IMG/VR virus record: IMGVR_UViG_3300035698_035366
Coordinates: 124,001-188,000 of that record
Length of the DNA: 64,000 nucleotides
Direction: 5' to 3' (one strand)
Shown: positions 1 to 64,000 of the stretch, one piece after another
Layout of the letters: the number at the start of each line of letters is the position of its first letter
How positions within the stretch are numbered: the first letter of the stretch is position 1
Program-made: the position numbers and the translations under genes
The notes under the pieces: generated by a model
Told to the model about the DNA's origin: nothing
Seen by the model: only the letters and a program-made list of their open reading frames with translations
Database searches by the model: none

Positions 1-1
1 T

Positions 2-1426
2 CACCGCTTTGAAACAAGAGATGCACAAACAGAACAAGATTTTGGTGGACGACCAAAACCAAAATTCCTGTTTGGTGTGCGATTCATAACTCAGTTCAAT
101 TCACCGGCCTTTGGACAATTTTCTGACCAAAATGGCGACGTCGCTTTTATGGTTAAAACTGTTGATAAACCAAAAATTGATTTTGACGTCACAGTTATGA
201 ATCAATATAATAAGCGTAGATTAGTTCAAACAAAAATAAAATATCAACCAATTAATATGCGTTTTTATGATTCAGTAGATGAAAGACTATCAAAATTTAT
301 ATTATCATACATGCAGCATTACTATGGTGATCATTTAGCAGAAAATGTTGATCAATGGAGTTATGATAAAATTTCTTCAGAATTCAATAATGGTGTAGAT
401 GGTTGGGGTTACAGAGGTATTTCCCAACCAGGCCGCTCAAATTCTGCCCCTTTCATGTCACATATTGAACTTTATCAATTCTTTGGTGGTAATTTTTCTC
501 GTTGGGTTTTTGTTAACCCATTGATTACTAGCTTTGATCATGATAATGTTGATGCAGAATCGGGCAATGTTGCACAAGAAGCAAGTATGTCAGTCGAATT
601 TGAAGGACTTCTTTATAGAGAAAAAAATATCCCATTAGCAACATCTAAAGTTGGTCGCGCAGCAATTGATTTCTTCAAGCTAGAAGAGTTCGCTGATAAT
701 TTAGAATTACCTGATGCACTACAAATCGGCGGTTTAAATCTCGGTGGTATTAGTGATCTTGCATCGGCTAGATCAGTTTTTGGTCGAGAACTTGGTAGGA
801 AAACAATCGAAGTTTTGAGCGGTAGCCCAATCGATACATCAGGCATTTCTAGAACATCATCATCGGCATTAACACCGTTTGGTAACTTTGATTTTGGTTC
901 AGTTATTGTTGGTGAAGGTGTTGATGGATTAATTAGTAGCGGTGTAAGTGGATCGACAGGTGCGGTTTCAAACGCCATTAGAGCTGGTACTGCAAACGTT
1001 GCACGTGATGCTCTTAACTTGGTTAGAGGTAATATTCTTGGAACAGGTGGTACTCGACTCAATGACGGCGCTGCCTCGTTTTGTGCTGACCCAGCAACAG
1101 GATCTGGGACTTCACCGTCCGCATCCCCGGCAGGTGCCGCCAAAGCTGTTGGTCAAACAGGTGGGTTTTCCACACCAGGAGTAGCAGCAGATGAAAATTC
1201 AGCAGTTGTACAGTTTGCAGGAGCGGTGACAACTGGTGTTGATACAGTGGTCAAAGGGGTTGGTGATGGTTTACAGTTTGGATTAGAGACCATCGGGCTT
1301 AGAAATTCCCAATCTACTACAGGAAACCAAATTGGAGTAACAGCTAAACCATTTGTTGACCCAGATTCATTAACGCCTTCACAACGGGCTATTCGGGCAC
1401 AAAACCAATTTCCGGATAACACCTGA
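2..1426 (+). CDS. Tail tube/baseplate (T4 gp19/gp48/gp54-like) protein with long Gly/Ala/Ser/Thr-rich C-terminal extension; 5' end runs off the window
   Basis: Frame is open from position 2 (…RPKPKFLFGVRF…), upstream of the ORF-track start at 77. Motifs VKTVDKPKIDFDVTVMNQYN, YQPINMRFYD and ITSFDHD…SVEFE are typical of tube-fold proteins. Confidence 0.6.
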   Translation, partial: HRFETRDAQTEQDFGGRPKPKFLFGVRFITQFNSPAFGQFSDQNGDVAFMVKTVDKPKIDFDVTVMNQYNKRRLVQTKIKYQPINMRFYDSVDERLSKFILSYMQHYYGDHLAENVDQWSYDKISSEFNNGVDGWGYRGISQPGRSNSAPFMSHIELYQFFGGNFSRWVFVNPLITSFDHDNVDAESGNVAQEASMSVEFEGLLYREKNIPLATSKVGRAAIDFFKLEEFADNLELPDALQIGGLNLGGISDLASARSVFGRELGRKTIEVLSGSPIDTSGISRTSSSALTPFGNFDFGSVIVGEGVDGLISSGVSGSTGAVSNAIRAGTANVARDALNLVRGNILGTGGTRLNDGAASFCADPATGSGTSPSASPAGAAKAVGQTGGFSTPGVAADENSAVVQFAGAVTTGVDTVVKGVGDGLQFGLETIGLRNSQSTTGNQIGVTAKPFVDPDSLTPSQRAIRAQNQFPDNT

Positions 1427-1857
1427 TGGCTAAGTATGGTCATGTGCATAGTGGTGAATTTACGCCCAGCAATCCGGCAAAATATAAAGGTTCATATCCA
1501 ATAACATATAGAAGTTCATGGGAACTCACTGTATTCAACATGTTTGATTCGCACCCCAACGTTTTAGAATGGGCAAGTGAAAGCATAAAAATACCTTATA
1601 TGCACCCATTTAAGGGTAGAATGTCATTTTATATCCCAGACATTGTTGCAAAATTCGTGGATAAAAAAGGAAAAACTCATGTTGAGGTTATCGAGATAAA
1701 GCCTTTGAAAGAAACTTTGGCAGAACATGCCAAATCCAGGTATGATCAAGCACAATTAGCGGTTAATCATGCTAAATGGAAATCGGCTCAAGCTTATTGT
1801 GCAAAAGTCGGTATGAAATTTAGGATTTTAACCGAAAAACAAATATATAGAAATTAG
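1426..1857 (+). CDS. Head completion nuclease, T4 gp4-like (TnsA-type PD-(D/E)xK)
   Basis: G-x-F-x-P-x-N-P-x-K-Y, YRSSWE, WASE…IPY, YIPD and IEIKP motifs. Confidence 0.85.
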   Translation: MAKYGHVHSGEFTPSNPAKYKGSYPITYRSSWELTVFNMFDSHPNVLEWASESIKIPYMHPFKGRMSFYIPDIVAKFVDKKGKTHVEVIEIKPLKETLAEHAKSRYDQAQLAVNHAKWKSAQAYCAKVGMKFRILTEKQIYRN

Positions 1858-1954
1858 CAATTACTTAGTGCAATTGCGGTTTATACAACTTCTTTGCTGT
1901 GAACCTTACGAAATTCGTTTTGTAAATAATAAAAATATATTGAGGAGATATTGT

Positions 1955-2542
1955 ATGCCTAAACAGCAAAAAACAAAACTTGAAGAAACCTTGGATTTGC
2001 CCAGTTTATCTGACGCATTAGAAGAATCAAAAGTGTCAAAAGAAAAAGAAGCACTCGATGCTGAAGAAAAAGAAGTGGATGAATTGGAAGAAACAATGAA
2101 AGAACTTTCAGCAACCAATCCACAGTCTGCTTCAGATTTTAAAAATGCATTGGATTCAGCAGCTGAATTAGAAAACACTGTCGCTAGGCATGCTGATTTC
2201 AAAGAACATGATGATGAAATGAATGAAGTTTCTGCACACGCAATGGAAAGTTATGAAATGCTAATGGATTTTGGAATGAACTGTACACCAGCTCATGCCG
2301 GATCAATATTTGATACCGCCGCCACTATGTTAAAGATTTCCCTTGATGCTCGAAATTCTAAATCAGATAAAAAATTAAAAGTTTGGCGTTTACAAATTGA
2401 ACAAGCCAGATTGATGCGTGATATGGAAAAACAGCGAGATGATAGTGGTGAAATTATTGATAATAACAATAACCAAATTAAAGGTTCTAGAAATGCGATT
2501 ATTGAGGGAATCAAATCTGGTAAGATCAGCTTGGACGATTAA
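1955..2542 (+). CDS. Acidic helical hypothetical protein; possible small terminase subunit
   Basis: ATG at 1955 follows a GAGGAG RBS (1942-1947), so the ORF-track start at 1868 is probably too far upstream. The function guess is positional only. Confidence 0.5.
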   Translation: MPKQQKTKLEETLDLPSLSDALEESKVSKEKEALDAEEKEVDELEETMKELSATNPQSASDFKNALDSAAELENTVARHADFKEHDDEMNEVSAHAMESYEMLMDFGMNCTPAHAGSIFDTAATMLKISLDARNSKSDKKLKVWRLQIEQARLMRDMEKQRDDSGEIIDNNNNQIKGSRNAIIEGIKSGKISLDD

Positions 2543-2597
2543 AAACAATCAACCAGCTAAATATAAAGAAATACAATTCTTTTAAAGGCTTTGGAAT

Positions 2598-3425
2598 ATG
2601 AAAAAAACATTTATTGAACATTTGATAGAGAGCGATCGGGAATACAGCTACCGAATTAAATCGGTTGTTGATTTTGACGATACCCAAATGGAGAAATTGG
2701 AGAGATTGGTTCAAAAATATGAACTACGTGATATGGAATCTCCAAGAAAGACTATTATTCAAGATCATCCACTTGATTTCCCAGATGTGAACCATGCAGA
2801 AGTTTATATTATTGATATTGTCACTGGTGTACCAGTATCATCATATATATTACAACAAGAAATCCGAGAGAATTTGAAAGTACCGGAAAAGTTTATTGTT
2901 GTTCGTTCTGAGAATGATCCTCTAGAGATTGAAACAGAAAAAATGCTTGCAATGAAAGATATGCGTGATGAAGCTGAAAAGAAAGGCCTTGAACGAGATG
3001 CATTACTTTCAACTTCAAGTGTTTATGTTGAAGATGAAAACTCAGTTCCTGGTGAAGAAATGTATGGGGATATATATAATAAGAGATTTCTAGATACTCT
3101 TGCCCAAATATCAGCAACTCGTTCCCCAGAATTCATTGAAAACAAAGGCACGGGGATTTTCTCGTGGTTGAACAATGAAGTTGACGATGTTCCTGAAATT
3201 ATGACAGACGATAGTTTCAACAGTGGTAAAGAATACGAATATGCTCCAAAACCAACACCGTGGTGGAAAGCTTCCAGCGTTGATCACAGGTTACATGATG
3301 ATTTAAGTTTGGGAACAGCCGGAAACTTTGATGACGATTCAAAATTATATCATCAAAAATATAAAAAGATTGATGGAGAAGAAGTCCATATGATCCGTAA
3401 AACAGAGGGAATTCAAGATGACTAA
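2598..3425 (+). CDS. Hypothetical late/virion protein
   Basis: 275-aa ORF after GCTAAATA (2556). N-terminus MKKTFIEHLIES resembles the E-site leaders of the other head proteins. Confidence 0.6.
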   Translation: MKKTFIEHLIESDREYSYRIKSVVDFDDTQMEKLERLVQKYELRDMESPRKTIIQDHPLDFPDVNHAEVYIIDIVTGVPVSSYILQQEIRENLKVPEKFIVVRSENDPLEIETEKMLAMKDMRDEAEKKGLERDALLSTSSVYVEDENSVPGEEMYGDIYNKRFLDTLAQISATRSPEFIENKGTGIFSWLNNEVDDVPEIMTDDSFNSGKEYEYAPKPTPWWKASSVDHRLHDDLSLGTAGNFDDDSKLYHQKYKKIDGEEVHMIRKTEGIQDD

Positions 3426-5472
3426 CGAATTGGATAGAATGATTAAACTAGCGGGCATTCGTCTTGCAGAAGATAATATGACCACTGACGGATTTGATTT
3501 CTCAGGAATTTCAAAACTCGTTGATGAAAATAAAATCAATACATTACCATATGGTGATCAAAAAGAAATTTTTAGACTGTCAAGTATGATTGGTGATGGT
3601 GGTATCCATGATGCAGTTTCCAGAGCGAAGGCGATGATACAGAAAGATCCATCGATGAGTTCAACTATGCAGAGTATATTACAAGACCTAATTTCAAATA
3701 GTGGTGTCAGTGATGTACAGGAAAATCTTAGTCCAATCCATGGTTCTCCTGAGAATCCAGATGAGGATCTTTATCCAGATCAGGAAGTTCACCAACATGA
3801 TCACGATTGGAACAATAACGATTCGTCCGAAGCAACAGATGATGATGGGCATCTAGTAGAAGATGAAGGTTCGTTAACATTTAAACTTTCAAGAAAGAAA
3901 ACTGAAGACGGGGAATTTGTAGTTAAAGCATACAAAAATGGCAAATATTATGAGCCAGCAAGCTACTATACAGATGATTGGGAAGATGCAGTTGGAACTA
4001 AAGCTGATATGGAGAAACGTGAAGGCATCAAGGAAGATGGTGACATGGGCGAAGCGCGTGAATTACCAGATGCAGTTAAAAATAATTTTGAATATGATCC
4101 AGATGCAGAAGCAACCGAAATTAGCTTTGATACAGAAGAACCTATTTCGGAAGAAAATACAACAGAAGGTGTTGTCAAACTAATATCAATGCTAGACGGT
4201 GATAGAAAAACTGCTAAAGAAATTGTAAAGCAATTGGATGAATGGGTTAACTTTGCTGGTGAAGATTGGTCTTCTGATGATTTTGTTGATGAACTCATGA
4301 ATGCATTTCCTGACCTAAGTGAAGAGATGGCTACTGAAATTCTTGAAATGCATGAAATGGGTGAAATTGGCGTCTCGGCATCATCATATAATGAATTTGG
4401 TGAATCAATCAAAGAAGACGTTCGTCAAGACGTTCCTGTTCTTGAATTCGATTCAACAGGTGATGCTTATGATGCGTGCCAGTATGATGACAATATAAAG
4501 AATGGTGATGTACTTTTAATTCCATCCGAAGGTGTGGTTGGAATAGCTGGTACGTGGCCCGTGGCAGTCACAATAGAAAATGGTAATCTCCATTCAGCAA
4601 AGGATGGTGAGTTATCACTTTACTTGGATGAACAAAATATGGGAGCCGGATTAGATAAAGCTGTTGCAACTGCAAATGATCACGGCTTTGAAATTGTTCC
4701 TGAAATGGCACAAGAAATAACTGAAGGATTTATGGATGATCTTCGTTCAGCAGCCAGTGATTTAGAAGGTGAGCTTGTTGTTATGCGTGAAACCCCAGAT
4801 GAAAGCGAATATGGTGCGGTAGAGGCCTTGGTTCGGGATATGGCACAAGCATATCATGTCGATGAAGATAGTTTATCTAGAACATTTGAAGATGTTTATG
4901 GTGTACATCCAGAAGAATATATGATGCAAACCGAATCGATGAACGAAATTAATGAAGATTGGGGCTCATCAGATTGGTATCCAATCATACAAAATATCGA
5001 TCAGGCAATTGAAAGAGACGGTGTATCACCTGAATCTATTGAAAATGCGGCACGCGATAGTGCAGAAATGTATTACGACCACATGGGATATGAATCAGTA
5101 GATGATGCAGTAGATCCAATTATCAATGGTTGGATGCGCATGTCAAAGAAAGGTAAACAGCTTTCTGCTATGTTCGCACCAAAAGAGACTATGGATGAAC
5201 ATGAAAACGGTGAATACGATTTTGGTCACCGTCAGATGGGTTACAAAGATTATCAACAGGATGTTTTTGATTATAGAGGACGAGCAGAAACTTCTGGCTC
5301 CAAACTTCGAGTTGTTAATAATTATGGCGATAACCCAATGATTGAAGAAGACCCTAGAAATGATAATGGTATTCGTGGAAAGCGGTTTTATGAAAATCAA
5401 GATCCTATTGCTGTTCGTGAAGCTCAATATGCTAAAGAATTCCGAGCGTTTTTAAAAGAAGGAAAGAAATAA
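3418..5472 (+). CDS. Very acidic multi-module protein, putative internal head polyprotein
   Basis: 684 aa, D/E-rich, many (I/L/V/M)-x-E sites (LAE, LVE, IKE, ITE, INE, LKE), RMIKLAGI N-terminal motif. Confidence 0.6.
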   Translation: MTNELDRMIKLAGIRLAEDNMTTDGFDFSGISKLVDENKINTLPYGDQKEIFRLSSMIGDGGIHDAVSRAKAMIQKDPSMSSTMQSILQDLISNSGVSDVQENLSPIHGSPENPDEDLYPDQEVHQHDHDWNNNDSSEATDDDGHLVEDEGSLTFKLSRKKTEDGEFVVKAYKNGKYYEPASYYTDDWEDAVGTKADMEKREGIKEDGDMGEARELPDAVKNNFEYDPDAEATEISFDTEEPISEENTTEGVVKLISMLDGDRKTAKEIVKQLDEWVNFAGEDWSSDDFVDELMNAFPDLSEEMATEILEMHEMGEIGVSASSYNEFGESIKEDVRQDVPVLEFDSTGDAYDACQYDDNIKNGDVLLIPSEGVVGIAGTWPVAVTIENGNLHSAKDGELSLYLDEQNMGAGLDKAVATANDHGFEIVPEMAQEITEGFMDDLRSAASDLEGELVVMRETPDESEYGAVEALVRDMAQAYHVDEDSLSRTFEDVYGVHPEEYMMQTESMNEINEDWGSSDWYPIIQNIDQAIERDGVSPESIENAARDSAEMYYDHMGYESVDDAVDPIINGWMRMSKKGKQLSAMFAPKETMDEHENGEYDFGHRQMGYKDYQQDVFDYRGRAETSGSKLRVVNNYGDNPMIEEDPRNDNGIRGKRFYENQDPIAVREAQYAKEFRAFLKEGKK

Positions 5473-5520
5473 CCCTTAATTTTAGTGAGCAGCCTTATCA
5501 ATCTTAAAAAGGAAATTAAA

Positions 5521-5793
5521 ATGAAAGTATCAAAGGATTTTCAAGAACAGTTTGTTTACGGTAAGGTTAATACTACAATTCATGTTTATTATCACTTACC
5601 AGATTATAATTCTATAATACAGGAATTTGTCTGGAGAACTCTTGATCTTGATCCACATTTCCCTAGAATCCATCAATTTTTGGATCATTGGGATAGAAAT
5701 ATCGATGCACCAATAAAGGAAGCTTTCATCTCCTGTGATAAAGGAAACTTCAAACCAGAGTTCAGAAATGTTACTGCTTGGTTTAATGCCTAG
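5521..5793 (+). CDS. usg: Usg-family protein
   Basis: Pattern TTIHVYYHLPDYNSIIQEFVW…DLDPHFPRIHQFLDHW matches the alphaproteobacterial Usg family as I recall it. ATG 5521 follows AAGGAA. Confidence 0.75.
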   Translation: MKVSKDFQEQFVYGKVNTTIHVYYHLPDYNSIIQEFVWRTLDLDPHFPRIHQFLDHWDRNIDAPIKEAFISCDKGNFKPEFRNVTAWFNA

Positions 5794-5809
5794 ACCTACG
5801 TTTTTGCGT

Positions 5810-5817
5810 TATAAATA
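5810..5817 (+). promoter_or_regulatory. T4-type late promoter TATAAATA upstream of terminase
   Basis: Exact T4 late consensus. Other exact copies at 10542, 36927, 57377 and 62909. Confidence 0.65.
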
Positions 5818-5873
5818 TAATACTTACAACATGTTACAGAACGTGTTTGTAGATTATTAATTATACGGGGTAA

Positions 5874-7490
<1,617 letters not shown>

Positions 7491-7533
7491 CCTAGCATAA
7501 ATAAAGTATATAATGATAATATAAGGGTTTAAC

Positions 7534-9849
7534 ATGGCTGATAAGTTTGGTCTCTTGGCAGAAAGAATATTTAGTATTTTCAAAGGAACGGGGCACACCC
7601 TTAGACTCTTCGATGAGCAGGGAAACCAAACAATTGATCCTGAAAATGCTCGGCATTTCTTTGCTGTTGAAGACCGTATTATGGTTACTTTGCATCAAGA
7701 CAATGCGGATAACAATGAATTAACGTTAATGATTCCGGAAAAGAATGATAAGGGTGATGTCCGCCATTTTGCCGATATGATTAGATCTTTAAGACGGTCA
7801 GCACAACACTTTAATATTATGTTTACAGTTAGAAAATTTGGGCATGAGATTACACCGAAAGATGTGATCCATAAAATAAAAGAATCATGGAGTAATGACA
7901 TGGAAATCGCAGAACAGATGAATCCAAAGATGACGGGAACCTCTCGCACAAGTCATCAAAAGTGGAATGAAGCAAGACTAATCGTCAAGCACTCAAAAGT
8001 TGTAAATGAAGAACAACGGGGCGCTCGATCCAGAAATATTAGTCGGCTTTTTGTAGAAACCGCTGAAGGCGAACGTTTCTTGTTCCCTACAAAGAACTTA
8101 CAAGCTGCGAGAGCATGGTGTCGTCATCTGGGTGCGGGGGGTGTTGCTAATGACATAGTTAGTGAGCATATCAAAAGCCTAAGCAATGAAATGGAAACAT
8201 TGAAGGAATTTTCCGCACATATTTTCCGCAATAGGACAACTTTGGAAGAATCAGCACTTGCTGTTCGTTCATCTGCCCGCACTAGAATTGACGAGATCCG
8301 TAATGAGCTAGGTCGTTTTATGACTAAGAGAGCATACTTTACGGTTGCTGAAGAAATCGAAAGTTCTGAAACCAGCGGTGATACACTTGTCGAATCACAC
8401 ACCGATTTATCTGAGCGTTTAGAATGGTTGTCAGACACGTTAGCTATTGCAGAAGATCATGATTTATATGGTAAATTGTCTTCTTTAGTTGAATTTACCG
8501 AACCAGCTGTTGCTGACGAAGAACCAATGGAAGGACAATTTACTCCGGACGATGTTGCCCAAGCATATGAATTCCGTGGTGCAGATAATGCAGCCCGTGA
8601 CCCGGAAGGCACATTTGATTGGGAAGCAATCAATAAAGATACTCCTCCGGAGCACAAAGATCACCTGAAACCACCTGCCGTAGAACGTTTATATTTTGAA
8701 GAAGCTGCGGCCCTACTTAATACAAATGATTTTACGTTTTTTGACAAATACACCGATGACGACGCAAACAAACCAGATGAATGGACCCCTCGTGGAAAAT
8801 TAGCTTGGCGTTTAGCTTCAATCGCAAAGAGACTTGATCCAAAGGTTAAGGGACAATTGGTTCTTTCAAATATTCTTTCCTATGTGGCAGATAAGATGCA
8901 AGAAGGCGCAAGACCAAATCCACAAGCACAACGCATCGCTGGTCACTTCATTACAAATATTGCTCCAACAATTCATGAATCAATCAGCGTTCGTTTAGCA
9001 CAAATTGAAGAAAGTGTAAAACTTGGAGAATCATGGCTTGAAGATTTGGAATCAGCGGTTAATGATTTAGAAGCAGAGCTCGAAGCATTCATTGACAATG
9101 ACAGTGAATATGGCGCAGTTGACCCATTAATATACGATATGGCACAAGCCTATGGTGTAGATGTAGCAAGCTTGGCCAATGCATTCCACGACATGAAAGG
9201 TATACCACCAGAAGACTTCGTGTTTCGCGGTCGATCATTTGGTGAAAGCCGTGAACTAGACGAATGGTTCGAAGGATTTGATCCATTGAGAATTATTAAG
9301 GAATCTTCAAAAAAACTAACCGATGATATTCCAGTAATTCCGGGTGACATGGGAAAGGATTTTGAGGATGAAATTACAACCGATGGTTATGACCATGGTG
9401 AAGACGCGCAAAACATTATAAACTCAAACGACGAAATCGATACAGAGATGTATGAAGAAGTTGAATTGGCTAACGGTATGAAAGTTAAGTTTACTCCGGA
9501 TTATGCTGGTAATGACGCCGGTGAGGTTTTCACTTTAACGGGATGGGATGGCAAGCGTGGTCGAGTTGAAGATTCTCAAGGTCGTGGTTGGGGGGTTAGT
9601 GGTTATCAAATCGAGCCAGCTTTTTCAAGTCAAGACGACGATTACGATGATGATTCAATCCCAACGCAGGGATCATCCCGTGATCTGAGAGATATTAATG
9701 AAATTGCAGAATGGGCAGCTGATGCAGTTACCGATGGTAGAATGAATTTTGATGAAGCCGTTGAAGATTATTACCAAGACAATTTCGAAGAGAGTGGAAT
9801 TATGATTGGTAAATTCGAACAGATGGTTCAGGCACATTTGGATAGCTAA
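7534..9849 (+). CDS. Large hypothetical virion/head-associated protein with acidic modular C-terminal half
   Basis: 771-aa ORF after CATAAATA (7496). Many x-x-E sites (IKES, LVES, IHES, LGES, FGES). Shares a module with 3418..5472. Confidence 0.6.
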   Translation: MADKFGLLAERIFSIFKGTGHTLRLFDEQGNQTIDPENARHFFAVEDRIMVTLHQDNADNNELTLMIPEKNDKGDVRHFADMIRSLRRSAQHFNIMFTVRKFGHEITPKDVIHKIKESWSNDMEIAEQMNPKMTGTSRTSHQKWNEARLIVKHSKVVNEEQRGARSRNISRLFVETAEGERFLFPTKNLQAARAWCRHLGAGGVANDIVSEHIKSLSNEMETLKEFSAHIFRNRTTLEESALAVRSSARTRIDEIRNELGRFMTKRAYFTVAEEIESSETSGDTLVESHTDLSERLEWLSDTLAIAEDHDLYGKLSSLVEFTEPAVADEEPMEGQFTPDDVAQAYEFRGADNAARDPEGTFDWEAINKDTPPEHKDHLKPPAVERLYFEEAAALLNTNDFTFFDKYTDDDANKPDEWTPRGKLAWRLASIAKRLDPKVKGQLVLSNILSYVADKMQEGARPNPQAQRIAGHFITNIAPTIHESISVRLAQIEESVKLGESWLEDLESAVNDLEAELEAFIDNDSEYGAVDPLIYDMAQAYGVDVASLANAFHDMKGIPPEDFVFRGRSFGESRELDEWFEGFDPLRIIKESSKKLTDDIPVIPGDMGKDFEDEITTDGYDHGEDAQNIINSNDEIDTEMYEEVELANGMKVKFTPDYAGNDAGEVFTLTGWDGKRGRVEDSQGRGWGVSGYQIEPAFSSQDDDYDDDSIPTQGSSRDLRDINEIAEWAADAVTDGRMNFDEAVEDYYQDNFEESGIMIGKFEQMVQAHLDS

Positions 9850-9852
9850 GTC

Positions 9853-10437
9853 ATGCGCTTAGTTGAATTCGAAGATCCTGGAGTTTATGTTGCGTTTAAA
9901 CTTGATTTATCAAGTGCTACGCAATTATCAGATTTTGTTGAAAACGAGTTGGACATGAAGCCAATTCCTAAAGATTTAATGCATGTCACAGTGGCGTCAT
10001 TCAAAACTGGAACCATTAATGAGTCGACCTTTCCAAAAATAAATTTCCCAATTGAAATTGATATTGCGGATTCATTTAGTACCTTTGGTTTCTTTACACT
10101 TCCATTTAAAGGGATTTATAATGCTGCATATATCAATCTAGAAAATAACCGAGAACTAATGATTGCTAGGGGTAACATTTTAGATTGGATGGACGATTGC
10201 GGAATATCAACAAAAACACCAGGTGGTAGATTTAGAGCCAGATGGCGGGGATGGACCCCGCATGTTTCTGTTACTTTTCAGGATACAGAAAAAAATAAGC
10301 TTCCTTGGGAAGGGGGTAATATGATTAAAGTCAAAAACTTTTTAAGAGGGACTGTGGATCTACCAATTTCAACTATAAAAGTGTCAGATATAATTCTAAC
10401 GCCGCATGATAAGAATTGGGGAGCAGATTTAGTTTAA
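9853..10437 (+). CDS. 2H phosphoesterase, Acb1 (T4 gp57B)-like
   Basis: Two HxT/S motifs (MHVTV, PHVSV). GVYVAFK near the N-terminus and a W-x-x-D-L C-terminus parallel T4 57B as I recall it. Confidence 0.75.
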   Translation: MRLVEFEDPGVYVAFKLDLSSATQLSDFVENELDMKPIPKDLMHVTVASFKTGTINESTFPKINFPIEIDIADSFSTFGFFTLPFKGIYNAAYINLENNRELMIARGNILDWMDDCGISTKTPGGRFRARWRGWTPHVSVTFQDTEKNKLPWEGGNMIKVKNFLRGTVDLPISTIKVSDIILTPHDKNWGADLV

Positions 10438-10462
10438 CTATTTGAAATATATTGTTTAACTT

Positions 10463-10489
10463 GGGCGGGAGAAATCCCGTCCTTTTTTT
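10463..10489 (+). terminator. Intrinsic terminator
   Basis: GGGCGGGA-GAAA-TCCCGTCC followed by a T7 run. Confidence 0.85.
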
Positions 10490-10697
10490 GTGATTTTTTC
10501 ATTGATTTTTCGCCTATTTTTATATTGTTATTAACTTCAAGTATAAATATAATTAACATACAGTAAAGGGAAGCTTTATTGTGTGTTTAGGCAAAAGCAA
10601 AAAGTATTGGTGAAGTATTCATATTTTAATATTGATATCTTCACTGTACAGGCATTATATTATAGGCACTAACATAGGCAAAAAGGAAAACATAACT

Positions 10698-11759
10698 ATG
10701 GCAACATTAGCAGAAATCAGAGCAAAGCTCGCAGAACAAGAAGACCGTAAGTCATCTTACGGAAACAAAAAATCCAACAACGAAGTATATCCATTCTGGA
10801 ACATCGCAGACGGCTCAACGGCATTAGTCCGTTTCCTACCCGATGGCGATGACAATAATATCATGTTCTGGAAGGACCGTCAGATTATTAAGATCCCATT
10901 CGATTATGAAGGTAAGGAAGTTGAAGTCCAAGTTCCTTGCATGGATATGTATGGTAAGAAGTGTTTCATCACAGAAGAAATTAAGCCTTGGTGGAATGAT
11001 GACGACCTAATGCCACTAGCTCGTAAGTATTACAAGAAGCGCTCATATATCTTCCAGGGATTTGTGGTAAATAATCCACTTGAAGGCGATGAATGTGAAA
11101 CACCAATCCGTCGATTCGTAATCAATAAGAGCATTTTTGATATCATTAAGGCCAGTCTGCTAGATGCGGATATGGAAGATAGCCCAGTAGATTTTGATGC
11201 TGGTCGTGATTTCAAGATTACTAAGACAAAGAAAGGTAAGTATGCAGATTATACTACATCTGCATGGTCTATGAAGAGCCGCTCACTAAGCGACGAAGAA
11301 CGCGCAGCAATTGTTGAGCCAGGTCTTCATAATTTAAATGATTTTCTTCCAAACGAACCAAACGAAGAACAGCTAGTAGCAATCAAAGAAATGTTTGAAG
11401 CTAGTGTTAACGGTGACCCATACGATCTAAATCGTTGGGGCAACTTTTACCGTCCATATGGTATCCAGGCTCCAGAAGAATCCTCATCAGCCCCTGTTTC
11501 AAAGCCTACTACGCCCAAGCCAGTAGAAAAGGTAGCTGAAAAAGCAACTGAAACAGTCGTTGAAGACTCCGATGACAGCGTCCCTTTTGATGTCGACGAG
11601 TCAAACTCTCCAAAAGAAGACTCTTCAGCAGTTTCGTCCTTGAAAGACCGTGTTGCTGACGATGCACCTGCCCCTACAGGTAGTGATGATAGCTCGGAAG
11701 ATAAGCCCGATCCAAAAGCTATTATTGCGATGCTTCGTAACCGCAAAAAAGCTGAGTAA
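10698..11759 (+). CDS. Single-stranded DNA binding protein (T4 gp32-like)
   Basis: MATLAEIRAKL, ALVRFLPDGD, KRSYIFQGFV, GRDFKITK…YADY, acidic tail. ATG 10698 follows AGGA. Confidence 0.9.
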   Translation: MATLAEIRAKLAEQEDRKSSYGNKKSNNEVYPFWNIADGSTALVRFLPDGDDNNIMFWKDRQIIKIPFDYEGKEVEVQVPCMDMYGKKCFITEEIKPWWNDDDLMPLARKYYKKRSYIFQGFVVNNPLEGDECETPIRRFVINKSIFDIIKASLLDADMEDSPVDFDAGRDFKITKTKKGKYADYTTSAWSMKSRSLSDEERAAIVEPGLHNLNDFLPNEPNEEQLVAIKEMFEASVNGDPYDLNRWGNFYRPYGIQAPEESSSAPVSKPTTPKPVEKVAEKATETVVEDSDDSVPFDVDESNSPKEDSSAVSSLKDRVADDAPAPTGSDDSSEDKPDPKAIIAMLRNRKKAE

Positions 11760-11771
11760 GAAGAGCATATC

Positions 11772-11811
11772 TACCGGACGGTGCTCCCCGCGCCGTCCGG
11801 TACCTTTCTTT
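11772..11811 (+). terminator. Intrinsic terminator
   Basis: TACCGGACGGTGC / GCGCCGTCCGGTA stem followed by CCTTTCTTTT. Confidence 0.8.
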
Positions 11812-11881
11812 TATAGTATTACTTAAAAGATAAGCGTAGGATATAAGTATGGTTGGTTACAAAAAATGAGGAAAAATAAAA

Positions 11882-13018
11882 ATGAAACCATTTGATTTAA
11901 CAAAATTTCGTAAAAAAGTAGATGGAAAAATTGAAGGCCTTAGCGTTGGCTTTCATGACCCAAGCACTTGGTTGTCTACTGGTAATTATACGCTCAACTA
12001 TTTGATCAGCAACAATTTCCACCGCGGTATTCCACTAAGCCAAATAACAATGTTGGCAGGTGAATCGGGTTCCGGTAAGAGTTTGATTGCTGCTGGTATC
12101 ATTAGTTATGCACTTGATAACGGTATTTCGGTCGTGGCGTTTGATTCAGAGAATGCATACACTGAAGAATGGTTAACAAAAGCTGGTGTTGATGTTAAAA
12201 AGTATGACAAGGATCTCGGTGGTAATGGTATGCTTATGCGTATCCAGGTTAGTCTTGTTGATACTGTTGCAGAGACAATTTCCAGTTTTATGGAAGATTA
12301 TAAGAGAGAGTATAAAGACGTTGACCGCGATGACCGTCCACCTATGCTCATTGTCGTTGACAGTCTTGGTATGTTATTGACTCGTACTGATATGGATCAA
12401 TTCCAAAAAGGCGACCTTAAAGGTGATATGGGTCGTAAGCCAAAGGCGCTAAATGCTTTGGTAAGAAATTGTGTCGTTCAGTTCGCTGAATATAATGTTG
12501 GAATGTTGGCAACTAACCACACTTATGCATCACAGGACATGTTTGACCCAGATGATAAAATTTCTGGAGGTGGTGGATTTATCTTTGCTTCAAGTATTGT
12601 TATCGCAATGCGAAAATTGAAGCTAAAAGAAGATGAAAGTGGTAACAAAGTAACAGATGTTCGTGGTATACGAGCAGCCGTTAAGGTTGTGAAGTCCCGC
12701 TATAACAAACCATTTGAATCAGTGCAAGTTCGTGTTCCATATGAATCAGGAATTGATCCATACTCTGGTCTTGTTGATTTATTTGAAAAGCAGGAATTGC
12801 TAGAAAAGGTTGGTAATAAATTACAATATGTGGATTTAGAAGGAAATGAACACAAATATTTCCGTAAGTATTTTTTCACAGAAAAAGGCCATGAACTACT
12901 AAATCTTATGATGGCTGAACATGATGCACAAATGAATCTCAAACATGCATCCGGAGAGTTTGAGGTTATGGACGAACTAGAAGGAGAGGAAGGGGACGAC
13001 GATGAATCTATCGAGTGA
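11882..13018 (+). CDS. uvsX: RecA/UvsX recombinase
   Basis: AGESGSGKS Walker A, IVVDSLG Walker B, GDMGRKPK and SGGGGF motifs. Confidence 0.95.
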   Translation: MKPFDLTKFRKKVDGKIEGLSVGFHDPSTWLSTGNYTLNYLISNNFHRGIPLSQITMLAGESGSGKSLIAAGIISYALDNGISVVAFDSENAYTEEWLTKAGVDVKKYDKDLGGNGMLMRIQVSLVDTVAETISSFMEDYKREYKDVDRDDRPPMLIVVDSLGMLLTRTDMDQFQKGDLKGDMGRKPKALNALVRNCVVQFAEYNVGMLATNHTYASQDMFDPDDKISGGGGFIFASSIVIAMRKLKLKEDESGNKVTDVRGIRAAVKVVKSRYNKPFESVQVRVPYESGIDPYSGLVDLFEKQELLEKVGNKLQYVDLEGNEHKYFRKYFFTEKGHELLNLMMAEHDAQMNLKHASGEFEVMDELEGEEGDDDESIE

Positions 13019-13235
13019 TTTCGTAGCTGATTTTTGGGAATCAGTAAAACCATTGGTTACTAAAGAGAACCGTGAAGAATTTGTAGAAAAACTTTATATT
13101 ATTCTTCAGGAGTATGGAACAGACCCAGACGACTTAAAGGCCGCTGGCCATGAGGATGAAATCCTTGACATGGTTTGGGAAAATATGTTTCATGACCCTG
13201 ATGCGGAATTTTTTGAAGACGACGATGAAATATGA
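13002..13235 (+). CDS. Small acidic hypothetical protein
   Basis: 77-aa ORF overlapping the uvsX end, with RBS AGGGGA. Confidence 0.65.
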   Translation: MNLSSDFVADFWESVKPLVTKENREEFVEKLYIILQEYGTDPDDLKAAGHEDEILDMVWENMFHDPDAEFFEDDDEI

Positions 13236-13251
13236 GCGAATTTGAAAATTA

Positions 13252-13740
13252 ATGGACAGATATTACCAAGTTACCTCTGCCAATTCTGATGATCTTTCGG
13301 AGTTAGTGTCAGCTGTTGCTGATATTTTAAGCTATTTCGAAGATGAATATATGGAAGGCAAAATTGATATCCAGATTAAGGGGGCGGTCGAACGGGCCGC
13401 CTCCAAAATCCCTGGTATCACCGAGCATCGATGGTCACAACTCCAAGAATTAGAGGCCATTGTTGTTTATATTGAAACCGTTGTAAAAAAAGCTAAACAG
13501 CGAGCATTCAAGAAATATTTTGAAAATTACAACCGCCAGCTATCGAGTCGCGATGCGCAAATTTATGCAGACGCCGATGATGATGTTTTGAATAAAGCTG
13601 AGGTTTTGAACCAAGTTACCTTCATGCGTAATAAATTTTTAGGAATTTATAAGAGCATCGAAGCGAAGCATTGGCAACTCAACAACATAACAAAGTTGCG
13701 AACATCCGGAATGGACGACGCGTTTATTGATTACGATTGA
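13252..13740 (+). CDS. uvsY: Recombination mediator UvsY-like
   Basis: Helical protein with KKYFENYNRQLSSRDAQIYADAD and K-W-Q-L-N-N-I-T-K-L-R pattern, directly after uvsX. Confidence 0.75.
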   Translation: MDRYYQVTSANSDDLSELVSAVADILSYFEDEYMEGKIDIQIKGAVERAASKIPGITEHRWSQLQELEAIVVYIETVVKKAKQRAFKKYFENYNRQLSSRDAQIYADADDDVLNKAEVLNQVTFMRNKFLGIYKSIEAKHWQLNNITKLRTSGMDDAFIDYD

Positions 13741-13748
13741 TTATATAC

Positions 13749-13777
13749 TTGACTTATCATATTATGCTATGTATAAT
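13749..13777 (+). promoter_or_regulatory. Sigma70-type promoter
   Basis: TTGACT-17 nt-TATAAT. Confidence 0.8.
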
Positions 13778-13803
13778 TAAGTTTAATAGATAGAGGTATA
13801 TCA

Positions 13804-14517
13804 ATGTCGACGCACTTAGAAACCATTGTTGAAGAAGTTGCAGGTATATTCCATCATCTTCAATGGGACCAAGATAAATCCTTGAAAGTTTCACCCGCTG
13901 ATTTCAAATTCATTACTGATATCGCTGGCAAAACGAGTCAAGGTAAGCAAATCTCAACCAAGCAAGCCGAGGTTGCAATTCGTATTTTGCAGAAATATAT
14001 TACTGTACTTCCCACAAGGGACAATTTTCCATGGTCTGAGGAAGAGTTAAGCGCGGCAATTTCTATGCCCATTTATCGTCAACCCCCCTATCAAAGCGTT
14101 CCAGTCCGCCGTGAAGTTCGGTATATTGGTAATCGCAAAATAGCACTTCGGTCGAAATTTTCCCCTCAAGTTACGAAGAGGATACGATCAACAGTTGATA
14201 AAAAATGTATCCGTAATGTTATTGGTCGTTCTAGATATAACCATAACCAATTTGATTTTCCACGTTTTAATAAGAAACACAGACTCTGGGTAATCGAGGT
14301 TACCGAGGGAAACCTAGAAGCTGTAATGAGAACAGTTAAGAAAGCTAATTTTGAGTTCGATGATTCGGTCGTACAATTTCTAACGGATTGTGCAAACACC
14401 GTTGAAAACGAAACCACTATCAGCTCGGTTGATAATGAAATTGAAATTATCGTACAAAACGATGAATTTATGTCTTTGTGGTTAGATGATACCTTTAAGG
14501 AGAAGAAAAGTGTTTGA
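13804..14517 (+). CDS. Hypothetical protein
   Basis: 237-aa ORF with RBS GAGG, after the sigma70 promoter. Confidence 0.6.
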   Translation: MSTHLETIVEEVAGIFHHLQWDQDKSLKVSPADFKFITDIAGKTSQGKQISTKQAEVAIRILQKYITVLPTRDNFPWSEEELSAAISMPIYRQPPYQSVPVRREVRYIGNRKIALRSKFSPQVTKRIRSTVDKKCIRNVIGRSRYNHNQFDFPRFNKKHRLWVIEVTEGNLEAVMRTVKKANFEFDDSVVQFLTDCANTVENETTISSVDNEIEIIVQNDEFMSLWLDDTFKEKKSV

Positions 14518-15445
14518 TCGAGTAAGAATACCGAGAACTCCAAAGAACGCCCGGAAATTGATATATTGGGGGAATGTGAATTATACCACAATTCCTGATG
14601 ATCTTCAGAACCTTGCAATGCAGGATCATGTTTACCATCCAGATCCACAAGTACAAGAAGCCTGGCAGTATCTCATTGACAGAGATAATCGAGCAGTTAT
14701 TATGAACGATGTAGATGATATGCATCGTAATAAGAATCTTGTTTTTGATCACTTCACTAATCAAAAATTATTCCCGATGGTAATTATCGCTACTGAAGAG
14801 TTTGATGAATGGCTTAAAATTGCCAGCAATTTTGCAACTACGCATGAAAAGACAATGCAGATTGTGACAGGTAAGGATAATGCAAGTTCAATCGATGAAA
14901 ATTTAAAAACATCTGTGGTCGAAAACGCTGAAAACGGCCATGACATCTATGTCATAGACACAGTAAAAGATATAAACATTATATTGGACAGTATTTTTCC
15001 AGCAACTTCGATAAAATCATTAATTTATGATGTCACGGAAAAACACAGAGACAAAGGCCAGAGTAATCGGTATACTTTTGGTCTCCGCCAACGATATGAG
15101 TCTAACGACACTCTTCGGGCATTGTTTCTGGAAATCCCAAATGCTGTTATTCTTGCATCATACGAGGATATTTTTTCATTGCATAAAGGAAATAATGGGA
15201 AAAGAATAAACGATGTATCTTTGGATACGGAAGGTTTTGCATTTATTAACCATTTGCTGTATAATGAGAAAATACTACCAAAAGCATTCCCAATTGAACA
15301 TGATAGTATCAAGAAACAATTAAGCGACAGTGGTTATAAACTAACCGACGAAACGTTTTTAGCATACTTTCCTTTAATTGGCATTTCAACCGCCCTTTTA
15401 GGAGACAACCATGGATCAACTGCAAACAATGTCATTCCTGAGTAG
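14510..15445 (+). CDS. Hypothetical protein (possibly a degenerate helicase-like alpha/beta fold)
   Basis: Long ORF with a probable GTG start at 14510 after AGGAG. No intact catalytic motifs were recognised. Confidence 0.5.
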   Translation: MFDRVRIPRTPKNARKLIYWGNVNYTTIPDDLQNLAMQDHVYHPDPQVQEAWQYLIDRDNRAVIMNDVDDMHRNKNLVFDHFTNQKLFPMVIIATEEFDEWLKIASNFATTHEKTMQIVTGKDNASSIDENLKTSVVENAENGHDIYVIDTVKDINIILDSIFPATSIKSLIYDVTEKHRDKGQSNRYTFGLRQRYESNDTLRALFLEIPNAVILASYEDIFSLHKGNNGKRINDVSLDTEGFAFINHLLYNEKILPKAFPIEHDSIKKQLSDSGYKLTDETFLAYFPLIGISTALLGDNHGSTANNVIPE

Positions 15446-16049
15446 AAATAATAAGAACAAACTTGTGACGCTTAGAATAAGCAGGTCAGTTGACCCGTTC
15501 GAACAAAAGAATTTTCGATACATTAATCGCCAACTTCATATGACTGTAGGTGTAACTTCACCTACAAGCAAGCCGGAAGAATGGATTGAAGTTGAATCAT
15601 TCGAAGATGCTGAGCGCCAAGCTGTAAGGCTTATGGTTGATTTGGAGCCAGATTTTGAAATCAATCTCAATTCACGTCGAGCAAGAGATGTTCTTGCGGC
15701 AATGGGAAACCGTGTCGCAACCCTGTCTACTCGAGGCAATGCAACCAATTATATTGTGCATCCCAATCATGAAGAAACGCTTCATAGCCTTCTAAAAAGT
15801 TCTAACCGCGCATCAGTTTATGCAAACAAATATTGTCCAGAAGATAAAATGATGGTAGTTTTCAAAAATGCGCTACCTACAATGGCTATCGACGGGGCTT
15901 TTCATTATCTGTATGACAATGAGAGTGGCAAGCATTGGTTATGCACGGTGAAGGGGAAACCTACTGATATTACCTGGAAGCATTATATTTCTGTTGCTCA
16001 TATCGTTAACGGAACTGATTCCGATGAAGAGGATGAATCTTTTGACTAA
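15411..16049 (+). CDS. Hypothetical protein with a segment resembling the gp23-type capsid protein
   Basis: MGNRVATLSTRGNATNYIVHP resembles the capsid ANxIAxxTRRGxGNxxxxSP motif. RBS AGGAGA. Confidence 0.5.
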   Translation: MDQLQTMSFLSRNNKNKLVTLRISRSVDPFEQKNFRYINRQLHMTVGVTSPTSKPEEWIEVESFEDAERQAVRLMVDLEPDFEINLNSRRARDVLAAMGNRVATLSTRGNATNYIVHPNHEETLHSLLKSSNRASVYANKYCPEDKMMVVFKNALPTMAIDGAFHYLYDNESGKHWLCTVKGKPTDITWKHYISVAHIVNGTDSDEEDESFD

Positions 16050-16425
16050 ACCTAGATTTAAATTCGGCCCAATCCCCGAGGGTTATCACATGATTGACCC
16101 AAACGTTTATCTCCCTATGGATGAAAACGAAACGGTTTGGGAGAGCCTGTTGGGTTTTGAATTTGGTGGTGACGTCCGATGGAAGCTATCGAAGATCCAT
16201 GTCTATGAAAATGGATACAGATTCTCAAAGAGTATAAAGATATTGTATTTCGAGGATGAAGCTGATTTGGTCATGCTTAGGCTTATGCTTGACCGAAACG
16301 AACATAAGTCCGAACGGGTTTTTACTCTAGATGAACACGAGAAGATGAAGAAGATTCGGGATATAGCGATCGCCCGTGGTCGTATTAAGAATGCAAATAA
16401 TCCTGATTCGAATTCTATTTTTTAA
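16033..16425 (+). CDS. Small protein, FxxxxDAxLFKL-motif family (divergent)
   Basis: Contains ILYFEDEADLVMLRLML. Probable ATG at 16033. Confidence 0.55.
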   Translation: MNLLTKPRFKFGPIPEGYHMIDPNVYLPMDENETVWESLLGFEFGGDVRWKLSKIHVYENGYRFSKSIKILYFEDEADLVMLRLMLDRNEHKSERVFTLDEHEKMKKIRDIAIARGRIKNANNPDSNSIF

Positions 16426-16447
16426 AAGTCTGAAGATATAATAAGAA

Positions 16448-16474
16448 AGATGGGCCCGAAAGGGCTTATTTTTT
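16448..16474 (+). terminator. Intrinsic terminator
   Basis: GGGCCC-GAAA-GGGCTT followed by ATTTTTT. Confidence 0.75.
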
Positions 16475-16642
16475 GACTAAAATTCCAAGTAATACCAAAT
16501 AATTATTAAATTGCTGTATCCTAGTAATAAATAAAGTATATTATAAACTACCCTAATTATTGAATTAATTACTTTAAATTTGACAAGAGTAATAGTATTC
16601 GTGTTATTATTTCCTAATAATAAATTAATAAAGGAAATAATA

Positions 16643-17089
16643 ATGAATATAGAATGTAATAAAGTATTTGAATTTAGTTTAGAAAATATACAATTCGCAT
16701 ATCTTAGTCGGGAAGAAGTATTTAATATATTGTCCGATGGTCGAGTATCAAGTCATTTTTTAGAAAAATTACTTGAAAAATGGTTCCCGGAACTTGTACA
16801 TGTTGATAAAAAAGGATATGACCATATAGATTCTTTTAATTTTAAATACGACCAAAAATGTTTCACATTTAATGGTTTGAAGTTTATGCCAAGTAATCAG
16901 ATTGGTCAAGGTAGAAAATTTGATATAGAAAAATCACACATACATGCCCAAGAAATAACTTATATATGCTGTAGTGTATATGATTTGCCAACCGTTCGTG
17001 TTATTTTCAAAAAAGGTCGAGATTTAGTTAGAGATTTCCCTCAATGTCAAATTAAGTTCAATGACCGATCCTATTTGTTTAATAACTAA
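16643..17089 (+). CDS. Putative restriction endonuclease (PD-(D/E)xK-like)
   Basis: DGRVSSHFLE, YDH…YDQK and PSNQIGQGRK motifs; adjacent to an MTase; very AT-rich. ATG 16643 follows AAGGA. Confidence 0.5.
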   Translation: MNIECNKVFEFSLENIQFAYLSREEVFNILSDGRVSSHFLEKLLEKWFPELVHVDKKGYDHIDSFNFKYDQKCFTFNGLKFMPSNQIGQGRKFDIEKSHIHAQEITYICCSVYDLPTVRVIFKKGRDLVRDFPQCQIKFNDRSYLFNN

Positions 17090-17115
17090 ATATACAAAAA
17101 TAAAGGGAGCAATAT

Positions 17116-17919
17116 TTGCATATGACGTCAAGAGATTTAGATCAATTTTATACGAAAGAATCAATTTCTTTGGAATTGTACAATATATCTAAAAACTATA
17201 TTACCGATTTTAATGATTACGATATTATATTGGAACCGTCGGCCGGATCAGGATCTTTTTTCAAATTATTTCCTGAAAAACAAAGACTTGGTTTAGATAT
17301 CGAGCCAAAATTCAACGATATAGTTAAACAAGATTTCTTTGAGTTTAAACCAAATCCATTTTTAAGTTATATAACAATTGGAAATCCTCCATTTGGTAAA
17401 AATGCAAGTTTAGCAATTAAATTTTTTAATAAATGTTCTGAATTTTCTAATTATATATGTTTTGTGGTCCCTAAAACATTTCGTAAAGTTTCGTTACATA
17501 ATAAATTAAGTTTAAACATGCATCTTATATATGATAAGGAATTGCCGGAGAATTCATTTATATTTAATGATAATCCATATAATGTACCATGCTGTTTCCA
17601 AATTTGGCAGAAAGCTACAACGAAACGGAAAATTATCCCCCCTATTTCTTATCATACCGATTTTGAGAGGGTTGATGATGTTTCCCTAGCAGATTTTATT
17701 TTTCAGCGCGTTGGCGCGCGCGCTGGAACATTAAAAACAGACAATCTTCTAAAATGGGGGAAAACTAGTCATTATTATATCCGCTCAAAGATTGATAAAC
17801 AACTTATTATTTCTAGATTCAACGAATTAAACTTCGATGAAGTTAAATATAATACTGCTGGAAATCCAAGCATCTCATATTCTGAAATCATACGTTTATA
17901 TACAGATAGATATACTTAA
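17116..17919 (+). CDS. DNA adenine (amino) methyltransferase
   Basis: DQFYT, motif I EPSAGSGSF, motif IV GNPPFG. Confidence 0.9.
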   Translation: MHMTSRDLDQFYTKESISLELYNISKNYITDFNDYDIILEPSAGSGSFFKLFPEKQRLGLDIEPKFNDIVKQDFFEFKPNPFLSYITIGNPPFGKNASLAIKFFNKCSEFSNYICFVVPKTFRKVSLHNKLSLNMHLIYDKELPENSFIFNDNPYNVPCCFQIWQKATTKRKIIPPISYHTDFERVDDVSLADFIFQRVGARAGTLKTDNLLKWGKTSHYYIRSKIDKQLIISRFNELNFDEVKYNTAGNPSISYSEIIRLYTDRYT

Positions 17920-18033
17920 ATTATTAATCAGCGCAGGTAATACCAAGTACTCGTTAAATTATATTGAAACCATTACTTGTTTTATACTATAGTAAATATA
18001 GTAATAATAATAACAAGGCTAATAAACAAAGTA

Positions 18034-19062
18034 ATGGCAAAAGACCAATGCACACTAGTAATTGAAGATGAAGTCAACATTAAGTTCAACAATTTAGATC
18101 CAGCAACAAGGCGGAAAGTTGTAACAGAACTAAAATTCTTTGTCCCTTATGCACGTCACACACCAAGCTTCAAGCTTGGTAGATGGGATGGCACTATAAG
18201 CTTAGCCACAACAGGTGGTCGTACTTTCTTCAACCTTCTTGACCGTGTCCTTCCCATAATTATGGATGAAGGTTATGAAATTAAAATTGAGGATCAGCGG
18301 GCTAGTCTTGAACTAGAATTTCCAAAGGCAACGGTTGATATGTTCTCCGATACATTATGGCCAAAAGGTCATATGAATGAGGGAGAACCAATCATTCTAC
18401 GGGATTACCAAGCAGATGTTATTGATGCGTTCTTGCGCAACCCACAGAGTTTACAAGAGATTGCCACCGGCTCCGGTAAGACGATCATAACGGCGGCTCT
18501 TTCAAAACTTTGTGAACCATATGGAAGAACAATTGTTGTTGTCCCAAATAAGGATCTAGTCACACAGACAGAAGCTGATTATATCAACCTTGGACTTGAT
18601 GTTGGTGTATTTTTTGGTGACAGAAAAGAATGGAATAAAACTCATACTATTTGTACATGGCAATCATTGTCGGTTCTTGATAAAAAATCTAAAAATAAAT
18701 TGGCCCTAACCGATGAAGAACTAAACGATTTCCTCAACAATGTTCAAACTATTATTGTTGATGAATGTTTTCACGGGGATTCGTTGGTATTAACCCCAAA
18801 TGGATATATACCTATAAAAGATATTAAATCGGGAGATATTGTTGTTAATTATGATGAAAAAGAGAAATTATTCAAAAACGATGTTGTTAAACAAATATAT
18901 GAAAATTTAACAAATTCATCTAAGGAAGAAATGCTTGAACTTGTATTTGATAATGGTAAAATAATTAAAGTTACAGCTAATCACAAATTCCTAACAAATA
19001 AAGGCTGGATTAGGGCCGATGAATTAAATGAACATCTAACCATTATTGACATAAATACATAA
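18034..19062 (+). CDS. uvsW: UvsW-like SF2 helicase N-terminal half fused to split-intein N fragment
   Basis: LRDYQ Q-motif and IATGSGKT Walker A. The protein ends IIVDE followed by CFHGD…TANH…, an intein N domain. Confidence 0.9.
   Translation: MAKDQCTLVIEDEVNIKFNNLDPATRRKVVTELKFFVPYARHTPSFKLGRWDGTISLATTGGRTFFNLLDRVLPIIMDEGYEIKIEDQRASLELEFPKATVDMFSDTLWPKGHMNEGEPIILRDYQADVIDAFLRNPQSLQEIATGSGKTIITAALSKLCEPYGRTIVVVPNKDLVTQTEADYINLGLDVGVFFGDRKEWNKTHTICTWQSLSVLDKKSKNKLALTDEELNDFLNNVQTIIVDECFHGDSLVLTPNGYIPIKDIKSGDIVVNYDEKEKLFKNDVVKQIYENLTNSSKEEMLELVFDNGKIIKVTANHKFLTNKGWIRADELNEHLTIIDINT
18766..19059 (+). mobile_element. Split intein N fragment (IntN, 98 aa)
   Basis: Block A CFHGDSLVLTPNG…IKDIKSGD and block B IKVTANHKF, then TAA at 19060-19062. 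Confidence 0.9.
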
Positions 19063-19081
19063 AGCTAAAGGAGATGTATTT

Positions 19082-19975
19082 ATGCCAAAAAAATTTAATA
19101 TAATCAGATTTAATCAATTATTAATGAAACATAATCAAATATTACAAGCCAAATATATCAACAAACAAATAATGCTTACTAATGGAGTTGAGATTATCAC
19201 AATTCCGGAAGTTAGAAAATGTAAACGTCGGGTAATGAATGAATCTATTGAATATATTACCAGATTTGATTTAATATATTCCGGTAATGAAAATTTAGCT
19301 AAAAACGCATTACATGAAGCAAAATCTAAATCAGCATCTGTTGGTGGTAAGAAATGTCAAGAAAAGCATGGTGATTTAATAAAGAAAAATCTTAACACTG
19401 GCATACCTTGGAACAAAGATACTCAAGGTAATTATCCATATTCATTTCCATGTACCAAACAAACCAGAGAAAAAATAAGTAAAGCTAATTCAGGAAAACA
19501 TAATGGAATGTATGGTAAGAAAATGTCAGAATTTGATAAGAGTTATCGAAGCGAACTAATGAAAAATAAAATCAAAAATGGTGAATTTACACCTAATAGT
19601 AATAATAGAAATACTCATTGGGATTCGCATTATGATGGTAATAAATATAGAAGCTCATGGGAAGCACTTTATCATGCTAGTGATCAGGCGGCAGAATATG
19701 AAACTCTTCGAATACCATACAATATAAATGGTGTTGAGCGAATTTATATAGTTGATTTTGTAAATCATTCTACTAAAAAGGCAATCGAAGTAAAACCAAA
19801 ATCACAATTACAAAATTGCTATGAGAAAATAGAAGCATTAAAAGAATGGTGTTATAATAATAATTATGAAATGATAATAGCTGATGAAGATTATCTTCAA
19901 AAAATAGATAAAACAAAAATTAATTTTTCGTTGTTTGATGAAAAAACATTAACTAAAATTGGTAATATTAGATGA
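19082..19975 (+). CDS. Free-standing homing endonuclease (NUMOD3-like DNA-binding segment + TnsA/gp4-like nuclease domain)
   Basis: TREKISKANSGKHNGMYGKK, then YRSSWEA…IPY…YIVDF…IEVKP. Own RBS AAAGGAG; different frame from the two intein halves. Confidence 0.8.
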   Translation: MPKKFNIIRFNQLLMKHNQILQAKYINKQIMLTNGVEIITIPEVRKCKRRVMNESIEYITRFDLIYSGNENLAKNALHEAKSKSASVGGKKCQEKHGDLIKKNLNTGIPWNKDTQGNYPYSFPCTKQTREKISKANSGKHNGMYGKKMSEFDKSYRSELMKNKIKNGEFTPNSNNRNTHWDSHYDGNKYRSSWEALYHASDQAAEYETLRIPYNINGVERIYIVDFVNHSTKKAIEVKPKSQLQNCYEKIEALKEWCYNNNYEMIIADEDYLQKIDKTKINFSLFDEKTLTKIGNIR

Positions 19976-20076
19976 AATTAGTTTCTACAAAAATTATTGA
20001 AAAACCAGAAACCGTATATAATTTAGAAATCGAAAATGATCATAATTATATTGTTGAAGGAGCAGTTGTTTCAAAT
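19972..20076 (+). mobile_element. Split intein C fragment (IntC, 35 aa)
   Basis: Block F VYNLEI…HNY and block G VSN followed by +1 Cys (20077-20079). Confidence 0.9.
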
Positions 20077-20808
20077 TGTCACATGGCAAAGGCTGATGTT
20101 CTAAAAGGTCTTCTAACATCTGCATTCAAGGATTGTCCAATTCGTTGGGGGTTAACCGGGACCATTCCAAAAGAAGATCACGAATTCCTTTCAATTCTTT
20201 CAAGTATTGGCCCAGTCGTTGGAAGCCTAGCAGCAAAAGATCTTCAAGACATGGGTGTTCTTTCAAACTGTCATGTTGAGATTTGTCAACTTCAAGATCA
20301 GCAAGTATTTGGTGATTATCATTCAGAGCAAAAATTCTTATCAGAAAACCCCAACCGTTTAGATTGGGTCTCAAAATTTGTTGAAAATATTTCTAAAGAT
20401 GGCAATTCTTTAATTCTTGTAAATAAGATAGCGACGGGTGAAGCGTTACAAGCAGCAATTCCAGATTCAGTGTTTATATCAGGCAAAGTCAAAAGCGTTG
20501 ATCGAAAAGACGAGTATGATGCAGTATCGTTGGAAGATGGTAAAGTAATCATTGCAACTTATGGAGTTGCAGCCGTTGGAATTAACATACCGCGTATCTT
20601 TAATTTGTTCTTGTTTGAGCCTGGCAAATCCTTTGTCCGGGTTATTCAAAGCATTGGTCGCGGACTACGTAAAGCAAAAGATAAGGATTATGTTCAAATT
20701 TATGATATAACATCTAGTTGTAAATTCAGTAAGAGACATTTAACAGCTAGAAAACGTTTTTATAAAGATGCTGGGTACCCTTTTCGTGTAACCAAAGTTA
20801 AAATATGA
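19972..20808 (+). CDS. uvsW: Split-intein C fragment fused to UvsW-like helicase C-terminal half
   Basis: MKLVS…VYNLEIENDHNYIVEGAVVSN|CH, then WGLTGT (motif III), IATYGVAAVGINIP (V) and QSIGRGLR (VI). Confidence 0.9.
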   Translation: MKLVSTKIIEKPETVYNLEIENDHNYIVEGAVVSNCHMAKADVLKGLLTSAFKDCPIRWGLTGTIPKEDHEFLSILSSIGPVVGSLAAKDLQDMGVLSNCHVEICQLQDQQVFGDYHSEQKFLSENPNRLDWVSKFVENISKDGNSLILVNKIATGEALQAAIPDSVFISGKVKSVDRKDEYDAVSLEDGKVIIATYGVAAVGINIPRIFNLFLFEPGKSFVRVIQSIGRGLRKAKDKDYVQIYDITSSCKFSKRHLTARKRFYKDAGYPFRVTKVKI

Positions 20809-21365
20809 CAGAAAAATATATTGAAGACCCATCGAACGCAAGATTAGTGGACCATTTATATACAAATTATTTGGTACTGTGGTATTCTTTGTTTTCTTTA
20901 TCAGCACTACAAGATATACCTGATCGAGGAGATGTTACTGTTGGGATGAGCACCGGATCGAAAAATTTTAAAACAATGTTTTTGGATCAATATTCTGATT
21001 ATGAAGAACATATTAGAGACATTGCAATTGTTACCGCAGCAAGGGGATATTTAAAAGAAAACTTCCGCCTAACAAAAAATTATCTTGACGAGTGTGGTCA
21101 ATTGGATAGGATGCAAAATCGTCCTTGGTATCAATTCACTAGAATCCTAGTAAATTGTTTATCTCATAATATGGTTTTTGATTTCAGTACGGTCAATCCA
21201 AACCACCTGCCTGCTCGATATAATGATTATTATATTACTGAAGATATGGATGGGACCTACCCACCACTTGATTTTGATGCAGAGCTTTATATTAACCTCG
21301 GTGATAACATTAGGTATTTTGTAAATGTTAATCCGGACTTATTTGATACAAAGGGTAAAAAATAA
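20805..21365 (+). CDS. Hypothetical protein
   Basis: 186-aa ORF with ATGA overlap to the helicase stop. Confidence 0.6.
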   Translation: MTEKYIEDPSNARLVDHLYTNYLVLWYSLFSLSALQDIPDRGDVTVGMSTGSKNFKTMFLDQYSDYEEHIRDIAIVTAARGYLKENFRLTKNYLDECGQLDRMQNRPWYQFTRILVNCLSHNMVFDFSTVNPNHLPARYNDYYITEDMDGTYPPLDFDAELYINLGDNIRYFVNVNPDLFDTKGKK

Positions 21366-21367
21366 TA

Positions 21368-21907
21368 ATGAGAATTCTAACAAACGAAAATGATGTTTAT
21401 GAAATGAACAACTTACCTGAAGAAGTTAACGAATTGAACTATTGCGTGCTTGATTATTCTAATGCTGCTGATGTTGATTTTTATTTCGTCCCAATGCTAT
21501 TTATGGATACGTTTAGGTCACCCGCAGCCCTTTTACAAATTGGGCCGTATCAAGTACAAGTTCCTCTTGATTGGTCTCTTATAATTGGGGATAAACATTT
21601 AGGTGATTTGGAAATCTTAGAGATTATTAAAATTAATGACCGGGATTTTGATGTATTTACTTTTAATCCAATATCATCATATATGCCCGATTTTCAACAG
21701 TTGGCTATACTGGATATTTTCCCAGATATCAAATGGCATTTCCCAAAATTGAAGTTTGGTCATATTTTACCAATACCACTAGGTGAAAAGAAACAATGGC
21801 CCATGACGAAGGGACCTGAGCCTAAATTAAGCCCGGAATGCTTTTATATTGTTAAAGATATCAATAAGTTATCAGACAGTTTAGACATCGGTAAAGTCAT
21901 TGTATAA
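21368..21907 (+). CDS. Conserved-looking jumbo phage hypothetical protein
   Basis: 179-aa ORF in the replication operon. Confidence 0.6.
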   Translation: MRILTNENDVYEMNNLPEEVNELNYCVLDYSNAADVDFYFVPMLFMDTFRSPAALLQIGPYQVQVPLDWSLIIGDKHLGDLEILEIIKINDRDFDVFTFNPISSYMPDFQQLAILDIFPDIKWHFPKLKFGHILPIPLGEKKQWPMTKGPEPKLSPECFYIVKDINKLSDSLDIGKVIV

Positions 21908-22096
21908 CATTGTATAAAAACGAATGAAGCGGGGTATTACCCCGCTTCAAACTTGTTTAAGAAATTGTTCTGTTTTATCTTATACCGATGGTCGAGTTTT
22001 ACTTCCAACTTGGTGCTCGGTAAAACATCATTCGGAAGAAATATTGAATTACTTATTACTTATATTTATACTACATAGTGGTAATTGGAGATTTAC

Positions 22097-22732
22097 ATGG
22101 CTAAAACAGTGAAAAATACAAATAAAAACCCATATATGGAAGCATTGGCTGCATTAGACAGGGGTGATTTAGAGTATTGGAACCGTTTAGAGGAAGATGA
22201 TAGAAAGAAGATTCCTCCTTTTATTCTTGTGCAATATATGGCTTCCTATGCAGACAGTGAAGTTGATTGGAATGAAGCAAAGAGTCAAGGGCGTAAAAAG
22301 GGTGATGGTAAGGGTGCATGGCCACAACGATTATCTGATAATGCAGTTACTGAAGATTATTTGATACTCGTAAATGAAATGATTAACTTGAGTCTTTGGT
22401 CAATTATTGGTAAACCAGATATGGCATGGAGACTACTGGCCTATATTGGAAGAACTGTGAATAGTTCGAGCTTTTCTCCGAATCGAAATAGCCAACATGT
22501 TTGGATTAATCCAGGAAAGATGAGCACCACACCGAAACTAGATGAATTATTGCATAAATTATACCCATTGGCAAATGGCGATGAAATTGATTTAGTTCGA
22601 AATAATATGTCGGCCAAAGATGTTCAAGATATATGTGAAGATTCCGCAATGGATGCAGCAAAAGTAAAAACATATGTGAAAGAAATGCGTGATTATATTA
22701 AATCTAGAGATGAAGATGACGAATCCGAATAA
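22097..22732 (+). CDS. Possible clamp-loader small subunit (T4 gp62-like)
   Basis: ALAALDRGD…W…PPFILVQYMAS pattern and location. ATG 22097 follows GGAG. Confidence 0.4.
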   Translation: MAKTVKNTNKNPYMEALAALDRGDLEYWNRLEEDDRKKIPPFILVQYMASYADSEVDWNEAKSQGRKKGDGKGAWPQRLSDNAVTEDYLILVNEMINLSLWSIIGKPDMAWRLLAYIGRTVNSSSFSPNRNSQHVWINPGKMSTTPKLDELLHKLYPLANGDEIDLVRNNMSAKDVQDICEDSAMDAAKVKTYVKEMRDYIKSRDEDDESE

Positions 22733-22749
22733 TTTTGCAGTAAAAAACC

Positions 22750-23421
22750 ATGTCATACACTTGTGAATTTTGTAAAAAATCGTTTGTGAAAGAACGAACA
22801 TTAATGGTTCATGTTTGTGAAAAGAAACGCAGATGGATGAATCGAGATGAGCAATATGTAAAAATTGGTTTTATGTCATTCCAGAGATGGTATAAAATGA
22901 ATGGATATAAAAAGGAGAAGACGTACGAAGATTTTATGCAATCAACTTTTTACATAGTATTTACAAAATTTGGAAGGCATTGTATTGATATTCGGGCCAT
23001 TGAAATTGACTCATTTATTGATTTTTTAATCAAAGGAACTGTTAAGGTTGATCGATGGCATAGAGACGAGGTATATATGGAATTCGTTCGTCATCAAACT
23101 TCTAGGGAATCAGCTGAACGCGCAGTTGCAAGAAATGTTCTACTCATGCAACAATGGGCTATGGAAAATTATGAAGAATGGACTGACTTTTTCCGACAAA
23201 TACAAACAGGTGATGCAATACGTTATATAAACACCGGAAGATTAAGCCCCTGGCTACTGTTAAACTGTCCTTCAGCCGAAGAGTTGTTAAATAAAATGAG
23301 CGATGAACAAATGGGAATTGTATCAAAAATGGTCAATCCCAGGAGTTGGCAACGTAAATTTAGAGAAGACCCAGAAGCTGTCATAATGATAAAAGACTGG
23401 GCTAAGGAAAGTGGGCTATGA
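22750..23421 (+). CDS. Hypothetical protein with N-terminal zinc finger
   Basis: YTCEFCKKSF…LMVHVC. Confidence 0.65.
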   Translation: MSYTCEFCKKSFVKERTLMVHVCEKKRRWMNRDEQYVKIGFMSFQRWYKMNGYKKEKTYEDFMQSTFYIVFTKFGRHCIDIRAIEIDSFIDFLIKGTVKVDRWHRDEVYMEFVRHQTSRESAERAVARNVLLMQQWAMENYEEWTDFFRQIQTGDAIRYINTGRLSPWLLLNCPSAEELLNKMSDEQMGIVSKMVNPRSWQRKFREDPEAVIMIKDWAKESGL

Positions 23422-23696
23422 CAAACTTAAAAAAAATGCAATATCAAGAAAAAAGAACTCAAGAGGAAATTGAGGCGGCTAAGCCCGATCCAATTCCTCT
23501 ACCATTTGTTCAAGCCAAAGAAGCTGTTACTGTTGTTGGTACCGATAATCCAAAGCATCAAGAGACAGTAATAAAACACGACCGAGAAATAAAGAAATTG
23601 ACAAATCAATTACGTAATGCTATGTTAACTATACGTAATATGGAAAATAGAATTAAAGTATTAGAGAGAGAACGACAAAGCGCAGCAAGATGGTAA
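23418..23696 (+). CDS. Small coiled-coil hypothetical protein
   Basis: ATGA-coupled ORF with heptad-like C-terminal half. Confidence 0.6.
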   Translation: MTNLKKMQYQEKRTQEEIEAAKPDPIPLPFVQAKEAVTVVGTDNPKHQETVIKHDREIKKLTNQLRNAMLTIRNMENRIKVLERERQSAARW

Positions 23697-24280
23697 AAAC
23701 GGTAACAGATATTGACATTGATTTTGGCGGTCGAGATAATGTTTTGGAATTAATTCCTCACATCACTGCAAGCCGGTTAGATGGAAATATGCTTGTCAAA
23801 CACAATGTTGGGGTTTATCTCCAGGAAATACCAATGGACCCAATAACTGGGTTATCCACTATTCCATATCAAGAAGCAGAAGAACGTGGATATTTTAAGT
23901 TTGATTTCCTTAATGTCCGGGCTTATGGTTTGGATCAAATCGAAGATGAAGATCATTTATTAAGACTTATTGATCAAGAACCAATTTGGGATATGTTGCG
24001 TTATCAAGATATCACTAACCAACTATTCCAAGTTAACGGAGAGGAAAATTTCCGTCTATTGCAATTAATGCACCCGAAATCAGTTGAACAACTAGCAATG
24101 ACTTTGGCATTACAACGACCCGGAAAACGGCATTTAGTTGGGAAATCATGGGAAAAAATTGAAGAAGAAGTTTGGGATGCCACTGGCGATGGTTATGTCT
24201 TCAAGCGCAGTCACGCTACTGCTTACGCGATAGCGATTGTGGTGCAATTAAATTTATTAACGGAACAAGCGATTGGATGA
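23690..24280 (+). CDS. Miniature DNA polymerase III alpha (DnaE)-like protein
   Basis: DIDIDF, KHNVGVY, FKFDFL, LALQRPG and FKRSHATAY motifs in only 196 aa. Confidence 0.75.
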   Translation: MVKTVTDIDIDFGGRDNVLELIPHITASRLDGNMLVKHNVGVYLQEIPMDPITGLSTIPYQEAEERGYFKFDFLNVRAYGLDQIEDEDHLLRLIDQEPIWDMLRYQDITNQLFQVNGEENFRLLQLMHPKSVEQLAMTLALQRPGKRHLVGKSWEKIEEEVWDATGDGYVFKRSHATAYAIAIVVQLNLLTEQAIG

Positions 24281-24606
24281 CAAGCTGGAAATCTTACGAC
24301 TGGTATAAGGTAGAGAGGTGCCCACAATTCGTTCAAGATGCTGATTGTTGTGATATAAATGATGATGGTGTGTTACCAATTAAATTAGATGTTCCGCAAA
24401 TGAAATTACATCATTTGTTTTGGTGTGTTGATAATTGTGAAGGTTTATTCCATCGATGCCGGCAAGAAAAAATTGACCCAATAGCTGATAATTCGGATAT
24501 AGCTTGGGTTCCGGTAGTAAATGTTATGGCTTTCGAAAATAAAAATGATGCAATTATGTTTAGGCTTAGATGGGGAATGATAGACGATGGCTCCGAAATT
24601 ATTTGA
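24277..24606 (+). CDS. Small protein, FxxxxDAxLFKL family
   Basis: MAFENKNDAIMFRLRWG. ATGA overlap at 24277. Confidence 0.65.
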   Translation: MTSWKSYDWYKVERCPQFVQDADCCDINDDGVLPIKLDVPQMKLHHLFWCVDNCEGLFHRCRQEKIDPIADNSDIAWVPVVNVMAFENKNDAIMFRLRWGMIDDGSEII

Positions 24607-24928
24607 TCACTTAGAACCAACCGATGGGCGAACATTTGAAGAGCTTCACCGATTTCTAACTGGCGAACGAAACGAAAATCACGCAAATAGAATTACTAAA
24701 ATAAATAAATCCAATATAACGCTCCTTAATTCATTAGATTTTGATTGGATGGTTAACAAAGTATTACCTTGGCCTGTTAAATTAAATGACGGTCCACCCT
24801 ATAAGAATTTCGACGCTATTGAAGAATGGTTGATGGATAATTGTCTTGGTCGATATTATGGTAATTATGGGTCGTTTAGATTTGAAATTAAAGATGATGC
24901 AATACGATTCAAAATGACCTGGATGTAA
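24587..24928 (+). CDS. Small protein, FxxxxDAxLFKL family
   Basis: EEWLMDNCLGRY…FRFEIKDDAIRFKMTW. Confidence 0.65.
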   Translation: MAPKLFDHLEPTDGRTFEELHRFLTGERNENHANRITKINKSNITLLNSLDFDWMVNKVLPWPVKLNDGPPYKNFDAIEEWLMDNCLGRYYGNYGSFRFEIKDDAIRFKMTWM

Positions 24929-24929
24929 A

Positions 24930-25127
24930 ATGCATATCGTTGTTATTAAAAATGAAACGCAAGAAGAACGAGCAGAGATGAAGCGATGGTTCATTGATAA
25001 ATATGGTTCTTTGAATAGACGCCGTGATGCATCATTATTTGATTCCGGTAATTTAGCCAAACTCACTTCTTGGGGATTCTTTTTTGAAGAAGAGGACGCG
25101 ATCTTGTTTAAGTTGACTTGGGGATAA
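24930..25127 (+). CDS. Small protein, FxxxxDAxLFKL family
   Basis: FFFEEEDAILFKLTWG. Confidence 0.65.
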   Translation: MHIVVIKNETQEERAEMKRWFIDKYGSLNRRRDASLFDSGNLAKLTSWGFFFEEEDAILFKLTWG

Positions 25128-25130
25128 AGG

Positions 25131-25159
25131 TTGACTTACGCCTCCCAATAAATTATATT
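25131..25159 (+). promoter_or_regulatory. Sigma70-type promoter inside the paralogue array
   Basis: TTGACT-17 nt-TATATT. Confidence 0.65.
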
Positions 25160-25217
25160 AATGCAATCTTACGTATATAAGAAGATGAGATATTGTTTAA
25201 ATTAAAATTGGATTTCA

Positions 25218-25457
25218 GTGATGCAAACATATAACATGGATGAATTTAAGCATTTCGTGCCGATACCTGAAAAAATGCAAGGAGTATCCTGGAAGATAAC
25301 AGATTTGCTATACGACGTTAAACCAAAAGACTATATGATTTTATATAATCTTTACCATGAAGCGAATGGACAATGGCATACTGGGCCATCTACTGTAGCT
25401 GTAGTAATCGCCTTTAAAAATGAGGAAGACGCGGTTAAACTTAGGTTGCAGTTATGA
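25218..25457 (+). CDS. Small protein, FxxxxDAxLFKL family
   Basis: IAFKNEEDAVKLRLQL. Confidence 0.65.
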   Translation: MMQTYNMDEFKHFVPIPEKMQGVSWKITDLLYDVKPKDYMILYNLYHEANGQWHTGPSTVAVVIAFKNEEDAVKLRLQL

Positions 25458-25717
25458 GGTTGTTTTTCTGGAGAAAAGACGAATGTGAACTTCCTACTCA
25501 AATAGAGGAAACTTGGTATGACGAATTTCCTCATGAAATAATTTTGAACTCAATTATAACGATTACTTCAACAGATGTTTATCAATTTCTGAGAGAGAAC
25601 TTTGAAATTGGATCATACCGGGATATCAGGCAACAACAGGGATTTTTTACAGTTACAATTGGATATAAATTCAAGAACGAGGAGGATGCCGCACTCTTTA
25701 AGCTTTGTTTTTTGTAA
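25454..25717 (+). CDS. Small protein, FxxxxDAxLFKL family
   Basis: YKFKNEEDAALFKLCFL. Confidence 0.65.
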   Translation: MRLFFWRKDECELPTQIEETWYDEFPHEIILNSIITITSTDVYQFLRENFEIGSYRDIRQQQGFFTVTIGYKFKNEEDAALFKLCFL

Positions 25718-25728
25718 ATAAGAGCGTA

Positions 25729-26061
25729 ATGCATGATACGATGAAATACTTGAAACTTCGAGAACCTTATCAAGATACTGAGCATGATCTTCTGATTAAA
25801 TCCAAATGGAGAAAAACTGAAAAAATATGTGAAGATAAATGGGATCATGACCTTGATAGGGGATATATTTCAAGTGATAAAAATAAGGCTTATTCTTATC
25901 AAGTGATTGTCGATCAGGTGATAGCGCATAATGAATTGCGTTGGTGTGGTGAGAATTGTAGCGGTAAATTTTATAGAGACCGACAATTTAAATCAGGTTG
26001 TTTGAACATTATGGTGTTTGAATTAGAAGAGGACGCCATATTATTCAGGATGGCTCATTAA
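25729..26061 (+). CDS. Small protein, FxxxxDAxLFKL family
   Basis: LRWCGENCSGKFY…VFELEEDAILFRMA. The start is uncertain (25705 TTG or 25729 ATG). Confidence 0.6.
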   Translation: MHDTMKYLKLREPYQDTEHDLLIKSKWRKTEKICEDKWDHDLDRGYISSDKNKAYSYQVIVDQVIAHNELRWCGENCSGKFYRDRQFKSGCLNIMVFELEEDAILFRMAH

Positions 26062-26600
26062 TGACCAAAATAATTAAACCAATACTAAAAAATACCAATA
26101 TGAGTTTGCTAAGATCATGGCTTGAAGAAGATATGAGCTATGTATCTTGGGAAATAGTGGGAAACGCGATCGAATTCAAAGATGATGGAACAACGGCTTC
26201 GCAATGTGATATAAACCATTATGATACAATGTGGGCTGTCACTTATCCTGATAATGTAGTATTACTTCCAATACACAAAAATGAAGAAATGTTGGCAACA
26301 TGGTTTAATTTGACATGTGATAAAACTTATATACTTAACGAATTTATGATAACAGAAAATTTAAGAACCGTTATACAAGATTCAAAAGATAAGTCAGTTC
26401 ATATAATGTGTAAAAACACTGGGGCATCTTCAATCTCTAAAATTGAAATTGTTGATTTTCATTATGTTTCTAATTGTTCAGTATTATCTACCCCTATGAA
26501 TATAATATCCACTAGCATTGCAATAACATTTGAAGATTATGATGAACAGGTAGAATTTGTTCTTACGTGGGGAGATGCCCGCCATGATACGAATGATTAA
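26061..26600 (+). CDS. Protein of the FxxxxDAxLFKL family, possibly two tandem units
   Basis: C-terminal ITFEDYDEQVEFVLTWG; internal HKNEEMLATWFNLT. Confidence 0.55.
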   Translation: MTKIIKPILKNTNMSLLRSWLEEDMSYVSWEIVGNAIEFKDDGTTASQCDINHYDTMWAVTYPDNVVLLPIHKNEEMLATWFNLTCDKTYILNEFMITENLRTVIQDSKDKSVHIMCKNTGASSISKIEIVDFHYVSNCSVLSTPMNIISTSIAITFEDYDEQVEFVLTWGDARHDTND

Positions 26601-26892
26601 CCTTGATACCTTTGAACAAGAACAATGGAACCATAAGAACGAAGATAAACGGAAACCATTTGTATGGATTAATGGCAACACTGGTTTTAACGCAACTGAA
26701 TTGATACAATGGGTTAATGATAATTGTAAAGGGCGTTTTTTCATACCGGCCACCATGGCCGCCAATCCTAAAATGTTTAGTCATGATATTCTTCGAATTG
26801 GAACTTGGCGTATATGGTTTGAAGAAAAAGATGATGCGGTATTATTTATTTTGACATTTGGTAAAGGTAAAAGCCCGTTTGAATTATCTTAG
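26584..26892 (+). CDS. Small protein, FxxxxDAxLFKL family
   Basis: IQWVNDNCKGRFF…IWFEEKDDAVLFILTFG. Confidence 0.65.
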   Translation: MIRMINLDTFEQEQWNHKNEDKRKPFVWINGNTGFNATELIQWVNDNCKGRFFIPATMAANPKMFSHDILRIGTWRIWFEEKDDAVLFILTFGKGKSPFELS

Positions 26893-27284
26893 TCCATTTT
26901 ACGAACAAGTGAAATTGTTCTTTTCTTAATCCTCTTTGACATAATATCTTGTAAAGAAATAATCGGACCAAAAACAATTGTAAAATCTTTGCGATTAAAT
27001 GTTTTTAAAATGGGTCTAAACGGCTCAAAATCTCTTTTAATAAAAATGTTGATTGGTATTGTGCGATTGCTTTCCCACCACCAATGATCACCCAGCTCTA
27101 AAAATTTATTTTTGTCGTCGTCATTGATAATTTGATTCCAGCAATAGATACTGATAATTTGGTTATCACAATTCTGAACTATTCCCACATAATCTTTATC
27201 TAAATATTGTCCATACGTCATGAATGGAAATTTTTCACGTATACGAATATAAGCTGGATTGATATTTTCTAAATTTTCTTCCAT
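26889..27284 (-). CDS. Conserved-looking jumbo phage hypothetical protein
   Basis: MEENLE…KFPFMTY…YVGIVQN…WWWESNRTIPINIF. Probable ATG at 27284. Confidence 0.65.
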   Translation of the reverse strand: MEENLENINPAYIRIREKFPFMTYGQYLDKDYVGIVQNCDNQIISIYCWNQIINDDDKNKFLELGDHWWWESNRTIPINIFIKRDFEPFRPILKTFNRKDFTIVFGPIISLQDIMSKRIKKRTISLVRKMD

Positions 27285-27396
27285 TGGTAACCCGATATTG
27301 TTAGTGATCCCCGATCTTCTAATATTTAGCAGTACAAAAATTAAGACTTTGAAATAAATATAATAGTTATAATGTATTACATTCGGAGACTTAACA

Positions 27397-28317
27397 ATGG
27401 ATCGACTAGTTTTAAATAACCTCAATGACCTGAGACAACTTCATACCAATCAAGGGGATGGTTTTGAATTTTTTACACTTTCAAAAGAATTCCCATTGAA
27501 AGCAGAAAAGGAGTATTCATCTATAACTGCTTGGTGGTGTGCTGAATTCGCTAGATTGGCGTATGTTGAAGATGTGACTCGAATTAAAGATGAATGTATT
27601 AAACATGGATTTAAAATTGAGTTGTTTTATGTAGATGACACCGAGGCACATATTGCGTGGGATGATGATCATATTATCTGCTTCTTCCGTGGAACCCAAC
27701 CAGATCAAATTGGTGATATTGTAACTGATTTGCGTTTTTTCAAAGAGCAGTCGCGTACCCATGGGCTTGTTCATGGTGGATTCAAGGATTCGTTGGATGA
27801 AGTATGGAATGATATGGAAATATTACTCAATATTATAGATAATGGAAAAAGAAAATTCCTATTTACTGGGCATTCATTGGGGGCCGCCCTGGCAACTCTA
27901 GCAGCATCGAGATGGTTAAAAGAAACAATTGTATATACATTTGGGTCACCTCGATGTGGTAATAAACAATTTGCAACTGGGTTTGATGCAGAAAATGTAC
28001 ATCATCGATTTACAAATGACAATGATATAGTACCACACATCCCACCGAGGTTTATGGGTTTTGTTCACACTGGTCAACGACATGTTATTGATTATAATGA
28101 AGCATTTGAATACCATGATGACGGAAAGGGTAGTAAAATATATCAAAAAGTAATGAAGATTATATTGTCCGTAACGAAGCTATGGGTGAGAACAGTTATA
28201 GCGACCACTGCTATCATCGTTCGTAAACTGGTTACTGAAAAAATAACTGATCACAGCATGGCCCATTATTCAAAATATTTAGAGAATCACCTACGTGAAA
28301 TGTTATCGGTTAAATAA
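27397..28317 (+). CDS. Class 3 (fungal-type) lipase
   Basis: FRGT, VHGGF, nucleophile elbow TGHSLG, YTFGSPR, NDIVPHIP, C-terminal DHSMAHY. Confidence 0.9.
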   Translation: MDRLVLNNLNDLRQLHTNQGDGFEFFTLSKEFPLKAEKEYSSITAWWCAEFARLAYVEDVTRIKDECIKHGFKIELFYVDDTEAHIAWDDDHIICFFRGTQPDQIGDIVTDLRFFKEQSRTHGLVHGGFKDSLDEVWNDMEILLNIIDNGKRKFLFTGHSLGAALATLAASRWLKETIVYTFGSPRCGNKQFATGFDAENVHHRFTNDNDIVPHIPPRFMGFVHTGQRHVIDYNEAFEYHDDGKGSKIYQKVMKIILSVTKLWVRTVIATTAIIVRKLVTEKITDHSMAHYSKYLENHLREMLSVK

Positions 28318-28346
28318 GTGAGTAGTTAATTAATGAGGTAGAATGT

Positions 28347-28877
28347 ATGTTTAAATTAAAAATATGCGGTTTATACGAATCAGGATATTTTATGAATCAA
28401 TGTACGAAAGCGATTGGTATCGTTAATCCTGATGCAGAAGTAACACCAACAGAAAAATATCATGTAACTGTGTGTCATGATATATCTGAGAATATGGAAG
28501 ATTGGTATGTGCTACCAACAATTGAAATGTTTGAAGAGGTTTTAGAATTCTCCAAGGGTTTCGTAGAGTATGATAAAGTTATGATTCATTGCTCGGCAGG
28601 AATAGCAAGAAGCACAGCCACAGCTTTAATGGTATTATTACAGCATGGCGCAACAATAGAAGAAGCATATGATATTGTATTTGAAGCTAGGCCACATATG
28701 AATCCAAATACATTGATACTTTCTTTTGCTGATAACTTATTAGGTTATTCGGGAGAATTGATTGATTATCATAAAAAATGGGCAAAAAACAAACGAATCA
28801 ATCCTACTAATTTTGCTGGACAGAAACTCGCTAACCCAGAAATCGACACCATGAAGAAAATGTTAGCACGACTTTGA
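28347..28877 (+). CDS. Cys-based (dual-specificity/tyrosine) phosphatase
   Basis: HCSAGIARS (CX5R), then RPHMNPN. Confidence 0.85.
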   Translation: MFKLKICGLYESGYFMNQCTKAIGIVNPDAEVTPTEKYHVTVCHDISENMEDWYVLPTIEMFEEVLEFSKGFVEYDKVMIHCSAGIARSTATALMVLLQHGATIEEAYDIVFEARPHMNPNTLILSFADNLLGYSGELIDYHKKWAKNKRINPTNFAGQKLANPEIDTMKKMLARL

Positions 28878-28906
28878 GCTAAATAAGCTAATAAAGGTGG
28901 ATAATC

Positions 28907-29734
28907 ATGCCCAGAGCAAAAGTGAAACTATATGTTTATCCATGGAAAGTTCAGCTGACACTGGGCAACCATGGAGTGGAGAATTATAATATGCCATTTG
29001 GTGAAGCGGATTTTCGTGTATACAAAGGATCAACGACTAATATCGATTTTGAGATTAAAGACGTTGATCGCAAACCAGTTAGTGCAATTGGTAAAAATGC
29101 AATCATAACAATCCTTGATCATGAGAATCGTTTCGAAGTTCTTACCAAGGATTTGGAAGTGATTAATGATCTAAAAGGAAAACTACAATTACAGTTGACA
29201 CCAACTGATGTTAATAGTTTGGATGATGGTTGGTATGACTATGTTGTTCTGTTAGAGAATGAAGATGGTACGCAAAATGTTCTTTATACTGATCAAACAA
29301 TGACGGCCAGGGGATATTTTGAAATTATCGGTGATATGCTCCCTCCAAATGTTATGTCTATGGATTTTGGTGACCCAATGACTGATTGGTTGGCCTCCAC
29401 CAATGCTGATACTTTGATTACAACGTATTATAGCGCACCAGAGCTGGGTGATGCATCAATAGGCGATGAGTGGGGCCTACACACAGCGGCTATTTACCTA
29501 ACTGACTATTCCGGTACAATTAAGATTCAGGGATCACTGGAAAGCACTGCGCCATCTGATAACGCACAGTGGTTTGATATTTCCATTACACCTAATACCT
29601 TTGAAGCAGTTTTTGAGAATGTTTCAGGTATTCAGGCGTATAATTTTGAAGCCAATGTTACATGGGTGCGTTTTTGTCGTGTTGATGCTACTCTAAATAC
29701 CGGTACAGTAGATAAGGTCCTTCTTAAACTATAA
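28907..29734 (+). CDS. Putative virion structural protein (Ig/BppU-like beta-rich)
   Basis: Beta-strand-rich 275-aa ORF after GCTAAATA (28878). Confidence 0.55.
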   Translation: MPRAKVKLYVYPWKVQLTLGNHGVENYNMPFGEADFRVYKGSTTNIDFEIKDVDRKPVSAIGKNAIITILDHENRFEVLTKDLEVINDLKGKLQLQLTPTDVNSLDDGWYDYVVLLENEDGTQNVLYTDQTMTARGYFEIIGDMLPPNVMSMDFGDPMTDWLASTNADTLITTYYSAPELGDASIGDEWGLHTAAIYLTDYSGTIKIQGSLESTAPSDNAQWFDISITPNTFEAVFENVSGIQAYNFEANVTWVRFCRVDATLNTGTVDKVLLKL

Positions 29735-29769
29735 ATTGATAATTATCAAGTATTATGTTAAATTAAAGT

Positions 29770-30099
29770 ATGGAAAACTATATGTTTGCATATTTTGAAA
29801 CAACTGACCGTCTCAAAATGTATAAGGATAATACACTTGGGGCGATTTCGCTTGACGAAAATGTCAAACTTTGGGCAGAAAATAATGGGATTAATTATAA
29901 CATCCCCAAAATTAGATTTATAACATTGGATCATTTAGATACACGTCTGTCAATGACTGGTTCGCACCCAATGATCGGATATAGACTCATAGAATCGGAT
30001 GCTGTATTATTTAAGTTAGAGTTTATGCTTGCCAAGTTTGAAAAAATTGGATCAAGGGAATATGATGAAATTGATTATATAAAGATAAAAAGAATATGA
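29770..30099 (+). CDS. Small protein, FxxxxDAxLFKL family (divergent)
   Basis: YRLIESDAVLFKLEF. Confidence 0.6.
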   Translation: MENYMFAYFETTDRLKMYKDNTLGAISLDENVKLWAENNGINYNIPKIRFITLDHLDTRLSMTGSHPMIGYRLIESDAVLFKLEFMLAKFEKIGSREYDEIDYIKIKRI

Positions 30100-31124
30100 A
30101 TATAGTTGATGAAGTACGAAGGCATTTACCTTCAAAAAGACGGCAAGTCGCCGCGGGTTGGATTTCATTTGACTGTCCAGCCTGCATCGCAGCGGGTGAG
30201 TCTAGAGAAGATACCCGGAGTCGAGGTGGGATATTGTTTTCACCTGATGGTGGTATTGTATATCATTGTTTCAATTGTAAGACCAAAGCCCGTTGGGAAC
30301 CAGGAAATCGTTTTTCTGCGAAGATGAAGTTTGTATTTAAGCAATTGGGTATCCCATATGAGCTTATACGTAAAATGGATTTCGAAGCTTGGAGAATGGA
30401 AGAATTAGAGAAGCTCGATGATAATTCATTAGCTGAACGTTATCAGAAGCTTGAACTAAATTTTGATGTGAAAAGCTTACCCAAAGGAACAAAATCATTT
30501 AATGAATGGTTGAAAGAAGAGATAATTCCGGAAAAGTGCATTGATGCAATAAACTATGTCAAAGAACGTGGCCCTCATTTACTAACACATTATAATTTTT
30601 ATTGGTCTCCCGGTCGAAGGAACCAAATGAATGAGAGAGTAATTGTACCATTCACCTATAAAGGTGATATTGTTGGTTATAACGCACGTTTATTTGGTAC
30701 CGGTAAGAATAGATATTATGGTGATATTCCTACAAATTTCCTGTTTAATAATCAAGTATTGGAAAAACATGATAGGAAATATGTATTAGTAGTTGAAGGC
30801 ATTTTTGACGCATATGCAGTTGATGGTGTATCGGCATTGGGATCAACTCTATCTAAAATACAACGACAATGGATTAATGAATCCGGATTGATACCAGTTG
30901 TCATAGCTGATAAAGATAAAGGTGGACAATCTTTGATTGATGCAGCTATTGAAGAACGTTGGGCCGTGTCTTTTCCATATTGGGAAGAAGGCATCGGGGA
31001 TCCTGCAAAAGCTGTGGAAGAATATGGTAGATTGTTTGTTATCAAGTCAATAATTGATAATATAGAGACTAGTAAAATAGCTATTAATGTAAGAAGGAAA
31101 AGGTGGTATGACAATGCAAATTAA
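30096..31124 (+). CDS. DNA primase
   Basis: Zn finger CPAC…HCFNC and TOPRIM VLVVEGIFDA…ADKD. Confidence 0.9.
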   Translation: MNIVDEVRRHLPSKRRQVAAGWISFDCPACIAAGESREDTRSRGGILFSPDGGIVYHCFNCKTKARWEPGNRFSAKMKFVFKQLGIPYELIRKMDFEAWRMEELEKLDDNSLAERYQKLELNFDVKSLPKGTKSFNEWLKEEIIPEKCIDAINYVKERGPHLLTHYNFYWSPGRRNQMNERVIVPFTYKGDIVGYNARLFGTGKNRYYGDIPTNFLFNNQVLEKHDRKYVLVVEGIFDAYAVDGVSALGSTLSKIQRQWINESGLIPVVIADKDKGGQSLIDAAIEERWAVSFPYWEEGIGDPAKAVEEYGRLFVIKSIIDNIETSKIAINVRRKRWYDNAN

Positions 31125-31422
31125 TTTTGAGATAAAAGCAACTGAAATTGAATATATGCCTTATTCAACGGTTTATAATACAACTTCAAATGGCGGACAG
31201 CCTGTTTATGATAACATTGCAAAATATCTAGATCAAAACGTTGAAACTCGCAATCTAGAAATAGATGATAGACTAAATGAACTGGTGAGACGTTTAGATA
31301 GGCTTGAAGAACAAATGAACCAAGAAAAAGAAATTCGAGAAAATAATGAATTCGTCAACGATTTGTATATGCAATATCAATCTGCATTGAAATTAGTAAC
31401 AGATTCAGATAATATTAAATAA
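31108..31422 (+). CDS. Small coiled-coil hypothetical protein
   Basis: 104-aa ORF between primase and helicase. Confidence 0.55.
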   Translation: MTMQINFEIKATEIEYMPYSTVYNTTSNGGQPVYDNIAKYLDQNVETRNLEIDDRLNELVRRLDRLEEQMNQEKEIRENNEFVNDLYMQYQSALKLVTDSDNIK

Positions 31423-31446
31423 TAAACAGTTGGAGGTTTATAAGTA

Positions 31447-32868
31447 GTGAATTACGGCGAAGACACACAGAAAATTTTATTGAGTCTTTTATCGAGTAGC
31501 GAGGAATTATTCATTCGTGTTAGGTCAATTATCAAACCGTATTACTTTGATAAGAAATTCCAAAAGACCGTAAAGTTTATTATCACATATGCTGACGAGC
31601 ATAATGCATTACCTGATGAAAGAATAATTTCGTCCGAGACTGGTTTAGAAGTTGAGACCTTTCCGGATATCGATAGGGGAACCGGAGAATGGTTTCTAAA
31701 AGAGATTGAAAATTTCTGCAAGTATAAGGCATTGGAATATGCTGTAGAATCAGGCCCTGAAATGATTGATAAGGGCGACTATGCTAAACTTGAGAAAAGA
31801 ATTAAAGATGCAATCCTTATTAGCCTGAATAAAGAACTTGGCGTTAATATGTTTGATAACCCAGCATCGGTAATCCAAAGATTAAAAGACAATAATGGTC
31901 AAGTGGGTACAGGTTGGAAAACTATGGATACTATTATCTATGGTGGATTTAATCGAGGAGAATTAGAAATCTTTGCAGGTGCTCCAGGTACCGGTAAGTC
32001 AATTTTCCTACAAAACTTAGCAATCAATATGATTGAACAAGGATTAAATGTTGTTTATTTCACATATGAATTGAGTGAAGAATTAGTTGCCCAGCGGCTT
32101 ATGGCAATGATGGCTGGTGTATCAACCAAAGATGTTATGCGAAAAACCGATGATGTATCTCTTACCATCATGCAACAAAAAAGAAAGAATTCATATGGTG
32201 AGTTACACGTCAAATACATGGGTGCAGGTTCCTGTACAAACGATCTTAAAAGTTATTTGAAGGAATATGAAATACAAACAGGTAACAAAATTGATGTAAT
32301 TGTTCCTGATTACTTGGATTTGATGAGTCCAAATAATAAACGGGTAAGCCCATCAGATTTGTTCATTAAAGATAAGTATGTTTCGGAAGAATTGCGTTCA
32401 CTAGCTGCTGAACTAAATGCTATTTGCATTACGGCATCACAGTTAAACAGAGCAGCAATGGAAGAACAGGATCACGAAATGTACCACATCGCTGGTGGCG
32501 TCTCAAAGATTAACACCGCTGATAATGTTATGACGATTTATACTTCTGAAAGTTTGAAAGAACGTGGTGAATATCGGGTACAGTTTATTAAAACTCGATC
32601 ATCAGCCGGCGTCGGTAAACGATTGAATCTCGCGTTCTCCACCAATTCATTACGGCTTAGTGATTTGGATGAAGATACTGCAACACAAACCAGACAAACA
32701 ATTACTGATATTGGTACCACTTTAAATCGCAAAACTACAATTAAGGCTGTCGATGCGGTGCAAGACGACATTGATGAAAATGATCAAACCGAGAAAGCCA
32801 AACAACAAATTGCTGATAAAGGTAAAAATCTTCGGAGCATTATTAGCAACATACGCAATGATGGTTAA
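31447..32868 (+). CDS. Replicative DNA helicase (DnaB/T4 gp41-like)
   Basis: AGAPGTGKS, VPDYLDLM, ITASQLNR. No intein. Confidence 0.95.
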   Translation: MNYGEDTQKILLSLLSSSEELFIRVRSIIKPYYFDKKFQKTVKFIITYADEHNALPDERIISSETGLEVETFPDIDRGTGEWFLKEIENFCKYKALEYAVESGPEMIDKGDYAKLEKRIKDAILISLNKELGVNMFDNPASVIQRLKDNNGQVGTGWKTMDTIIYGGFNRGELEIFAGAPGTGKSIFLQNLAINMIEQGLNVVYFTYELSEELVAQRLMAMMAGVSTKDVMRKTDDVSLTIMQQKRKNSYGELHVKYMGAGSCTNDLKSYLKEYEIQTGNKIDVIVPDYLDLMSPNNKRVSPSDLFIKDKYVSEELRSLAAELNAICITASQLNRAAMEEQDHEMYHIAGGVSKINTADNVMTIYTSESLKERGEYRVQFIKTRSSAGVGKRLNLAFSTNSLRLSDLDEDTATQTRQTITDIGTTLNRKTTIKAVDAVQDDIDENDQTEKAKQQIADKGKNLRSIISNIRNDG

Positions 32869-32923
32869 TTACAATTTACACCTAAGCTAAATAGTTGATA
32901 GAATTGTATTTAGGAGTATTAGT

Positions 32924-33529
32924 GTGAGTAATTTACACCATTTAGATCAAATGAAGGACTTCATCGCCGCCGCCTATGGCGTCGAACGACCAAGTCTTAG
33001 TGAAGAATCCGAAGAACAATATATTCCAAAATTTGCTCTAGACACATTCAATATGAGTGAAACGTTACTTGAAATGAACATTGACCGTATAAGCAGCATG
33101 TTGGGTGACCGAACGTCTGCAGAAATTGTTCTCGAATCATGCGAAAATTTACGTAATAAAATGGCTGAACAAGATTACCAAGCAGTATACGAAGTAGGTG
33201 AATGTTTAGCGTCAATATTGAAAGATGTTACCAATGACGATACCCCAGAACAATTAACTGAAAGTATGCAACGTAATCGTTATATGTATGATTCAGTCAT
33301 TGAGGATATAAGTGATAAAAAAGAAAAGGTATTGGCTGAAAGTATAGAAAAAATTATCGACGATTGGGAAATGTATTCCGATACTGAAGATAGGGAGGGA
33401 ACATTCTCTGAAGGCGTGGAATATGGTTATACTCTAGCAGCACAAAAAATGCGTGAGATTCTAGAAGCACATACAAAAGAAGAGATTGAACAAGACGAAC
33501 GCGAGGAAAATAATGAAAAACATTATTGA
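32924..33529 (+). CDS. Acidic putative head protein
   Basis: After GCTAAATA (32886); LSEE, LLE, VLES, LTES, LAES sites. Confidence 0.55.
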   Translation: MSNLHHLDQMKDFIAAAYGVERPSLSEESEEQYIPKFALDTFNMSETLLEMNIDRISSMLGDRTSAEIVLESCENLRNKMAEQDYQAVYEVGECLASILKDVTNDDTPEQLTESMQRNRYMYDSVIEDISDKKEKVLAESIEKIIDDWEMYSDTEDREGTFSEGVEYGYTLAAQKMREILEAHTKEEIEQDEREENNEKHY

Positions 33530-33752
33530 AGAACTTGATAAGATTGAAAAAGATAATAATAGATATCTTTTTATTGAATCAAAAGCCAACAACGCAATTG
33601 TCGCTGCAATAAATGTATTGCGTCAAATTAATGAAACCTTTAACCCGGAAGAAGCAGATGAACTAAAGCGTCGGCTGGTTAATTCAATCAAAGGGGAAGA
33701 TCCTCGGAAATTCCAACGAAAGATTCGCCAGTTAAAGGAATCTAAGGAGTAA
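33513..33752 (+). CDS. Small hypothetical protein
   Basis: ATG 33513 after GAGGA; MKNIIEEL…LKES. Confidence 0.6.
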   Translation: MKNIIEELDKIEKDNNRYLFIESKANNAIVAAINVLRQINETFNPEEADELKRRLVNSIKGEDPRKFQRKIRQLKESKE

Positions 33753-33754
33753 TT

Positions 33755-33952
33755 ATGTCTAACGTATCCATTATGAGATCGATAATCAACGATTTGGCTA
33801 ATGAAAAAAGAATTTCGTTAATCGAAAATCCCGGCGTTACTATGCCAGACCAACGGTCATTACGTGATCAATTGTGGGATTTGCATTCTCTAGCAAATCG
33901 AAATAAATTATACGATGCTGCTGATTGGTTGAAAAGGTATTTGGAGAAATAA
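33755..33952 (+). CDS. Small hypothetical protein
   Basis: 65 aa, RBS AAGGAG. Confidence 0.6.
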   Translation: MSNVSIMRSIINDLANEKRISLIENPGVTMPDQRSLRDQLWDLHSLANRNKLYDAADWLKRYLEK

Positions 33953-33954
33953 AT

Positions 33955-35181
33955 ATGTCTTCAGCTAATTATATGCGCGACATTTTAGATAATATGCCCC
34001 ATCGTTTAGATGAGAAAGGTATTATTGGTAGAGCTATGGGTTCTGCCAAACGCAAAGCTTCTAAGCGTATAGGACAAGCCAGGGTTGATAGCGGAAATGC
34101 TAAAAAATCTGCTAAAGGATCTCAACAAGTGCAAGATGTGGATTCTTATGATAATATGGTTGATGCGTTTGGTTATACGTGGAATACATGGTCGAGTAAT
34201 AAAAAAGATAATAATAAATGGCCTGATGCAGATCGCAAACGTAATGGTACAAAAACAAAAACTGTTGGTAATCTGGCATTGTATCTTTTTGGCTTGGGGC
34301 TTGAAGTAACAGAAATTAGAGACTTCTTCAGTCAAGCTAAACTTGATGCACGAGAAGGATTAGGGAAAATTAAAAACCATTTGGATGCAACGGGATTGGG
34401 GAATCAACCGAAAGACACGAAAGACACGAAAGACCCTAACGTCGCGAAAGACACTAACGACACCGAAGACCCAGACGATTTACGCAATATACTTGATTCA
34501 ATGCGTATACCAACTTCAGCTGATAGATTCATGCTATTAGAATTTGTTGTGTTATTAACCGAAGCCGGCGCGTCTTTCAACTTGAAGTCAGTAGCTGACG
34601 ATTTTGCAAACTGGGCCATTGATACTGGCAAAGATTATTTGGGAATCGGTAATGATGATGGTACTGACGGTGCAGGTGAAGAGAAAGTAGATACTGAAGA
34701 GTTTCGAAAAGATTTAATCTCAGCACTTCTAAAATATGGTAAAGGGACCAGTAAGAACCCTGAATGGGTTCAGAACCGCCTCCTACCAGATTCCAAAATG
34801 GAATTATTGCAAAAATTGAATAAACTTAATAACAAGGATGCCAAAAACCCCGAGGAAGAATTAAATGGTACTTTGATAAATGACGAAAAGAATCGAAAAT
34901 TTATCGAGTTTGCCCATATACTTTTGGGAATGTATAAAGATAACAAAGAAAAGTACAGTTTGTTGAGTAAAGAGATAATGAAGGCTATGGTTAAGGCTGG
35001 CCCCGCGGATGGAAAAAGTGCTGGGAAAGAAATTGAAGATGGTTTAAAGAACTACTTACGGCAAATATCTGGTCCTATGAAAAATAATGCGTATGAACAG
35101 GGAACAGCTAGAAAGCTTTGGGCATTTGGATATGCCGGAGCAAGGTATATTAACAATAAGAAGTTATACGTGGAGAAATAA
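33955..35181 (+). CDS. Putative internal head/ejection protein
   Basis: ATG 33955 after GGAG; leader ending LDE|KGIIG. Confidence 0.55.
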   Translation: MSSANYMRDILDNMPHRLDEKGIIGRAMGSAKRKASKRIGQARVDSGNAKKSAKGSQQVQDVDSYDNMVDAFGYTWNTWSSNKKDNNKWPDADRKRNGTKTKTVGNLALYLFGLGLEVTEIRDFFSQAKLDAREGLGKIKNHLDATGLGNQPKDTKDTKDPNVAKDTNDTEDPDDLRNILDSMRIPTSADRFMLLEFVVLLTEAGASFNLKSVADDFANWAIDTGKDYLGIGNDDGTDGAGEEKVDTEEFRKDLISALLKYGKGTSKNPEWVQNRLLPDSKMELLQKLNKLNNKDAKNPEEELNGTLINDEKNRKFIEFAHILLGMYKDNKEKYSLLSKEIMKAMVKAGPADGKSAGKEIEDGLKNYLRQISGPMKNNAYEQGTARKLWAFGYAGARYINNKKLYVEK

Positions 35182-35182
35182 T

Positions 35183-35956
35183 ATGACCTTTGAACTGTTT
35201 AATGATTTGTTGGAAAGTAGATTAATAAGGAGTCGATCGGCTTTATCAAAATATGATGCACAGGACATTGCTAATCTAACATTTCTATATTTTATTGCTA
35301 TGGAAATTTTATCACAGGAGTTTTCAACAACTAGATTTGCAAGTAATTATGCTCGAAAGACCATTACATATAATAATTTTGATAGGCTAATAACCGCATC
35401 TACTGATTTATATGTACTAATGCATGTATTGATGGGTAAGAATAGCGAGGAAGCCCGTAAGCAATTAAAAAATGATTCATCGAATGATGTTTTTTTCCAA
35501 GGATTGAATTTACCGCTTCCACAAATTAAAAAATATTTTAACGATATTCATAAAAATAAACGGGATACTGGTTTTTCGAGACGTTTATTATACACACTAC
35601 AAAGCAAATTAAGAATATCCAATTCAAATTATCGCTCGATGCGAATATTAGCAAGTGATTGGTCTGAACAGACAGAAGAGCGTAAGCGTTTAACAATGAC
35701 TAGGTTGCTTATGGCATTACGAAAAAATGCAATTATGAGTGAACTTCTACCGGTATTAGAAAAAGTGGCTAAGAGTAATAAATATGAGATAAAAGGAGCC
35801 AATAATCCAGAAGAAGAACAGCCAAAGAAAAATGGTAGTAATTTTTGGAAAACATTGGCTGTTGGGGCATTAGGTGCCGCAGGTGGCGCATATGCTGGAT
35901 ATAAATTAGTTCAAAATCCAAATATAAGGAAACAGAGATCATGGTCAACCAAATAA
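35183..35956 (+). CDS. Putative virion protein with C-terminal glycine-rich hydrophobic helix
   Basis: MTFELFNDLLES leader; FWKTLAVGALGAAGGAYAGYKLV. Confidence 0.6.
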   Translation: MTFELFNDLLESRLIRSRSALSKYDAQDIANLTFLYFIAMEILSQEFSTTRFASNYARKTITYNNFDRLITASTDLYVLMHVLMGKNSEEARKQLKNDSSNDVFFQGLNLPLPQIKKYFNDIHKNKRDTGFSRRLLYTLQSKLRISNSNYRSMRILASDWSEQTEERKRLTMTRLLMALRKNAIMSELLPVLEKVAKSNKYEIKGANNPEEEQPKKNGSNFWKTLAVGALGAAGGAYAGYKLVQNPNIRKQRSWSTK

Positions 35957-36903
35957 AGAGAGAGATGCGTAAATTGTTGGATCATATTAATGATGGTTAT
36001 AATAATACGACACCAAAGAAAAAGTTGAATGAGAGTCGTATTGTGATGGAAGCTGATAATGATTTCACAGATGCTCTACGCCAGAAGATCGTTAATGACG
36101 ATGATTATAAAAATGGTGACGTACATCAAGCAATTTTGAATGTCGCATATGATGATTGGCAAAATAATGATAAAATGCAAGGTTATAGAGATATGATTGA
36201 ACATACCCATGTTACTTATGGTCCATTGGCTGCATTTGCAGTTCTTGCAGGAAAGCACAACCAACAAGTTGAGAATGGTGGCCATGCGCAATATTTCGAT
36301 AATGGTTATGCTGGTGGTGATGGGCCGGGTGGTCGGAAAGATGAAAGTGATACAGAATTGCATCAAATGCTCATTGAATTCGCCAATCAATATAATATTT
36401 CATCCTTATCCGGTGGTTCAGATGCTTTAGAAATTTATAATGAATGGAAACCAAGTCAATCAGATTGTGATGAATGCGGCGGTAATGGACACTACGAAGA
36501 AGACTGTCCTGACTGTCATGGTCAAGGTATGGATGATGAAGGAGAAACGTGTGAATACTGTGATGGTAGCGGAGTTGATCAAGGCGAATGTAGTCAATGC
36601 TGGGGAAGTGGTGAAGGTGAAGTTACCGGAGAAGCTGATTATTTAGATAGTGCATGGTATAAACTTAACGGACCATACATGAAAGCATTAAACAGTTTCT
36701 TTGCCAGCAAGCTAAAATCCAATACAACAGAAGAAAGCTTTAACCATGTAGAAGAAACAGCTACTTCCGGTGGATCAAGTGCTGGTGGTATCGCGTCTGT
36801 ACCTGGATCTTTGGGTGCGGGATTCGGCGGAGACCCAAAAGCAAGCATTTATCACAAAAAAGAAAAGAAAAACCGGAAAAAGCCTACCATAATTAAGAGA
36901 TAA
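35941..36903 (+). CDS. Protein with DMP19/DUF4375-like domain and inserted DnaJ-type zinc finger
   Basis: QQVENGGHAQYFDN plus four CxxCxGxG repeats. Confidence 0.6.
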   Translation: MVNQIKREMRKLLDHINDGYNNTTPKKKLNESRIVMEADNDFTDALRQKIVNDDDYKNGDVHQAILNVAYDDWQNNDKMQGYRDMIEHTHVTYGPLAAFAVLAGKHNQQVENGGHAQYFDNGYAGGDGPGGRKDESDTELHQMLIEFANQYNISSLSGGSDALEIYNEWKPSQSDCDECGGNGHYEEDCPDCHGQGMDDEGETCEYCDGSGVDQGECSQCWGSGEGEVTGEADYLDSAWYKLNGPYMKALNSFFASKLKSNTTEESFNHVEETATSGGSSAGGIASVPGSLGAGFGGDPKASIYHKKEKKNRKKPTIIKR

Positions 36904-36994
36904 GGTGCAACAAAATATACTTCTTGTATAAATAATATTACACGGACTCAAAATATTTGAGGCCATATTAACACATTTATTGGAGACAAATAAA

Positions 36995-37447
36995 ATGGTA
37001 ACTAAAGTAAACGGTTTTAGCCAGACAGGAGTAGAAGCTCTTACTGGTAATCTAGACTTCTTCACAGTTCGCACACTTGAGCCAATCCTAACAGATGGCC
37101 AGGATGAAGGAACGCCAGTATCTGGTGAAGTAACACAGGGCGACGCAACCACACAGGCTGCCCTAGACCTCCTAATCGAAACAATTTCACAGCGTGCTCA
37201 GCCAGTAATTCTTTCCAACGTTGCTGTTTCTCGTGAAGCGGTTGCCGGTATCACTGACCTTCCAGCAGTTGCCGACGATGGTGATACAAATGATACAGTT
37301 TATGTATTCAAGTTTGCAATCGAGCATACAGAAGCATGGGATGCAGACCTACTAGCAGAAGCACTTGACTCTGCAAACGGTGTATTCGTATTCCGTACAC
37401 CAACAACAAACAACAACGTTGCAATCGTTCGTAACGCAACTCTATAA
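36995..37447 (+). CDS. Abundant structural protein candidate (head decoration-like)
   Basis: TATAAATA at 36927, RBS GGAG, biased high-expression codon usage, own terminator. Confidence 0.6.
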   Translation: MVTKVNGFSQTGVEALTGNLDFFTVRTLEPILTDGQDEGTPVSGEVTQGDATTQAALDLLIETISQRAQPVILSNVAVSREAVAGITDLPAVADDGDTNDTVYVFKFAIEHTEAWDADLLAEALDSANGVFVFRTPTTNNNVAIVRNATL

Positions 37448-37472
37448 TATTTAGAGTAATTGTTTAACATTT

Positions 37473-37500
37473 AATGGCGGGGCTTGTCCCCGCCATTCTT
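37473..37500 (+). terminator. Intrinsic terminator/stem-loop
   Basis: AATGGCGGGG-CTTGT-CCCCGCCATT followed by CTT. Confidence 0.75.
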
Positions 37501-37583
37501 GTATCTAGAACTTCAGAATCTGCTAAATAAATATAATATACTGTGGCATAATGTCACCATGACAAATTGAAGGGATTTAGGGA

Positions 37584-38555
37584 ATGTTAACAACTAAAAA
37601 CTTTAGAAATAAACTTATTCGAGAAGCAATTGAATCTTTGCTTGAAACAGGATTTAATTTGAAAGAATATGATATCGAAGAGCTTAAACGCGGGATCCTG
37701 AAGAATTTCGCCAGGTCGACGGAAGCGCGTTTTGATGTGGATAGTATAGATGATGCGACCAATATGCGTGGTATGTTTACTAGGCTTGCTAAAAAATCAT
37801 TTGCAGATCAAGAAATTCCACTTGAATCAACCAATGAAGATACTCAATTAGGACCAGATGGCCGCGGTGCATGGAAAGTTACTTATGTTTCTCCAGATAA
37901 GAAAGACATCGGTAATGATAATTTTGAAACTGAACGTGAAGCCAGACGATTTGCTCGCGCTTTAAAACGTAAAGGATATAACGATGTCCACGTTGAATTA
38001 GGTCAACTTGGTGAGGCCTACCCTGATGATTTTGACTCCAAAGCCGCTGATGCTTATTGGGGTGACAATGAAGAAGAATTCGAAAAGATGGCTGAAGCTT
38101 TAAAGTATGAAATTGATAATGTTGACCTAGAAGGGCATTCTAAAGATCCAGAAGATTATGAATATAATATGGAACATCTACTTGATGCGTTAGTTGGCGG
38201 TTTAAAATCCCGAGCAGAAGATGAAAATGCATTCCATGACATGTACAAAGATCTTTACAACTATGGTGAGAAAATTCTTGCTCCCAAGTTAAAAAAATAT
38301 ATGGGAATGGTTGATGAGGGTTATCATGTAGTTCCGGGAATTAATACAGAAAGATATCAAGAACGCGCCGGCTTAGAAGGACCATTCGGAACTAGAAGTG
38401 GGAAGGTTGTTTATTATGACCCGAAGGAAGGAAAATATTATGATTCGGATAGTGATATGTATTTGAGTCATGATGAATACGAGGCACTCAATTCAAATAG
38501 AAACGTTCATGAGAATGCACTTGTTAAACTTAGAAGATTATCAGGCATAAAGTAA
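37584..38555 (+). CDS. Acidic multi-module putative internal head protein
   Basis: LLE, TNE, LGE, VDE and VHE sites; ends KLRRLSGIK; after GCTAAATA (37522). Confidence 0.6.
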   Translation: MLTTKNFRNKLIREAIESLLETGFNLKEYDIEELKRGILKNFARSTEARFDVDSIDDATNMRGMFTRLAKKSFADQEIPLESTNEDTQLGPDGRGAWKVTYVSPDKKDIGNDNFETEREARRFARALKRKGYNDVHVELGQLGEAYPDDFDSKAADAYWGDNEEEFEKMAEALKYEIDNVDLEGHSKDPEDYEYNMEHLLDALVGGLKSRAEDENAFHDMYKDLYNYGEKILAPKLKKYMGMVDEGYHVVPGINTERYQERAGLEGPFGTRSGKVVYYDPKEGKYYDSDSDMYLSHDEYEALNSNRNVHENALVKLRRLSGIK

Positions 38556-38596
38556 TAAATACAACTAACTAGGGTTAAACACAGAAGGGCAATAAA

Positions 38597-38905
38597 ATGA
38601 CACTTGACGAATTATTTGAAGATGATGATTTCGAGAAAGAACTTGGGGAATCAGTAAAACGTATTTGGGCGAGATCTGGTAAGAAGGTTGTTCGTAAATT
38701 CAGGTGTACTGCTGGCCCAAAACAAGGTCGTATTGTTGCATCCGCCGCCGCATGTGGACGCGCACCTGATCCTAAAAAGCGTATGACGTTGAAAAAAACA
38801 AAAGCTGCTAAGGGAAAGCGTATGTCCCGTAAGGCCTTAAAGACAAAAAAGAGAAATCCAGCTTCAATTAGAGTTCAAAGACTTAATAAACAGGCAGGTA
38901 AGTAA
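38597..38905 (+). CDS. Small basic protein with acidic leader (prohead core-like)
   Basis: MTLDELFE…LGE|S, then K/R-rich body with two Cys. Confidence 0.6.
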   Translation: MTLDELFEDDDFEKELGESVKRIWARSGKKVVRKFRCTAGPKQGRIVASAAACGRAPDPKKRMTLKKTKAAKGKRMSRKALKTKKRNPASIRVQRLNKQAGK

Positions 38906-39558
38906 TGACTGAAAAAACTCTAACTGAGGTTTTGCGAGACTATCAAAATTCAATTGAACGGAGCCTAGCTGGTGCAATTACCGGTAAAAAAGATGACGAG
39001 CTTGATAATTCGGATATCGAATCAGCCCAACAAATAGCAGCGAAAACAACAGATTCTTCGTATATGGCACTCGCAAATGCATTAGATATCGATGATGCGA
39101 AACAAGTACAAGATATAGTACATAGTATTAATCCGACTATAAAATTTGTAGAAATGAGGGAAACTAACTTGTTAGATCGAGACATGCTGGAATCTGCTGG
39201 TTTCACTTATGCTGCAATAGTACCACAAGAGTTGACTAAAAGGATTTCAGATTATTTGGATGAAAACGAAATTGATTATATGGATGATGGTACAGGAAAC
39301 TACCAGTTAAAACTCGGTGACCGAGAATCAGCATACAAAATTGGGCGTGGATTAAACAAAATGCTTACAGCAAGCCATATAGTTAGAGATTCAAAAGAAG
39401 AAGAAAACAAAACCAAGAAAAAAATTGTCAAAAGACATCGAACAGGGCTCGCTGGTATACAACAAACGGGTTCTGGTCCACACACCGCAGCTAAATATAC
39501 TAAACAAGATAGACGTGGTGGAAAGCACCGCAAAGAATTTAATTCGGGAGACGAATGA
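38905..39558 (+). CDS. Hypothetical head-cluster protein
   Basis: 217-aa ORF translationally coupled to its neighbours. Confidence 0.55.
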   Translation: MTEKTLTEVLRDYQNSIERSLAGAITGKKDDELDNSDIESAQQIAAKTTDSSYMALANALDIDDAKQVQDIVHSINPTIKFVEMRETNLLDRDMLESAGFTYAAIVPQELTKRISDYLDENEIDYMDDGTGNYQLKLGDRESAYKIGRGLNKMLTASHIVRDSKEEENKTKKKIVKRHRTGLAGIQQTGSGPHTAAKYTKQDRRGGKHRKEFNSGDE

Positions 39559-39559
39559 T

Positions 39560-40369
39560 ATGACAAAAGATAATAAATTAGATGAGCAGGTTCTTGGCTT
39601 CGCAAGTGTTGGTCGTCTACAGAAACTAGCAGGAATCCACAGTAATCTTCCGATTGTTAAACAAATCGATGAAGAAGATGATAAAAAACCTGACGAAGAT
39701 GGTGATGGTGTTCCTGATTGGGCCGATAAGAAGTCTGGAAAAGATGACAAGGAAGCCGTTAACGAAGATGAGTTTGATGGAATTGATGACTTCGATGATG
39801 ATCCGGTAATCGACCCAATGGGCGATAGCGGAATGCCTGGCGAATTGGGAGATGAACCAGTTGAAGAACCATTTGATCCAGAAATGGATGATATGGCACC
39901 AGAGCTCGACGATATGCCAGGAGATGACATGGGTCCTGATATGGACGATGACATGGTTTCAATGGATGATCTACCATCAGTAGAACCAGAACCAATGATG
40001 CCAGATTCAAGAATGGATATGGGAATGGGATCTGATATGGTTGGTGACGTTCGTTCAGAAATGGAAAGCAATTTAGACAGTTTATTGTCTTCTGCACCAA
40101 ACTTGAAGATTGCAGATTTCAAGGATGTTTTACACCACGCTGAAGAAGTTGTTGCGCAGATCCGTGCAATGGGTGCGCAGTACCTCAAGGAAGGTCGAGT
40201 AACAAGGCGTAATGCAAACAAAACGCTCCGTGAAGGATCAAATGCTTCTGGTTCAGGTTTCCGCAAGTCACTGTTTGAAGTTAATACAATTGTTAGTGAT
40301 AAAAAATATTCTAATAAAACCCACCCAACTCACCGATTGAAGCGTGGCAAAACAGCCGCAACCAAATAA
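39560..40369 (+). CDS. Acidic low-complexity protein (scaffold-like)
   Basis: LDE|Q…RLQKLAGI, then a D/M/P-rich tract. Probable ATG at 39560. Confidence 0.55.
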   Translation: MTKDNKLDEQVLGFASVGRLQKLAGIHSNLPIVKQIDEEDDKKPDEDGDGVPDWADKKSGKDDKEAVNEDEFDGIDDFDDDPVIDPMGDSGMPGELGDEPVEEPFDPEMDDMAPELDDMPGDDMGPDMDDDMVSMDDLPSVEPEPMMPDSRMDMGMGSDMVGDVRSEMESNLDSLLSSAPNLKIADFKDVLHHAEEVVAQIRAMGAQYLKEGRVTRRNANKTLREGSNASGSGFRKSLFEVNTIVSDKKYSNKTHPTHRLKRGKTAATK

Positions 40370-40599
40370 TGCGTTGGATAGAAGTCCTTGGTGGATTACG
40401 AATGCCAATCAACAACGAGGAATCCAAGCTCGTTGATAAGATTGACGAATCCAAAGAATTTGATAAGGAAAAACTGTCAGAAAGAGAGCAAGAATTGGCT
40501 CGCAATCTCGTATCACGTGGAGTTTTAAATAGATTTTCCAATGATGATAGTATAGTATATTATACAGTTAATAAAATTCAACCAGCCTGGAGGGAATGA
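40369..40599 (+). CDS. Small hypothetical protein (winged-helix-like pattern)
   Basis: LSEREQELARNLVSRGVL. Confidence 0.6.
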   Translation: MRWIEVLGGLRMPINNEESKLVDKIDESKEFDKEKLSEREQELARNLVSRGVLNRFSNDDSIVYYTVNKIQPAWRE

Positions 40600-41288
40600 T
40601 GGTTTCCACTGAAGAAAAGAATGAAATGAAGAGACTACGTGCTATCTTGGATTCAGGATTTGACGGATCAGTTCATTCGGATCCAGAAATACCATTCACG
40701 GAAACACCAAATACCGATGGTAAGATAGCCCCTCCAGCGTTATCATCGGCTAGAGATCCACAAATGGCTAAATTTTTGGCCATTACTGAAGGCTTTACCG
40801 ATACAGCAGAAAAATCTGCACAGTCATTACAAGAAAGCAATGACCCTGAAATACGGGAAGCACTCAATACTAATCACAGCGATGATAGTATTAGTATCGG
40901 AAATTGGAAGATTAAAATAGTTGAAAGGCCATCATATTCAAAGAAAAATATTAAGACATATGATATTATCAATAATTTGAACAACCAAGTAATAGTTGAG
41001 GGGTTGTATATTTATGAAGCCGCTCGCGGTCTTGTTCGACTACTAAACAAAGGTATTCCTTTAAACCAAACATCTCCACAACATATCATCCAGCTTGAAG
41101 CAAAATATGTCGCATTGCGTGATGATTTATATCGAGCAATGAAAAAACGCATTAAACTACGCGAAGAAGGTCACCTGAGCCAGTCAGGCATTTATAAGGC
41201 CCGAGCCGAAGATTATCAAGAGAAGGCATTTCTTACTAAAAAACAGATCATTGAGGCTTCAAACAACGCTCTGCGCCTACTTAGATAA
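40596..41288 (+). CDS. Hypothetical head-cluster protein
   Basis: 230-aa ORF with LQES site. Confidence 0.55.
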   Translation: MMVSTEEKNEMKRLRAILDSGFDGSVHSDPEIPFTETPNTDGKIAPPALSSARDPQMAKFLAITEGFTDTAEKSAQSLQESNDPEIREALNTNHSDDSISIGNWKIKIVERPSYSKKNIKTYDIINNLNNQVIVEGLYIYEAARGLVRLLNKGIPLNQTSPQHIIQLEAKYVALRDDLYRAMKKRIKLREEGHLSQSGIYKARAEDYQEKAFLTKKQIIEASNNALRLLR

Positions 41289-41353
41289 AAATTGAAATCG
41301 TACAACTAGTCAGGCATAAATAGTATATTAGTATACTAAAAGGGCTTGAACAA

Positions 41354-42643
41354 ATGGTTATTGATCAATTAGAATCTGGCACAGATCTTAATAAAATTTT
41401 AAACCTTCTGCGTAAACGCTTTGGTGTTGACTTGCGATTGCATGAATCAACCAAAGATGAAGTGGAACAAATTCTAGAACATTACGAGAATGTTAAGCGA
41501 ACAATTGCCTTAGCAGAATCTTTCAATACGACAATCAGTCATCCTGAATATGCAAAAGCAATTTTGATATGTGAGGCTTGCCGATTGTTTCTACATGAGA
41601 TTGCTCCTGCACGCAAGAACGCAAAGGTTCGCACTAAGAAGCAACAGAAAGCAGAAAAAACTATAGATGGCTCCGTTACTGAAGACATTTCTCCAGAATT
41701 ACAGATTGGTAAAGATTTTGAAGATGCCGGTACATGTTTTGATGGAGAAGATCATACACGGGATTACCGAGCAGATCGTAATCCAGCAAATCCGAAATCA
41801 TTTTCGTTTGATTATACAAAAGATGATTCAGCTGTTTTTGTCAAGGACGAATCACCTGAAACTTTACCAATTGATACAGAGAAATCATTTGAGGTTGTTT
41901 CGAAAGATGACGAATCGGGTGTTGTTGCTCGATATTCAGTACATAGAAACTTAAACCCAGATGATTATGCGGACGATCGAGATCCACGATCAATAACACC
42001 TGAACCAGAATCATCTAATCCAATGGATGCATTACGTGCAAGGTCCGACGCCGACAATCCAGAAACGAAGACGGGATTGGATCCAAGTCTTGAAACCGGT
42101 ATGACTATAGAAAAACCAAAATTTGTTGGCAGTGGAATACGGAAGAATATGAAAAAGGGATCATCAAATCCTACTCAACGAGAAATACCAGATCCAAATG
42201 ATCTACAAGCCGGAAACAAACAATTTTATAATAACGGTCACGTAAATGAAGCATCATTGGCATTGGCTTGGATTAACAAAATTAATGATAAAAAATATTA
42301 TAATAAAATCTTAGAAGCTGCTGATGCAGTCGCCACAGAACGAGATAAAGATATTATTCATATATTGAATGCTGTTGAAACTTATGGTCATCGTTATGCA
42401 AATTCAAAAAATGATGAGTATACTTTGGCTATGGTTGAAGCACTTAATATGCTAGGTGACGTTTCGGATCTTAATATTATAATGGAGGCACGATCCTCCG
42501 GCGATAAACATCGAAAATTATTCAATAAATTACTAAATAACTGTAGACAATTTAACCTGACTGAGGGACAGAAAAAGCGTTTTGTGTATGCTGCTCATAA
42601 TGCCTTGTTCCAAACAAATTTGGTTAAACATAATATTTTATAA
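41354..42643 (+). CDS. Hypothetical head-cluster protein
   Basis: 429-aa ORF after CATAAATA (41315); LHES, LAES, VTE, VNE and IME sites. Confidence 0.55.
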   Translation: MVIDQLESGTDLNKILNLLRKRFGVDLRLHESTKDEVEQILEHYENVKRTIALAESFNTTISHPEYAKAILICEACRLFLHEIAPARKNAKVRTKKQQKAEKTIDGSVTEDISPELQIGKDFEDAGTCFDGEDHTRDYRADRNPANPKSFSFDYTKDDSAVFVKDESPETLPIDTEKSFEVVSKDDESGVVARYSVHRNLNPDDYADDRDPRSITPEPESSNPMDALRARSDADNPETKTGLDPSLETGMTIEKPKFVGSGIRKNMKKGSSNPTQREIPDPNDLQAGNKQFYNNGHVNEASLALAWINKINDKKYYNKILEAADAVATERDKDIIHILNAVETYGHRYANSKNDEYTLAMVEALNMLGDVSDLNIIMEARSSGDKHRKLFNKLLNNCRQFNLTEGQKKRFVYAAHNALFQTNLVKHNIL

Positions 42644-42661
42644 GGGCACAAGGAGTCAATT

Positions 42662-44329
42662 ATGAACAAGAAATCACTTGCCGCAGCGAAACTGAAGGAA
42701 ATGACGCGTCTCGCTCAAAAGCGACAATCTCTTCTAGAAGAAAAAAGATTGCGTGATAATCCTGCATTGGGAATGTCATTACTGCTTGAAGGCGATTTAG
42801 AACAAGCCGAGATTGCTCTTGCAATCCAGTCAATGGAAGCCGATATCCAGAGCATGGCAGAAAAGGTTGCAAAAATGTCAGTTGAGGAGGTTATGCCACT
42901 GACTGACCGCATCCGTGAACAGTTCGGTACAGATAAAGCTGATGCATTTGATGCCGCCGCCAATGAAACACTAACCACTTTATTAGATGCAGTTAAGGAC
43001 ACACGTGAAGCACTTTCCCAGCAGAGTCTAATCATTCAGGGAAAAGCCGAAGCCAGTGAATTTTCCGATATGGGAAAGGATGATGGTGGTGAAATGGATT
43101 TAGATGGTGCTGATATGGATTTGGGAGATGGGGAAGAGGATTCAAGCGGAGACAGCGAAATTGATGATTTATTTAATGGGTCTGAAGCTGCATCAGGACC
43201 TGAGGAAGAGCCATTAGGTCGTGCCAAGAAAGAATCGGCACGCAACTCAAAGAAAGTTCTTGAGTCTAAAAAAAAAATCTACGAAGATGAGAAGCTAACC
43301 TCTGCATTAGAAGAAATCAGTCAAGCTGAAACCGTGTTCGAGCAAGAACTTATTGCTGATCGTCACGGTTTCCTTCTTGAAGAACTTACCGAATTTTTAG
43401 AATCAAACGATGCTGCGGAAGCCGAAGAACTCTTGCGTAAAATTAGGACGCCTGGTTCAGCTATTCGTGAAGCCCTTGGAATTGAAGAGGGTGTTCTTGG
43501 TGATCTAGCATTAACAGCCGCAAAATGGATCCCTAGCCCAATAGCACCAATTGCTAGGGCTGCTGATGCACTCGGTGCCTTTGACGATAATGACGAAAAC
43601 GCTGATGATCCAAAGACCGGCGAAGATGCCGCTCAAGCAGCCAAAGATGAAAAAATTAAAAAAATGCCAATGGTTAAGCAAGCCATACAAAAGGTATCAA
43701 ATAAGGTTGCTAAGAATCCAGCCGTTAAAAAAGTAGCTGATGCACTTGGTGTCGATCCAGAATCCGCTGCTGAATTGGCAACAGGATTAACTGACTCAAT
43801 TGAGTATTCATCACCAATCCTTGAACACGCTATTGTTGAAATGGTAGATGATTCCGAGATGCGTGAATCAGAAGCAATTGATCTCCTAAAAAATAAAATG
43901 TCGGCGGCCCGTGCAGGAAAATCAATTGCAGAAACTGAAGCATTTGATGGAGGAATGACATTATCTACTCCTCGCAGTTTAATGAAGCAACTCACCAAAA
44001 AGTATGGATCACCAGATGGGTGGCAGATTGCTGAAAACGATGAGGGTGGTTATTACGTTATTTCTGAGCGTATTCCAGAAACACTCCGTGCAAAAGAAAT
44101 TGAAAAGACACTTGAGTCACTTGATGCCGAGTCTGCAAACCTTCGAGAAGAATACGGTGATTTGGAAGAAGATTTTCAGCTACCACAAGAAATCCGCGCA
44201 ACCAAATTGAGAGATCAACTTAAAGAACTTGCACAAGGTTATCACCACCCAGTTGCGCGTTGGTGTACAATGGACGAGGCCCGTTCAATTGTTGCACTAG
44301 GTCGCCGCTGGTTTGGAAAAGAAGCCTAA
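42662..44329 (+). CDS. Putative prohead scaffold/core protein
   Basis: Acidic coiled coil with repeated VLES/FLES/LLE/IAE sites; RBS AAGGAG. Confidence 0.55.
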   Translation: MNKKSLAAAKLKEMTRLAQKRQSLLEEKRLRDNPALGMSLLLEGDLEQAEIALAIQSMEADIQSMAEKVAKMSVEEVMPLTDRIREQFGTDKADAFDAAANETLTTLLDAVKDTREALSQQSLIIQGKAEASEFSDMGKDDGGEMDLDGADMDLGDGEEDSSGDSEIDDLFNGSEAASGPEEEPLGRAKKESARNSKKVLESKKKIYEDEKLTSALEEISQAETVFEQELIADRHGFLLEELTEFLESNDAAEAEELLRKIRTPGSAIREALGIEEGVLGDLALTAAKWIPSPIAPIARAADALGAFDDNDENADDPKTGEDAAQAAKDEKIKKMPMVKQAIQKVSNKVAKNPAVKKVADALGVDPESAAELATGLTDSIEYSSPILEHAIVEMVDDSEMRESEAIDLLKNKMSAARAGKSIAETEAFDGGMTLSTPRSLMKQLTKKYGSPDGWQIAENDEGGYYVISERIPETLRAKEIEKTLESLDAESANLREEYGDLEEDFQLPQEIRATKLRDQLKELAQGYHHPVARWCTMDEARSIVALGRRWFGKEA

Positions 44330-44352
44330 ATAATTTTGTCTCAAGGAGATAT

Positions 44353-44784
44353 ATGATGCGCTTAAAAGAGTTATTTGAAAATTTGGATACCATTATATAT
44401 TATTCGCCGGAGGTTGATGATCTTACGGAAGAGTCTGAAACTTTGGAAGACATAGAGCGATCAATAATTGATTCGTTAGTTTATGCACGAGCACAAAATC
44501 TTGAACATATTTATCTACACCATATTGAAGATAGAGTTAGAAAACAAGGTATGGAAATACCAAAAGATTTCCTAATGGATTTTTTAATGTCTCGACCTGA
44601 TATTGAAAAGATTGCTCCTATCGATGCAAAACATCACGGTGACGAAGTTTTCGAAATTGTATTTACTGACCAGGATGCTGATGTGCATCAAAGAGTTGAT
44701 CAAGATAAAGAAGCAATGGATCAAGAGATGATCGATAGAAAAGCCAAAGCCCAAGCAAAGAAAAATGTTAAGGATAAAGAATAA
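44353..44784 (+). CDS. Hypothetical head-cluster protein
   Basis: MMRLKELFE leader; RBS AAGGAG. Confidence 0.6.
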   Translation: MMRLKELFENLDTIIYYSPEVDDLTEESETLEDIERSIIDSLVYARAQNLEHIYLHHIEDRVRKQGMEIPKDFLMDFLMSRPDIEKIAPIDAKHHGDEVFEIVFTDQDADVHQRVDQDKEAMDQEMIDRKAKAQAKKNVKDKE

Positions 44785-45116
44785 TGAGTGAAGTATTTCC
44801 AACAGCATCTGAATTGCGTACACGCAAGACAAAGAGCCGAACAATACAGGAAGAAATTTCTGCTATTCAACTCGGTATTTTAACCGCCGACGAAGCGGGT
44901 GCAATCGAAACAACATTAGCTAATACTCCGTTTACAATACCAGGTGATGCTGATGCGGAATTTAGGTATGAAGTATTTAAAAAAACTGAAACAGATCGAT
45001 TGGTTTCATTGGAACTGTCTGAGGTTGAAAATTATTTTTCGACCAGAGGGTATAGCATAGTAAAATTAACAAATGGTGATACCGGTAACACCTTTTTATG
45101 GAGTATAAAATGGTAA
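44784..45116 (+). CDS. Hypothetical protein
   Basis: 110-aa coupled ORF. Confidence 0.6.
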   Translation: MSEVFPTASELRTRKTKSRTIQEEISAIQLGILTADEAGAIETTLANTPFTIPGDADAEFRYEVFKKTETDRLVSLELSEVENYFSTRGYSIVKLTNGDTGNTFLWSIKW

Positions 45117-46363
45117 ATAATTTTAAGAAGCTTGTTAGGGAAAGCTTGGATATCGTCGAATCAGGCAATAAACCATTGATGGAATTTAGTGCAATAAGGA
45201 CCATTGATTGGGTTAAAAAGAACGTTGATAATTTTGACTCAGTTGATGAGATCATTGATGCTTTAAAAAACAAAGTAACAAATCCAAAGCTACTTAAAGA
45301 TCCAAAAGCAATGGACTATTTTGTAAAGAATATTTTTGAACCAGTAGCAACAAAAGCTATGAAAAATAAGGATCAATCCAAGGAAGTTAACGAGTCAGAC
45401 AACCCAGATGATTGGATCGATATTTTTGAAAATCTAAAGAAGGGTGATCGCCTACAATTAGCATGGAAAGGAGTTATGTCTGGTGGACCGGATACCCCAA
45501 TTACAATGGTTGCTGTTCGTAAAAGCTATTCTAAAAAATATAATGTTACAAGATGGGTTGTAGTTAAAGAAGGTGCAACACCAACACCAAAAAAATCAAA
45601 TAAAATGAATACATACTGCCTATACCAAAGAGGTGAGGGGAAACCTATCACTATGGCACATGGTGATATGGGAATTATGTTGAAATATATGAGTAAGGAT
45701 CTTGGTGAATCCATGGATCTTTCAGAAGATGCAATGGATGATGCAATGCATGATCTAGACAATGAAGGCATTGATGCATTGAATGATATCGCCGCTGATT
45801 ATAATCTTGATCCAGTAGTTGTTGCAAGCCAGTATCGTCAATGGCAAGAGCGTGGAGAGGCTTCTAGAGTTGCTTCTAAAGTACACCAGTCTGAATTGGA
45901 TAGAGCTGAGGCAGAAATGCGTGCTGTCACTAAAGCAAACCGATCAGCCGCCGCCAAGAAAGCCGCAGCTAATCGCGCACCATATTATGTACAGTCTGAA
46001 CGATATTATGACGAAAGGGTTCCAGTAACACATGATGATATACAAGAACTCGGACATTATATGATGGGAGCCGCCGGCGAATCATTTCCGGACGGTGACC
46101 CAAACAATCAATTAATGCGTTTCTTCCGGCAGAAAGGTTGGGATTCAAGTAATGCATTTGAAAAACTTGTTCCAGTCGCCGCTAGAAAGGTATTACAGAC
46201 AAACTCCTATAATGAGTATCTAGCTGATATGTGGGATGATTTCTATGGTGACGCTAAATATGATGCCGAACATCCAATAAAGAATCCTGATGGAAGTGAA
46301 TATTATGATACTTCTAGACTAGATATGCTTGGCGGAGCCAATGCACATAATCCTTGGAGATAA
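45110..46363 (+). CDS. Multi-module putative internal head protein
   Basis: VRES, IVES, LME, VNES, LGES and LSE sites separating distinct modules. Confidence 0.55.
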   Translation: MVNNFKKLVRESLDIVESGNKPLMEFSAIRTIDWVKKNVDNFDSVDEIIDALKNKVTNPKLLKDPKAMDYFVKNIFEPVATKAMKNKDQSKEVNESDNPDDWIDIFENLKKGDRLQLAWKGVMSGGPDTPITMVAVRKSYSKKYNVTRWVVVKEGATPTPKKSNKMNTYCLYQRGEGKPITMAHGDMGIMLKYMSKDLGESMDLSEDAMDDAMHDLDNEGIDALNDIAADYNLDPVVVASQYRQWQERGEASRVASKVHQSELDRAEAEMRAVTKANRSAAAKKAAANRAPYYVQSERYYDERVPVTHDDIQELGHYMMGAAGESFPDGDPNNQLMRFFRQKGWDSSNAFEKLVPVAARKVLQTNSYNEYLADMWDDFYGDAKYDAEHPIKNPDGSEYYDTSRLDMLGGANAHNPWR

Positions 46364-46409
46364 TAAATGCCTAGGATTAATAAAACTTATATAGGATGAA
46401 TAATTTATT

Positions 46410-46856
46410 ATGAGAGCACGAGAATTTTTGTTTGAATTATTTTTTAATGGGTTTGAGAACAGAAATAGGAAATATGTTGAACTGTTTATTAATCCAACTA
46501 GTAAAGAATTGCAGCAATTAGAAAGTCATGATACAATAAGAGCATTTTTAACAGAAGATGATTGTATAGCATGGGATTCAAATTTGGCATTGCACTATGA
46601 AGTTTCGGAAAATATAAATTTAGATAAAAACACAGTATCAATTTTACTGTATTATACCCCATCTGAACCAAACATATTAATATTAGTCACTGATTTTACG
46701 AAAAAAAGCCAATGGTTCCATAATCCTAATTTAGCAGATTGGATTAAAGATCATCCTTATATACAATCACTCGCCGATGAAGGTTATATCGATATATCTT
46801 ATTTCGATGAAGATATATATGGTGATTGGGAAAACCTAGAAGATGAGAGCTCATAA
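46410..46856 (+). CDS. Hypothetical protein with MRAREFLFE leader
   Basis: 148-aa ORF. Confidence 0.6.
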   Translation: MRAREFLFELFFNGFENRNRKYVELFINPTSKELQQLESHDTIRAFLTEDDCIAWDSNLALHYEVSENINLDKNTVSILLYYTPSEPNILILVTDFTKKSQWFHNPNLADWIKDHPYIQSLADEGYIDISYFDEDIYGDWENLEDESS

Positions 46857-46865
46857 GTAATAATA

Positions 46866-46895
46866 TTGACAATAAAGTATTCGTAGTGTTAATAT
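46866..46895 (+). promoter_or_regulatory. Sigma70-type promoter
   Basis: TTGACA-18 nt-TAATAT with extended TG. Confidence 0.55.
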
Positions 46896-46924
46896 AAGTA
46901 ATAATTAACTAAAAAGAAGAAAAG

Positions 46925-47611
46925 ATGATCCCAATAGTTGAAAAATTCGAATATCCAACGCTAAAACAGATCAATAATTATCAGGGAACAAAAACTCGCC
47001 GTTACGAAACCCCCGATAATGAAAAGCTTCCAAGCGTAACAACAATCCTTAGTGCTACTGGTGATAAAAGCGGTCTTAAAGCTTGGCGAGATTGGGTAGG
47101 CGACAAAGAAGCCGACCGTCAGATGAAAGAAGCTGCTGGTATTGGTTCGTTGATGCACACACATCTAGAAAATTACATTGATGGTGTTGAGCGCCCAAGG
47201 GGAAATAACTTGGCTCGGGTTATGGCCAGAAAGATGGCGGACGAAATTATTAACCGGGGATTGTTTGAGGTTAGTGAAATATGGGGATTAGAGAAGAAAC
47301 TATATTTCCCGGGCCTCTATGCCGGAACCGCCGATGTTATTGGTCTCTGGCGTGGCCTTCCTGCAATTATGGATTATAAGTCATCAAAGAAGATTAAAAA
47401 AGAAGAACATATGCAGGATTATTATTGTCAATTATGCGCTTACTCGATGGCCCATGATGAATTGTTTGGGACAAAAATAAAACACGGTGTTATTTTTATG
47501 GCTGATAGAGAATATAATTACCAGTCGTTTATCATCGATGGTATTAAATTTCAAGAGAAACAGGATATGTGGCTTGGTCGCTTAGATGAATATTACAATA
47601 AACAAATTTAA
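46925..47611 (+). CDS. PD-(D/E)xK exonuclease (RecB/Cas4/MGME1-like)
   Basis: LPSVTTIL, G-S-L-M-H, YAGTADV, IMDYKSS, QLCAY. Confidence 0.85.
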   Translation: MIPIVEKFEYPTLKQINNYQGTKTRRYETPDNEKLPSVTTILSATGDKSGLKAWRDWVGDKEADRQMKEAAGIGSLMHTHLENYIDGVERPRGNNLARVMARKMADEIINRGLFEVSEIWGLEKKLYFPGLYAGTADVIGLWRGLPAIMDYKSSKKIKKEEHMQDYYCQLCAYSMAHDELFGTKIKHGVIFMADREYNYQSFIIDGIKFQEKQDMWLGRLDEYYNKQI

Positions 47612-47922
47612 CCAAAAGAAGATTTAAATAAAACTGCATCTTCTTGATATTCAAACAACACTAGATAAAAATTATTTTTGGAATCTGGTAAAGTTTGGAT
47701 TGTTGGTTTCAATACAAGATCACCGAACGGTGTTTGGCCATTGTTCTTCGCAGCACAACCTATTATTGCATCACTTGAGCATTTAGTTGTAAAGAACATT
47801 CCAGTGCAATTATCTGAGCACCATTCTTTTATCTCTGTTACTTTGCTAAAAGAGAGACTTTCAGACATAACCATAATGACATGGTTGAATTTTAATTCAT
47901 CGTTTCCTGAAAGAGCTTTCAT
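47608..47922 (-). CDS. Small protein, FxxxxDAxLFKL family
   Basis: IKEWCSDNCTGMFF…VLFEYQEDAVLFKSSFG. Confidence 0.65.
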   Translation of the reverse strand: MKALSGNDELKFNHVIMVMSESLSFSKVTEIKEWCSDNCTGMFFTTKCSSDAIIGCAAKNNGQTPFGDLVLKPTIQTLPDSKNNFYLVLFEYQEDAVLFKSSFG

Positions 47923-47925
47923 TAT

Positions 47926-48369
47926 TTAATCCCCCAAAATATGATCATTAAAAAAATCTGGTAATTGTAATTTGAAATTAATGGCATCTTTGATATCCGA
48001 AAAGGTTAAATCTAATTCATATTCAAATCTTTTAGTTTCGTATAATGACATATGCGTGTCAAAGCCATCATAGATTCGTAATTTATAGTAAATGAAAAAT
48101 GGATATGACGGCAGTGAATTATTAAGCAAGTGTAGAAAAGATTCATTTTTAATAACTATATCTCTATGCCCTCCCAATTCTTCATTGTGCATAAACGTAA
48201 CGTTTATTGATTTGGTAAACCTAAATTTAAGAGTATATGAATGACATACTATTGCCTTAATCCATTTGAATACATACCAAAACGATGGCTTTTTGCTAAT
48301 AAAAAATTCTTTATTTATTAAAAACTCATCAGTAGAACCAGTATATTTCCATATATTAATCAACATCAA
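47926..48369 (-). CDS. Small protein, FxxxxDAxLFKL family
   Basis: LTFSDIKDAINFKLQL; internal SYPFFIYY. Confidence 0.6.
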   Translation of the reverse strand: MMLINIWKYTGSTDEFLINKEFFISKKPSFWYVFKWIKAIVCHSYTLKFRFTKSINVTFMHNEELGGHRDIVIKNESFLHLLNNSLPSYPFFIYYKLRIYDGFDTHMSLYETKRFEYELDLTFSDIKDAINFKLQLPDFFNDHILGD

Positions 48370-48775
48370 TTTTAAACTCTGCTAACGAAGACATTGATAA
48401 GAGCGATAAAATGGCGTCAGATTTGACCATTGTGATTCGTAAATTTATATGATGCATCTCCCATGAAGTAGAACCGGGATTATCGAGATCATATGCAATA
48501 ATACTATTATATGATATAAAAAATGGATATTCTGTATCCAAGTTTTCTAACTCGTCGAATATTTTTACATTTCCCACTGTTGGTTTATCAATGCCATCGT
48601 TGAATATACTAACACCATTTCTTCCGTGAACAAATTTATAGTCTGCTATATGTTTTTTACGAAACAGTGAGAACCATGATTTTGGCAACTTTGATAATTC
48701 TGGTCGGATGATAATACTTACCGATTGTTCGGCCCATCCACGACCATGATTGTGCCTGTTGTTAAACATTAACAT
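48356..48775 (-). CDS. Small protein, paralogue of 47926..48369
   Basis: EYPFFISY…ITMVKSDAILSLL. The start is uncertain. Confidence 0.55.
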   Translation of the reverse strand: MLMFNNRHNHGRGWAEQSVSIIIRPELSKLPKSWFSLFRKKHIADYKFVHGRNGVSIFNDGIDKPTVGNVKIFDELENLDTEYPFFISYNSIIAYDLDNPGSTSWEMHHINLRITMVKSDAILSLLSMSSLAEFKIDVD

Positions 48776-48868
48776 AAAATTAATATAACAGTATATAATA
48801 TCCAATGTCAATATCTAAGTTGGCTTGCTAAATACTATAAGAAACATAGTTTGAAGAGGATTTTAACA

Positions 48869-51295
48869 ATGCCCATTACTCAAGTATCTAGAATAATGCA
48901 CCGTCGGGGGCTATCTACTGAGTTACCACTAGCTCTAAATGAAGGTGAGATTGGTCTAACAACTGATACAGGCCAAGTTTTTATTGGTTCTCCCAATTTT
49001 GCGCCTATTGTCAACCGAGTGGATTTTCCATTTCAAAATATCGAACTCCTTACTGAATTTTCCATAGCTAATCTTTTAGAGACTTCAGCGACTTATACTT
49101 ATCGTTACCAGGATCCAACCAGTATACAATTCCCTGGTCCTGGTTCGTTTAGAACAACACCTGCGTTTACTGCTGAAGGAGAGCGTCTTCTCCAGGAACG
49201 TTTGGATGAATCAGTAAGTGTTAAAGCTTATGGAGCAATCGGTGATGGTATTAAAGATGATACACTGGCAATTATACGGGCCTGTCAGGATATTTTCTCA
49301 AATGAAGCATTATTAGAAGGACCAGCTAGAACATTGTTTTTCCCTGCTGGAGAATATATAATTACATCTACGATACCACTTTATCCATTCACAAAATGGC
49401 TTGGAGAGGGTATTGGAAAAACAAAAATTACTCTAACATCGGTGATTTCAATTGATAGTCTTGGTACATTGACTGTTGGAGTCGACGCTCTTCCTAGCAG
49501 CCCAACCGCCGGTGATCGTTACATCGTATCTGGCACAGGTAATTTAATCGATGGTAGTTTTTCAATTGCAGTCAGTGATGGAGATCAAATTATCGCAACT
49601 GGGATTGATGTTAGCGTCGGCGATCCTTGGAAATTATCCAATGAAATATTAAAAGCCGTTGCTGAAACCGTCGATGGTCAAGGCAATACGGGACTAAACA
49701 TAACTGATCTACATACAATACCGCAAGACATTGAGGTTATTGGTATTGACTTCCAGCTTTCCGACAGTGTTTCAATTGATGCTATTGGTATCGAAGGAGC
49801 AACTGATATTATCCAGCTCAATCGTTCAAATAATGTTAGGTTTGCTTATTGTAGATTTGCGGGTAATTTCGAATGTGCTGACCTAGAAAACAAGATTGAA
49901 TTCGGTGGATATTTCGATGAACCAGGTGCTATTGATTCTAATTTCATGTTACATGGAAAATTTGACATTGATCGTGATGGTATGTGTGTTCGTATTGATT
50001 CATTGAGCAATTTAACACCAGAGATTTTTTCACGTTCTAATTATCAATTTATAGGATGTGAATTCTCTAATCAACCATATGCATTTTATATCACAGATTC
50101 AGTGATTAATGTGAATGTTACTGATGCTAAATTTTATGAAAATTACCGCTCAATCGTTCTTGGAGAAGGCTGTATACCAGGTTTCGCCATAGCAACCGGA
50201 GATTTGACTATTCCATCACCGTTTGTCCCCTTAACAAAGTTTGGACCTAAAAATTTCCGAGTAACCAACTCATTGTTTGAAAATATCGCTGGACCAGGTT
50301 TTAGTGTTTATTCAACCAACTCGGATAACATTTCAGCATATAATGCCTATCGTCATTATGGGCGTGGATGTATCACAACTGAAGATCTAATTCTTGAACC
50401 ATTCATTGCGCCGGGCGTATTCTTTTATGGTGACCCAGAGAATGATTTAGTTACAACTGGTAATGCTTCAGTTAATGATGATTTTGATTATGAACCAGAC
50501 CAGGATAGAGTCGCTGCTCTTAGTGTATTTGCTGATCAAGATAATCGCAGAGTGTTTACATTGTCAAACACCAACACTATTACTGGTTCATCTTTAATTG
50601 ATCATCATCCCAAGGGAACGCAATCAGGTGCAATTACACGAGGCGAAATGGAGCCAACGGTTATTGAACTTGAGAATAATATTTTAGCAGAGCCACAACA
50701 AATTAATAAACCAACTGGTATCATTCTTGAATTAGACGGTGAACAAAAAGCTGACACTATTATTATTGATTATTCATTACGACGAGGGTTTTCATCCCGA
50801 AAGGGCCAACTTCATATTTGTGCTGACTCTTCGGGTTCAGACATTGAATGGGATGAGCATGTTGTTGAGGTGGGTAACGTAGCCATAGATGTTGACTTTG
50901 ATGTTACATTGGCTGTATTATCAAGCCCTGAACTCGCTGATCCATTATTTGTTCGTGTAAAATATACCGATAATGCTGATCCAGTTGATTATGGCAACCC
51001 AGGTTTTCACGAATCAACCGACAAGATATATCTTAAATGGGCCGCTACTTATTGGGATAGTTCAATAACATCATATGGGACGACCACCCCTGCAGAGCTT
51101 GAGCCAAACGGTCTTATTGATATTGCTGATCAAGCGGGCGTTCTTGATTATGGTTTCGTTACTGACCTTCTACCGGATCAGGAAGACTTTGAATCAGTTG
51201 ACGGATCTCCAGAATCATTAACCGCACCGAATGCTAATATGACATTACCAATGGAAGCCCCAGATAGTCCTCCAACTGTCTACGGCACTTTATAA
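48869..51295 (+). CDS. Tailspike/tail fibre-like protein with pectate-lyase-type beta-helix
   Basis: N-terminal HRRG…LNEGEIGLTTDTG; LQERLDESVSVKAYGAIGDGIKDDTLAI; LFFPAGEY. After GCTAAATA (48827). Confidence 0.75.
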   Translation: MPITQVSRIMHRRGLSTELPLALNEGEIGLTTDTGQVFIGSPNFAPIVNRVDFPFQNIELLTEFSIANLLETSATYTYRYQDPTSIQFPGPGSFRTTPAFTAEGERLLQERLDESVSVKAYGAIGDGIKDDTLAIIRACQDIFSNEALLEGPARTLFFPAGEYIITSTIPLYPFTKWLGEGIGKTKITLTSVISIDSLGTLTVGVDALPSSPTAGDRYIVSGTGNLIDGSFSIAVSDGDQIIATGIDVSVGDPWKLSNEILKAVAETVDGQGNTGLNITDLHTIPQDIEVIGIDFQLSDSVSIDAIGIEGATDIIQLNRSNNVRFAYCRFAGNFECADLENKIEFGGYFDEPGAIDSNFMLHGKFDIDRDGMCVRIDSLSNLTPEIFSRSNYQFIGCEFSNQPYAFYITDSVINVNVTDAKFYENYRSIVLGEGCIPGFAIATGDLTIPSPFVPLTKFGPKNFRVTNSLFENIAGPGFSVYSTNSDNISAYNAYRHYGRGCITTEDLILEPFIAPGVFFYGDPENDLVTTGNASVNDDFDYEPDQDRVAALSVFADQDNRRVFTLSNTNTITGSSLIDHHPKGTQSGAITRGEMEPTVIELENNILAEPQQINKPTGIILELDGEQKADTIIIDYSLRRGFSSRKGQLHICADSSGSDIEWDEHVVEVGNVAIDVDFDVTLAVLSSPELADPLFVRVKYTDNADPVDYGNPGFHESTDKIYLKWAATYWDSSITSYGTTTPAELEPNGLIDIADQAGVLDYGFVTDLLPDQEDFESVDGSPESLTAPNANMTLPMEAPDSPPTVYGTL

Positions 51296-51325
51296 AACCA
51301 CATATAGTCTAACGGGAGAAATCCA

Positions 51326-51757
51326 ATGACCGACTTCAATCTACCGCCAGAACGCCGGCTTGAAAATTGGCAGAATTTCAGGGAATCATTAAACACGCAA
51401 GACGATTTTACACAGTTAGAAAGTGTAGCAACATATTGGTCAATGGCCCCGATATTAAATTGGTATTTGGATGATGAGCATCCGGAAGAATGGCCAACCC
51501 CGTGGGAAATCATTTATGACGGAAATTATTGCTCAACAACTATTGCGTTTTTGATGAAGGAAACATTACGCCTATCTAATGGTGATAAATGGGAAAATAG
51601 CAGATTTTCAATTAAGTTTATCAAGGACTTAAAACATGATAAAATGGTGACCGCACTAATAGTAGACGATGAGTGGGTTTTGAATTATGATTGGTCTAAA
51701 GTAATAAATTGGTCAAGTATTGCTTCTCATGTTACAATAATCAATTCAATAGAATAA
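51326..51757 (+). CDS. Hypothetical protein (weak transglutaminase-like pattern)
   Basis: PWEIIYDGNYC…TL…VDDEWVLNY. Confidence 0.55.
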   Translation: MTDFNLPPERRLENWQNFRESLNTQDDFTQLESVATYWSMAPILNWYLDDEHPEEWPTPWEIIYDGNYCSTTIAFLMKETLRLSNGDKWENSRFSIKFIKDLKHDKMVTALIVDDEWVLNYDWSKVINWSSIASHVTIINSIE

Positions 51758-51955
51758 ATTAATTTAGCTTTGTATTTTTGTAATAACGTTGTAGTTTAAC
51801 TACGAATATTTGATTAATAAATAACTTTAATCAACAACTGATAGAATTACTTGGAAAATCCAAATATAAGTGGCAATCGACCAGAATTAATATTGATTGA
51901 ACAGTGGTTTTATCTTATAATACATAGAAATTATAAGAAAGGATAGCAAGTAAAA

Positions 51956-54256
51956 ATGAAAGTAAGAAAAAGAACAGGGGAACTGGTTGAGCTAGATATC
52001 AATAAAATGCATAAGGTTGTATACTGGGCGACAGAGGGAATCGCTGGCGTATCTGCATCTGAAGTCGAATTGAAATCTCATTTGCAATTTTACGAAGGTA
52101 TTGAAACGAGCAATATACAGGAAACTTTGATCAAAGCCGCTGCTGATTTGATTACGGAGGAAACACCGAATTATCAGTTTGTTGCTGGTAGATTGATTTC
52201 ATATCATTTGCGGAAACAGGTTTATAATCAATATGAACCATGGCATTTATATGATCTCGTTAAAAAGAATGTTGATATTGGATTCTATGATCCTGAACTT
52301 CTTGAGACCTATACCGAAGATGATTTCAATAAACTAAACTCATATATCAACCATGACCGGGATATGAATTTAACATATGTCGCAATGGAACAGTTTCGTG
52401 GTAAGTACCTAGTACAAAACCGAGTAACGGGTAAAATATTCGAAACACCGCAAATGTCATATATTTTAATTGCTGCTTCATTGTTTTCTGATTACCCAGT
52501 CGAAACAAGAATGCAATATATTCGAGAATATTATAATGCCATTTCAACATTTGCTATCAGCTTACCAACTCCGGTTATGGCCGGTGTTCGTACACCACAA
52601 CGCCAATTTTCCTCTTGCGTTTTGATTGAGACCGATGACAGTTTGGATTCAATTAGTGCAACTTCAGCAGCTATTGTTCGTTATGTTTCCCAAAAGGCGG
52701 GTATTGGTATTGGTGCGGGCCGAATCCGCGCCATTAATTCACCTATTCGTAATGGCGATGCATATCACACTGGTGTTATTCCTTTCTATAAAATGTTTCA
52801 GGCGGCTGTTAAAAGTTGCTCACAGGGCGGTGTAAGGCGCGCCGCCGCCACATTATATTATCCAGTGTGGCATTTAGAAGTCGAAGATTTGCTTGTATTA
52901 AAGAACAATAAGGGCACTGAAGATAACCGTGTTCGTCAACTTGATTATGGGGTCCAATTTAGTAAGCTCTTTTATGAACGGCTTATTAAAGGTGAAAACA
53001 TAACATTGTTCAGTCCAAAAGATGTTCCTGGATTATATGATGCCTTTTTCAACGATGAAGAACTATTTCGTAAATTATATGAAGAGGCCGAAAATGATTC
53101 AACATTACGGAAAAAGACAATCAAAGCAAATGATTTGTTTACTTCTTTCATGCAGGAAAGAAAAGATACGGGTCGCATATACTTGATGAATGTAGATAAT
53201 GCAAACCAACATTCTTCTTTCGATGAAAAAGTTGCTCCGATTTATATGTCCAATCTTTGCTGCGAGATAACGCTTCCAACAAAGCCCTTGAATGATATAA
53301 ATGACCCGGATGGCCGAATAGCCCTCTGTACACTCTCAGCAATTAATTGGGGTGTTATTAAAAACCCTGAAGATTTTGCAAAACCATGTGATCTAGCAAT
53401 CCGTGGACTTGATGCATTATTGGATTACCAAAAATATCCTGTATTGGCTGCACAATTACATTCAATTGAATGGCGCCCACTCGGTGTTGGTATAATTAAT
53501 CTTGCATACTTTCTAGCAAAAAATGATACCAATTATACCAACCCAAATTTGGAATTAGTTGACGAATATGCAGAAGCTTGGAGTTATTATCTAACTAAGG
53601 CAAGTGCTGATTTGGCTACTGAAAAGGGTGCATGTTTGTCAAATAATAATACCAAATATAGTAGGGGTATTTTACCTATTGATACACGTAAACCAGCAGT
53701 GGATGAACTGGTTCCGTATAAAGAACGTATGCCGTGGGAAGAGTTGCGTCAACAATTGAAAGAAACAGGGATTAGAAATGCAACGTTAATGGCTCTTATG
53801 CCAGCAGAAACATCAGCGCAAATTAGTAATTCGACCAATGGTGTTGAACCACCCCGTTCATATGTTAGTATTAAGCAAAGCAAGCACGGTGTTTTGAAGC
53901 AAGTTGTTCCAGAATTTCGCCGCCTGAAAAACAAATATGAATTACTTTGGGATCAGGAAAGCCCTGAGGGCTATTTGAAGATCATGGCTGTATTACAAAA
54001 ATATGTTGACCAAGCAATTAGTGTAAATACATCATATAACCCAAAATTCTATGAAGATGAAAAAATTCCGATGTCGGAAATGTTGAAGCACCTTTTGATG
54101 TTTTATAAGTACGGAGGGAAACAACTCTATTATTTCCAGACACATGACGGCGCCGGAGAAATTGATTTCGGTGATATTGAAACAAGTGACACATCCAATC
54201 TAGAAGTATTAACCTCACTTGATGATGAGGAAGGTTGTGATAGTTGTATTTTATAA
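51956..54256 (+). CDS. nrdA: Class Ia ribonucleotide reductase alpha subunit
   Basis: ATP cone VRKRTG, PTPVMAG, FSSCVL, SNLCCEI, MPAETS, KQLYY, C-terminal CDSC. Confidence 0.97.
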   Translation: MKVRKRTGELVELDINKMHKVVYWATEGIAGVSASEVELKSHLQFYEGIETSNIQETLIKAAADLITEETPNYQFVAGRLISYHLRKQVYNQYEPWHLYDLVKKNVDIGFYDPELLETYTEDDFNKLNSYINHDRDMNLTYVAMEQFRGKYLVQNRVTGKIFETPQMSYILIAASLFSDYPVETRMQYIREYYNAISTFAISLPTPVMAGVRTPQRQFSSCVLIETDDSLDSISATSAAIVRYVSQKAGIGIGAGRIRAINSPIRNGDAYHTGVIPFYKMFQAAVKSCSQGGVRRAAATLYYPVWHLEVEDLLVLKNNKGTEDNRVRQLDYGVQFSKLFYERLIKGENITLFSPKDVPGLYDAFFNDEELFRKLYEEAENDSTLRKKTIKANDLFTSFMQERKDTGRIYLMNVDNANQHSSFDEKVAPIYMSNLCCEITLPTKPLNDINDPDGRIALCTLSAINWGVIKNPEDFAKPCDLAIRGLDALLDYQKYPVLAAQLHSIEWRPLGVGIINLAYFLAKNDTNYTNPNLELVDEYAEAWSYYLTKASADLATEKGACLSNNNTKYSRGILPIDTRKPAVDELVPYKERMPWEELRQQLKETGIRNATLMALMPAETSAQISNSTNGVEPPRSYVSIKQSKHGVLKQVVPEFRRLKNKYELLWDQESPEGYLKIMAVLQKYVDQAISVNTSYNPKFYEDEKIPMSEMLKHLLMFYKYGGKQLYYFQTHDGAGEIDFGDIETSDTSNLEVLTSLDDEEGCDSCIL

Positions 54257-54276
54257 GGTAGATGGATTAACCAATA

Positions 54277-55416
54277 ATGAAAAAGTTTAGCGTTTTCAAT
54301 ACTAATAATCATTCCGATCATACAAAAAATAAAGCTTTTCTTGATGAATCTGGATCAATAACATTACAGAGGTATGAGTCTTTAAAATACCGACAGTTTG
54401 ATAAGCTTACAGATAAATCATTGGGTTTTTTCTGGAGACCAGAAGAGGTTGACGTGGTCGGTGATTCGAAAGATTTTAAAGAACTCAATGAGCATGAACG
54501 TCATATTTTTACATCAAACCTAAAACGACAAATACTTCTAGATTCTGTACAAGGTAGATCACCCAATTTGGCATTCTTACCAATTGTAAGTGTTCCTGAA
54601 ATTGAAGCATTTATTGAAACATGGGCATTCTTTGAGACAATTCATAGTCGAGCATATACGCATATCATCCGTAATGTTTATTCGAACCCAAGTAAGGTGT
54701 TTGATGAAATGATGGACTTGGAAGAAATTGTAAAATGTTCAAAGGATATATCGGTACATTACGATGAATTAATAGAATTATCAAATTGGTATAGATTGCT
54801 TGGCGAAGGAACACATACCGTCAATGGTGAAAAAATACCAGTTAAGCTATATGACTTAAAGAAATTGTTATGGCTTGCAATCATGAGCGTTAACATATTG
54901 GAAGGAGTACGTTTTTATGTGAGTTTTGCATGTTCATGGGCGTTCGCAGAATTAAAGAAGATGGAAGGAAACGCAAAACTCATTAAATTTATTGCTAGAG
55001 ATGAAAATGTTCATCTTGCAGCAACGCAACAATTAATAAAAATCTTACCACAAGACGACCCAGATTTTATAAAGATTAGAAAAGAAACAATGGATCAATG
55101 TACTGAAATGTATGTTGAAGCTGTTAGTCAAGAAAAAGATTGGGCCAAATTTCTATTTAACGATGGATCAATGATTGGACTCAACGAATTATTACTATCT
55201 GAATATATTGAATGGATTGCTTCAAAGAGAATGCAAGCAGTGGGGATAAAAAGCCCATATAGCGTGCCACAAGCAAATCCATTACCCTGGACACAGAAGT
55301 GGATCTCAGGAAGTGAAGTACAGGTAGCACCACAAGAAACTGAAATATCAAGCTATGTCATTGGTGGAACCAAGCAAGACGTAGATGAAGATACATTTAA
55401 AGGATTTGAACTATGA
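54277..55416 (+). CDS. nrdB: Class Ia ribonucleotide reductase beta subunit
   Basis: FFWRPEE, LDSVQGR, ETIHSRAY, EGVRFY, RDENVH. Confidence 0.97.
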   Translation: MKKFSVFNTNNHSDHTKNKAFLDESGSITLQRYESLKYRQFDKLTDKSLGFFWRPEEVDVVGDSKDFKELNEHERHIFTSNLKRQILLDSVQGRSPNLAFLPIVSVPEIEAFIETWAFFETIHSRAYTHIIRNVYSNPSKVFDEMMDLEEIVKCSKDISVHYDELIELSNWYRLLGEGTHTVNGEKIPVKLYDLKKLLWLAIMSVNILEGVRFYVSFACSWAFAELKKMEGNAKLIKFIARDENVHLAATQQLIKILPQDDPDFIKIRKETMDQCTEMYVEAVSQEKDWAKFLFNDGSMIGLNELLLSEYIEWIASKRMQAVGIKSPYSVPQANPLPWTQKWISGSEVQVAPQETEISSYVIGGTKQDVDEDTFKGFEL

Positions 55417-55670
55417 TTACATTATACACAAAAAACAATTGCCCGTATTGCAAAATGACTAAAACCTTATTAGGAGAAAACGGTCTTTCTTTCAGAGAAA
55501 TTAACATTGAGGAAATACATACTGCCCGAGAGTTCTTGATCGAAAATGGTCACAAAACTGTCCCACAAATTTATTTCAATAATGAAATATTAGTTGAAGG
55601 CGGTTTTACAGGTTTATCTAACGTTGATTTTGACCTATTAAAGCAGCGAGTTTTTGTCGAGGCGGCTTAA
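55413..55670 (+). CDS. Glutaredoxin
   Basis: CPYC and TVPQI. Confidence 0.92.
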   Translation: MITLYTKNNCPYCKMTKTLLGENGLSFREINIEEIHTAREFLIENGHKTVPQIYFNNEILVEGGFTGLSNVDFDLLKQRVFVEAA

Positions 55671-56029
55671 TGGATGAAATGCAAAATCCAGTTTATGTAT
55701 ATCAAGGAAGCCGAATATCCGTAGGGCAAAAATTTAAATTGGATATTGAGACGGGTGATTCTTGGTTTGAATTAGATGCTACTTTAAGCAAAATTTTAGT
55801 AGGTCATACTATTGTACAAATAAATCATGGACAATTACTACAATTAGTTAAGTCATCTGAATTCCAAGACCACATGTATGAAACTTCATATAGAGATTGG
55901 TATAACAAACGTTTATTAGATCGAAACCCAACGGCACCATCGACGGTAGTTAATAACGCAAAGACGCAAGACACACTTACCGACCTTAATGGATTAGGTG
56001 CGCTGGGGGTTCGAATTCAACGACATTGA
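55670..56029 (+). CDS. Hypothetical protein
   Basis: 119-aa coupled ORF. Confidence 0.55.
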   Translation: MDEMQNPVYVYQGSRISVGQKFKLDIETGDSWFELDATLSKILVGHTIVQINHGQLLQLVKSSEFQDHMYETSYRDWYNKRLLDRNPTAPSTVVNNAKTQDTLTDLNGLGALGVRIQRH

Positions 56030-56040
56030 AAGGAATAAAC

Positions 56041-56394
56041 ATGCTAGAAATTAAATCCCAAAAATTAAAAACAACTGACATCGCAGTTCTAAAATTAAAT
56101 TCCGGAGAAGAAGTTATTGGTCGTGTTACCAATATTGCCAATGGCTCCATTACGATTACCAAGCCTGGAACCCTTGGACCAGTTCAAACTGCACAAGGAA
56201 TTACAATAGCAATGCAGCCATTTATGTTTGGTGTAGATGCAGATGGATCATTTGTATTCACTTCTGACAAATATATCGTTGCGCTACCAGCAATGAAACA
56301 AGCGGCAGATATGTATACCAAGCAGACATCAAGTATTCAGTCAGCATCGTCCGTTGACCTTTCGGGAATTGATTTATCAAATTTAAAAACTTGA
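56041..56394 (+). CDS. Hypothetical protein (Sm-like beta pattern)
   Basis: VLKLNSGEEVIGRV. ATG 56041 follows AAGGA. Confidence 0.6.
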   Translation: MLEIKSQKLKTTDIAVLKLNSGEEVIGRVTNIANGSITITKPGTLGPVQTAQGITIAMQPFMFGVDADGSFVFTSDKYIVALPAMKQAADMYTKQTSSIQSASSVDLSGIDLSNLKT

Positions 56395-56418
56395 CAATGA
56401 CCACAATTGTGTTATAAT
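56391..56418 (+). promoter_or_regulatory. Sigma70-type promoter
   Basis: TTGACA-16 nt-TATAAT with extended TG. Confidence 0.7.
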
Positions 56419-56569
56419 AAAACTATAGAAGGAAACAAATGATGAAAATATTTCTAGTATCTATAATTTTGATGTCTTTGATGATGGCTACTGGTTTAGT
56501 TGTCAATAATGATGTTTTTGCAGCTAGGGTTATTGGACCGTCAATTTAATTTGCTTTTAGGAGGATATT

Positions 56570-57385
56570 GTGGATAAAACTCCCCTTGGTGATCGCATGA
56601 AAGCGTATGAAAATCAGGAAACTGGACGCAAATTAATGCCTGGACTTCCTGTTTATGCACGAGTAGATGGGCGAAGTTTCAGTAATTTTACAAAGAAATT
56701 TAAACGACCATTTGATTATGATATGTCGGCTATGATGGTCGCAACCACAAAATACCTAGTTGAAGAAACTCATGCTATCGTTGGTTATACCCAAAGCGAT
56801 GAGATTAGCCTTGCGTGGTTACCAAGCGAAGATCAAAATAACATGATTTTTGCAGGGAAGATTTTCAAATTGGTTAGTAACATTGCATCACTAGCAACGG
56901 TTAAGTTTAACCATTTGGGCGTTAACAGTGAAAACAAAGAAATTCTAAAGGCAACGTATTCTAAATTACCAACCTTTGATTGTCGAGTATGTCAAATACC
57001 CGATGAGGATGAACTCCTGAGCATGTTTATTTGGCGTGAACGGGATGCAATGAAAAATGCAGTTAGTATGGCAGCATCCGCCTATTTCTCCCACAAGTCA
57101 TTGAATGGTCTCACTGGTTCAGAAAAGCAGGAAAGGCTTTTTCAAGAAAAGGGGATTAATTTTAACGATTATCCGTCATTCTTCAAGCGTGGAACTTATG
57201 TTCGTCGTGTCAATGTTGAACGTCATCTCACCGATTATGAGATGGAAGACATTCCAGAACAACATCGTCCAACTGGTCCAGTTATTCGAAGTAAAATTGT
57301 TAGTCTTGATATTCCACCAGTTGCAAAATTGGATAATGCAAAGACTGTATTGTTTGGTGATCTTCCTTCATCTTGCTATAAATAA
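56570..57385 (+). CDS. tRNA(His) guanylyltransferase / Thg1-like protein
   Basis: RMKAYE, ARVDGRSF…RPFD, YTQSDEIS, FDCR, WRERDA…N. Confidence 0.9.
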   Translation: MDKTPLGDRMKAYENQETGRKLMPGLPVYARVDGRSFSNFTKKFKRPFDYDMSAMMVATTKYLVEETHAIVGYTQSDEISLAWLPSEDQNNMIFAGKIFKLVSNIASLATVKFNHLGVNSENKEILKATYSKLPTFDCRVCQIPDEDELLSMFIWRERDAMKNAVSMAASAYFSHKSLNGLTGSEKQERLFQEKGINFNDYPSFFKRGTYVRRVNVERHLTDYEMEDIPEQHRPTGPVIRSKIVSLDIPPVAKLDNAKTVLFGDLPSSCYK

Positions 57386-57394
57386 GTAAAGAAC

Positions 57395-57559
57395 ATGAGA
57401 AACTTAGTTAAGTATCCGTTGACTCTAGATGAAATAGAGAAATATTTGGAAGATCAAATGAATCAATTGCAAAATTTGGAAGAGAGACCAATTGGCAGCA
57501 TGGAACCATTAATTTTACAAACCTTGTTATCGTGGGTTAAAGAGAAGAAAGAGGGGTAA
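57395..57559 (+). CDS. Small hypothetical protein (54 aa, not in the ORF track)
   Basis: MRNLVKYPLTLDEIEK…KEG* fills the gap after TATAAATA (57377). Confidence 0.45.
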   Translation: MRNLVKYPLTLDEIEKYLEDQMNQLQNLEERPIGSMEPLILQTLLSWVKEKKEG

Positions 57560-57563
57560 GTTA

Positions 57564-58016
57564 ATGGAATGGGAACAATTACAACCTTCACAATTGCAAG
57601 AACTCGTTGATTACGAAGTTGGTATTTTTGATGAACCTGACCGAAGCACTGTTCAAGAATATCTTAACCATATAAAAACAAATAATTTACATATTCACGT
57701 ATTGCGTGACTCTTCCGGAATTATTGGTTGTTATCAAATATTACCTGAAGAAGATCGGGTTTTTATGTGTGGTTTCTCCATACATCCAAATCATCGCGGT
57801 GGGGATTTATCTAGAATACTTATGAATCATCTTATCCACAATTACCTTGATCAAGGGATTGTTTGTAAAACATTAGCCAATCATCCAGCAATGCGCAAAA
57901 TATTGAATTCATCTGGTTGGAAAAATGATCTAGATAAATTTGAAAAGGGAATTTTGTGGAGTTGGTGGTATATCAATAATGATACCATTGCTAAAAAAGC
58001 TGGCTTGAAGCCTTAA
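57564..58016 (+). CDS. GNAT-family acetyltransferase
   Basis: FSIHPNHRGGDLS acetyl-CoA loop and N-H-P-A…L…SGW. Confidence 0.75.
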   Translation: MEWEQLQPSQLQELVDYEVGIFDEPDRSTVQEYLNHIKTNNLHIHVLRDSSGIIGCYQILPEEDRVFMCGFSIHPNHRGGDLSRILMNHLIHNYLDQGIVCKTLANHPAMRKILNSSGWKNDLDKFEKGILWSWWYINNDTIAKKAGLKP

Positions 58017-60697
58017 ATTTCTAGTTCTTTTGGAATTGGGATACCATCACCTTCTAAACGTTCTTTAAATCGCTGGAATACAATCTTACGCAATTCAATT
58101 GGTTTCTTTTTAAGTAACGGCATTATGGTTTCAACTCTATCTAGATCCGCGGCGGTTACATCAGTCTTTACATCACCAAACAAAAATTGGGCAATATCAT
58201 TTGGGTTATCCATAGACCACTTTTTTCCAAACTTATCAATTTCAACGCTGGTGAATTCTTTCTTAAAATTCTCTATGTCTACCGTCTGTTCACCCTTTAG
58301 TCTTGGCTTACTAGCAAGATCAACGCCTTGCTTAATTTCCTTTTTCGTAAGCTTTTTTCTTGGGCGCAATTTGGCGCGGATATTTAATCCAGTGCTTGGT
58401 GCAAAGGCTGGGCCAAATCGACCAACCAATTCATCATCTCCTTCATCATAGAAGATTTGGTTCATAGCACTAGCCATACTTGCTATTAATATCGTACGAA
58501 GAACACCTTTATATTTTGATTTATCACCCGCAGAATGATATCCAAATTTTAGGGTATTTGCATTACCAAACATAAAATCTACTTGCACCATGCCAGTGCG
58601 TTCTTTATCTGTTTGATCATTTATGCTTTCATCGTAACCAGCAATTTTCATTGGGAATGAAATGACCGCTCCGAGCCTTGGATTAAGACCGGCTTTTTTG
58701 AGTTCATTGAATACTTCTTGTTTATCATGCAACCCATCATCCAGCGCAATATCAATATCACCTGAGAATTTGGCCTTACCAACGGATCCAAGAGTACCAT
58801 TCTTAATTTCACTAAATGGTATATCAGCAGCCTTTGCGATTTCTTTTAACGTGGCGGGAATTTCCCCTATATAAATTGCACCACCCCCCTCAATAGCTCG
58901 ACCACCTTCCATAATTATAGATTCAGTAACGGACTCATGAGCAAGAAGAGCAATCAAATCATCCATTTGTTCTTCATCAAAATCACCAAGTTCAGAATAT
59001 TGTTTTTGCAATTCCGAGCGAATCTTATTAACTGCTAATGCAGTTTTTCCACGGCGTTTTGCATTGGTATAGAACGATCGTAGTTTGGTGAGCCTTCCAC
59101 CTTTTGATAGGTCAGTTGCAACTCTAGCGACATCATCGCCCTTGTTTGCCAAAGACTTACCAATTTTTATAGCACCTTGTCCTAGTTTACCAACACCACG
59201 TGCAAGAGCTGAAACTCCTTTACCAACACCTGAGATAATTCCTTCGTCGATATATTCCTCAGTTGTAATGGATGATAATTTATCACCAGCAAAAATTACA
59301 ATCAAATCTTCTGGTGTTTTAGCTGTTTTCAATGCTTTTAAATAATCAGCAAGTAATTCATGTGTTTCTGCAAATGTTTGTAATGTACGTTCTTTTACAC
59401 CTTCTTGATAATCTATGTTAGCATACTGACCAGTTTTGTTTTTGAAATTCTCTAAATTATCTAATAGTTCTTTGTTAGCTACCTTAACTTGTTGGACAAA
59501 AACCTTCTTAACTTTGGGGAAATTCATATCTGATGCTAGATTAACTGTTTGTTCTTCTGCACTGTTACCGAATTTTTTAGCATACCTCTTCGCTTGGGCA
59601 CCACTTAATGGACCATGACCCATTACATTGGCTACTTCATGTCGCATTTTCATAACAACTGATTCTGAGTTACGACTATCATAAATGTCGTTCCGAACTA
59701 GCCAATTATAATTATTGATTGAAGTGAAACCTTCTTTGTCTACGATTTTAGTCATTGCTCCTTCTTGATCTTTAGCAACGACCCCTTCGATCCAACCCCC
59801 GTTCTCAATATCAGGACCAAAGTCAGATTGTTGATTATGCACAAAAGCAGAAAGGAGTTGGTTTTTAATCTCCAGCTTGGATGACATTAATGCCTTTTTG
59901 ATTTCTTCTTGTTTTTCTTTTACCAGGGCCTTAATTTCTTTCCAATTGCCGTCACCAAGCCAATCTGGCTTTTTATTAAGTGGAATGGCAATAACTTCTT
60001 TAACTAAGAGTTCTTTTTCACCAACTTTGATATTTCTATCAAGTAAAACTTCTATCTTCTTAACTTCCTCATCTACTATCTGTTGAGCTTCTTCATTGCT
60101 CATTTGATCAGCACGTTTTTTTGGAACAACTGCAACGACCCATTCATGTTCCTCATCTCTACGATTAATGGAGATACCATTTTCAGTATATGGAACATTT
60201 TCAACTTGAACAGTTACTTCATGATCTTCCAGAACTTTGTTCATGTGTTCAAGAGATTTTCTAGCCTCATCACTGTCCTTTTCAGAGTCTTTTGAAAGTA
60301 AAATTATTTGGTTAATTTCACCACTATAAAGAACAGCATTTGGTAATTTTCCAAATAAAATCTCTACGGAGAAAACATCACCTGTTTGTATAATCTTTCG
60401 TTTACGTAATGGAGTCATTAATTTCTTTAGGGCATCATGCGCAGAACGAAAACCAGTCGACATAAATTTAGTTCCCCATTCATCTCCATTACGAATCCGT
60501 CGATCGTCACCTTTGTTTTCCCTACTTGTAAAAAACCCGTCATCATCGAAGCCAAATCTCATAGCGGCACCATCGACTTTTTCGGAGATTTCCCATGAAT
60601 TGAGGTTCTTTACAGCTCGAAGAAACTCATCCTCGCTTAGATCCTCAATATGGGTAATACCCTCGTTTAGATCTACATATAATTCGTTGAGTATCAT
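58013..60697 (-). CDS. Polyprotein: RNA/DNA-ligase-like adenylation domain + Pol-beta-family nucleotidyltransferase domain
   Basis: ISEKVDG (motif I), EGVVAK (IV), KIVDK (V); later LGSVGK…SGDIDIA and VQVDFM. Domains are bounded by LNE|G, IDE|G and IME|G. Confidence 0.7.
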   Translation of the reverse strand: MILNELYVDLNEGITHIEDLSEDEFLRAVKNLNSWEISEKVDGAAMRFGFDDDGFFTSRENKGDDRRIRNGDEWGTKFMSTGFRSAHDALKKLMTPLRKRKIIQTGDVFSVEILFGKLPNAVLYSGEINQIILLSKDSEKDSDEARKSLEHMNKVLEDHEVTVQVENVPYTENGISINRRDEEHEWVVAVVPKKRADQMSNEEAQQIVDEEVKKIEVLLDRNIKVGEKELLVKEVIAIPLNKKPDWLGDGNWKEIKALVKEKQEEIKKALMSSKLEIKNQLLSAFVHNQQSDFGPDIENGGWIEGVVAKDQEGAMTKIVDKEGFTSINNYNWLVRNDIYDSRNSESVVMKMRHEVANVMGHGPLSGAQAKRYAKKFGNSAEEQTVNLASDMNFPKVKKVFVQQVKVANKELLDNLENFKNKTGQYANIDYQEGVKERTLQTFAETHELLADYLKALKTAKTPEDLIVIFAGDKLSSITTEEYIDEGIISGVGKGVSALARGVGKLGQGAIKIGKSLANKGDDVARVATDLSKGGRLTKLRSFYTNAKRRGKTALAVNKIRSELQKQYSELGDFDEEQMDDLIALLAHESVTESIIMEGGRAIEGGGAIYIGEIPATLKEIAKAADIPFSEIKNGTLGSVGKAKFSGDIDIALDDGLHDKQEVFNELKKAGLNPRLGAVISFPMKIAGYDESINDQTDKERTGMVQVDFMFGNANTLKFGYHSAGDKSKYKGVLRTILIASMASAMNQIFYDEGDDELVGRFGPAFAPSTGLNIRAKLRPRKKLTKKEIKQGVDLASKPRLKGEQTVDIENFKKEFTSVEIDKFGKKWSMDNPNDIAQFLFGDVKTDVTAADLDRVETIMPLLKKKPIELRKIVFQRFKERLEGDGIPIPKELEI

Positions 60698-60722
60698 GTT
60701 TGTGCCTTTAATTATGTGCTAT

Positions 60723-60730
60723 TATTTAGC
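60723..60730 (-). promoter_or_regulatory. Late-promoter variant GCTAAATA
   Basis: Upstream of the ligase/NTase polyprotein. The same 8-mer lies upstream of genes at 2556, 28878, 32886, 37522 and 48827. Confidence 0.55.
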
Positions 60731-62837
60731 GACGTCTAATTGTATTAAACAGGGTTCGGAATTCTATAAATGCCGTGGTCATTTCGCCTCTCGAGTCCGA
60801 ATATGCAATGTCATATGCTAGATCCATTAATCTCTCAATTTCATCACTGGTTGCCTTCTTTCGAACAATAACAACTAAACGTACCCATCTAAATGGCACT
60901 GGATATCCCGGATACTTATCACCTCGAACTGGTCTATAACCAGTATCAGGAACTGATTCCTCTGGCACCGGCACTATGGTATCAGACATTTTTTCTGTTT
61001 CAATTTCAGTTGTTATATTAAACGATGATTCAGTTGTGGTTTTCTTCTCCCCGAGTTCAGTAGTCTGAGACCCATCTGACCATTTAATTGTTGTAACTGT
61101 CCAAGTTGTTAAAGTGGTAACGGTTTCAGTTTTAATTTGGAAATGATGATCTTCATAAACAACTGTATGAACATCACCATTGTCATGTGTGTGGGTTTCT
61201 GTTCTTTGTTCAACATGGGTCTCTTGACGAATTGGATCCAAAACTTGGATATTTTCAATTTTTTCAAGGTTTACAAATCTACCAGTTTCTTTTAGTTCTT
61301 TCTCCAAAATGGGTGTAAGTTTACTGTCGATAACTTCGTGAGAATGCGATACACTAACATCATCCTTGATTGTAATGCCCTCAAATGGTTCACCCTGTTT
61401 AACACCAATTGTACCATCAGAATATTTGGTTGTTGTAACCCATGCTTTGGTTATTATTGTGGAAATTTTTATCGTTGTAACGTGTTTGTAAAAACGAACC
61501 AACTCCCACAGGATAGAACCATCACTTTGTTCCGTTTCTTGTTCCTTATCTTCAAACGTAGTAACTGTTATTGGATCACCTTCACTTACCACTGTTGATA
61601 ATGTTTTGTATTCAGTCTTAACATCAACCACAGTAATTTCCTCAACAACCGGCTCTGGTTTAGCTTTTTCAATAATTGGTTCTAGATCAACATATAACGC
61701 TCTATTTGCTGAGGTTTGTGTAGCTCTTGAATGTAATGCTAATGTATCTTTGATAGATGAATTAACAACCCATTCATGAACATGTTCAACGTCCTTTGCA
61801 TTAGCGGTTGTTTCCATTCCTTGAGCATAAAGGGCGCAGGCTCCAGCAACGTGGGGTGAAGCCATCGAGGTACCTGAAAGCATATTTTCAGAATCAACGC
61901 CATCTTTTCCAGCAGCGCAAATATAATGGCCAGGGGCAAAAACGTCAACTGTTTTACCATAATTGGAGAATGAAGAAATTCTATCCTTGATATCATGTGA
62001 ACCAACAGTAACAGCGCGGGCAACTTCAGCAGGCATAACATCGTAACCAACTTCTGCAAGATCCCTGCCATCGTTACCAGCAGCAACAACACAAATTATT
62101 CCTGCATTGATGCAGTCATTTACAACCTGTTCTTCGGTCTTGTGTGCTGGCCCACCAAGTGATAGGTTCATAATGCTTGGGTTCATATTACCTTGAGCAC
62201 GCTTATTACGGTGATGCTTTAGGCACGCATCAATTCCAGAAACGATAGCAGCAAGAGAAGCACCACCAGTTTCAAACACCTTACTAATAAGAAGATTGCA
62301 TTCCTTAGCTACGCCATACTTCACCCCACCAACTGTAGATGCAACATGAGTTCCATGTCCCTGTTGATCAAACCCATAACCTGTTTGTCCTTTCTTCGCA
62401 TAGTAATCGAAGATTGGAACAGCGCGGCCTTGGAAATCATTATGAGAAAAGTTACAACCAGTATCAACTATATAAACGTCAACATTTTTTCCTGTTCGGT
62501 TATATTCGTATTTTCCATTAAATGGGTACCAGTTGCTATCATTCCATTCGTCACCGTGTGTAATTCTACTTAGTCCCCAATTATCACCAAAACCATATCG
62601 GGAAACAGCAATATTCTGAATAGCTTTAAATTCAACAATAGCATCCGCGGGTGCGACATGTTCGATCTCTCGTTCAGTTTTCAACTTGGTCTTTTTCATA
62701 TCGTCCATTGTAATTTTGAACATACGCTCTAAACCACGATAATCTTCGTCAATCGTAGCGTTATATCTAGAAGCTAGATTTTTGAATCTTTGGTTACTAC
62801 AACCCATTTTAACTGTTACGATATATTCTTTGTTCAT
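60726..62837 (-). CDS. Subtilisin-like S8 serine protease with I9-like prodomain and C-terminal Thr/Val/Glu-rich repeats
   Basis: VYIVDTG (D), GHGTHVAS (H), AAGN, SGTSMASPHVAG (S). RBS AAGGAG. Confidence 0.92.
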   Translation of the reverse strand: MNKEYIVTVKMGCSNQRFKNLASRYNATIDEDYRGLERMFKITMDDMKKTKLKTEREIEHVAPADAIVEFKAIQNIAVSRYGFGDNWGLSRITHGDEWNDSNWYPFNGKYEYNRTGKNVDVYIVDTGCNFSHNDFQGRAVPIFDYYAKKGQTGYGFDQQGHGTHVASTVGGVKYGVAKECNLLISKVFETGGASLAAIVSGIDACLKHHRNKRAQGNMNPSIMNLSLGGPAHKTEEQVVNDCINAGIICVVAAGNDGRDLAEVGYDVMPAEVARAVTVGSHDIKDRISSFSNYGKTVDVFAPGHYICAAGKDGVDSENMLSGTSMASPHVAGACALYAQGMETTANAKDVEHVHEWVVNSSIKDTLALHSRATQTSANRALYVDLEPIIEKAKPEPVVEEITVVDVKTEYKTLSTVVSEGDPITVTTFEDKEQETEQSDGSILWELVRFYKHVTTIKISTIITKAWVTTTKYSDGTIGVKQGEPFEGITIKDDVSVSHSHEVIDSKLTPILEKELKETGRFVNLEKIENIQVLDPIRQETHVEQRTETHTHDNGDVHTVVYEDHHFQIKTETVTTLTTWTVTTIKWSDGSQTTELGEKKTTTESSFNITTEIETEKMSDTIVPVPEESVPDTGYRPVRGDKYPGYPVPFRWVRLVVIVRKKATSDEIERLMDLAYDIAYSDSRGEMTTAFIEFRTLFNTIRRR

Positions 62838-62885
62838 ACCTGAATCTCCTTAGTCGGAATTATATAATTATTTATCATAAAAGTG

Positions 62886-62916
62886 TTGACTTTCTATAGG
62901 GATTGTTGTATAAATA
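62886..62916 (+). promoter_or_regulatory. tmRNA promoter (sigma70 -35/-10 overlapping a T4-type late TATAAATA)
   Basis: TTGACT-17 nt-TATAAA(TA). Confidence 0.75.
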
Positions 62917-62920
62917 TACT

Positions 62921-63220
62921 TGTAAATGCTTGATGCTAATAATAGCAAATCAGGACCCGGGCTCGTTCCCGGCATCTCCACCAACACTTCGGTGGCATCT
63001 CTTTTTTATGGGGATGAAAGGTTCGACTGGTGCGTGAAAGTTTAGTTTAGTTTACATCGGATTGGTGAGCCGACCACAAAGTAACCCGTTTTAAATGCAA
63101 ACGACAATGCTCCCGTACAGGAAATGCGCCTAGCGGCCTGATCCTGGTAGGGAAATTCCGGAGACGAATGCGATCTTCGGTGGAGTTTGGAGGGCACTCA
63201 TCATCAGGAGCCCTCCGTTT
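62921..63220 (+). ncRNA. ssrA: Circularly permuted two-piece tmRNA
   Basis: Acceptor piece ends CATCTCC-A-CCA (62973-62983) and comes before the coding piece starting GGGGATG (63010). The two form a 7-bp stem with G3:U70. Tag ANDNAPVQEMRLAA* at 63097-63141. Outer boundaries are approximate. Confidence 0.92.
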
Positions 63221-63999
63221 TATTCCATAATTTCCAATTCAAGTTCCTCTAATAATATAGAAGAATCACTGCTTTTAGAACTATTTTCAGATACTGTTAA
63301 AAATTCGCAATTTTTTATATGTCCTATTATGGATGGGTCGATTTGATTGTTATAACCATAATGTATACTTAATCGATGATCTTTAACAACCCCACCTGGA
63401 TTATTTTTAGGATGAAACCATCCCAATTTAACCAATAAATCATATCCTTTGATTCCCTTTATATTTTCTGGTGTAATATGAAATGAACAAATAGAACGAT
63501 ATGAATGTATATCTTTTTCAGAACTGGATAAAATACGTTGTTGTTCCTCATTTAATGAGGTTATTTCGTGGTCCATAATTAATTGTAATTCTTTAATTAA
63601 TTCAGAGTATTTAGGATTGGTAATTTCTATTCTCTTTTGTATATGCTCCAATTTTCTAAACGTTGAGAAATTCCTTAAAAACATTTTTCGTATAGATTTG
63701 GTCTTGCGTTTTTGATTAAGTTTATAATAAATAGATTTTGGTATTAAATTATAGGCTAACAGCATCCTGTCCGCAAATATATAATTAGCAAACCCTACAT
63801 CCGATTGATCTATATCAATATTAAATAATGATTTTAACATTAATGATAATTCACTATGTGTTATATTAGGTAATTTCTTTTTGATAACGCCACCAAAGGA
63901 CTGATGCAAATCTGCTAACCCGTCAACTACAATTTCGGTATATGGATAATCGTTACTGTCTGAAGATAATGAACTATTAATATAGGCCCGTAGTTTGAT
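63220..63999 (-). CDS. HNH-like endonuclease; 5' end runs off the window
   Basis: KDHRLSIHYG…IIGHIKNCEFL…ENSSKS. The frame stays open from 63909 to the window edge. Confidence 0.65.
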   Translation of the reverse strand: MKLRAYINSSLSSDSNDYPYTEIVVDGLADLHQSFGGVIKKKLPNITHSELSLMLKSLFNIDIDQSDVGFANYIFADRMLLAYNLIPKSIYYKLNQKRKTKSIRKMFLRNFSTFRKLEHIQKRIEITNPKYSELIKELQLIMDHEITSLNEEQQRILSSSEKDIHSYRSICSFHITPENIKGIKGYDLLVKLGWFHPKNNPGGVVKDHRLSIHYGYNNQIDPSIIGHIKNCEFLTVSENSSKSSDSSILLEELELEIME

Positions 64000-64000
64000 A

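What the first reader, a model, noticed from the sequence alone, without database searches (positions are those of the whole stretch)
56570..63220. Cluster that could form a translation-rescue / RNA-repair island
Seen: within 6.6 kb lie a Thg1-like enzyme, a GNAT, the ligase-like/NTase polyprotein, a protease and a tmRNA. Known: many anti-phage systems cleave tRNA or stall ribosomes, and phages counter with RNA repair (T4 Pnk/Rnl1). Inference: 5'-end repair, ligation, possible 3'-end addition and ribosome rescue act together. The genes are on different strands and promoters, so functional linkage is unproven.
Basis: inference. Interest (0 to 1): 0.6.

Follow-up and report, generated by a model that had tools for sequence, protein, structure and literature searches.

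The report
Jumbo-phage RNA-repair and ribosome-rescue neighbourhood
A salt-lake jumbo phage keeps a tRNA 5'-end repair enzyme, a fused ligase/polymerase and its own tmRNA side by side, but phages carrying the same genes scatter them, so this is a lineage-specific juxtaposition of separate modules rather than one co-evolved rescue system.

Summary
They are a bacterial-type Thg1-like protein (TLP), a GNAT, an 894-aa fusion of an RNA-ligase-like and a PolX-like module, an intact S8 subtilase, and a two-piece (alpha-type) tmRNA with tag ANDNAPVQEMRLAA. ARAGORN missed the tmRNA; Rfam found it.

They form three transcription units. Just outside the window the theme continues with cREC, a canonical RNA ligase, a HAD/kinase pair and PTH2. 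Six of ten RNA/translation units fall within 17.8 kb (P about 7e-4).

The linkage holds only in the phage's two closest relatives. In 79 other viral loci carrying the ligase module, none has Thg1, GNAT, S8, cREC or Rnl within 10 kb. In nine relatives' records with a tmRNA-like hit (five complete), it lies 28-204 kb from the ligase.

The only conserved linkage is ligase->PolX, fused or adjacent in 42 of 79 loci. That pair sits beside DnaB helicase in 75 of 79 loci and beside primase in 62 of 79. This suggests duplex gap-filling and nick-sealing rather than tRNA repair.

Phage tmRNA/SmpB and jumbo-phage RNA-repair toolkits are already published. The undescribed ligase-PolX family is the most interesting residue.

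The parts
56391..56418 (+). Perfect sigma-70-type promoter (TTGACA-16-TATAAT with TG) upstream of the TLP-orf54-GNAT unit
   Evidence: 12 of 12 matches. A consensus match only, not shown to be functional.
56570..57385 (+). Thg1-like protein (bacterial TLP type), a 3'-5' nucleotidyltransferase of 271 aa
   Evidence: PF04446 at 101 bits and PF14413 at 29 bits. Best solved relative is the B. thuringiensis TLP 4kgk at 134 bits; eukaryotic Thg1 scores 37-53 bits. The DG and SDE catalytic motifs are kept and the HINNLYN region is absent.
57395..57559 (+). 54-aa ORF of unknown function
   Evidence: Conserved in L001 at 62% identity. No family hit.
57564..58016 (+). GNAT acetyltransferase, 150 aa, substrate unknown
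   Evidence: PF00583 at 31.8 bits. Kept next to the ligase-PolX gene in L001 and L002. Absent from the 79 other ligase loci.
59264..60697 (-). N-module of the 894-aa protein (residues 1-478): RNA-ligase-like covalent nucleotidyltransferase with a helical C-terminal domain
   Evidence: Invariant K40xD42G43, E112, E304-G305 and K317 in 54 homologues. AF2 pLDDT 91.8. VIA Z 11.7 to NgrRnl, 10.3 to TbREL1, 10.0 to T4 Rnl2, 9.5 to T4 Rnl1; DNA ligases at or below 9.2. PF09414 only 17 bits, below its cut-off.
58931..59263 (-). Gly/Lys-rich linker (residues 479-589), found only in this phage and its 73%-identical relative
   Evidence: phmmer with residues 479-600 as query finds it only in P0001 and P0002. 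P0003-P0005 and P0014 fuse the modules without it.
58016..58930 (-). C-module (residues 590-894): family-X-polymerase-like nucleotidyltransferase (palm plus thumb)
   Evidence: Invariant G637-S638, D647, D649 and D707. AF2 pLDDT 92.3. Foldseek Pol beta/mu/lambda at E 5e-4. VIA Z 9.3 to Tth PolX, 8.8 to Pol beta, 8.4 to ASFV PolX (153 of 176 residues aligned). TUTases and CCA enzymes align on the palm only, Z at most 7. Atlas neighbour clusters carry DNA_pol_B_palm or thumb.
60726..62837 (-). S8 subtilisin-like serine protease, 703 aa, with a Thr-rich repetitive C-terminal half; co-directional with the ligase-PolX gene, 28 nt upstream
   Evidence: PF00082 at 116 bits. The DTG, HGTH and SGTSMA triad motifs are present. 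67% identical in L001. In L002 only the catalytic domain remains and it is split across frames.
62886..62914 (+). Sigma-70-like promoter of the tmRNA gene (TTGACT-17-TATAAA)
   Evidence: Read from the sequence. The TTGAC...GTATAAATA element is conserved in L001, and GTATAAATA in all three relatives.
62868..63219 (+). Two-piece (circularly permuted, alpha-type) tmRNA gene: acceptor piece ending CCA at 62981-62983, coding piece starting GGGGAUG at 63010
   Evidence: RF01849 at 76.3 bits (E 6e-19) and RF04321 at 79.8 bits. The acceptor stem GGGGAUG/CAUCUCC contains the G3-U alanine identity pair and an ACCA end. Homologous tmRNAs occur in L001 (87-96 bits) and L002 (97 bits).
63097..63141 (+). 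tmRNA tag reading frame GCA...GCC TGA, encoding ANDNAPVQEMRLAA*
   Evidence: The relatives encode ANDNNVASVEEVFGLAA and ANDNFEPMLAAA, so the peptide pattern is kept while the DNA diverges.
63220..64000 (-). 268-aa protein of unknown function; runs past the window end to genome position 188026
   Evidence: phrog_23051 at 80 bits, function unknown. Its C-terminal ~70 aa recur about 1 kb from Thg1-like genes in L106 and L107.

Best explanation
The region juxtaposes independent modules of a jumbo phage's auxiliary gene set, and the juxtaposition is specific to this phage's lineage. It is not one co-evolved system. (a) The TLP is a templated 3'-5' polymerase. It most likely rebuilds damaged tRNA 5' ends or maintains G-1 on tRNA-His; the phage's own tRNA-His has a G-1:C73 pair that could template this. 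(b) The two-piece tmRNA, transcribed from its own promoter, works with the phage's own SmpB (encoded 49 kb away). Together they free ribosomes stalled on broken messages and tag the products with an ANDN...LAA degron. (c) The 894-aa protein joins a PolX-like templated polymerase to an Rnl2/Rnl5-like nick-sealing ligase. It most likely fills short gaps and seals the resulting nick in duplex nucleic acid, a 'ribo-patch'-type repair linked to replication. I infer this because the pair is a conserved unit that sits with primase, DnaB helicase and an exonuclease in other phages; in this lineage it has been moved about 25 kb away and inverted. (d) The GNAT and the S8 protease have no demonstrable link to RNA or translation. 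Shown here: gene identities, folds, motifs, transcription-unit layout and the conservation pattern. Inferred: all substrates and activities.
For: Identities. Three transcription units. Linkage fails outside the lineage: 0 of 79 ligase loci have Thg1, GNAT, S8, cREC or Rnl within 10 kb. 0 of 16 Thg1 loci have the ligase, PolX, S8 or GNAT. 0 of 3 Rnl relatives have any cluster member or a tmRNA. tmRNA-to-ligase distance is 28-204 kb in nine records with a tmRNA-like hit, five of them scoring over the Rfam cut-off. TLP-to-tmRNA distance is 27-48 kb in G026, G027, G031 and G039. The TLP is absent at this locus in L002. Ligase->PolX is conserved: 42 of 79 loci, always same strand and immediately downstream, 38 of them with a gap of 260 nt or less, and the fusion recurs. 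Context: DnaB helicase in 75 of 79 loci, primase in 62 of 79, PD-(D/E)XK exonuclease in 22 of 79. The same order occurs in Phosso and PA5oct. The same block lies at genome 153-171 kb in this phage. Folds. The ribo-patch model for Rnl5 with a PolX-type polymerase is from PMC5397189. Own SmpB. The tmRNA tag is conserved as peptide.
Against: This phage does show a significant local excess of RNA/translation genes: six of ten units in 17.8 kb, P about 7e-4. The tmRNA stays next to the ligase-PolX gene in L002 despite a local rearrangement, which could reflect selection for proximity. The ligase module resembles RNA ligases more than DNA ligases. Pairing an RNA ligase with a Pol-beta-superfamily NTase is the hallmark of Rnl-RlaP RNA repair. 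The conserved 'replication' block also contains MS-detected virion proteins in PA5oct, so the synteny may reflect clade architecture rather than function. Four of five complete relatives also have a canonical DNA ligase, so the enzyme is not simply the replicative ligase. No activity or expression data exist; only DNA runs hold this sequence.
Confidence: 0.55

Rival explanations
1. A functional RNA-repair and ribosome-rescue island. The TLP mends tRNA 5' ends. The PolX-like module restores lost 3' nucleotides and the ligase-like module reseals cleaved tRNA, like RlaP plus Rnl. The tmRNA frees the stalled ribosomes. Together with the adjacent cREC-Rnl, kinase/HAD and PTH2 genes, the set is kept together for co-expression against host anticodon nucleases.
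For: Local clustering of six of ten RNA/translation units in 17.8 kb, P about 7e-4 (genes). The arrangement is kept in L001. In L002 the tmRNA sits directly beside the ligase-PolX gene after a rearrangement. The ligase module's best structural matches are RNA ligases. The Rnl-RlaP precedent exists. The genome has no canonical RlaP that would otherwise fill that role.
Against: No member other than PolX accompanies the ligase in 79 loci. The same genes are scattered in complete relatives. The units lie on different strands with different promoters. The C-module matches PolX palm plus thumb, i.e. templated gap-fillers, and does not match PF10127. SmpB, the CCA enzyme and the tRNA array lie elsewhere in the genome. 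The PTH2 gene carries an in-frame TAG.
Confidence: 0.25
2. The 894-aa protein is a true polyprotein. The co-transcribed S8 protease cuts the lineage-specific Gly/Lys-rich linker, releasing separate ligase and polymerase enzymes as found in relatives.
For: The roughly 110-aa linker exists only in the two phages where an intact S8 gene lies 26-28 nt upstream on the same strand. In L002 the fusion has no linker and S8 is degraded and displaced. The modules are separate genes in Phosso.
Against: Three genomes only. No cleavage motif was identified. Linker-less fusions show that the fused form is viable. Subtilases in phages have many other possible roles.
Confidence: 0.05
3. The ligase-PolX protein is the phage's replicative DNA ligase and gap-filler for Okazaki-fragment maturation.
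For: It sits next to primase and DnaB helicase in 62-75 of 79 loci. Neither PF01068 nor PF01653 DNA ligase is found in this 296-kb record.
Against: Four of five complete relatives that have the ligase module also encode a canonical ATP- or NAD-dependent DNA ligase. This record is only about 79% complete. There is no OB domain, and the best matches are RNA ligases.
Confidence: 0.12

Closest known systems
Jumbo-phage RNA-repair / translation-maintenance toolkits (Iyer et al. 2021, PMC7824862) and T4 Pnkp-Rnl1
   Same: This phage has the same parts list: RNA ligase, cREC, kinase/phosphatase, CCA-adding enzyme, Thg1, PTH2 and many tRNAs. The counter-defence rationale is the same.
   Different: That survey does not mention tmRNA, SmpB or PolX. 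Here several parts sit close together, but the arrangement is not conserved. No RlaP (PF10127) is present.
Phage-encoded tmRNA and SmpB (huge phages, PMC7162821; two-piece tmRNA in marine phages such as Melnitz, PMC9004378)
   Same: A complete two-piece alpha-type tmRNA with an ANDN...AA tag and its own early-type promoter; SmpB also phage-encoded.
   Different: No glutamine riboswitch or other Rfam element was found beside it. ARAGORN, the detector used in both papers, misses this tmRNA.
Bacterial Thg1-like proteins (BtTLP, PDB 4kgk; tRNA 5'-end repair, PMC3061083)
   Same: 134-bit match over the catalytic core with conserved metal-binding motifs. Like TLPs, it lacks the eukaryotic HINNLYN anticodon-recognition segment.
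   Different: It is phage-encoded and its activity is untested. Its possible use on the phage's own G-1:C73 tRNA-His is an inference.
Nick-sealing RNA ligases Rnl5/Rnl2 (NgrRnl, DraRnl, T4 Rnl2) and the 'ribo-patch' repair model with a PolX-type polymerase (PMC5397189)
   Same: The adenylyltransferase fold and motifs I, III, IV and V match. It is physically coupled to a PolX-like polymerase, which is the partnership that model postulates.
   Different: Sequence similarity is below the Pfam threshold. It has a different accessory domain: a helical C-terminal domain rather than the Rnl5 N-terminal domain. Substrate is unknown.
Rnl-RlaP RNA-repair pairs (PF10127; bioRxiv 10.64898/2025.12.29.696909)
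   Same: An RNA-ligase-type enzyme tightly linked to a Pol-beta-superfamily nucleotidyltransferase.
   Different: The NTase here does not match PF10127. It has a PolX palm-plus-thumb architecture. Its conserved neighbours are primase, helicase and exonuclease.
Minimal viral PolX plus ligase (ASFV PolX/AsfvLIG) and bacterial LigD polymerase-ligase fusions
   Same: A small PolX-like gap-filler (Z 8.4 to ASFV PolX, 153 of 176 residues aligned) paired or fused with an ATP-dependent ligase.
   Different: The ligase module lacks an OB domain and is closer to RNA ligases. LigD's polymerase is a primase-type enzyme, not PolX (background knowledge, not tested here).
Pfam DUF6267 (PF19782)
   Same: Viral clusters nearest the N-module carry DUF6267 in about 23% of members. 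The PolX-like module is fused to DUF6267 in P0007, P0011 and P0012. There is weak similarity over motifs IV-V.
   Different: The N-module itself does not score against DUF6267. The hhalign probability is only 2.9%. No paper in the library mentions the family.

Membership tests
tmRNA, two-piece/permuted (Rfam RF01849, RF04321) | Covariance-model score above the gathering threshold | tested here: met
   76.3 bits against 50 and 79.8 bits against 47.
tmRNA, two-piece/permuted (Rfam RF01849, RF04321) | tRNA-like domain with T-arm, acceptor stem carrying the G3-U pair, and a 3' CCA; acceptor piece encoded upstream of the coding piece | tested here: met
   GGGGAUG/CAUCUCC-ACCA. CCA lies at 62981-62983, upstream of the 5' strand at 63010.
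tmRNA, two-piece/permuted (Rfam RF01849, RF04321) | Tag reading frame with a GCA resume codon, ending in a hydrophobic ...AA degron and a stop | tested here: met
   ANDNAPVQEMRLAA*. Relatives keep the ANDN...(L)AA pattern.
tmRNA, two-piece/permuted (Rfam RF01849, RF04321) | Processing into two RNAs, alanylation and SmpB-dependent trans-translation | not testable with these tools
   No RNA runs hold the sequence. A phage SmpB equivalog is present.
Thg1 superfamily, TLP branch | Thg1 catalytic domain and C-domain above the Pfam cut-offs, with metal-binding Asp/Glu residues | tested here: met
   101.2 and 29.3 bits. The rvDGrsF and SDEIS motifs align with 4kgk.
Eukaryotic-type Thg1 (tRNA-His-specific G-1 adder) | HINNLYN anticodon-recognition motif, and closest similarity to eukaryotic Thg1 | tested here: not met
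   The motif region is replaced by a short 'amkn' segment plus a gap in the alignment to 3wbz. Scores are 53 bits against 134 bits for BtTLP.
ATP-dependent RNA ligases (covalent nucleotidyltransferases) | Motif I KxDG lysine and motifs III, IV, V conserved across the family | tested here: met
   K40, D42, G43, E112, E304, G305 and K317 are invariant in 54 sequences.
ATP-dependent RNA ligases (covalent nucleotidyltransferases) | Adenylyltransferase fold, with RNA ligases as the best structural matches | tested here: met
   Z 11.7, 10.3, 10.0 and 9.5 to NgrRnl, TbREL1, Rnl2 and Rnl1. DNA ligases score 9.2 or below. All Foldseek top hits are RNA ligases, but at E of 4e-3 or weaker.
ATP-dependent RNA ligases (covalent nucleotidyltransferases) | Sequence membership in Pfam RNA_ligase (PF09414) | tested here: not met
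   17.4 bits against a cut-off of 27; 15.7 bits in the genome scan.
ATP-dependent RNA ligases (covalent nucleotidyltransferases) | Ligase-adenylate formation and RNA end joining | not testable with these tools
   Needs biochemistry.
Family X DNA polymerases | GS...DxD...D catalytic palm together with the thumb subdomain | tested here: met
   G637, S638, D647, D649 and D707 are invariant. Palm plus thumb align over 153-169 residues at Z 8.4-9.3.
Family X DNA polymerases | Sequence membership (PF14792/PF14791) and the 8-kDa/fingers domains | tested here: not met
   No Pfam hit at E up to 1. Only related Atlas clusters carry these families, in 17-19% of members. The best matches cover palm and thumb only, as in the minimal ASFV PolX.
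RlaP (PF10127) | Match to the PF10127 profile | tested here: not met
   No hit for the C-module or anywhere in the genome.
Subtilase S8 | Peptidase_S8 domain with the Asp-His-Ser triad | tested here: met
   115.6 bits. DTG, HGTH and GTSMASP are present.
GNAT acetyltransferases | Acetyltransf_1 domain above the cut-off | tested here: met
   31.8 bits against 20.7. No NCBIfam subfamily matches, so the substrate is unknown.
Conserved RNA-repair operon or island (in the sense of Pnkp-Hen1, RtcAB, Rnl-RlaP) | Gene linkage maintained across divergent genomes | tested here: not met
   Linkage holds only in relatives with 53% or more identity. It is absent in 79 ligase loci, 16 Thg1 loci and 3 Rnl loci, and in complete genomes.
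Conserved RNA-repair operon or island (in the sense of Pnkp-Hen1, RtcAB, Rnl-RlaP) | Co-transcription | tested here: not met
   Three units lie on two strands with separate promoter-like sites. Only consensus scans were run; no transcript data exist.

The most novel reading that the evidence does not exclude
The ligase-PolX pair is an undescribed, almost exclusively viral enzyme family. It has no Pfam, PHROG or NCBIfam model; 646 representative homologues are known; and the fusion recurs. It physically couples an Rnl2/Rnl5-like nick-sealing RNA ligase to a minimal PolX. That would make it a natural 'Rosetta-stone' fusion for the ribo-patch repair model: the polymerase fills a gap with a few (ribo)nucleotides and the RNA-type ligase seals the 3'-ribo nick. 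This would operate as a core function of PA5oct/Phosso-like jumbo phages, alongside their canonical DNA ligases.
Probability: 0.3. Interest if true: 0.6.

Novelty: new variant of a known kind. Interest (0 to 1): 0.35.

Why it matters
The result tempers a tempting reading.

Three useful points remain. First, this phage carries a near-complete trans-translation kit (two-piece tmRNA plus SmpB) and a broad tRNA-repair kit. That fits the published view that large phages insure their translation against host tRNA-targeting defences. Second, ARAGORN misses this tmRNA, so surveys that relied on it may undercount permuted phage tmRNAs. Third, the ligase-PolX family is a conserved, uncharacterised enzyme pair in a large jumbo-phage clade. 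Its biochemistry could show what nick-sealing RNA ligases are for, a question the Rnl5 literature still lists as open.

Tried and rejected
- ARAGORN on the window found no tmRNA. Rfam overruled this.
- Megablast of the region against the phage collection found nothing.
- PDB sequence searches with the 894-aa protein and with both module profiles gave only noise.
- Pfam, PHROGs and NCBIfam gave nothing for the 894-aa protein.
- RlaP identity for the C-module is rejected by sequence.
- 'The replicative DNA ligase' is weakened, because four of five complete relatives also have canonical DNA ligases.
- The DUF6267-to-ligase relationship is only hinted at: hhalign probability 2.9%, Atlas co-clustering.
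- Annotated neighbourhoods of Thg1 in BcepSauron, CcrColossus and fHe-Yen9-04 were uninformative, being mostly hypothetical proteins.
- Expression could not be tested. Only salt-lake DNA runs hold the sequence.
- One genome search failed on a 50-locus limit and was repeated with 50 loci.
- No alternative genetic code was invoked.
- The interrupted PTH2 was read with X at its stop for the tblastn query only.

Full report
**Source.** The window is positions 124001-188000 of a 296,119-bp IMG/VR virus record. The record has 38% GC and 34 tRNA genes at 245-279 kb. CheckV estimates it as 79% complete. The same 894-aa protein also occurs on a 407,795-bp contig. Public runs holding the DNA are all salt-lake metagenomes, and none is RNA. 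It is a jumbo phage. Its tmRNA type suggests an alphaproteobacterial-type origin for that gene, but the host is unknown.

**Observation.** All five features are present.
- The Thg1-like gene (56570-57385, +) scores 101 bits on PF04446 and also hits Thg1C.
- The GNAT (57564-58016, +) passes PF00583.
- The 703-aa protein (60726-62837, -) is an S8 subtilase with an intact triad.
- ARAGORN reports no tmRNA. Rfam finds a permuted tmRNA at 62868-63219 (+), with both RF01849 and RF04321 above gathering.
- The tmRNA alignment and sequence show a T-arm and a GGGGAUG/CAUCUCC acceptor stem with the G3-U pair. ACCA is encoded upstream of the 5' strand, which is the two-piece gene order. The tag frame encodes ANDNAPVQEMRLAA*.
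- The tmRNAs of two relatives encode ANDNNVASVEEVFGLAA and ANDNFEPMLAAA. The tag is therefore conserved as a peptide while the DNA drifts.

**The 894-aa protein.** It has no hit in Pfam, PHROGs, NCBIfam or PDB sequences. An exhaustive search found 646 representative homologues. It also showed that the protein combines two modules that exist alone elsewhere: an N-module of about 470 aa and a C-module of about 280 aa. A Gly/Lys-rich linker of about 110 aa occurs only here and in the 73%-identical relative.

- N-module: the family keeps K40xDG, E112, E304-G305 and K317 invariant, which are ligase motifs I, III, IV and V. The AlphaFold model (pLDDT 91.8) best matches RNA ligases. Scores are NgrRnl Z 11.7, TbREL1 10.3, T4 Rnl2 10.0 and T4 Rnl1 9.5, ahead of DNA ligases and capping enzymes. 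It has a helical C-terminal domain rather than an OB fold.
- C-module: the family keeps G-S...D-x-D...D invariant. Its model (pLDDT 92.3) matches family-X polymerases over palm and thumb. Scores are Tth PolX Z 9.3, Pol beta 8.8 and ASFV PolX 8.4 with 153 of 176 residues aligned. TUTases, CCA-adding enzymes and CD-NTases align on the palm only. It is not RlaP/PF10127.
- ESM Atlas neighbours of both modules are almost exclusively viral. Some carry DNA_pol_B palm or thumb, RNA_ligase or DUF6267 annotations.
'Polyprotein' is unsupported.

**Transcription units.** A perfect sigma-70 consensus promoter precedes TLP-orf54-GNAT (56391-56418). S8 and the ligase-PolX gene are co-directional on the minus strand, 28 nt apart. 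The tmRNA has its own TTGACT-17-TATAAA element, conserved in L001.

**Wider inventory.** The phage encodes SmpB at equivalog level (187 bits) 49 kb from the tmRNA. A CCA-adding-type enzyme lies at 91 kb. Immediately beyond the window end lie:
- a cREC domain protein at genome 189.2 kb;
- a canonical PF09414 RNA ligase at 190.5 kb;
- a HAD/NT5C-like protein and an AAA_33 kinase at 195.7-197.4 kb;
- a PTH2 at 198.2 kb, interrupted by an in-frame TAG.

Treating operon-like pairs as single units, six of ten RNA/translation units fall in 17.8 kb (simulated P about 7e-4). The unit list is post hoc, but every family searched was counted whether it fell inside or outside the cluster.

**Conservation test.**
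- Close relatives keep the arrangement. L001 (73% identity) is collinear from the tmRNA to the RNR genes.
- L002 (53% identity) keeps S8 (degraded), tmRNA, ligase-PolX and GNAT. There the tmRNA lies directly beside the ligase gene, and no TLP is present at the locus.
- Beyond that lineage the linkage disappears. Among 79 IMG/VR loci (1.19 Mb) carrying the N-module, none has a Thg1, GNAT, S8, cREC or Rnl homologue within 10 kb, and one has SmpB.
- In 50 whole records searched, 12 have a tmRNA-like hit, including all five complete genomes. In the nine records with a usable hit it lies 28-204 kb from the ligase.
- In complete relatives the TLP, Rnl, SmpB, tmRNA and ligase genes are scattered. The only tight pair is tmRNA-SmpB in G015.
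- Sixteen other Thg1 loci contain no ligase, PolX, S8 or GNAT. One has an Rnl and six have tRNA genes nearby.
- Three relatives of the canonical Rnl have none of the cluster members and no tmRNA within 10 kb.

**What is conserved.** The PolX-like module follows the ligase module on the same strand in 42 of 79 loci, and in 38 of these the gap is 260 nt or less. The pair is embedded in a conserved block. DnaB-like helicase occurs in 75 of 79 loci about 2.8 kb upstream, DNA primase in 62 of 79, and a PD-(D/E)XK exonuclease in 22 of 79 downstream. The same order is annotated in Sinorhizobium phage Phosso and Pseudomonas phage PA5oct. In PA5oct, MS-detected virion proteins are interspersed. In this phage the block lies at genome 153-171 kb, and the ligase-PolX gene lies about 25 kb from DnaB, inverted. 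The juxtaposition with the tmRNA is therefore a rearrangement specific to this lineage.

**Mechanism.** I take the TLP to be a tRNA 5'-end repair or G-1 maintenance enzyme. It is closest to BtTLP and lacks the eukaryotic anticodon-recognition motif. The phage tRNA-His encodes a G-1:C73 pair that could template re-addition. This is inference.

The tmRNA with the phage SmpB performs trans-translation. The published ideas are maintenance of the hijacked translation apparatus or selective tagging.

For the ligase-PolX enzyme, the fold evidence points to a nick-sealing RNA-type ligase plus a templated gap-filling polymerase, and the context evidence points to a replication block. Together they fit the 'ribo-patch' scenario proposed for Rnl5 with a PolX-type polymerase. 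The RNA-repair alternative, analogous to Rnl-RlaP, is not excluded. A role as the sole replicative ligase is unlikely, because four of five complete relatives also have canonical DNA ligases. This incomplete record has none.

**Novelty.** Jumbo-phage RNA-repair toolkits including Thg1, and phage tmRNA/SmpB including two-piece forms, are published. The island as such is a lineage-specific arrangement of known kinds. The ligase-PolX family appears uncharacterised: it has no family model, and no paper in the library was found for DUF6267 or for such a fusion. It is the part worth following up.

**Verdict.** Interest is moderate to low.

Noticed in passing
genome 235699-236127 (+), outside the window (L003:1501-1929): The phage encodes its own SmpB (NCBIfam equivalog, 187 bits), 49 kb from its tmRNA. 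In relative G015 the SmpB and tmRNA genes are adjacent, 87 nt apart.
   Followed up: partly
genome 189245-198583, just past the window end (L007): A further run of RNA-repair-type genes: cREC_REC (87 bits), RNA ligase PF09414 (72 bits), two DUF7695 proteins, an arginase-family protein (293 bits), an NT5C/HAD-like protein, an AAA_33 kinase (85 bits) and PTH2.
   Followed up: partly
genome 198230-198583 (L117): The PTH2 peptidyl-tRNA hydrolase gene has one in-frame TAG (...ITADP*LLDSYE...). ARAGORN called no suppressor tRNA. It could be a pseudogene, a sequencing error or read-through. A second, weaker PTH2-like match lies at genome 106613-106879.
   Followed up: no
window 62868-63219: ARAGORN fails to call this permuted tmRNA, which Rfam scores well above threshold. 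The published phage tmRNA censuses relied on ARAGORN, so two-piece phage tmRNAs may be undercounted.
   Followed up: no
genome 251054-251130 (tRNA-His): The phage tRNA-His has an 8-bp acceptor stem (G-1:C73) followed by CCCA, i.e. one extra C before the CCA. Its 3'-end maturation may need trimming and the phage's CCA-adding enzyme (genome 91.4 kb).
   Followed up: no
window 58931-59263 (residues 479-589 of the 894-aa protein): The Gly/Lys-rich linker is present only in the two phages where an intact S8 protease gene lies directly upstream. In L002 the fusion lacks the linker and S8 is split and displaced. With three genomes this is a correlation only.
   Followed up: partly
P0007, P0011, P0012, P0013 (homologues): The PolX-like module also occurs N-terminal to DUF6267. 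Some ligase-module relatives carry a cytidylyltransferase-like (PF01467) domain. DUF6267 shows an EG...KLV motif resembling ligase motifs IV-V, so it may be a ligase-like domain.
   Followed up: partly
L001:8039-9696 compared with window 55413-55416: The 73%-identity relative has two extra ORFs between the RNR small subunit and glutaredoxin: 389 aa with a weak NUMOD3 hit, and 163 aa. In the window these two genes abut. This looks like a homing-endonuclease-type insertion.
   Followed up: no
L106 and L107, about 11732-11938: The C-terminal ~70 aa of the 268-aa protein next to the tmRNA (window 63220-64000, -) recur about 1 kb downstream of Thg1-like genes in two other large phage contigs.
   Followed up: no
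whole record G000; L010, L103, L123: IMG/VR labels the 296-kb record a 'provirus' at 79% completeness. The same phage also appears as a 61.6-kb record, and its protein on a 407,795-bp contig. The 'provirus' call is probably a trimming artefact of a jumbo-phage genome of about 400 kb.
   Followed up: no
window 30141-33749 and 46964-47602: The conserved primase, DnaB helicase, small-protein and exonuclease block that flanks the ligase-PolX pair in other phages lies here. The ligase-PolX gene has been relocated about 25 kb from DnaB and inverted in this lineage.
   Followed up: partly

Follow-up and report, generated by a model that had tools for sequence, protein, structure and literature searches.

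A giant T4-like phage gene predicted to encode a protease-matured ligase and minimal family-X polymerase carried in the capsid

What use does a giant phage have for a ligase and a nucleotidyltransferase made as one polypeptide and bounded by apparent head-protease sites? The question is raised by a minus-strand ORF (58013..60697) in the window, the 64,000-nucleotide stretch of DNA analyzed here, whose ORF list gives it a single frame of 894 amino acids with an ATG start. The source is a giant, T4-like phage of salt lake origin that is known from DNA metagenome runs only, and its genome record of 296 kb was scanned. A preliminary description had reported ligase-type and Pol-beta-type motifs in this one ORF. 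Every motif that it listed was located at verified coordinates (Table 1), and none of them varies among 41 homologues of the N-domain or 50 of the C-domain. Together with the excess of [LI]xEG at boundaries between disorder and fold and the excess of GCTAAATA, these invariant residues place the motifs beyond chance. A protein of like architecture, 73% identical and flanked by the same neighbors, is found on an independent contig, and about 20 further N+C fusions exist, so the fusion is not an assembly artefact.

Table 1. Features of the ligase-polymerase gene and its upstream region. A slash marks a predicted scissile bond.
Feature	Residues	Position (nt)	Strand	Basis or remark
Leader/propeptide MILNELYVDLNE, ending L-N-E then G	1-12	60662..60697	-	Candidate capsid-targeting sequence and prohead-protease site
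Putative cleavage site LNE/G	10-13			
NTase core	13-331	59705..60661	-	Invariant motif columns, fold matches
Motif I KVDG	40-43	60569-60580	-	Lysine K40
Motif III SVEILFG	110-116		-	E112
Motif IV EGVVAK	304-309	59771-59788	-	E304-G305
Motif V KIVDK	317-321	59735-59749	-	K317..D320
Helical C-terminal subdomain of ligase module	332-476	59270..59704	-	Model secondary structure
Putative cleavage site IDE/G	483-486			
Linker between IDE/G and IME/G	486-597	58907..59242	-	Gly-rich, basic, 11.9 kDa, pI 9.5
Putative cleavage site IME/G	595-598			
Minimal family-X-polymerase-like domain (palm, thumb, C-terminal helix)	598-894	58016..58906	-	pLDDT 94, fold matches
C-domain motif GSVGKAKFSGDID	637-649	58751-58789	-	
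C-domain motif VQVDFM	704-709	58571-58588	-	
GCTAAATA box, core TAAATA		60723..60730	-	T4-late-type promoter candidate; 26 nt upstream of ATG, overlaps S8 peptidase stop codon
S8 peptidase gene, subtilisin-like, 703 aa		60726..62837	-	PF00082 at 3.4e-33; upstream, co-oriented

Structure prediction and fold searches were run for each domain, as had been proposed, and returned a ligase fold N-terminally and a Pol-beta-superfamily fold C-terminally. In the N-domain, motif I of the covalent nucleotidyltransferases (K-x-D-G) is present as EKVDG, and motifs III, IV (E-G-h-h-h-K) and V (K-x-x-D/K) are all there. K40, D42, G43, E112, E304, G305, V307, K317, V319 and D320 are invariant in the 41 homologues. 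The AlphaFold model is confident (pLDDT 85). The best 26 Foldseek matches to the PDB are all ligases, with RNA ligases first, and REL1 is the best match in the Swiss-Prot fold search. VIA-align gave Z scores of 9.7 for NgrRnl (residues 145-338), 8.5 for T4 Rnl2 (residues 6-234) and 8.3 for T4 Rnl1 (residues 44-251) over a span of about 185 residues; the alignments to Rnl1, Rnl2 and Rnl5 are limited to the NTase core (model 12..331). As modeled, the N-domain folds like the ATP-dependent RNA ligases NgrRnl, T4 Rnl2/Rnl1 and REL1, which bears out its description as a ligase-type covalent nucleotidyltransferase. The RNA_ligase profile PF09414 scored 14.3 bits (E 0.045; 15.7 bits in the genome scan), under its gathering cut-off of 27 bits, and four homologues carry a precomputed match to it. 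Some 165 aa are inserted in the ligase core between motif IIIa and motif IV. Structural alignment of region 332-476 gave no convincing match to the accessory domains of Rnl1 (C-domain), Rnl2 (C-domain) or Rnl5 (N-terminal OB). This region aligns loosely with the C-terminal regions of Rnl3 and the Aquifex ligase, and otherwise with generic helical bundles; the helical subdomain is family-specific.

The predicted catalytic carboxylates of the C-domain are D647 and D649 (GS..SGDID) and D707 (VQVDFM). These residues and G637 are invariant in the 50 C-domain homologues, and S638 is invariant or nearly so. All of the best 50 Foldseek matches in the PDB are Pol beta, lambda, mu or TdT, and the Swiss-Prot fold search returned PolX entries only. 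VIA-align (Z 9.3) places model 15..270 on Pol lambda 376-575 and Pol beta 142-335. The domain has neither the 8-kDa lyase nor the HhH fingers and starts directly with the palm, an architecture like that of the minimal Pol X of African swine fever virus (ASFV). Profile comparisons gave Pol lambda at E 0.8 in a PDB profile search and a touch of PF14792 (E 0.028) in one of the 50 members. Judged by its predicted fold, the C-domain is a minimal family-X polymerase of palm and thumb. Membership in the Pol-beta superfamily, claimed earlier, agrees with the fold matches; the affinity to CCA-adding, poly(A) and cGAS/DncV enzymes claimed alongside it does not, as only family-X polymerases are matched. 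None of those enzymes appears in the best 50 of either PDB fold search or the best 30 from Swiss-Prot, and the C-domain has no Pfam match to the CD-NTase/cGAS, CCA-adding or poly(A) families. The RlaP family PF10127 is matched by none of the 50 members at E <= 0.1 and by nothing in the 296-kb record.

The two halves belong together. This N-domain lies upstream in 21 of 160 C-domain relatives (346 relatives are found among cluster representatives), and about ten more have a K-x-D-G ligase domain downstream. The downstream domains include PF09414, PF01068 and DUF6267, the last with the same EGxV...KhV[DN][KR] block. In Phosso and Atu_ph07, N-like and C-domain homologues are adjacent genes. Among C-domain relatives there is one fusion with an ATP-dependent DNA ligase domain and one with a deoxynucleotidase. 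The ligases to which the C-domain family is repeatedly fused or adjacent come from three or more families and stand in either order, which points to one pathway of adding nucleotides and then sealing. From these sequence comparisons, the ligase and PolX domains are partners in function, being fused or neighboring in many lineages, and their earlier treatment as unrelated cargo enzymes is corrected.

The gene would be expressed late. The late-type promoter box that had been noticed upstream is indeed present, at -26, and is shared with virion genes. GCTAAATA occurs nine times in the window, against 2.6 expected, and 20 times in the 296-kb record, where 15 of the 20 copies lie <=80 nt upstream of a same-strand ORF start. 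The MCP gene and other virion genes have the TAAATA core at about the same spacing; ahead of the terminase gene it lies farther away, at -70. The core also precedes the orthologues on contigs L015 and L016, and two genes behind GCTAAATA have homologues verified in virions by MS. The S8 peptidase gene keeps its order in the independent contig L015 and possibly shares one late transcription unit with the ligase-PolX gene; we regard it as a conserved neighbor that gives context and does not imply membership of the system. A Thg1-like gene adjoins the ligase-PolX gene on the opposite strand. Elsewhere in the same genome there is a class-II CCA-adding-like ORF.

T4 propeptides are capsid-targeting sequences (CTS) of 10-20 residues cut after Glu, with Alt processed at both ends (PMC9026906), and giant phages have long multi-site propeptides (PMC5694885). 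The same genome encodes a gp21-type protease (PF03420, 91 bits, G000 76537-76986) and a gp23-type MCP with PLME/TATAG near residue 58. Our protein holds three [LI]xEG sites, against 1.0 expected, all at disorder-to-fold boundaries in the AlphaFold models: residues 1-12 (the leader, pLDDT <50) and 586-595 are disordered, and the predicted P1' glycines begin the folds. Internal [LI]xE sites are absent from it, yet homologues, including the 73% relative, have them at normal density. Leader length in N-domain homologues varies from 3 to 37 aa. In 35 of 41, Phi-x-E directly precedes an invariant G-I-x-H-I-E-D, and one homologue starts M-G exactly at the predicted cleavage point. Among 109 alignable C-domain relatives, 41 start exactly M-GG and 27 have a short leader with Glu at P1; internal junctions are nearly all Phi-x-E/GG. 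An M-[KR]-Phi-x-[DE]-Phi start is common to leaders on both of the unrelated domains. The Gly-rich linker is found only in this protein and its 73% relative, the other N+C fusions being joined directly through a single Phi-x-E/GG. A few C-domain relatives have "leaders" of 3-5 residues (MSE/GG, MNLFE/GG), too short as targeting signals, so Phi-x-E could be partly structural. Boundary position and conservation nevertheless make the three x-x-E/G sites credible T4-type prohead-protease sites, as first supposed, and the precursor is probably cut at all three.

Two relatives have been seen in virions of other phages. ORF438 of RsoM2USA is an N-domain homologue (tblastn match H2, 29% identity over residues 10-499) whose leader ends ...PILTE/GISHLEDL. 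It was among the ten most abundant virion bands by LC-MS/MS and is listed at 51.69 kDa, either a gel estimate or a calculated mass (PMC8504454). We calculate 62.4 kDa at full length and 53.5-54.4 kDa if it is processed at both ends. Atu_ph07 gp65 (32.16 kDa), a C-domain homologue encoded inside a cluster of virion-protein genes, was identified in virions by 10 unique peptides at 36.8% coverage (PMC6102473 supplement); PEG was the only purification of those virions, which also yielded traces of SSB, RecA and RNR. The N-like protein of that phage, gp66, is absent from its virion list (PMC6102473 supplement). The PA5oct homologue EST35_0228, which has Lys and not Glu at P1, is not flagged among 93 virion proteins. 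The Phosso and Atu_ph07 genes are without a leader, and since leaderless gp65 is packaged, the leader is not required for virion association. The two detections lend outside support to the capsid packaging first proposed; by analogy, the ligase-PolX precursor would be packaged in this phage's own capsid.

Taken together, we propose, with a probability of roughly 0.6, that the gene encodes the precursor of a two-enzyme fill-and-seal repair module that is made late, cut by the head protease, carried in the capsid and ejected, likely for repair of the incoming genome. The pair would consist of an ATP-dependent ligase of Rnl structural type and a minimal family-X polymerase that extends a 3'-OH by one or a few nucleotides. 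A T4-late-type TAAATA promoter would drive the gene alongside virion genes, and the 12-residue leader would bring the precursor into the prohead core. A gp21-type prohead protease would then cut after Glu12, Glu485 and Glu597, leaving inside the head a ligase of ~54 kDa, a basic linker peptide of 12 kDa and a polymerase of ~33 kDa. These products would exit the capsid with the DNA and be active ahead of phage gene expression. Most likely they would close nicks and short gaps in the genome as it enters, possibly via a ribonucleotide patch; alternatively, they would mend cleaved RNA.

Hints about the substrate diverge, as the ligase half is RNA-ligase-like and the polymerase half DNA-polymerase-like. 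The same architecture and packaging could serve an injected pair that heals and seals tRNAs or other RNAs, of host or phage, cut by anticodon nucleases at the outset of infection; like RlaP, the Pol-beta-type domain would first put back the missing 3' nucleotides so that the ligase could seal. RNA ligases head the fold matches of the N-domain, and PF09414 is reached by some homologues; RlaP nucleotidyltransferases, the companions of RNA ligases, extend damaged RNA 3' ends by 1-2 NMP (PMC7824862; bioRxiv 10.64898/2025.12.29.696909), REL1 partners a Pol-beta-type TUTase, and the Thg1-like gene is adjacent. However, the C-domain matches DNA-repair family-X polymerases only, its members do not match PF10127, and the fusions to a DNA ligase domain and a deoxynucleotidase speak against RNA. 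Tens to hundreds of injected molecules are few for a tRNA pool but ample for a single genome, and for the nick-sealing Rnl5 ligases, structurally the closest match, the proposed substrate is DNA with a ribonucleotide at its 3' end (PMC5397189). We therefore find RNA repair rather unlikely: the tRNA role suggested earlier is a possible one that is not favored over repair of the injected genome.

The protein could instead be a cytoplasmic bifunctional repair enzyme, uncut and unpackaged, with Phi-x-E/G marking structural domain starts and the virion detections reflecting contamination or lineage-specific packaging. EST35_0228 and gp66, both undetected in virions, fit such an enzyme, as do the leaderless genes, the very short leaders, the normal density of internal [LI]xE sites in homologues, and the keeping of the fusion in about 20 lineages, which suggests that the domains work best tethered. 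Against it, homologues appear in two independent virion proteomes at high abundance or coverage. Phi-x-E is not needed for the fold, since 41 relatives start M-GG without it; P1 and P3 are fixed despite highly variable leader length; leaders are predicted disordered; and the late-type promoter is common to this gene and virion genes. We consider this somewhat less probable again than RNA repair. A C-domain that makes or antagonizes second messengers independently of the ligase, as a signaling or tailing nucleotidyltransferase of cGAS/DncV-like, CCA-adding or poly(A) type, is very improbable. The generic GS...DxD...D motif of the Pol-beta superfamily is all that speaks for it; the significant fold matches are all PolX, and the genome already has a class-II CCA-adding-like ORF. 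With enzymes of these types missing from the best fold matches, the earlier idea of nucleotide signals finds no support, and the constant association with ligases argues that the C-domain acts on polynucleotide ends.

Repair of the incoming genome thus stays our preferred reading. The established tasks of phage ejection proteins are blocking restriction, modifying host RNA polymerase, transcribing early genes and forming a DNA conduit; to our knowledge, nucleic-acid repair is not among them. A broader view, which we hold tentatively and at slightly below even odds, is that T4-like jumbo phages pre-load a protease-matured ligase and PolX as a "first-aid kit", injected with the DNA to mend nicks, gaps or breaks in the incoming genome ahead of any phage gene expression. 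The damage might arise in packaging, in ageing under harsh conditions like those of salt lakes, or through the nicking and restriction defenses of the host. If this is true, the phage would be the first known to bring its own fill-and-seal kit for nucleic-acid repair, and the pair would form a new class of ejection proteins, a bacterial-virus parallel to the packaged repair of ASFV, with genome integrity guarded at the most vulnerable moment of infection by enzymes from the previous host. Two large "hypothetical" phage protein families receive names and a testable activity, and two members are already visible, unannotated, within published virion proteomes. We also suggest a simple sequence rule by which uncultured T4-like jumbo phages might be searched for head cargo: M-[KR]-Phi-x-[DE]-Phi at the start, then Phi-x-E/G. 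The minimal PolX and unusual ligase may serve as useful enzymes.

The system had been put forward as undescribed, but the general concept is partly known, from ligases paired with Pol-beta nucleotidyltransferases, from CTS-directed packaging, and from PolX and ligase in ASFV. ASFV packages PolX, ligase and AP endonuclease in its nucleoid for pre-replication repair (PMC12172490). Its Pol X (O174L) is likewise a minimal palm-plus-thumb enzyme and its ligase (NP419L) ATP-dependent, and ASFV makes these enzymes late and takes them along in its particle (PMC12172490), a timing and a packaging that we infer here. ASFV is, however, a eukaryotic virus with separate genes, a DNA-ligase-type ligase and no T4-type propeptide processing, whereas our phage has a fusion of the two enzymes, a ligase of RNA-ligase type and no identified AP endonuclease partner; a sequence relationship between the ASFV set and the phage protein is not detectable. 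Bacterial LigD, the NHEJ ligase-polymerase-phosphoesterase, likewise joins a ligase and a repair polymerase in one polypeptide for end or gap processing and sealing. Its polymerase has the archaeo-eukaryotic primase fold and not that of PolX, its ligase is PF01068, and it is cellular and Ku-dependent. The best structural matches to the NTase core, Rnl5 (NgrRnl, DraRnl), T4 Rnl2 and kinetoplastid REL1, share all ligase motifs, and the model for DraRnl couples sealing to a repair polymerase, PolX for example, that adds ribonucleotides (PMC5397189). Neither the Rnl5 N-terminal OB nor the Rnl2 C-terminal domain is present in the phage protein, whose 165-aa insertion and helical C-terminal subdomain are its own and whose PF09414 score stays below the cut-off. 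Pairs of RNA ligase and RlaP (PF10127) in bacteria and jumbo phages, linked by gene neighborhood, follow the same logic of restoring 3' nucleotides and then sealing (PMC7824862; bioRxiv 10.64898/2025.12.29.696909). Our C-domain differs in being PolX-like and without PF10127, our ligase is of a separate family, and RlaP systems have no report as virion cargo. Closest in delivery is the CTS cargo of T4 (IPI-III and Alt, cleaved by gp21), which likewise has a short propeptide ending hydrophobic-x-Glu and a gp21-family protease gene, and whose enzymes are delivered with the DNA, Alt being trimmed at both ends (PMC9026906). The T4 cargo is anti-restriction or host-modifying, whereas here it would be a nucleic-acid repair pair, with predicted internal cuts that would release three pieces.

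The ligase-PolX precursor gene lies within a 296-kb viral record and is also present on a 408-kb contig; the locus was found only in salt-lake DNA metagenome runs. The motifs quoted from this ORF in the preliminary description were each confirmed at their positions. The phage is a member of the T4 superfamily. Its genes include those for a prohead protease of the gp21 type (PF03420, 91 bits; positions 76483-77118 of the 296-kb record), a major capsid protein (MCP) of the gp23 type and a large terminase subunit, for replication proteins of the gp32, UvsX, gp41 and gp61 types, and for ribonucleotide reductase (RNR). Its nearest named relatives by capsid protein identity are Sinorhizobium phage Phosso (82%), Atu_ph07 (68%) and PA5oct (66%). 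N-terminal sequences alone suggest that the phage also has genes for NAD-salvage enzymes, for a class-II CCA-adding enzyme (GGxVRD…DxD) and for a translational GTPase of the EF-G/EF-2 type (…IGIIAHVDAGKTTTTERIL…). Four short ORFs of 68-86 aa, placed shortly after the intact MCP gene and an ORF of 551 aa on the minus strand, each resemble a different stretch of the gp23 profile, but not in its order; they could be what is left of a second capsid or vertex gene, or of a gene that a mobile element has broken up.

The N- and C-terminal parts of the precursor are separable modules. Utilizing a word-indexed search with the N-terminal 485 residues, we found 41 relatives, in which this domain stands alone (about 490-520 aa), bears a conserved C-terminal tail (about 570-590 aa), carries long extensions lacking a known match, or is directly followed by the C-domain (about 760-790 aa). 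The interdomain linker of ~112 residues occurs only in the precursor and its 73%-identical relative on an independent contig (L015). Invariant in the alignment are K40, D42 and G43 (motif I), E112 (motif III), E304, G305 and V307 (motif IV), and K317, V319 and D320 (motif V). An AlphaFold2 model from the homologue alignment (pLDDT 84.8, pTM 0.82; residues 1-12 and 477-500 disordered) had ligases as its first 26 PDB matches in Foldseek, led by T4 Rnl2, T4 Rnl1 and the Naegleria nick-sealing ligase. VIA-align gave Z 9.7 for NgrRnl 145-338, 8.5 for Rnl2 6-234 and 8.3 for Rnl1 44-251, with DNA ligases and capping enzymes ranking next, and the best match among Swiss-Prot models was the trypanosome RNA-editing ligase REL1. 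Residues 332-476 form a family-specific helical subdomain. The whole precursor scored just 14.3 bits with PF09414, below the cut-off, and gave no useful match to Pfam, PHROGs or PDB sequences. A role as the replicative DNA ligase of the phage was considered because the 296-kb record contains neither PF01068 nor PF01653. It was rejected: the record is only 79% complete, and each of the four homologue-bearing reference phages has a canonical DNA ligase as well.

For the C-domain, an exhaustive phmmer search with the C-terminal 297 residues returned 346 relatives at E <= 0.001; in the C-domain alignment of 50 homologues, G637, D647, D649 and D707 are invariant. Its AlphaFold2 model, also built from the homologue alignment (pLDDT 94.0, pTM 0.89; 586-595 disordered), has only family-X polymerases among its best 50 PDB matches in Foldseek, and model residues 15-270 align with Pol lambda 376-575 and Pol beta 142-335, that is, palm plus thumb (VIA-align Z 9.3). 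Swiss-Prot matches are confined to Pol beta, Pol mu and TdT. In the viral library, uncharacterised phage proteins come nearest, ahead of giant-virus PolX. A profile search against the PDB yielded only a motif-level Pol lambda match at E 0.8, plus apolipoprotein noise. The domain had been described as a Pol-beta-type nucleotidyltransferase. That superfamily is correct, but the fold matches point specifically to PolX, not to the CCA-adding, poly(A) or cGAS/DncV-like enzymes. Membership of RlaP was considered and rejected by sequence. We regard the identities of both domains as very secure.

The two kinds of domain recur together. Among 160 C-domain relatives, 92 stand alone, 21 are preceded by an N-domain of the precursor's family, and about 10 have another K-x-D-G domain downstream. 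Pfam assigns some of these downstream partners to PF09414 RNA ligase, PF01068 ATP-dependent DNA ligase and DUF6267, which has an EGxV...KhV[DN][KR]..F..hN block in common with the N-domain; hhalign against the PF01068 fusion partner gave no useful result. The N- and C-domains are adjacent genes in Phosso and Atu_ph07. That such fusions exist in either order, and with three or more families of ligase, argues strongly for a single pathway, in which nucleotide addition to a 3'-OH is followed by sealing. The separate gene pair is absent from the Phosso/Atu_ph07-syntenic site of the window; the version in this phage is therefore a distant one (about 29% identity), fused, equipped with a leader and encoded at another locus. 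The syntenic site lies downstream of primase and helicase genes; an ORF with no assigned function stands in place of the ligase-like and PolX-like genes, and of the Phosso/Atu_ph07 arrangement only the gene that follows the pair has an orthologue there (Phosso gene 448; Atu_ph07 gp64, a virion protein). A replication role, drawn from the primase/helicase synteny, was reversed, as the genes downstream in Atu_ph07 and PA5oct form a virion-protein cluster.

The neighbourhood of the precursor is kept around its 73% relative, with the S8 peptidase gene upstream and GNAT, Thg1, glutaredoxin and RNR genes convergent. The subtilisin-like S8 peptidase, which has a long Thr/Val-rich repetitive C-terminal half, is encoded directly upstream of and co-oriented with the ligase-PolX gene, a pairing repeated on L015. 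Genes for a Thg1-like tRNA-His guanylyltransferase and a GNAT acetyltransferase converge on the ligase-PolX gene, whose 3' end overlaps the GNAT stop by 4 nt, again a layout conserved in L015. A further ORF (229 aa), HNH-like towards its C terminus (…KDHRLSIHYGYNN…N…), has matches solely among PHROGs of unknown function and may encode a homing endonuclease.

Family members are present, left unannotated, in two published virion proteomes. The N-domain homologue RsoM2USA ORF438 was tblastn hit H2; it has the leader MLHRETLMLTFKQYAQPILTE/GISHLEDL (here and below a slash marks the proposed cut) and a C-terminal tail that opens with three Phi-x-E sites (Phi, hydrophobic). Among the ten most abundant bands of purified virions, one yielded this protein by LC-MS/MS. 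Its listed mass is 51.69 kDa, against 62.4 kDa for the full-length protein and 53.5-54.4 kDa calculated for cleavage at both ends. The C-domain homologue Atu_ph07 gp65 was found with 10 unique peptides and 36.8% coverage in virions that were PEG-purified only, and its listed mass (32.16 kDa) equals the calculated one (32.2 kDa). Its neighbours gp53-gp69 are likewise in virions, and according to the Atu_ph07 authors CDS 31-76 form a cluster for virion proteins. The N-like protein gp66 is absent from the Atu_ph07 virion list, and PA5oct EST35_0228, in which P1 is Lys, not Glu, is not flagged among PA5oct virion proteins. Because gp65 is leaderless, the leader is not the sole route into the particle, and the notion that leaderless proteins are cytoplasmic is contradicted. 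Taken together, we put the probability that the family is virion-associated at roughly 0.7.

Upstream of the precursor, GCTAAATA lies 26 nt ahead of the ATG. The 296-kb record holds 20 copies, 15 of them within 80 nt upstream of a same-strand ORF start, and two of the genes so preceded have MS-verified virion homologues, Atu_ph07 gp61 and PA5oct EST35_0222. Related TAAATA boxes precede the MCP gene (ATTAAATA at -35), two virion genes (CATAAATA at -38 and -39) and the terminase gene (TATAAATA at -70), and precursor orthologues on independent contigs have TACTAAATA and AATAAATA 24-25 nt before the ATG. This distribution fits a candidate T4-type late promoter. More generally, many virion-protein genes have a promoter-like box of the form NNTAAATA 20-70 nt ahead of them, and several box-preceded genes start with leaders like the T4 capsid-targeting sequence (CTS).

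Positions of features in the window, in the 296-kb record (G000) and in RsoM2USA
Feature	Position	Remark
Ligase-PolX precursor	window 58013-60697 (-)	894 aa
S8 peptidase	window 60726-62837 (-)	703 aa
Thg1-like gene	window 56570-57385 (+)	
GNAT gene	window 57564-58016 (+)	
Phosso/Atu_ph07-syntenic site	window 33925-36903 (+)	
Primase; helicase	window 30096; 31447	
ORF in place of ligase-like and PolX-like genes	window 33925-35181 (+)	418 aa
Orthologue of gene 448/gp64	window 35087-35956	
ORF with HNH-like region	window 63220-63909 (-)	229 aa
Small basic ORF	window 38597-38905 (+)	102 aa
GCTAAATA copies	window 2556, 27323(-), 28878, 32886, 37522, 39490, 46253, 48827, 60723(-)	
Box-preceded gene	window 2598	starts MKKTFIEHLIE/S
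Box-preceded gene	G000 83183	starts MRYDELLE/V
M-R-L/I-x-E/D-L/F/I ORF starts	G000 22314, 98783, 114432, 133853, 162597, 193791, 248988, 261529	
Translational GTPase	G000 87486-89609 (-)	N-terminus
NAD-salvage	G000 70293-72798 (-)	N-termini
CCA-adding enzyme	G000 91293-92501 (+)	N-terminus
gp23-profile pieces (L006-L009)	G000 81447-82324	
RsoM2USA ORF438	309479-311161	L011:4947-6629

T4-family prohead proteases cut after Glu. In T4, capsid-targeting propeptides of 10-20 residues stand at the N terminus of head cargo, and Alt loses residues from both of its ends; in giant phages, long propeptides have several cleavage sites (PMC9026906; PMC5694885). Our comparison with the T4 CTS is based on these two papers. 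In this phage, the MCP has PLME/TATAG near residue 58 and the scaffold protein begins MDIIKSLLESEG. The precursor contains three [LI]-x-E-G sites against 1.0 expected, LNE/G (residues 10-13), IDE/G (483-486) and IME/G (595-598), and all three fall where a disordered segment meets a confidently folded domain. The strongest argument for processing is the comparative leader pattern. Hydrophobic-x-Glu stands right before the invariant G-I-x-H-I-E-D in 35 of the 41 N-domain homologues, behind leaders of 3 to 37 residues, and one homologue starts M-G exactly there. Among 109 alignable C-domain relatives, 41 start exactly M-G-G and 27 have short Glu-ending leaders, 26 of these with a hydrophobic P3; after correction for a shift of one alignment column, internal junctions are nearly all Phi-x-E/GG. 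The leaders of both unrelated domains and long N-extensions (85-230 aa) alike start M-[KR]-Phi-x-[DE]-Phi. A removable, modular propeptide explains the whole pattern. Phi-x-E might instead be structural, and a few "leaders" do measure only 3-5 residues, but a structural role does not account for the 41 relatives that lack Phi-x-E. We consider it more likely than not that the protease cuts the precursor at all three sites, after E12, E485 and E597. In the T4 CTS, Asp at P1 blocks the cut. The precursor has no [LI]xE in residues 40-482 or 620-894 and is the most depleted of about 170 ORFs (shuffle p 0.013); this depletion was dropped as a mark of protease exposure, as the homologues, including the 73% relative, have normal internal density.

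Similar termini occur elsewhere. Nine of 271 phage ORFs begin M-R-L/I-x-E/D-L/F/I, like the leaders of both enzyme families (e.g. MRLYELFDEDD, MRLNEIDAKR), and further capsid-targeted proteins may be recognisable by this start. A 102-aa ORF begins MTLDELFEDDDFEKELGE/SVKRIWARSGKKVVRKFR; its CTS-like acidic leader ends L-G-E and precedes a small, very basic body. The predicted product resembles the internal head proteins of T4. The N-domain-only homologues P0022, P0023, P0025, P0027, P0028, P0031, P0036 and ORF438 have a common tail, Phi-x-E/DG(E/D)GG, an Ala/Thr-rich stretch, then ...P.R.F.GK..KR.KR...KKKK, which is suggestive of either a cleavable propeptide at the C terminus or a tail that binds DNA.

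We propose that the precursor would be made late, be taken by its leader into the prohead core, and there be cut by the gp21-type protease into a 54-kDa ligase, a 12-kDa basic peptide and a 33-kDa minimal PolX. The 12-kDa linker peptide (calculated pI 9.5) is reminiscent of T4 internal proteins. The products would exit with the DNA, then fill and seal breaks, with the incoming phage genome as the favoured substrate. This preference rests on the expectation of few lesions and few enzyme molecules, on the C-domain giving PolX matches only, on the existence of fusions to a DNA ligase domain and to a deoxynucleotidase, and on the precedent of ASFV. RNA repair is a serious alternative, as the ligase half resembles RNA ligases, and we lean only slightly towards DNA as the substrate.

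A literature search found no published account of a phage packaging a ligase or polymerase X, nor of a ligase-PolX fusion family. The ingredients are already known: CTS-directed cargo, repair pairs of ligase and Pol-beta nucleotidyltransferase, and the PolX and ligase packaged by ASFV. RlaP nucleotidyltransferases, which occur together with RNA ligases, extend damaged RNA by 1-2 NMP (PMC7824862; bioRxiv 10.64898/2025.12.29.696909), a parallel to the present pairing although the precursor's C-domain is not RlaP by sequence. Pairing with a ribonucleotide-adding repair polymerase such as PolX has been proposed for the nick-sealing DraRnl (PMC5397189), which likewise parallels the precursor, and LigD is a known parallel to the linkage of ligase and polymerase. 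ASFV packages PolX, ligase and AP endonuclease (PMC12172490), and its packaged PolX and ligase are a precedent for the proposed phage cargo.

What the first reader, a model, noticed from the sequence alone, without database searches (positions are those of the whole stretch)
62886..63220. Phage-encoded circularly permuted (two-piece) tmRNA with its own degradation tag
Seen: acceptor piece first (T-arm CCGGG/CCCGG, CATCTCC-A-CCA), then an intervening segment whose GGTGG pairs with CCACC, then GGGGATG…TTCGAC, a TAAAT-GCA resume site, tag ANDNAPVQEMRLAA, and a closing GGAGGGC/GCCCTCC hairpin. G3:U70 alanine identity is intact; the T-loop looks atypical (CTCGTT). Known: permuted tmRNA is characteristic of Alphaproteobacteria and some cyanobacteria and betaproteobacteria, and LAA ends are ClpXP signals. 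Inference: the phage supplies ribosome rescue in the host's own architecture, with overlapping early and late promoter elements.
Basis: partly seen in the sequence, partly recalled or inferred. Interest (0 to 1): 0.75.

Follow-up and report, generated by a model that had tools for sequence, protein, structure and literature searches.

The report
Jumbo-phage two-piece tmRNA gene
A giant bacteriophage from a salt-lake metagenome carries a real but unusually diverged two-piece tmRNA gene, and the same genome also encodes SmpB, ClpX and ClpP, so the phage brings its own kit for rescuing stalled ribosomes and destroying the tagged proteins; both features are already known from other phages.

Summary
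Window 62921-63222 (+) is a circularly permuted tmRNA gene. Two Rfam models hit above their gathering scores: tmRNA_permuted at 79.8 bits and alpha_tmRNA at 76.3 bits. ARAGORN misses it at default settings and finds it, with the same tag, only at a relaxed threshold. The likely reason is the 6-nt T-loop.

The record is a 296-kb jumbo-phage contig with a large terminase, virion proteins, 34 tRNA genes and no integrase. Its nearest cultured relatives by terminase are Sinorhizobium phage Phosso and Agrobacterium phage Atu_ph07.

New here: the same genome encodes full-length SmpB, ClpX, two ClpP, ClpS, IF-3 and ribosomal protein S21. That covers the whole ssrA tagging and degradation route.

None of this is new in kind. 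Two-piece tmRNAs are documented in phages. Lak megaphages carry a one-piece tmRNA with SmpB, ClpX and ClpP. Phosso carries a permuted tmRNA and ClpX but no SmpB.

Expression, processing into two pieces and the host could not be tested. Verdict: a genuine, probably functional, new member of a known kind; moderate interest.

The parts
62886..62891 (+). -35-like hexamer TTGACT of the tmRNA promoter
   Evidence: Read from the sequence. It is one of 39 TTGAC[AT]-N16-18-TATAA[AT] sites in the record, against about 1.8 in Markov simulations; 36 of them are on the + strand. TTGAC is conserved upstream of most of the 7 aligned phage tmRNA genes.
62909..62916 (+). TATAAATA: a -10 element (TATAAA, 17-nt spacer) that also matches the T4-type late-promoter consensus
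   Evidence: Invariant in all 7 aligned phage tmRNA genes. Of 51 copies in the record, 35 are intergenic and 20 lie within 60 nt upstream of a same-strand start; some precede tRNA genes. The simple sigma-70 scan does not list it because the hexamer ends in A rather than T.
62921..62983 (+). Acceptor piece: 5' strands of the P2 helices, T-arm (62957-62972, 6-nt loop), 3' strand of the acceptor stem (62973-62979) and encoded ACCA (62980-62983)
   Evidence: Rfam alignment to RF04321 positions 1-64. ARAGORN -ps80 places the '3' tRNA domain' at 62946-62983. RNAcofold predicts the T-arm and the intermolecular acceptor stem.
62984..63009 (+). 26-nt intervening segment, presumed to be excised. GGTGG 62991-62995 can pair with CCACC 62978-62982, followed by a T-run 63003-63008
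   Evidence: Falls in the loop region of both covariance models. Reported as a terminator-like hairpin. The equivalent segment is 20-30 nt in other phage copies and about 400 nt in phage Phosso.
63010..63222 (+). Coding piece: 5' acceptor strand GGGGATG (63010-63016), D-loop analogue GGTTCGAC, 3' strands of P2 (63027-63056), hairpin 63057-63073 (possible PK1 stem), the tag reading frame, a 3' domain and the terminal hairpin
   Evidence: Rfam alignments and ARAGORN -ps80. With GCA 62945-47 / TGC 63031-33 taken as the register of the third P2 helix, all 27 pairs of P2, T-arm and acceptor stem are canonical. That register shows compensatory changes across phage copies, 17 of 18 cells paired.
63097..63141 (+). 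Tag reading frame: resume codon GCA, tag ANDNAPVQEMRLAA, stop TGA
   Evidence: Translation, ARAGORN -ps80 and alignment to the resume consensus UAAAUGCAAACGA of both Rfam models.
63189..63224 (+). Terminal hairpin GGAGGGC/GCCCTCC plus T-run: the conserved 3' helix of the tmRNA and probably its intrinsic terminator
   Evidence: Aligns to the 3' end of RF01849. All 7 pairs are canonical and vary across phage copies, for example G-C to C-G and G-C to U-A. Predicted by both folds.

Best explanation
Window 62921-63222 (+) is a functional two-piece (circularly permuted) ssrA gene of a lytic-type jumbo phage. Shown: the sequence fits the permuted and alphaproteobacterial tmRNA covariance models. It keeps every identity element: a 7-bp acceptor stem with G3:U70, encoded ACCA, a T-arm, the P2 helices, the resume context, a 14-codon tag ending in LAA, a stop codon and the terminal hairpin. 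It sits behind a phage-type promoter. The same genome encodes intact SmpB, ClpX, ClpP (two copies), ClpS, IF-3 and S21. Inferred mechanism: one precursor is transcribed from TTGACT-17-TATAAATA, probably both early and late. Host RNases remove the 26-nt spacer, leaving an acceptor piece that ends in CCA and a coding piece that starts at G63010. The two pieces pair. Host AlaRS charges the molecule through G3:U70. Phage SmpB, with host EF-Tu, delivers it to ribosomes stalled on broken or stop-less mRNAs. Translation resumes at GCA and appends ANDNAPVQEMRLAA. Phage and/or host ClpXP then degrades the tagged protein through the C-terminal LAA. The likely benefit is to keep ribosomes available late in a long jumbo-phage infection, when host mRNA is being destroyed or translation-targeting defences are active.
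For: Identity of the RNA: covariance-model hits above the gathering scores (repeated), ARAGORN -ps80 reporting a permuted tmRNA with the same tag, tag translation, 27 of 27 canonical pairs in P2, T-arm and acceptor stem, and compensatory changes in P2c and the 3' hairpin across phage copies. Promoter statistics. Phage identity. An identical gene lies on a second IMG/VR contig from another sample. Partner genes: SmpB at G000 235690-236136, 184 bits on Pfam and 188.7 bits on NCBIfam (cut-off 130), with all invariant SmpB residues kept. ClpX scores 560.9 bits (cut-off 359), ClpP 321 bits (cut-off 308.6), and ClpS and IF-3 are present. The ClpX-to-SmpB gene block recurs in a diverged relative, at 65-83% nucleotide identity and 88% SmpB identity. 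Precedent: two-piece tmRNAs in phages (PMC9004378); tmRNA and SmpB in huge phages (PMC7162821).
Against: No RNA evidence: no RNA run could be listed, so transcription, processing, charging and tagging are all inferred. The covariance-model score is low for the family: 76 bits, against 100-137 for other phage copies and 222-290 for cellular alphaproteobacterial tmRNAs. The T-loop has 6 nt instead of 7 and lacks the usual A58 position, and ARAGORN rejects the gene at default settings. Thermodynamic folding is not significant (z = -1.75). No diverged orthologue was obtained, so purifying selection on this particular gene is untested. PK1 is only a weak 4 + 3 bp candidate. SmpB lies 48.5 kb away and not in the same operon.
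Confidence: 0.8

Rival explanations
1. It is the host's own ssrA gene, the classic prophage attachment site, caught inside a record that IMG/VR labels 'provirus'. On this reading it is not a phage gene.
For: IMG/VR classes the record as a provirus. tmRNA genes are common integration sites, and fragments of them occur in prophages (PMC9004378). Many SmpB hits in the phage database sit at prophage record ends.
Against: The gene lies at 187 kb of a 296-kb record, with phage genes on both sides: the terminase 57 kb upstream, and endonuclease VII and the tRNA cluster downstream. There is no tyrosine integrase in the record. GC content and the phage promoter class are uniform along the record. The gene is complete, not a 3' fragment, and has the same TATAAATA element as other phage tmRNAs. 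It scores about 150-200 bits lower than cellular alphaproteobacterial tmRNAs. No near match was found in the 401 alphaproteobacterial genomes searched.
Confidence: 0.03
2. It is a decaying relic of a captured tmRNA. It is still recognisable but no longer works in trans-translation, and may be a non-functional or merely regulatory RNA.
For: It has the lowest covariance-model score among the phage copies compared. The T-loop has 6 nt. ARAGORN fails at default settings. The fold z-score is not significant.
Against: Decay would be expected to hit the tag frame, G3:U70, ACCA or the stem pairs first, and all of these are intact. The promoter and terminator are intact. The phage maintains an intact SmpB, which has no known role without tmRNA. 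Alphaproteobacterial tmRNAs already have atypical T-loops, as the RF01849 consensus shows.
Confidence: 0.1
3. The RNA is functional, but its main role is not general housekeeping rescue. It could be a counter-defence against translation-targeting abortive-infection systems (anticodon nucleases, mRNA interferases). Alternatively it could serve a selective tagging programme run through the phage's own ClpXP, partly insulated from the host system.
For: The genome also carries T4-type RNA ligase 1 and a kinase/phosphatase-like protein, a Tad6 Thoeris inhibitor, a Macro domain protein and an Smr-domain protein, together with its own ClpX, ClpP and ClpS. SmpB sits on a long branch, not inside any host clade, which argues for long residence in phages.
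Against: The evidence is purely contextual. None of these genes is adjacent to the tmRNA. The tag is an ordinary alphaproteobacterial-type ANDN...LAA tag that host ClpXP should also recognise. No SspB-like adaptor was found.
Confidence: 0.2

Closest known systems
Two-piece tmRNAs of marine phages (OM43 phage Melnitz, pelagimyophages, cyanophages; PMC9004378)
   Same: They have the same permuted gene order, an alphaproteobacterial-type tag that starts with AND or ANE and ends in LAA, and a T4-like phage background. TATAAATA sits upstream in the IMG/VR copies aligned here.
   Different: Those copies are found by ARAGORN at default settings, have 7-nt T-loops and score 100-137 bits; ours scores 76-80 bits and is missed. 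Melnitz has a glutamine riboswitch in the 3' domain, and none is found here. None of the 5 IMG/VR records checked has SmpB.
[quoted passage not shown]
   Same: They have the closest large terminase, at 56% and 51% identity. They carry ClpX, and AP-J-162 has clpX directly next to IF-3, as here. Phosso has an alphaproteobacterial-type permuted tmRNA that ARAGORN also misses and that is unannotated in GenBank.
   Different: Neither Phosso nor Atu_ph07 has SmpB, and Atu_ph07 has no tmRNA. The Phosso tmRNA has an intervening segment of about 400 nt, a typical alphaproteobacterial T-loop and a different tag. There is no synteny around the gene.
Lak megaphages of Prevotella and huge phage LR756504 (PMC7162821)
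   Same: They carry the same full gene set in one phage genome: tmRNA, SmpB, ClpX and ClpP.
   Different: Their tmRNA is the standard one-piece form (RF00023), with no permuted hit. They belong to an unrelated phage lineage with Bacteroidota hosts, and their SmpB is only 41-45% identical.
Cellular alphaproteobacterial two-piece tmRNA (Caulobacter type; RF01849)
   Same: It has the same architecture, G3:U70, the resume context UAAAUGCAAACGA, and an ANDN...AA tag.
   Different: Cellular copies score 222-290 bits against 76 here. No close match was found in the 401 sampled alphaproteobacterial genomes. Ours has a shorter T-loop.

Membership tests
Two-piece (circularly permuted) tmRNA / ssrA | Permuted gene order: the 3' acceptor half and T-arm lie upstream of the 5' acceptor half and the mRNA-like domain | tested here: met
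   RF04321 matches over its full length 1-213 at 79.8 bits. ARAGORN -ps80 reports 'Permuted', with the 3' tRNA domain before the 5' domain.
Two-piece (circularly permuted) tmRNA / ssrA | tRNA(Ala)-like acceptor stem with G3:U70 and a 3' ACCA | tested here: met
   The 7-bp stem 62973-62979 / 63010-63016 includes G63012:T62977, and ACCA lies at 62980-62983.
Two-piece (circularly permuted) tmRNA / ssrA | T-arm with a canonical 7-nt T-loop | tested here: inconclusive
   The 5-bp T-stem is present, but the loop has 6 nt (CTCGTT), a one-base deletion relative to both models and to 5 other phage copies.
Two-piece (circularly permuted) tmRNA / ssrA | Long-range P2 helices joining the acceptor piece to the coding piece | tested here: met
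   The four helices have 5, 4, 3 and 3 pairs, all canonical once the third helix is read as 62945-47 / 63031-33. That register covaries across phage copies.
Two-piece (circularly permuted) tmRNA / ssrA | Resume codon in the consensus context, followed by a short tag ORF that ends in hydrophobic residues and a stop codon | tested here: met
   UAAAU-GCA is followed by ANDNAPVQEMRLAA and TGA.
Two-piece (circularly permuted) tmRNA / ssrA | Pseudoknot PK1 upstream of the resume codon | tested here: inconclusive
   The hairpin 63057-60 / 63070-73 is modelled by RF04321. A 3-bp loop-to-downstream pairing (63063-65 / 63074-76) is possible by eye only.
Two-piece (circularly permuted) tmRNA / ssrA | Precursor processed into two RNA molecules; alanylation; SmpB-dependent tagging | not testable with these tools
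   No RNA run could be listed, and the DNA runs gave only low-depth contigs.
Alphaproteobacterial tmRNA lineage (RF01849) | Score above the family's gathering threshold and best hit within the tmRNA clan | tested here: met
   The score is 76.3 bits against a gathering score of 50, and the hit wins the clan competition.
Alphaproteobacterial tmRNA lineage (RF01849) | Descent from, or use in, an alphaproteobacterial host | tested here: inconclusive
   The nearest cultured phages infect Rhizobiaceae. No close tmRNA was found in 401 alphaproteobacterial genomes, and the SmpB tree places the phage protein on a long unresolved branch. Melnitz shows that tmRNA type need not match the host.
Phage-encoded (not host) gene | Embedded among phage hallmark genes and not at an integration junction | tested here: met
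   Large terminase, virion proteins, DnaB and ribonucleotide reductase; 34 tRNA genes; no integrase; a phage promoter class along the whole record.
Complete ssrA tagging and degradation pathway in one phage genome | tmRNA, SmpB, ClpX and ClpP all present and intact | tested here: met
   NCBIfam equivalog cut-offs are passed for SmpB, ClpX and ClpP. The SspB adaptor is absent.

The most novel reading that the evidence does not exclude
The phage runs a self-contained quality-control circuit that is partly insulated from the host. Its parts would be a diverged tmRNA with a shortened T-loop co-adapted to the phage's own long-branch SmpB, an Smr-type nuclease that creates the substrates, and phage ClpXP, ClpS and a second ClpP that dispose of the products. 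The circuit would be used as a counter-measure against host defences that attack tRNA or mRNA, not as simple housekeeping.
Probability: 0.15. Interest if true: 0.65.

Novelty: new member of a known kind. Interest (0 to 1): 0.4.

Why it matters
The finding adds a clear case in which a second, unrelated lineage of very large phages has assembled the whole trans-translation and tag-degradation route: tmRNA, SmpB, ClpX and ClpP. Here the tmRNA is in the two-piece format. This suggests that ribosome rescue becomes limiting in long jumbo-phage infections.

There is also a practical point. This gene and the one in Sinorhizobium phage Phosso are invisible to ARAGORN at default settings, and the two published surveys of phage tmRNAs read here used ARAGORN. 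Permuted tmRNAs in jumbo phages are therefore probably under-counted, and covariance models should be used as well.

Tried and rejected
- **Diverged orthologue for covariation or selection tests.** I walked the 48.5-kb contig of the closest relative (SmpB 88% identical) in four look-ups. It ends about 0.8 kb short of where the tmRNA would lie. Contigs carrying homologues of the two flanking genes have no tmRNA. The IMG/VR scan returned only an identical copy and unrelated phage tmRNAs.
- **Natural variants.** Laying Logan contigs from four salt-lake runs gave only a few identical low-depth fragments.
- **RNA evidence.** No RNA run could be listed.
- **Host inference.** A BLAST of the tmRNA against 401 alphaproteobacterial genomes matched only the T-arm and acceptor region at 86-88%. 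The SmpB tree is unresolved, with a long branch, and some of my automatic translations in it were poor.
- **Thermodynamic folding.** The precursor fold is not significant (z = -1.75) and does not reproduce P2. This is uninformative for tmRNA and does not count against the finding.
- **Glutamine riboswitch in the 3' domain, as in Melnitz.** Not found.
- **Host att-site reading.** Rejected; see the rival explanations.
- **blastn of the locus against the phage collection.** No match.
- **Complex prediction of SmpB with the RNA.** Not run, because the tool gives no verdict for RNA partners.

Full report
**Observation.**
- T-stem: CCGGG 62957-62961 / CCCGG 62968-62972, around the 6-nt loop CTCGTT.
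- Acceptor 3' strand: CATCTCC 62973-62979, followed by ACCA 62980-62983.
- Spacer: 26 nt, 62984-63009. Its GGTGG (62991-62995) can pair with CCACC (62978-62982) and is followed by a T-run. The terminator scan reports this as its only hit.
- Acceptor 5' strand: GGGGATG 63010-63016, which gives G3:U70 as G63012:T62977.
- TTCGAC lies at 63022-63027.
- TAAAT 63092-63096 precedes GCA 63097.
- The frame 63097-63141 translates to ANDNAPVQEMRLAA*.
- Closing hairpin: 63189-63195 / 63210-63216, followed by TTTT.

**Is it more than chance?** An Rfam scan of the whole 64-kb window at gathering thresholds gives exactly two hits, both here. RF04321 tmRNA_permuted covers 62921-63141 at 79.8 bits (gathering score 47, E 1e-13). 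RF01849 alpha_tmRNA covers 62868-63219 at 76.3 bits (gathering score 50, E 6e-19). Both are full-length matches (repeated). ARAGORN finds nothing at default settings. With the threshold lowered to 80% it reports a permuted tmRNA with the same two tRNA-like domains, the same resume site and the same tag. At default settings it detects 8 other phage permuted tmRNAs, all with 7-nt T-loops. It misses this one, its identical copy and the one in phage Phosso.

The Rfam alignment flags only two non-canonical pairs, in the third P2 helix. Shifting that helix to 62945-47 / 63031-33 makes all 27 pairs of P2, T-arm and acceptor stem canonical. In an alignment with five other phage copies, that register is paired in 17 of 18 cells, with compensatory changes. 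The terminal hairpin also covaries, for example G-C to C-G and G-C to U-A. Plain thermodynamic folding recovers the T-arm, the intermolecular acceptor stem and the terminal hairpin but not P2, and it is not significant (z = -1.75).

**What genome is this?** The window is bases 124001-188000 of a 296,119-bp IMG/VR record that is labelled 'provirus' and estimated to be 79% complete. The same phage occurs on contigs of 362,903 and 407,795 bp. The runs that hold it are salt-lake metagenomes. It is a jumbo phage, on this evidence:
- a large terminase (phrog_36964, E 2e-144), virion structural proteins, DnaB and ribonucleotide reductase in the window;
- 34 tRNA genes clustered at 245-279 kb;
- a tail-fibre adhesin-like protein and T4-type RNA ligase, and endonuclease VII;
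- even GC content of 34-43% along the record;
- no tyrosine integrase.

The closest large terminases are those of Sinorhizobium phage Phosso (56%), Agrobacterium phage Atu_ph07 (51%), Pseudomonas phage PA5oct (50%) and Klebsiella phage RaK2 (47%). The tmRNA gene lies between two convergently and divergently arranged phage genes: a 703-aa subtilase at 60726-62837 (-) and a phrog_23051 protein at 63220-63909 (-). The host att-site explanation is therefore rejected.

**Promoter.** TTGACT (62886-91), a 17-nt spacer and TATAAATA (62909-16) precede the first modelled base (62921) at the distance expected for a transcription start.
- The pattern TTGAC[AT]-N16-18-TATAA[AT] occurs 39 times in the record, against about 1.8 in first-order Markov simulations. 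Of these, 36 are on the + strand, and one lies directly before smpB.
- TATAAATA, the T4 late-promoter consensus (from my own knowledge), occurs 51 times. Of these, 35 lie in the 12% of the record that is non-coding and 20 lie within 60 nt upstream of a same-strand start. It also precedes several tRNA genes.
- It is invariant upstream of all seven aligned phage tmRNA genes.

Timing of expression is untested.

**Partners elsewhere in the genome.** These all lie outside the window.
- The record encodes a 148-aa SmpB at G000 235690-236136. It scores 184 bits on Pfam and 188.7 bits on NCBIfam (cut-off 130), keeps every invariant SmpB residue and has the basic C-terminal tail.
- It also encodes a bona fide ClpX at 212486-213739 (560.9 bits; cut-off 359), with IF-3 directly downstream.
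- ClpP lies at 10127-10768 (321 bits; cut-off 308.6), and a second ClpP-like gene at 223391-223957.
- Also present are ClpS, HSP20, ribosomal protein S21, a Macro domain protein, Tad6 and an Smr-domain protein.
- SspB and RF-1-family proteins were not found.
- A diverged relative (65-83% nucleotide identity; SmpB 88% identical) keeps the order ClpX, IF-3, Macro, S21, HSP20, ClpS, Tad6, ClpP, SmpB. This block is therefore a conserved module of the phage lineage.
- The phage SmpB is about 55% identical to the best bacterial SmpBs; the named ones are mostly Sphingomonadales and other Alphaproteobacteria. In a tree it sits with its phage relative on a long branch that is not resolved into any clade. 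This argues against a recent capture.

**Mechanism.** Shown: the gene anatomy and the presence of the partner genes.

Inferred from the established biology of two-piece tmRNA (Keiler, Shapiro and Williams 2000, as cited in PMC9004378) and of the ssrA-ClpXP pathway:
1. A single precursor is transcribed.
2. The spacer is excised.
3. The two pieces pair.
4. The molecule is charged with alanine through G3:U70.
5. SmpB delivers it to stalled ribosomes.
6. The tag is added.
7. ClpXP degrades the tagged protein through the C-terminal LAA.

Why a phage would want this is inference only. Plausible reasons are sustaining ribosome availability while host mRNA is degraded, or countering defences that cleave tRNA or mRNA. 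The RNA-repair, Tad6, Macro and Smr genes fit the second idea but do not prove it.

**Comparison with what is known.** Phage two-piece tmRNAs are established. PMC9004378 reports tmRNA in 402 of 18,146 phage genomes, comprising 133 unique forms of which 53 are two-piece; these include Melnitz and the pelagimyophages. Huge phages carrying tmRNA and SmpB are mentioned in PMC7162821. The checks made here:
- Lak megaphages and LR756504 carry a one-piece tmRNA together with SmpB, ClpX and ClpP, and have no permuted tmRNA.
- Phosso carries a permuted alphaproteobacterial-type tmRNA. It is unannotated, has a spacer of about 400 nt and is missed by ARAGORN. Phosso also carries ClpX but no SmpB.
- Atu_ph07 has ClpX only.
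- AP-J-162 is reported to have a tmRNA and clpX next to IF-3 (PMC11242549).
- None of five IMG/VR records with permuted tmRNAs has SmpB, although these records are 6-87% complete.

The combination of a two-piece tmRNA and SmpB in one phage was therefore not seen in the comparators I checked. It is a recombination of known parts, not a new kind of system.

**How this copy differs.**
- It is the most diverged copy examined: 76-80 bits, against 100-137 for other phage copies and 222-290 for four cellular alphaproteobacterial tmRNAs.
- It has a 6-nt T-loop.
- No close match was found in 401 sampled alphaproteobacterial genomes.
- There is no glutamine riboswitch in its 3' domain.

**Limits.**
- No RNA data could be listed.
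- No sequence variants were found.
- No diverged orthologue of the RNA was obtained.
- The host is undetermined.

**Verdict.** This is a new member of a known kind, with two useful additions: the complete SmpB/ClpXP partner set in the same genome, and the detection blind spot in ARAGORN.

Noticed in passing
G000 235690-236136 (+), outside the window (L002:1492-1938): A full-length phage SmpB lies 48.5 kb downstream of the tmRNA. A consensus TTGACA-N17-TATAAT promoter ends only 6 nt before its ATG (G000 235656-235684). That would imply a leaderless mRNA or a mis-set start codon.
   Followed up: partly
G000 212486-224000 (L105, L106), outside the window: A conserved translation and proteostasis module: ClpX, IF-3, Macro domain protein, ribosomal protein S21, HSP20, ClpS, Tad6 (a Thoeris inhibitor) and a second ClpP. 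It continues to SmpB after an inserted 1830-aa gene. The gene order is the same in a diverged relative (L125, L126).
   Followed up: partly
G000 6769-15300 (L104), outside the window: A canonical ClpP lies next to a T4-type RNA ligase 1 and a Metallophos plus P-loop kinase protein, a possible tRNA-repair pair. A MoxR-like AAA protein with a DUF2201 metallopeptidase/VWA protein lies just upstream.
   Followed up: no
G000 203442-203891 (L138:7442-7891): An Smr-domain protein (36 bits). SmrB-type nucleases cut mRNA at collided ribosomes and feed tmRNA rescue. The relative also has a PTH2-like gene nearby, which was not confirmed in this genome.
   Followed up: partly
G000 244882-279137: 34 tRNA genes lie in a loose 34-kb cluster, and several are directly preceded by TATAAATA.
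   Followed up: partly
window 62978-63008: The CCACC/GGTGG hairpin plus T-run lies immediately after the encoded CCA and looks like an intrinsic terminator. It would compete with the acceptor stem in the precursor, and it could be a processing or attenuation signal.
   Followed up: no
L007:1501-2190 (-) = PV764938.1 349553-350242: Sinorhizobium phage Phosso has an unannotated permuted tmRNA (108-113 bits) with an intervening segment of about 400 nt. Read by eye from the alignment, the tag is ANDNVSTKVALAA. ARAGORN misses it.
   Followed up: partly
L129:1675-2142 (+), ENA contig ctg144206 (unrelated phage-like contig): A GOLLD-RNA-like match of 134.5 bits (E 3e-36), just below the family's gathering score of 150. 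It lies next to a homologue of the gene that flanks our tmRNA, near a tRNA and a class-I lysyl-tRNA synthetase family gene (PF01921).
   Followed up: no
window 60726-62837 (-): A 703-aa subtilase (S8) is divergently transcribed from the tmRNA promoter region. Homologues at 42-52% identity occur in other phage-like contigs next to gp38/Laminin_G tail-fibre-like genes and tRNAs, but without a tmRNA.
   Followed up: partly
whole record G000: IMG/VR labels the record 'provirus', but no tyrosine integrase or host flank was seen. The label probably comes from trimming a 363-kb contig that is rich in bacterial-like genes (Clp, IF-3, SmpB).
   Followed up: partly
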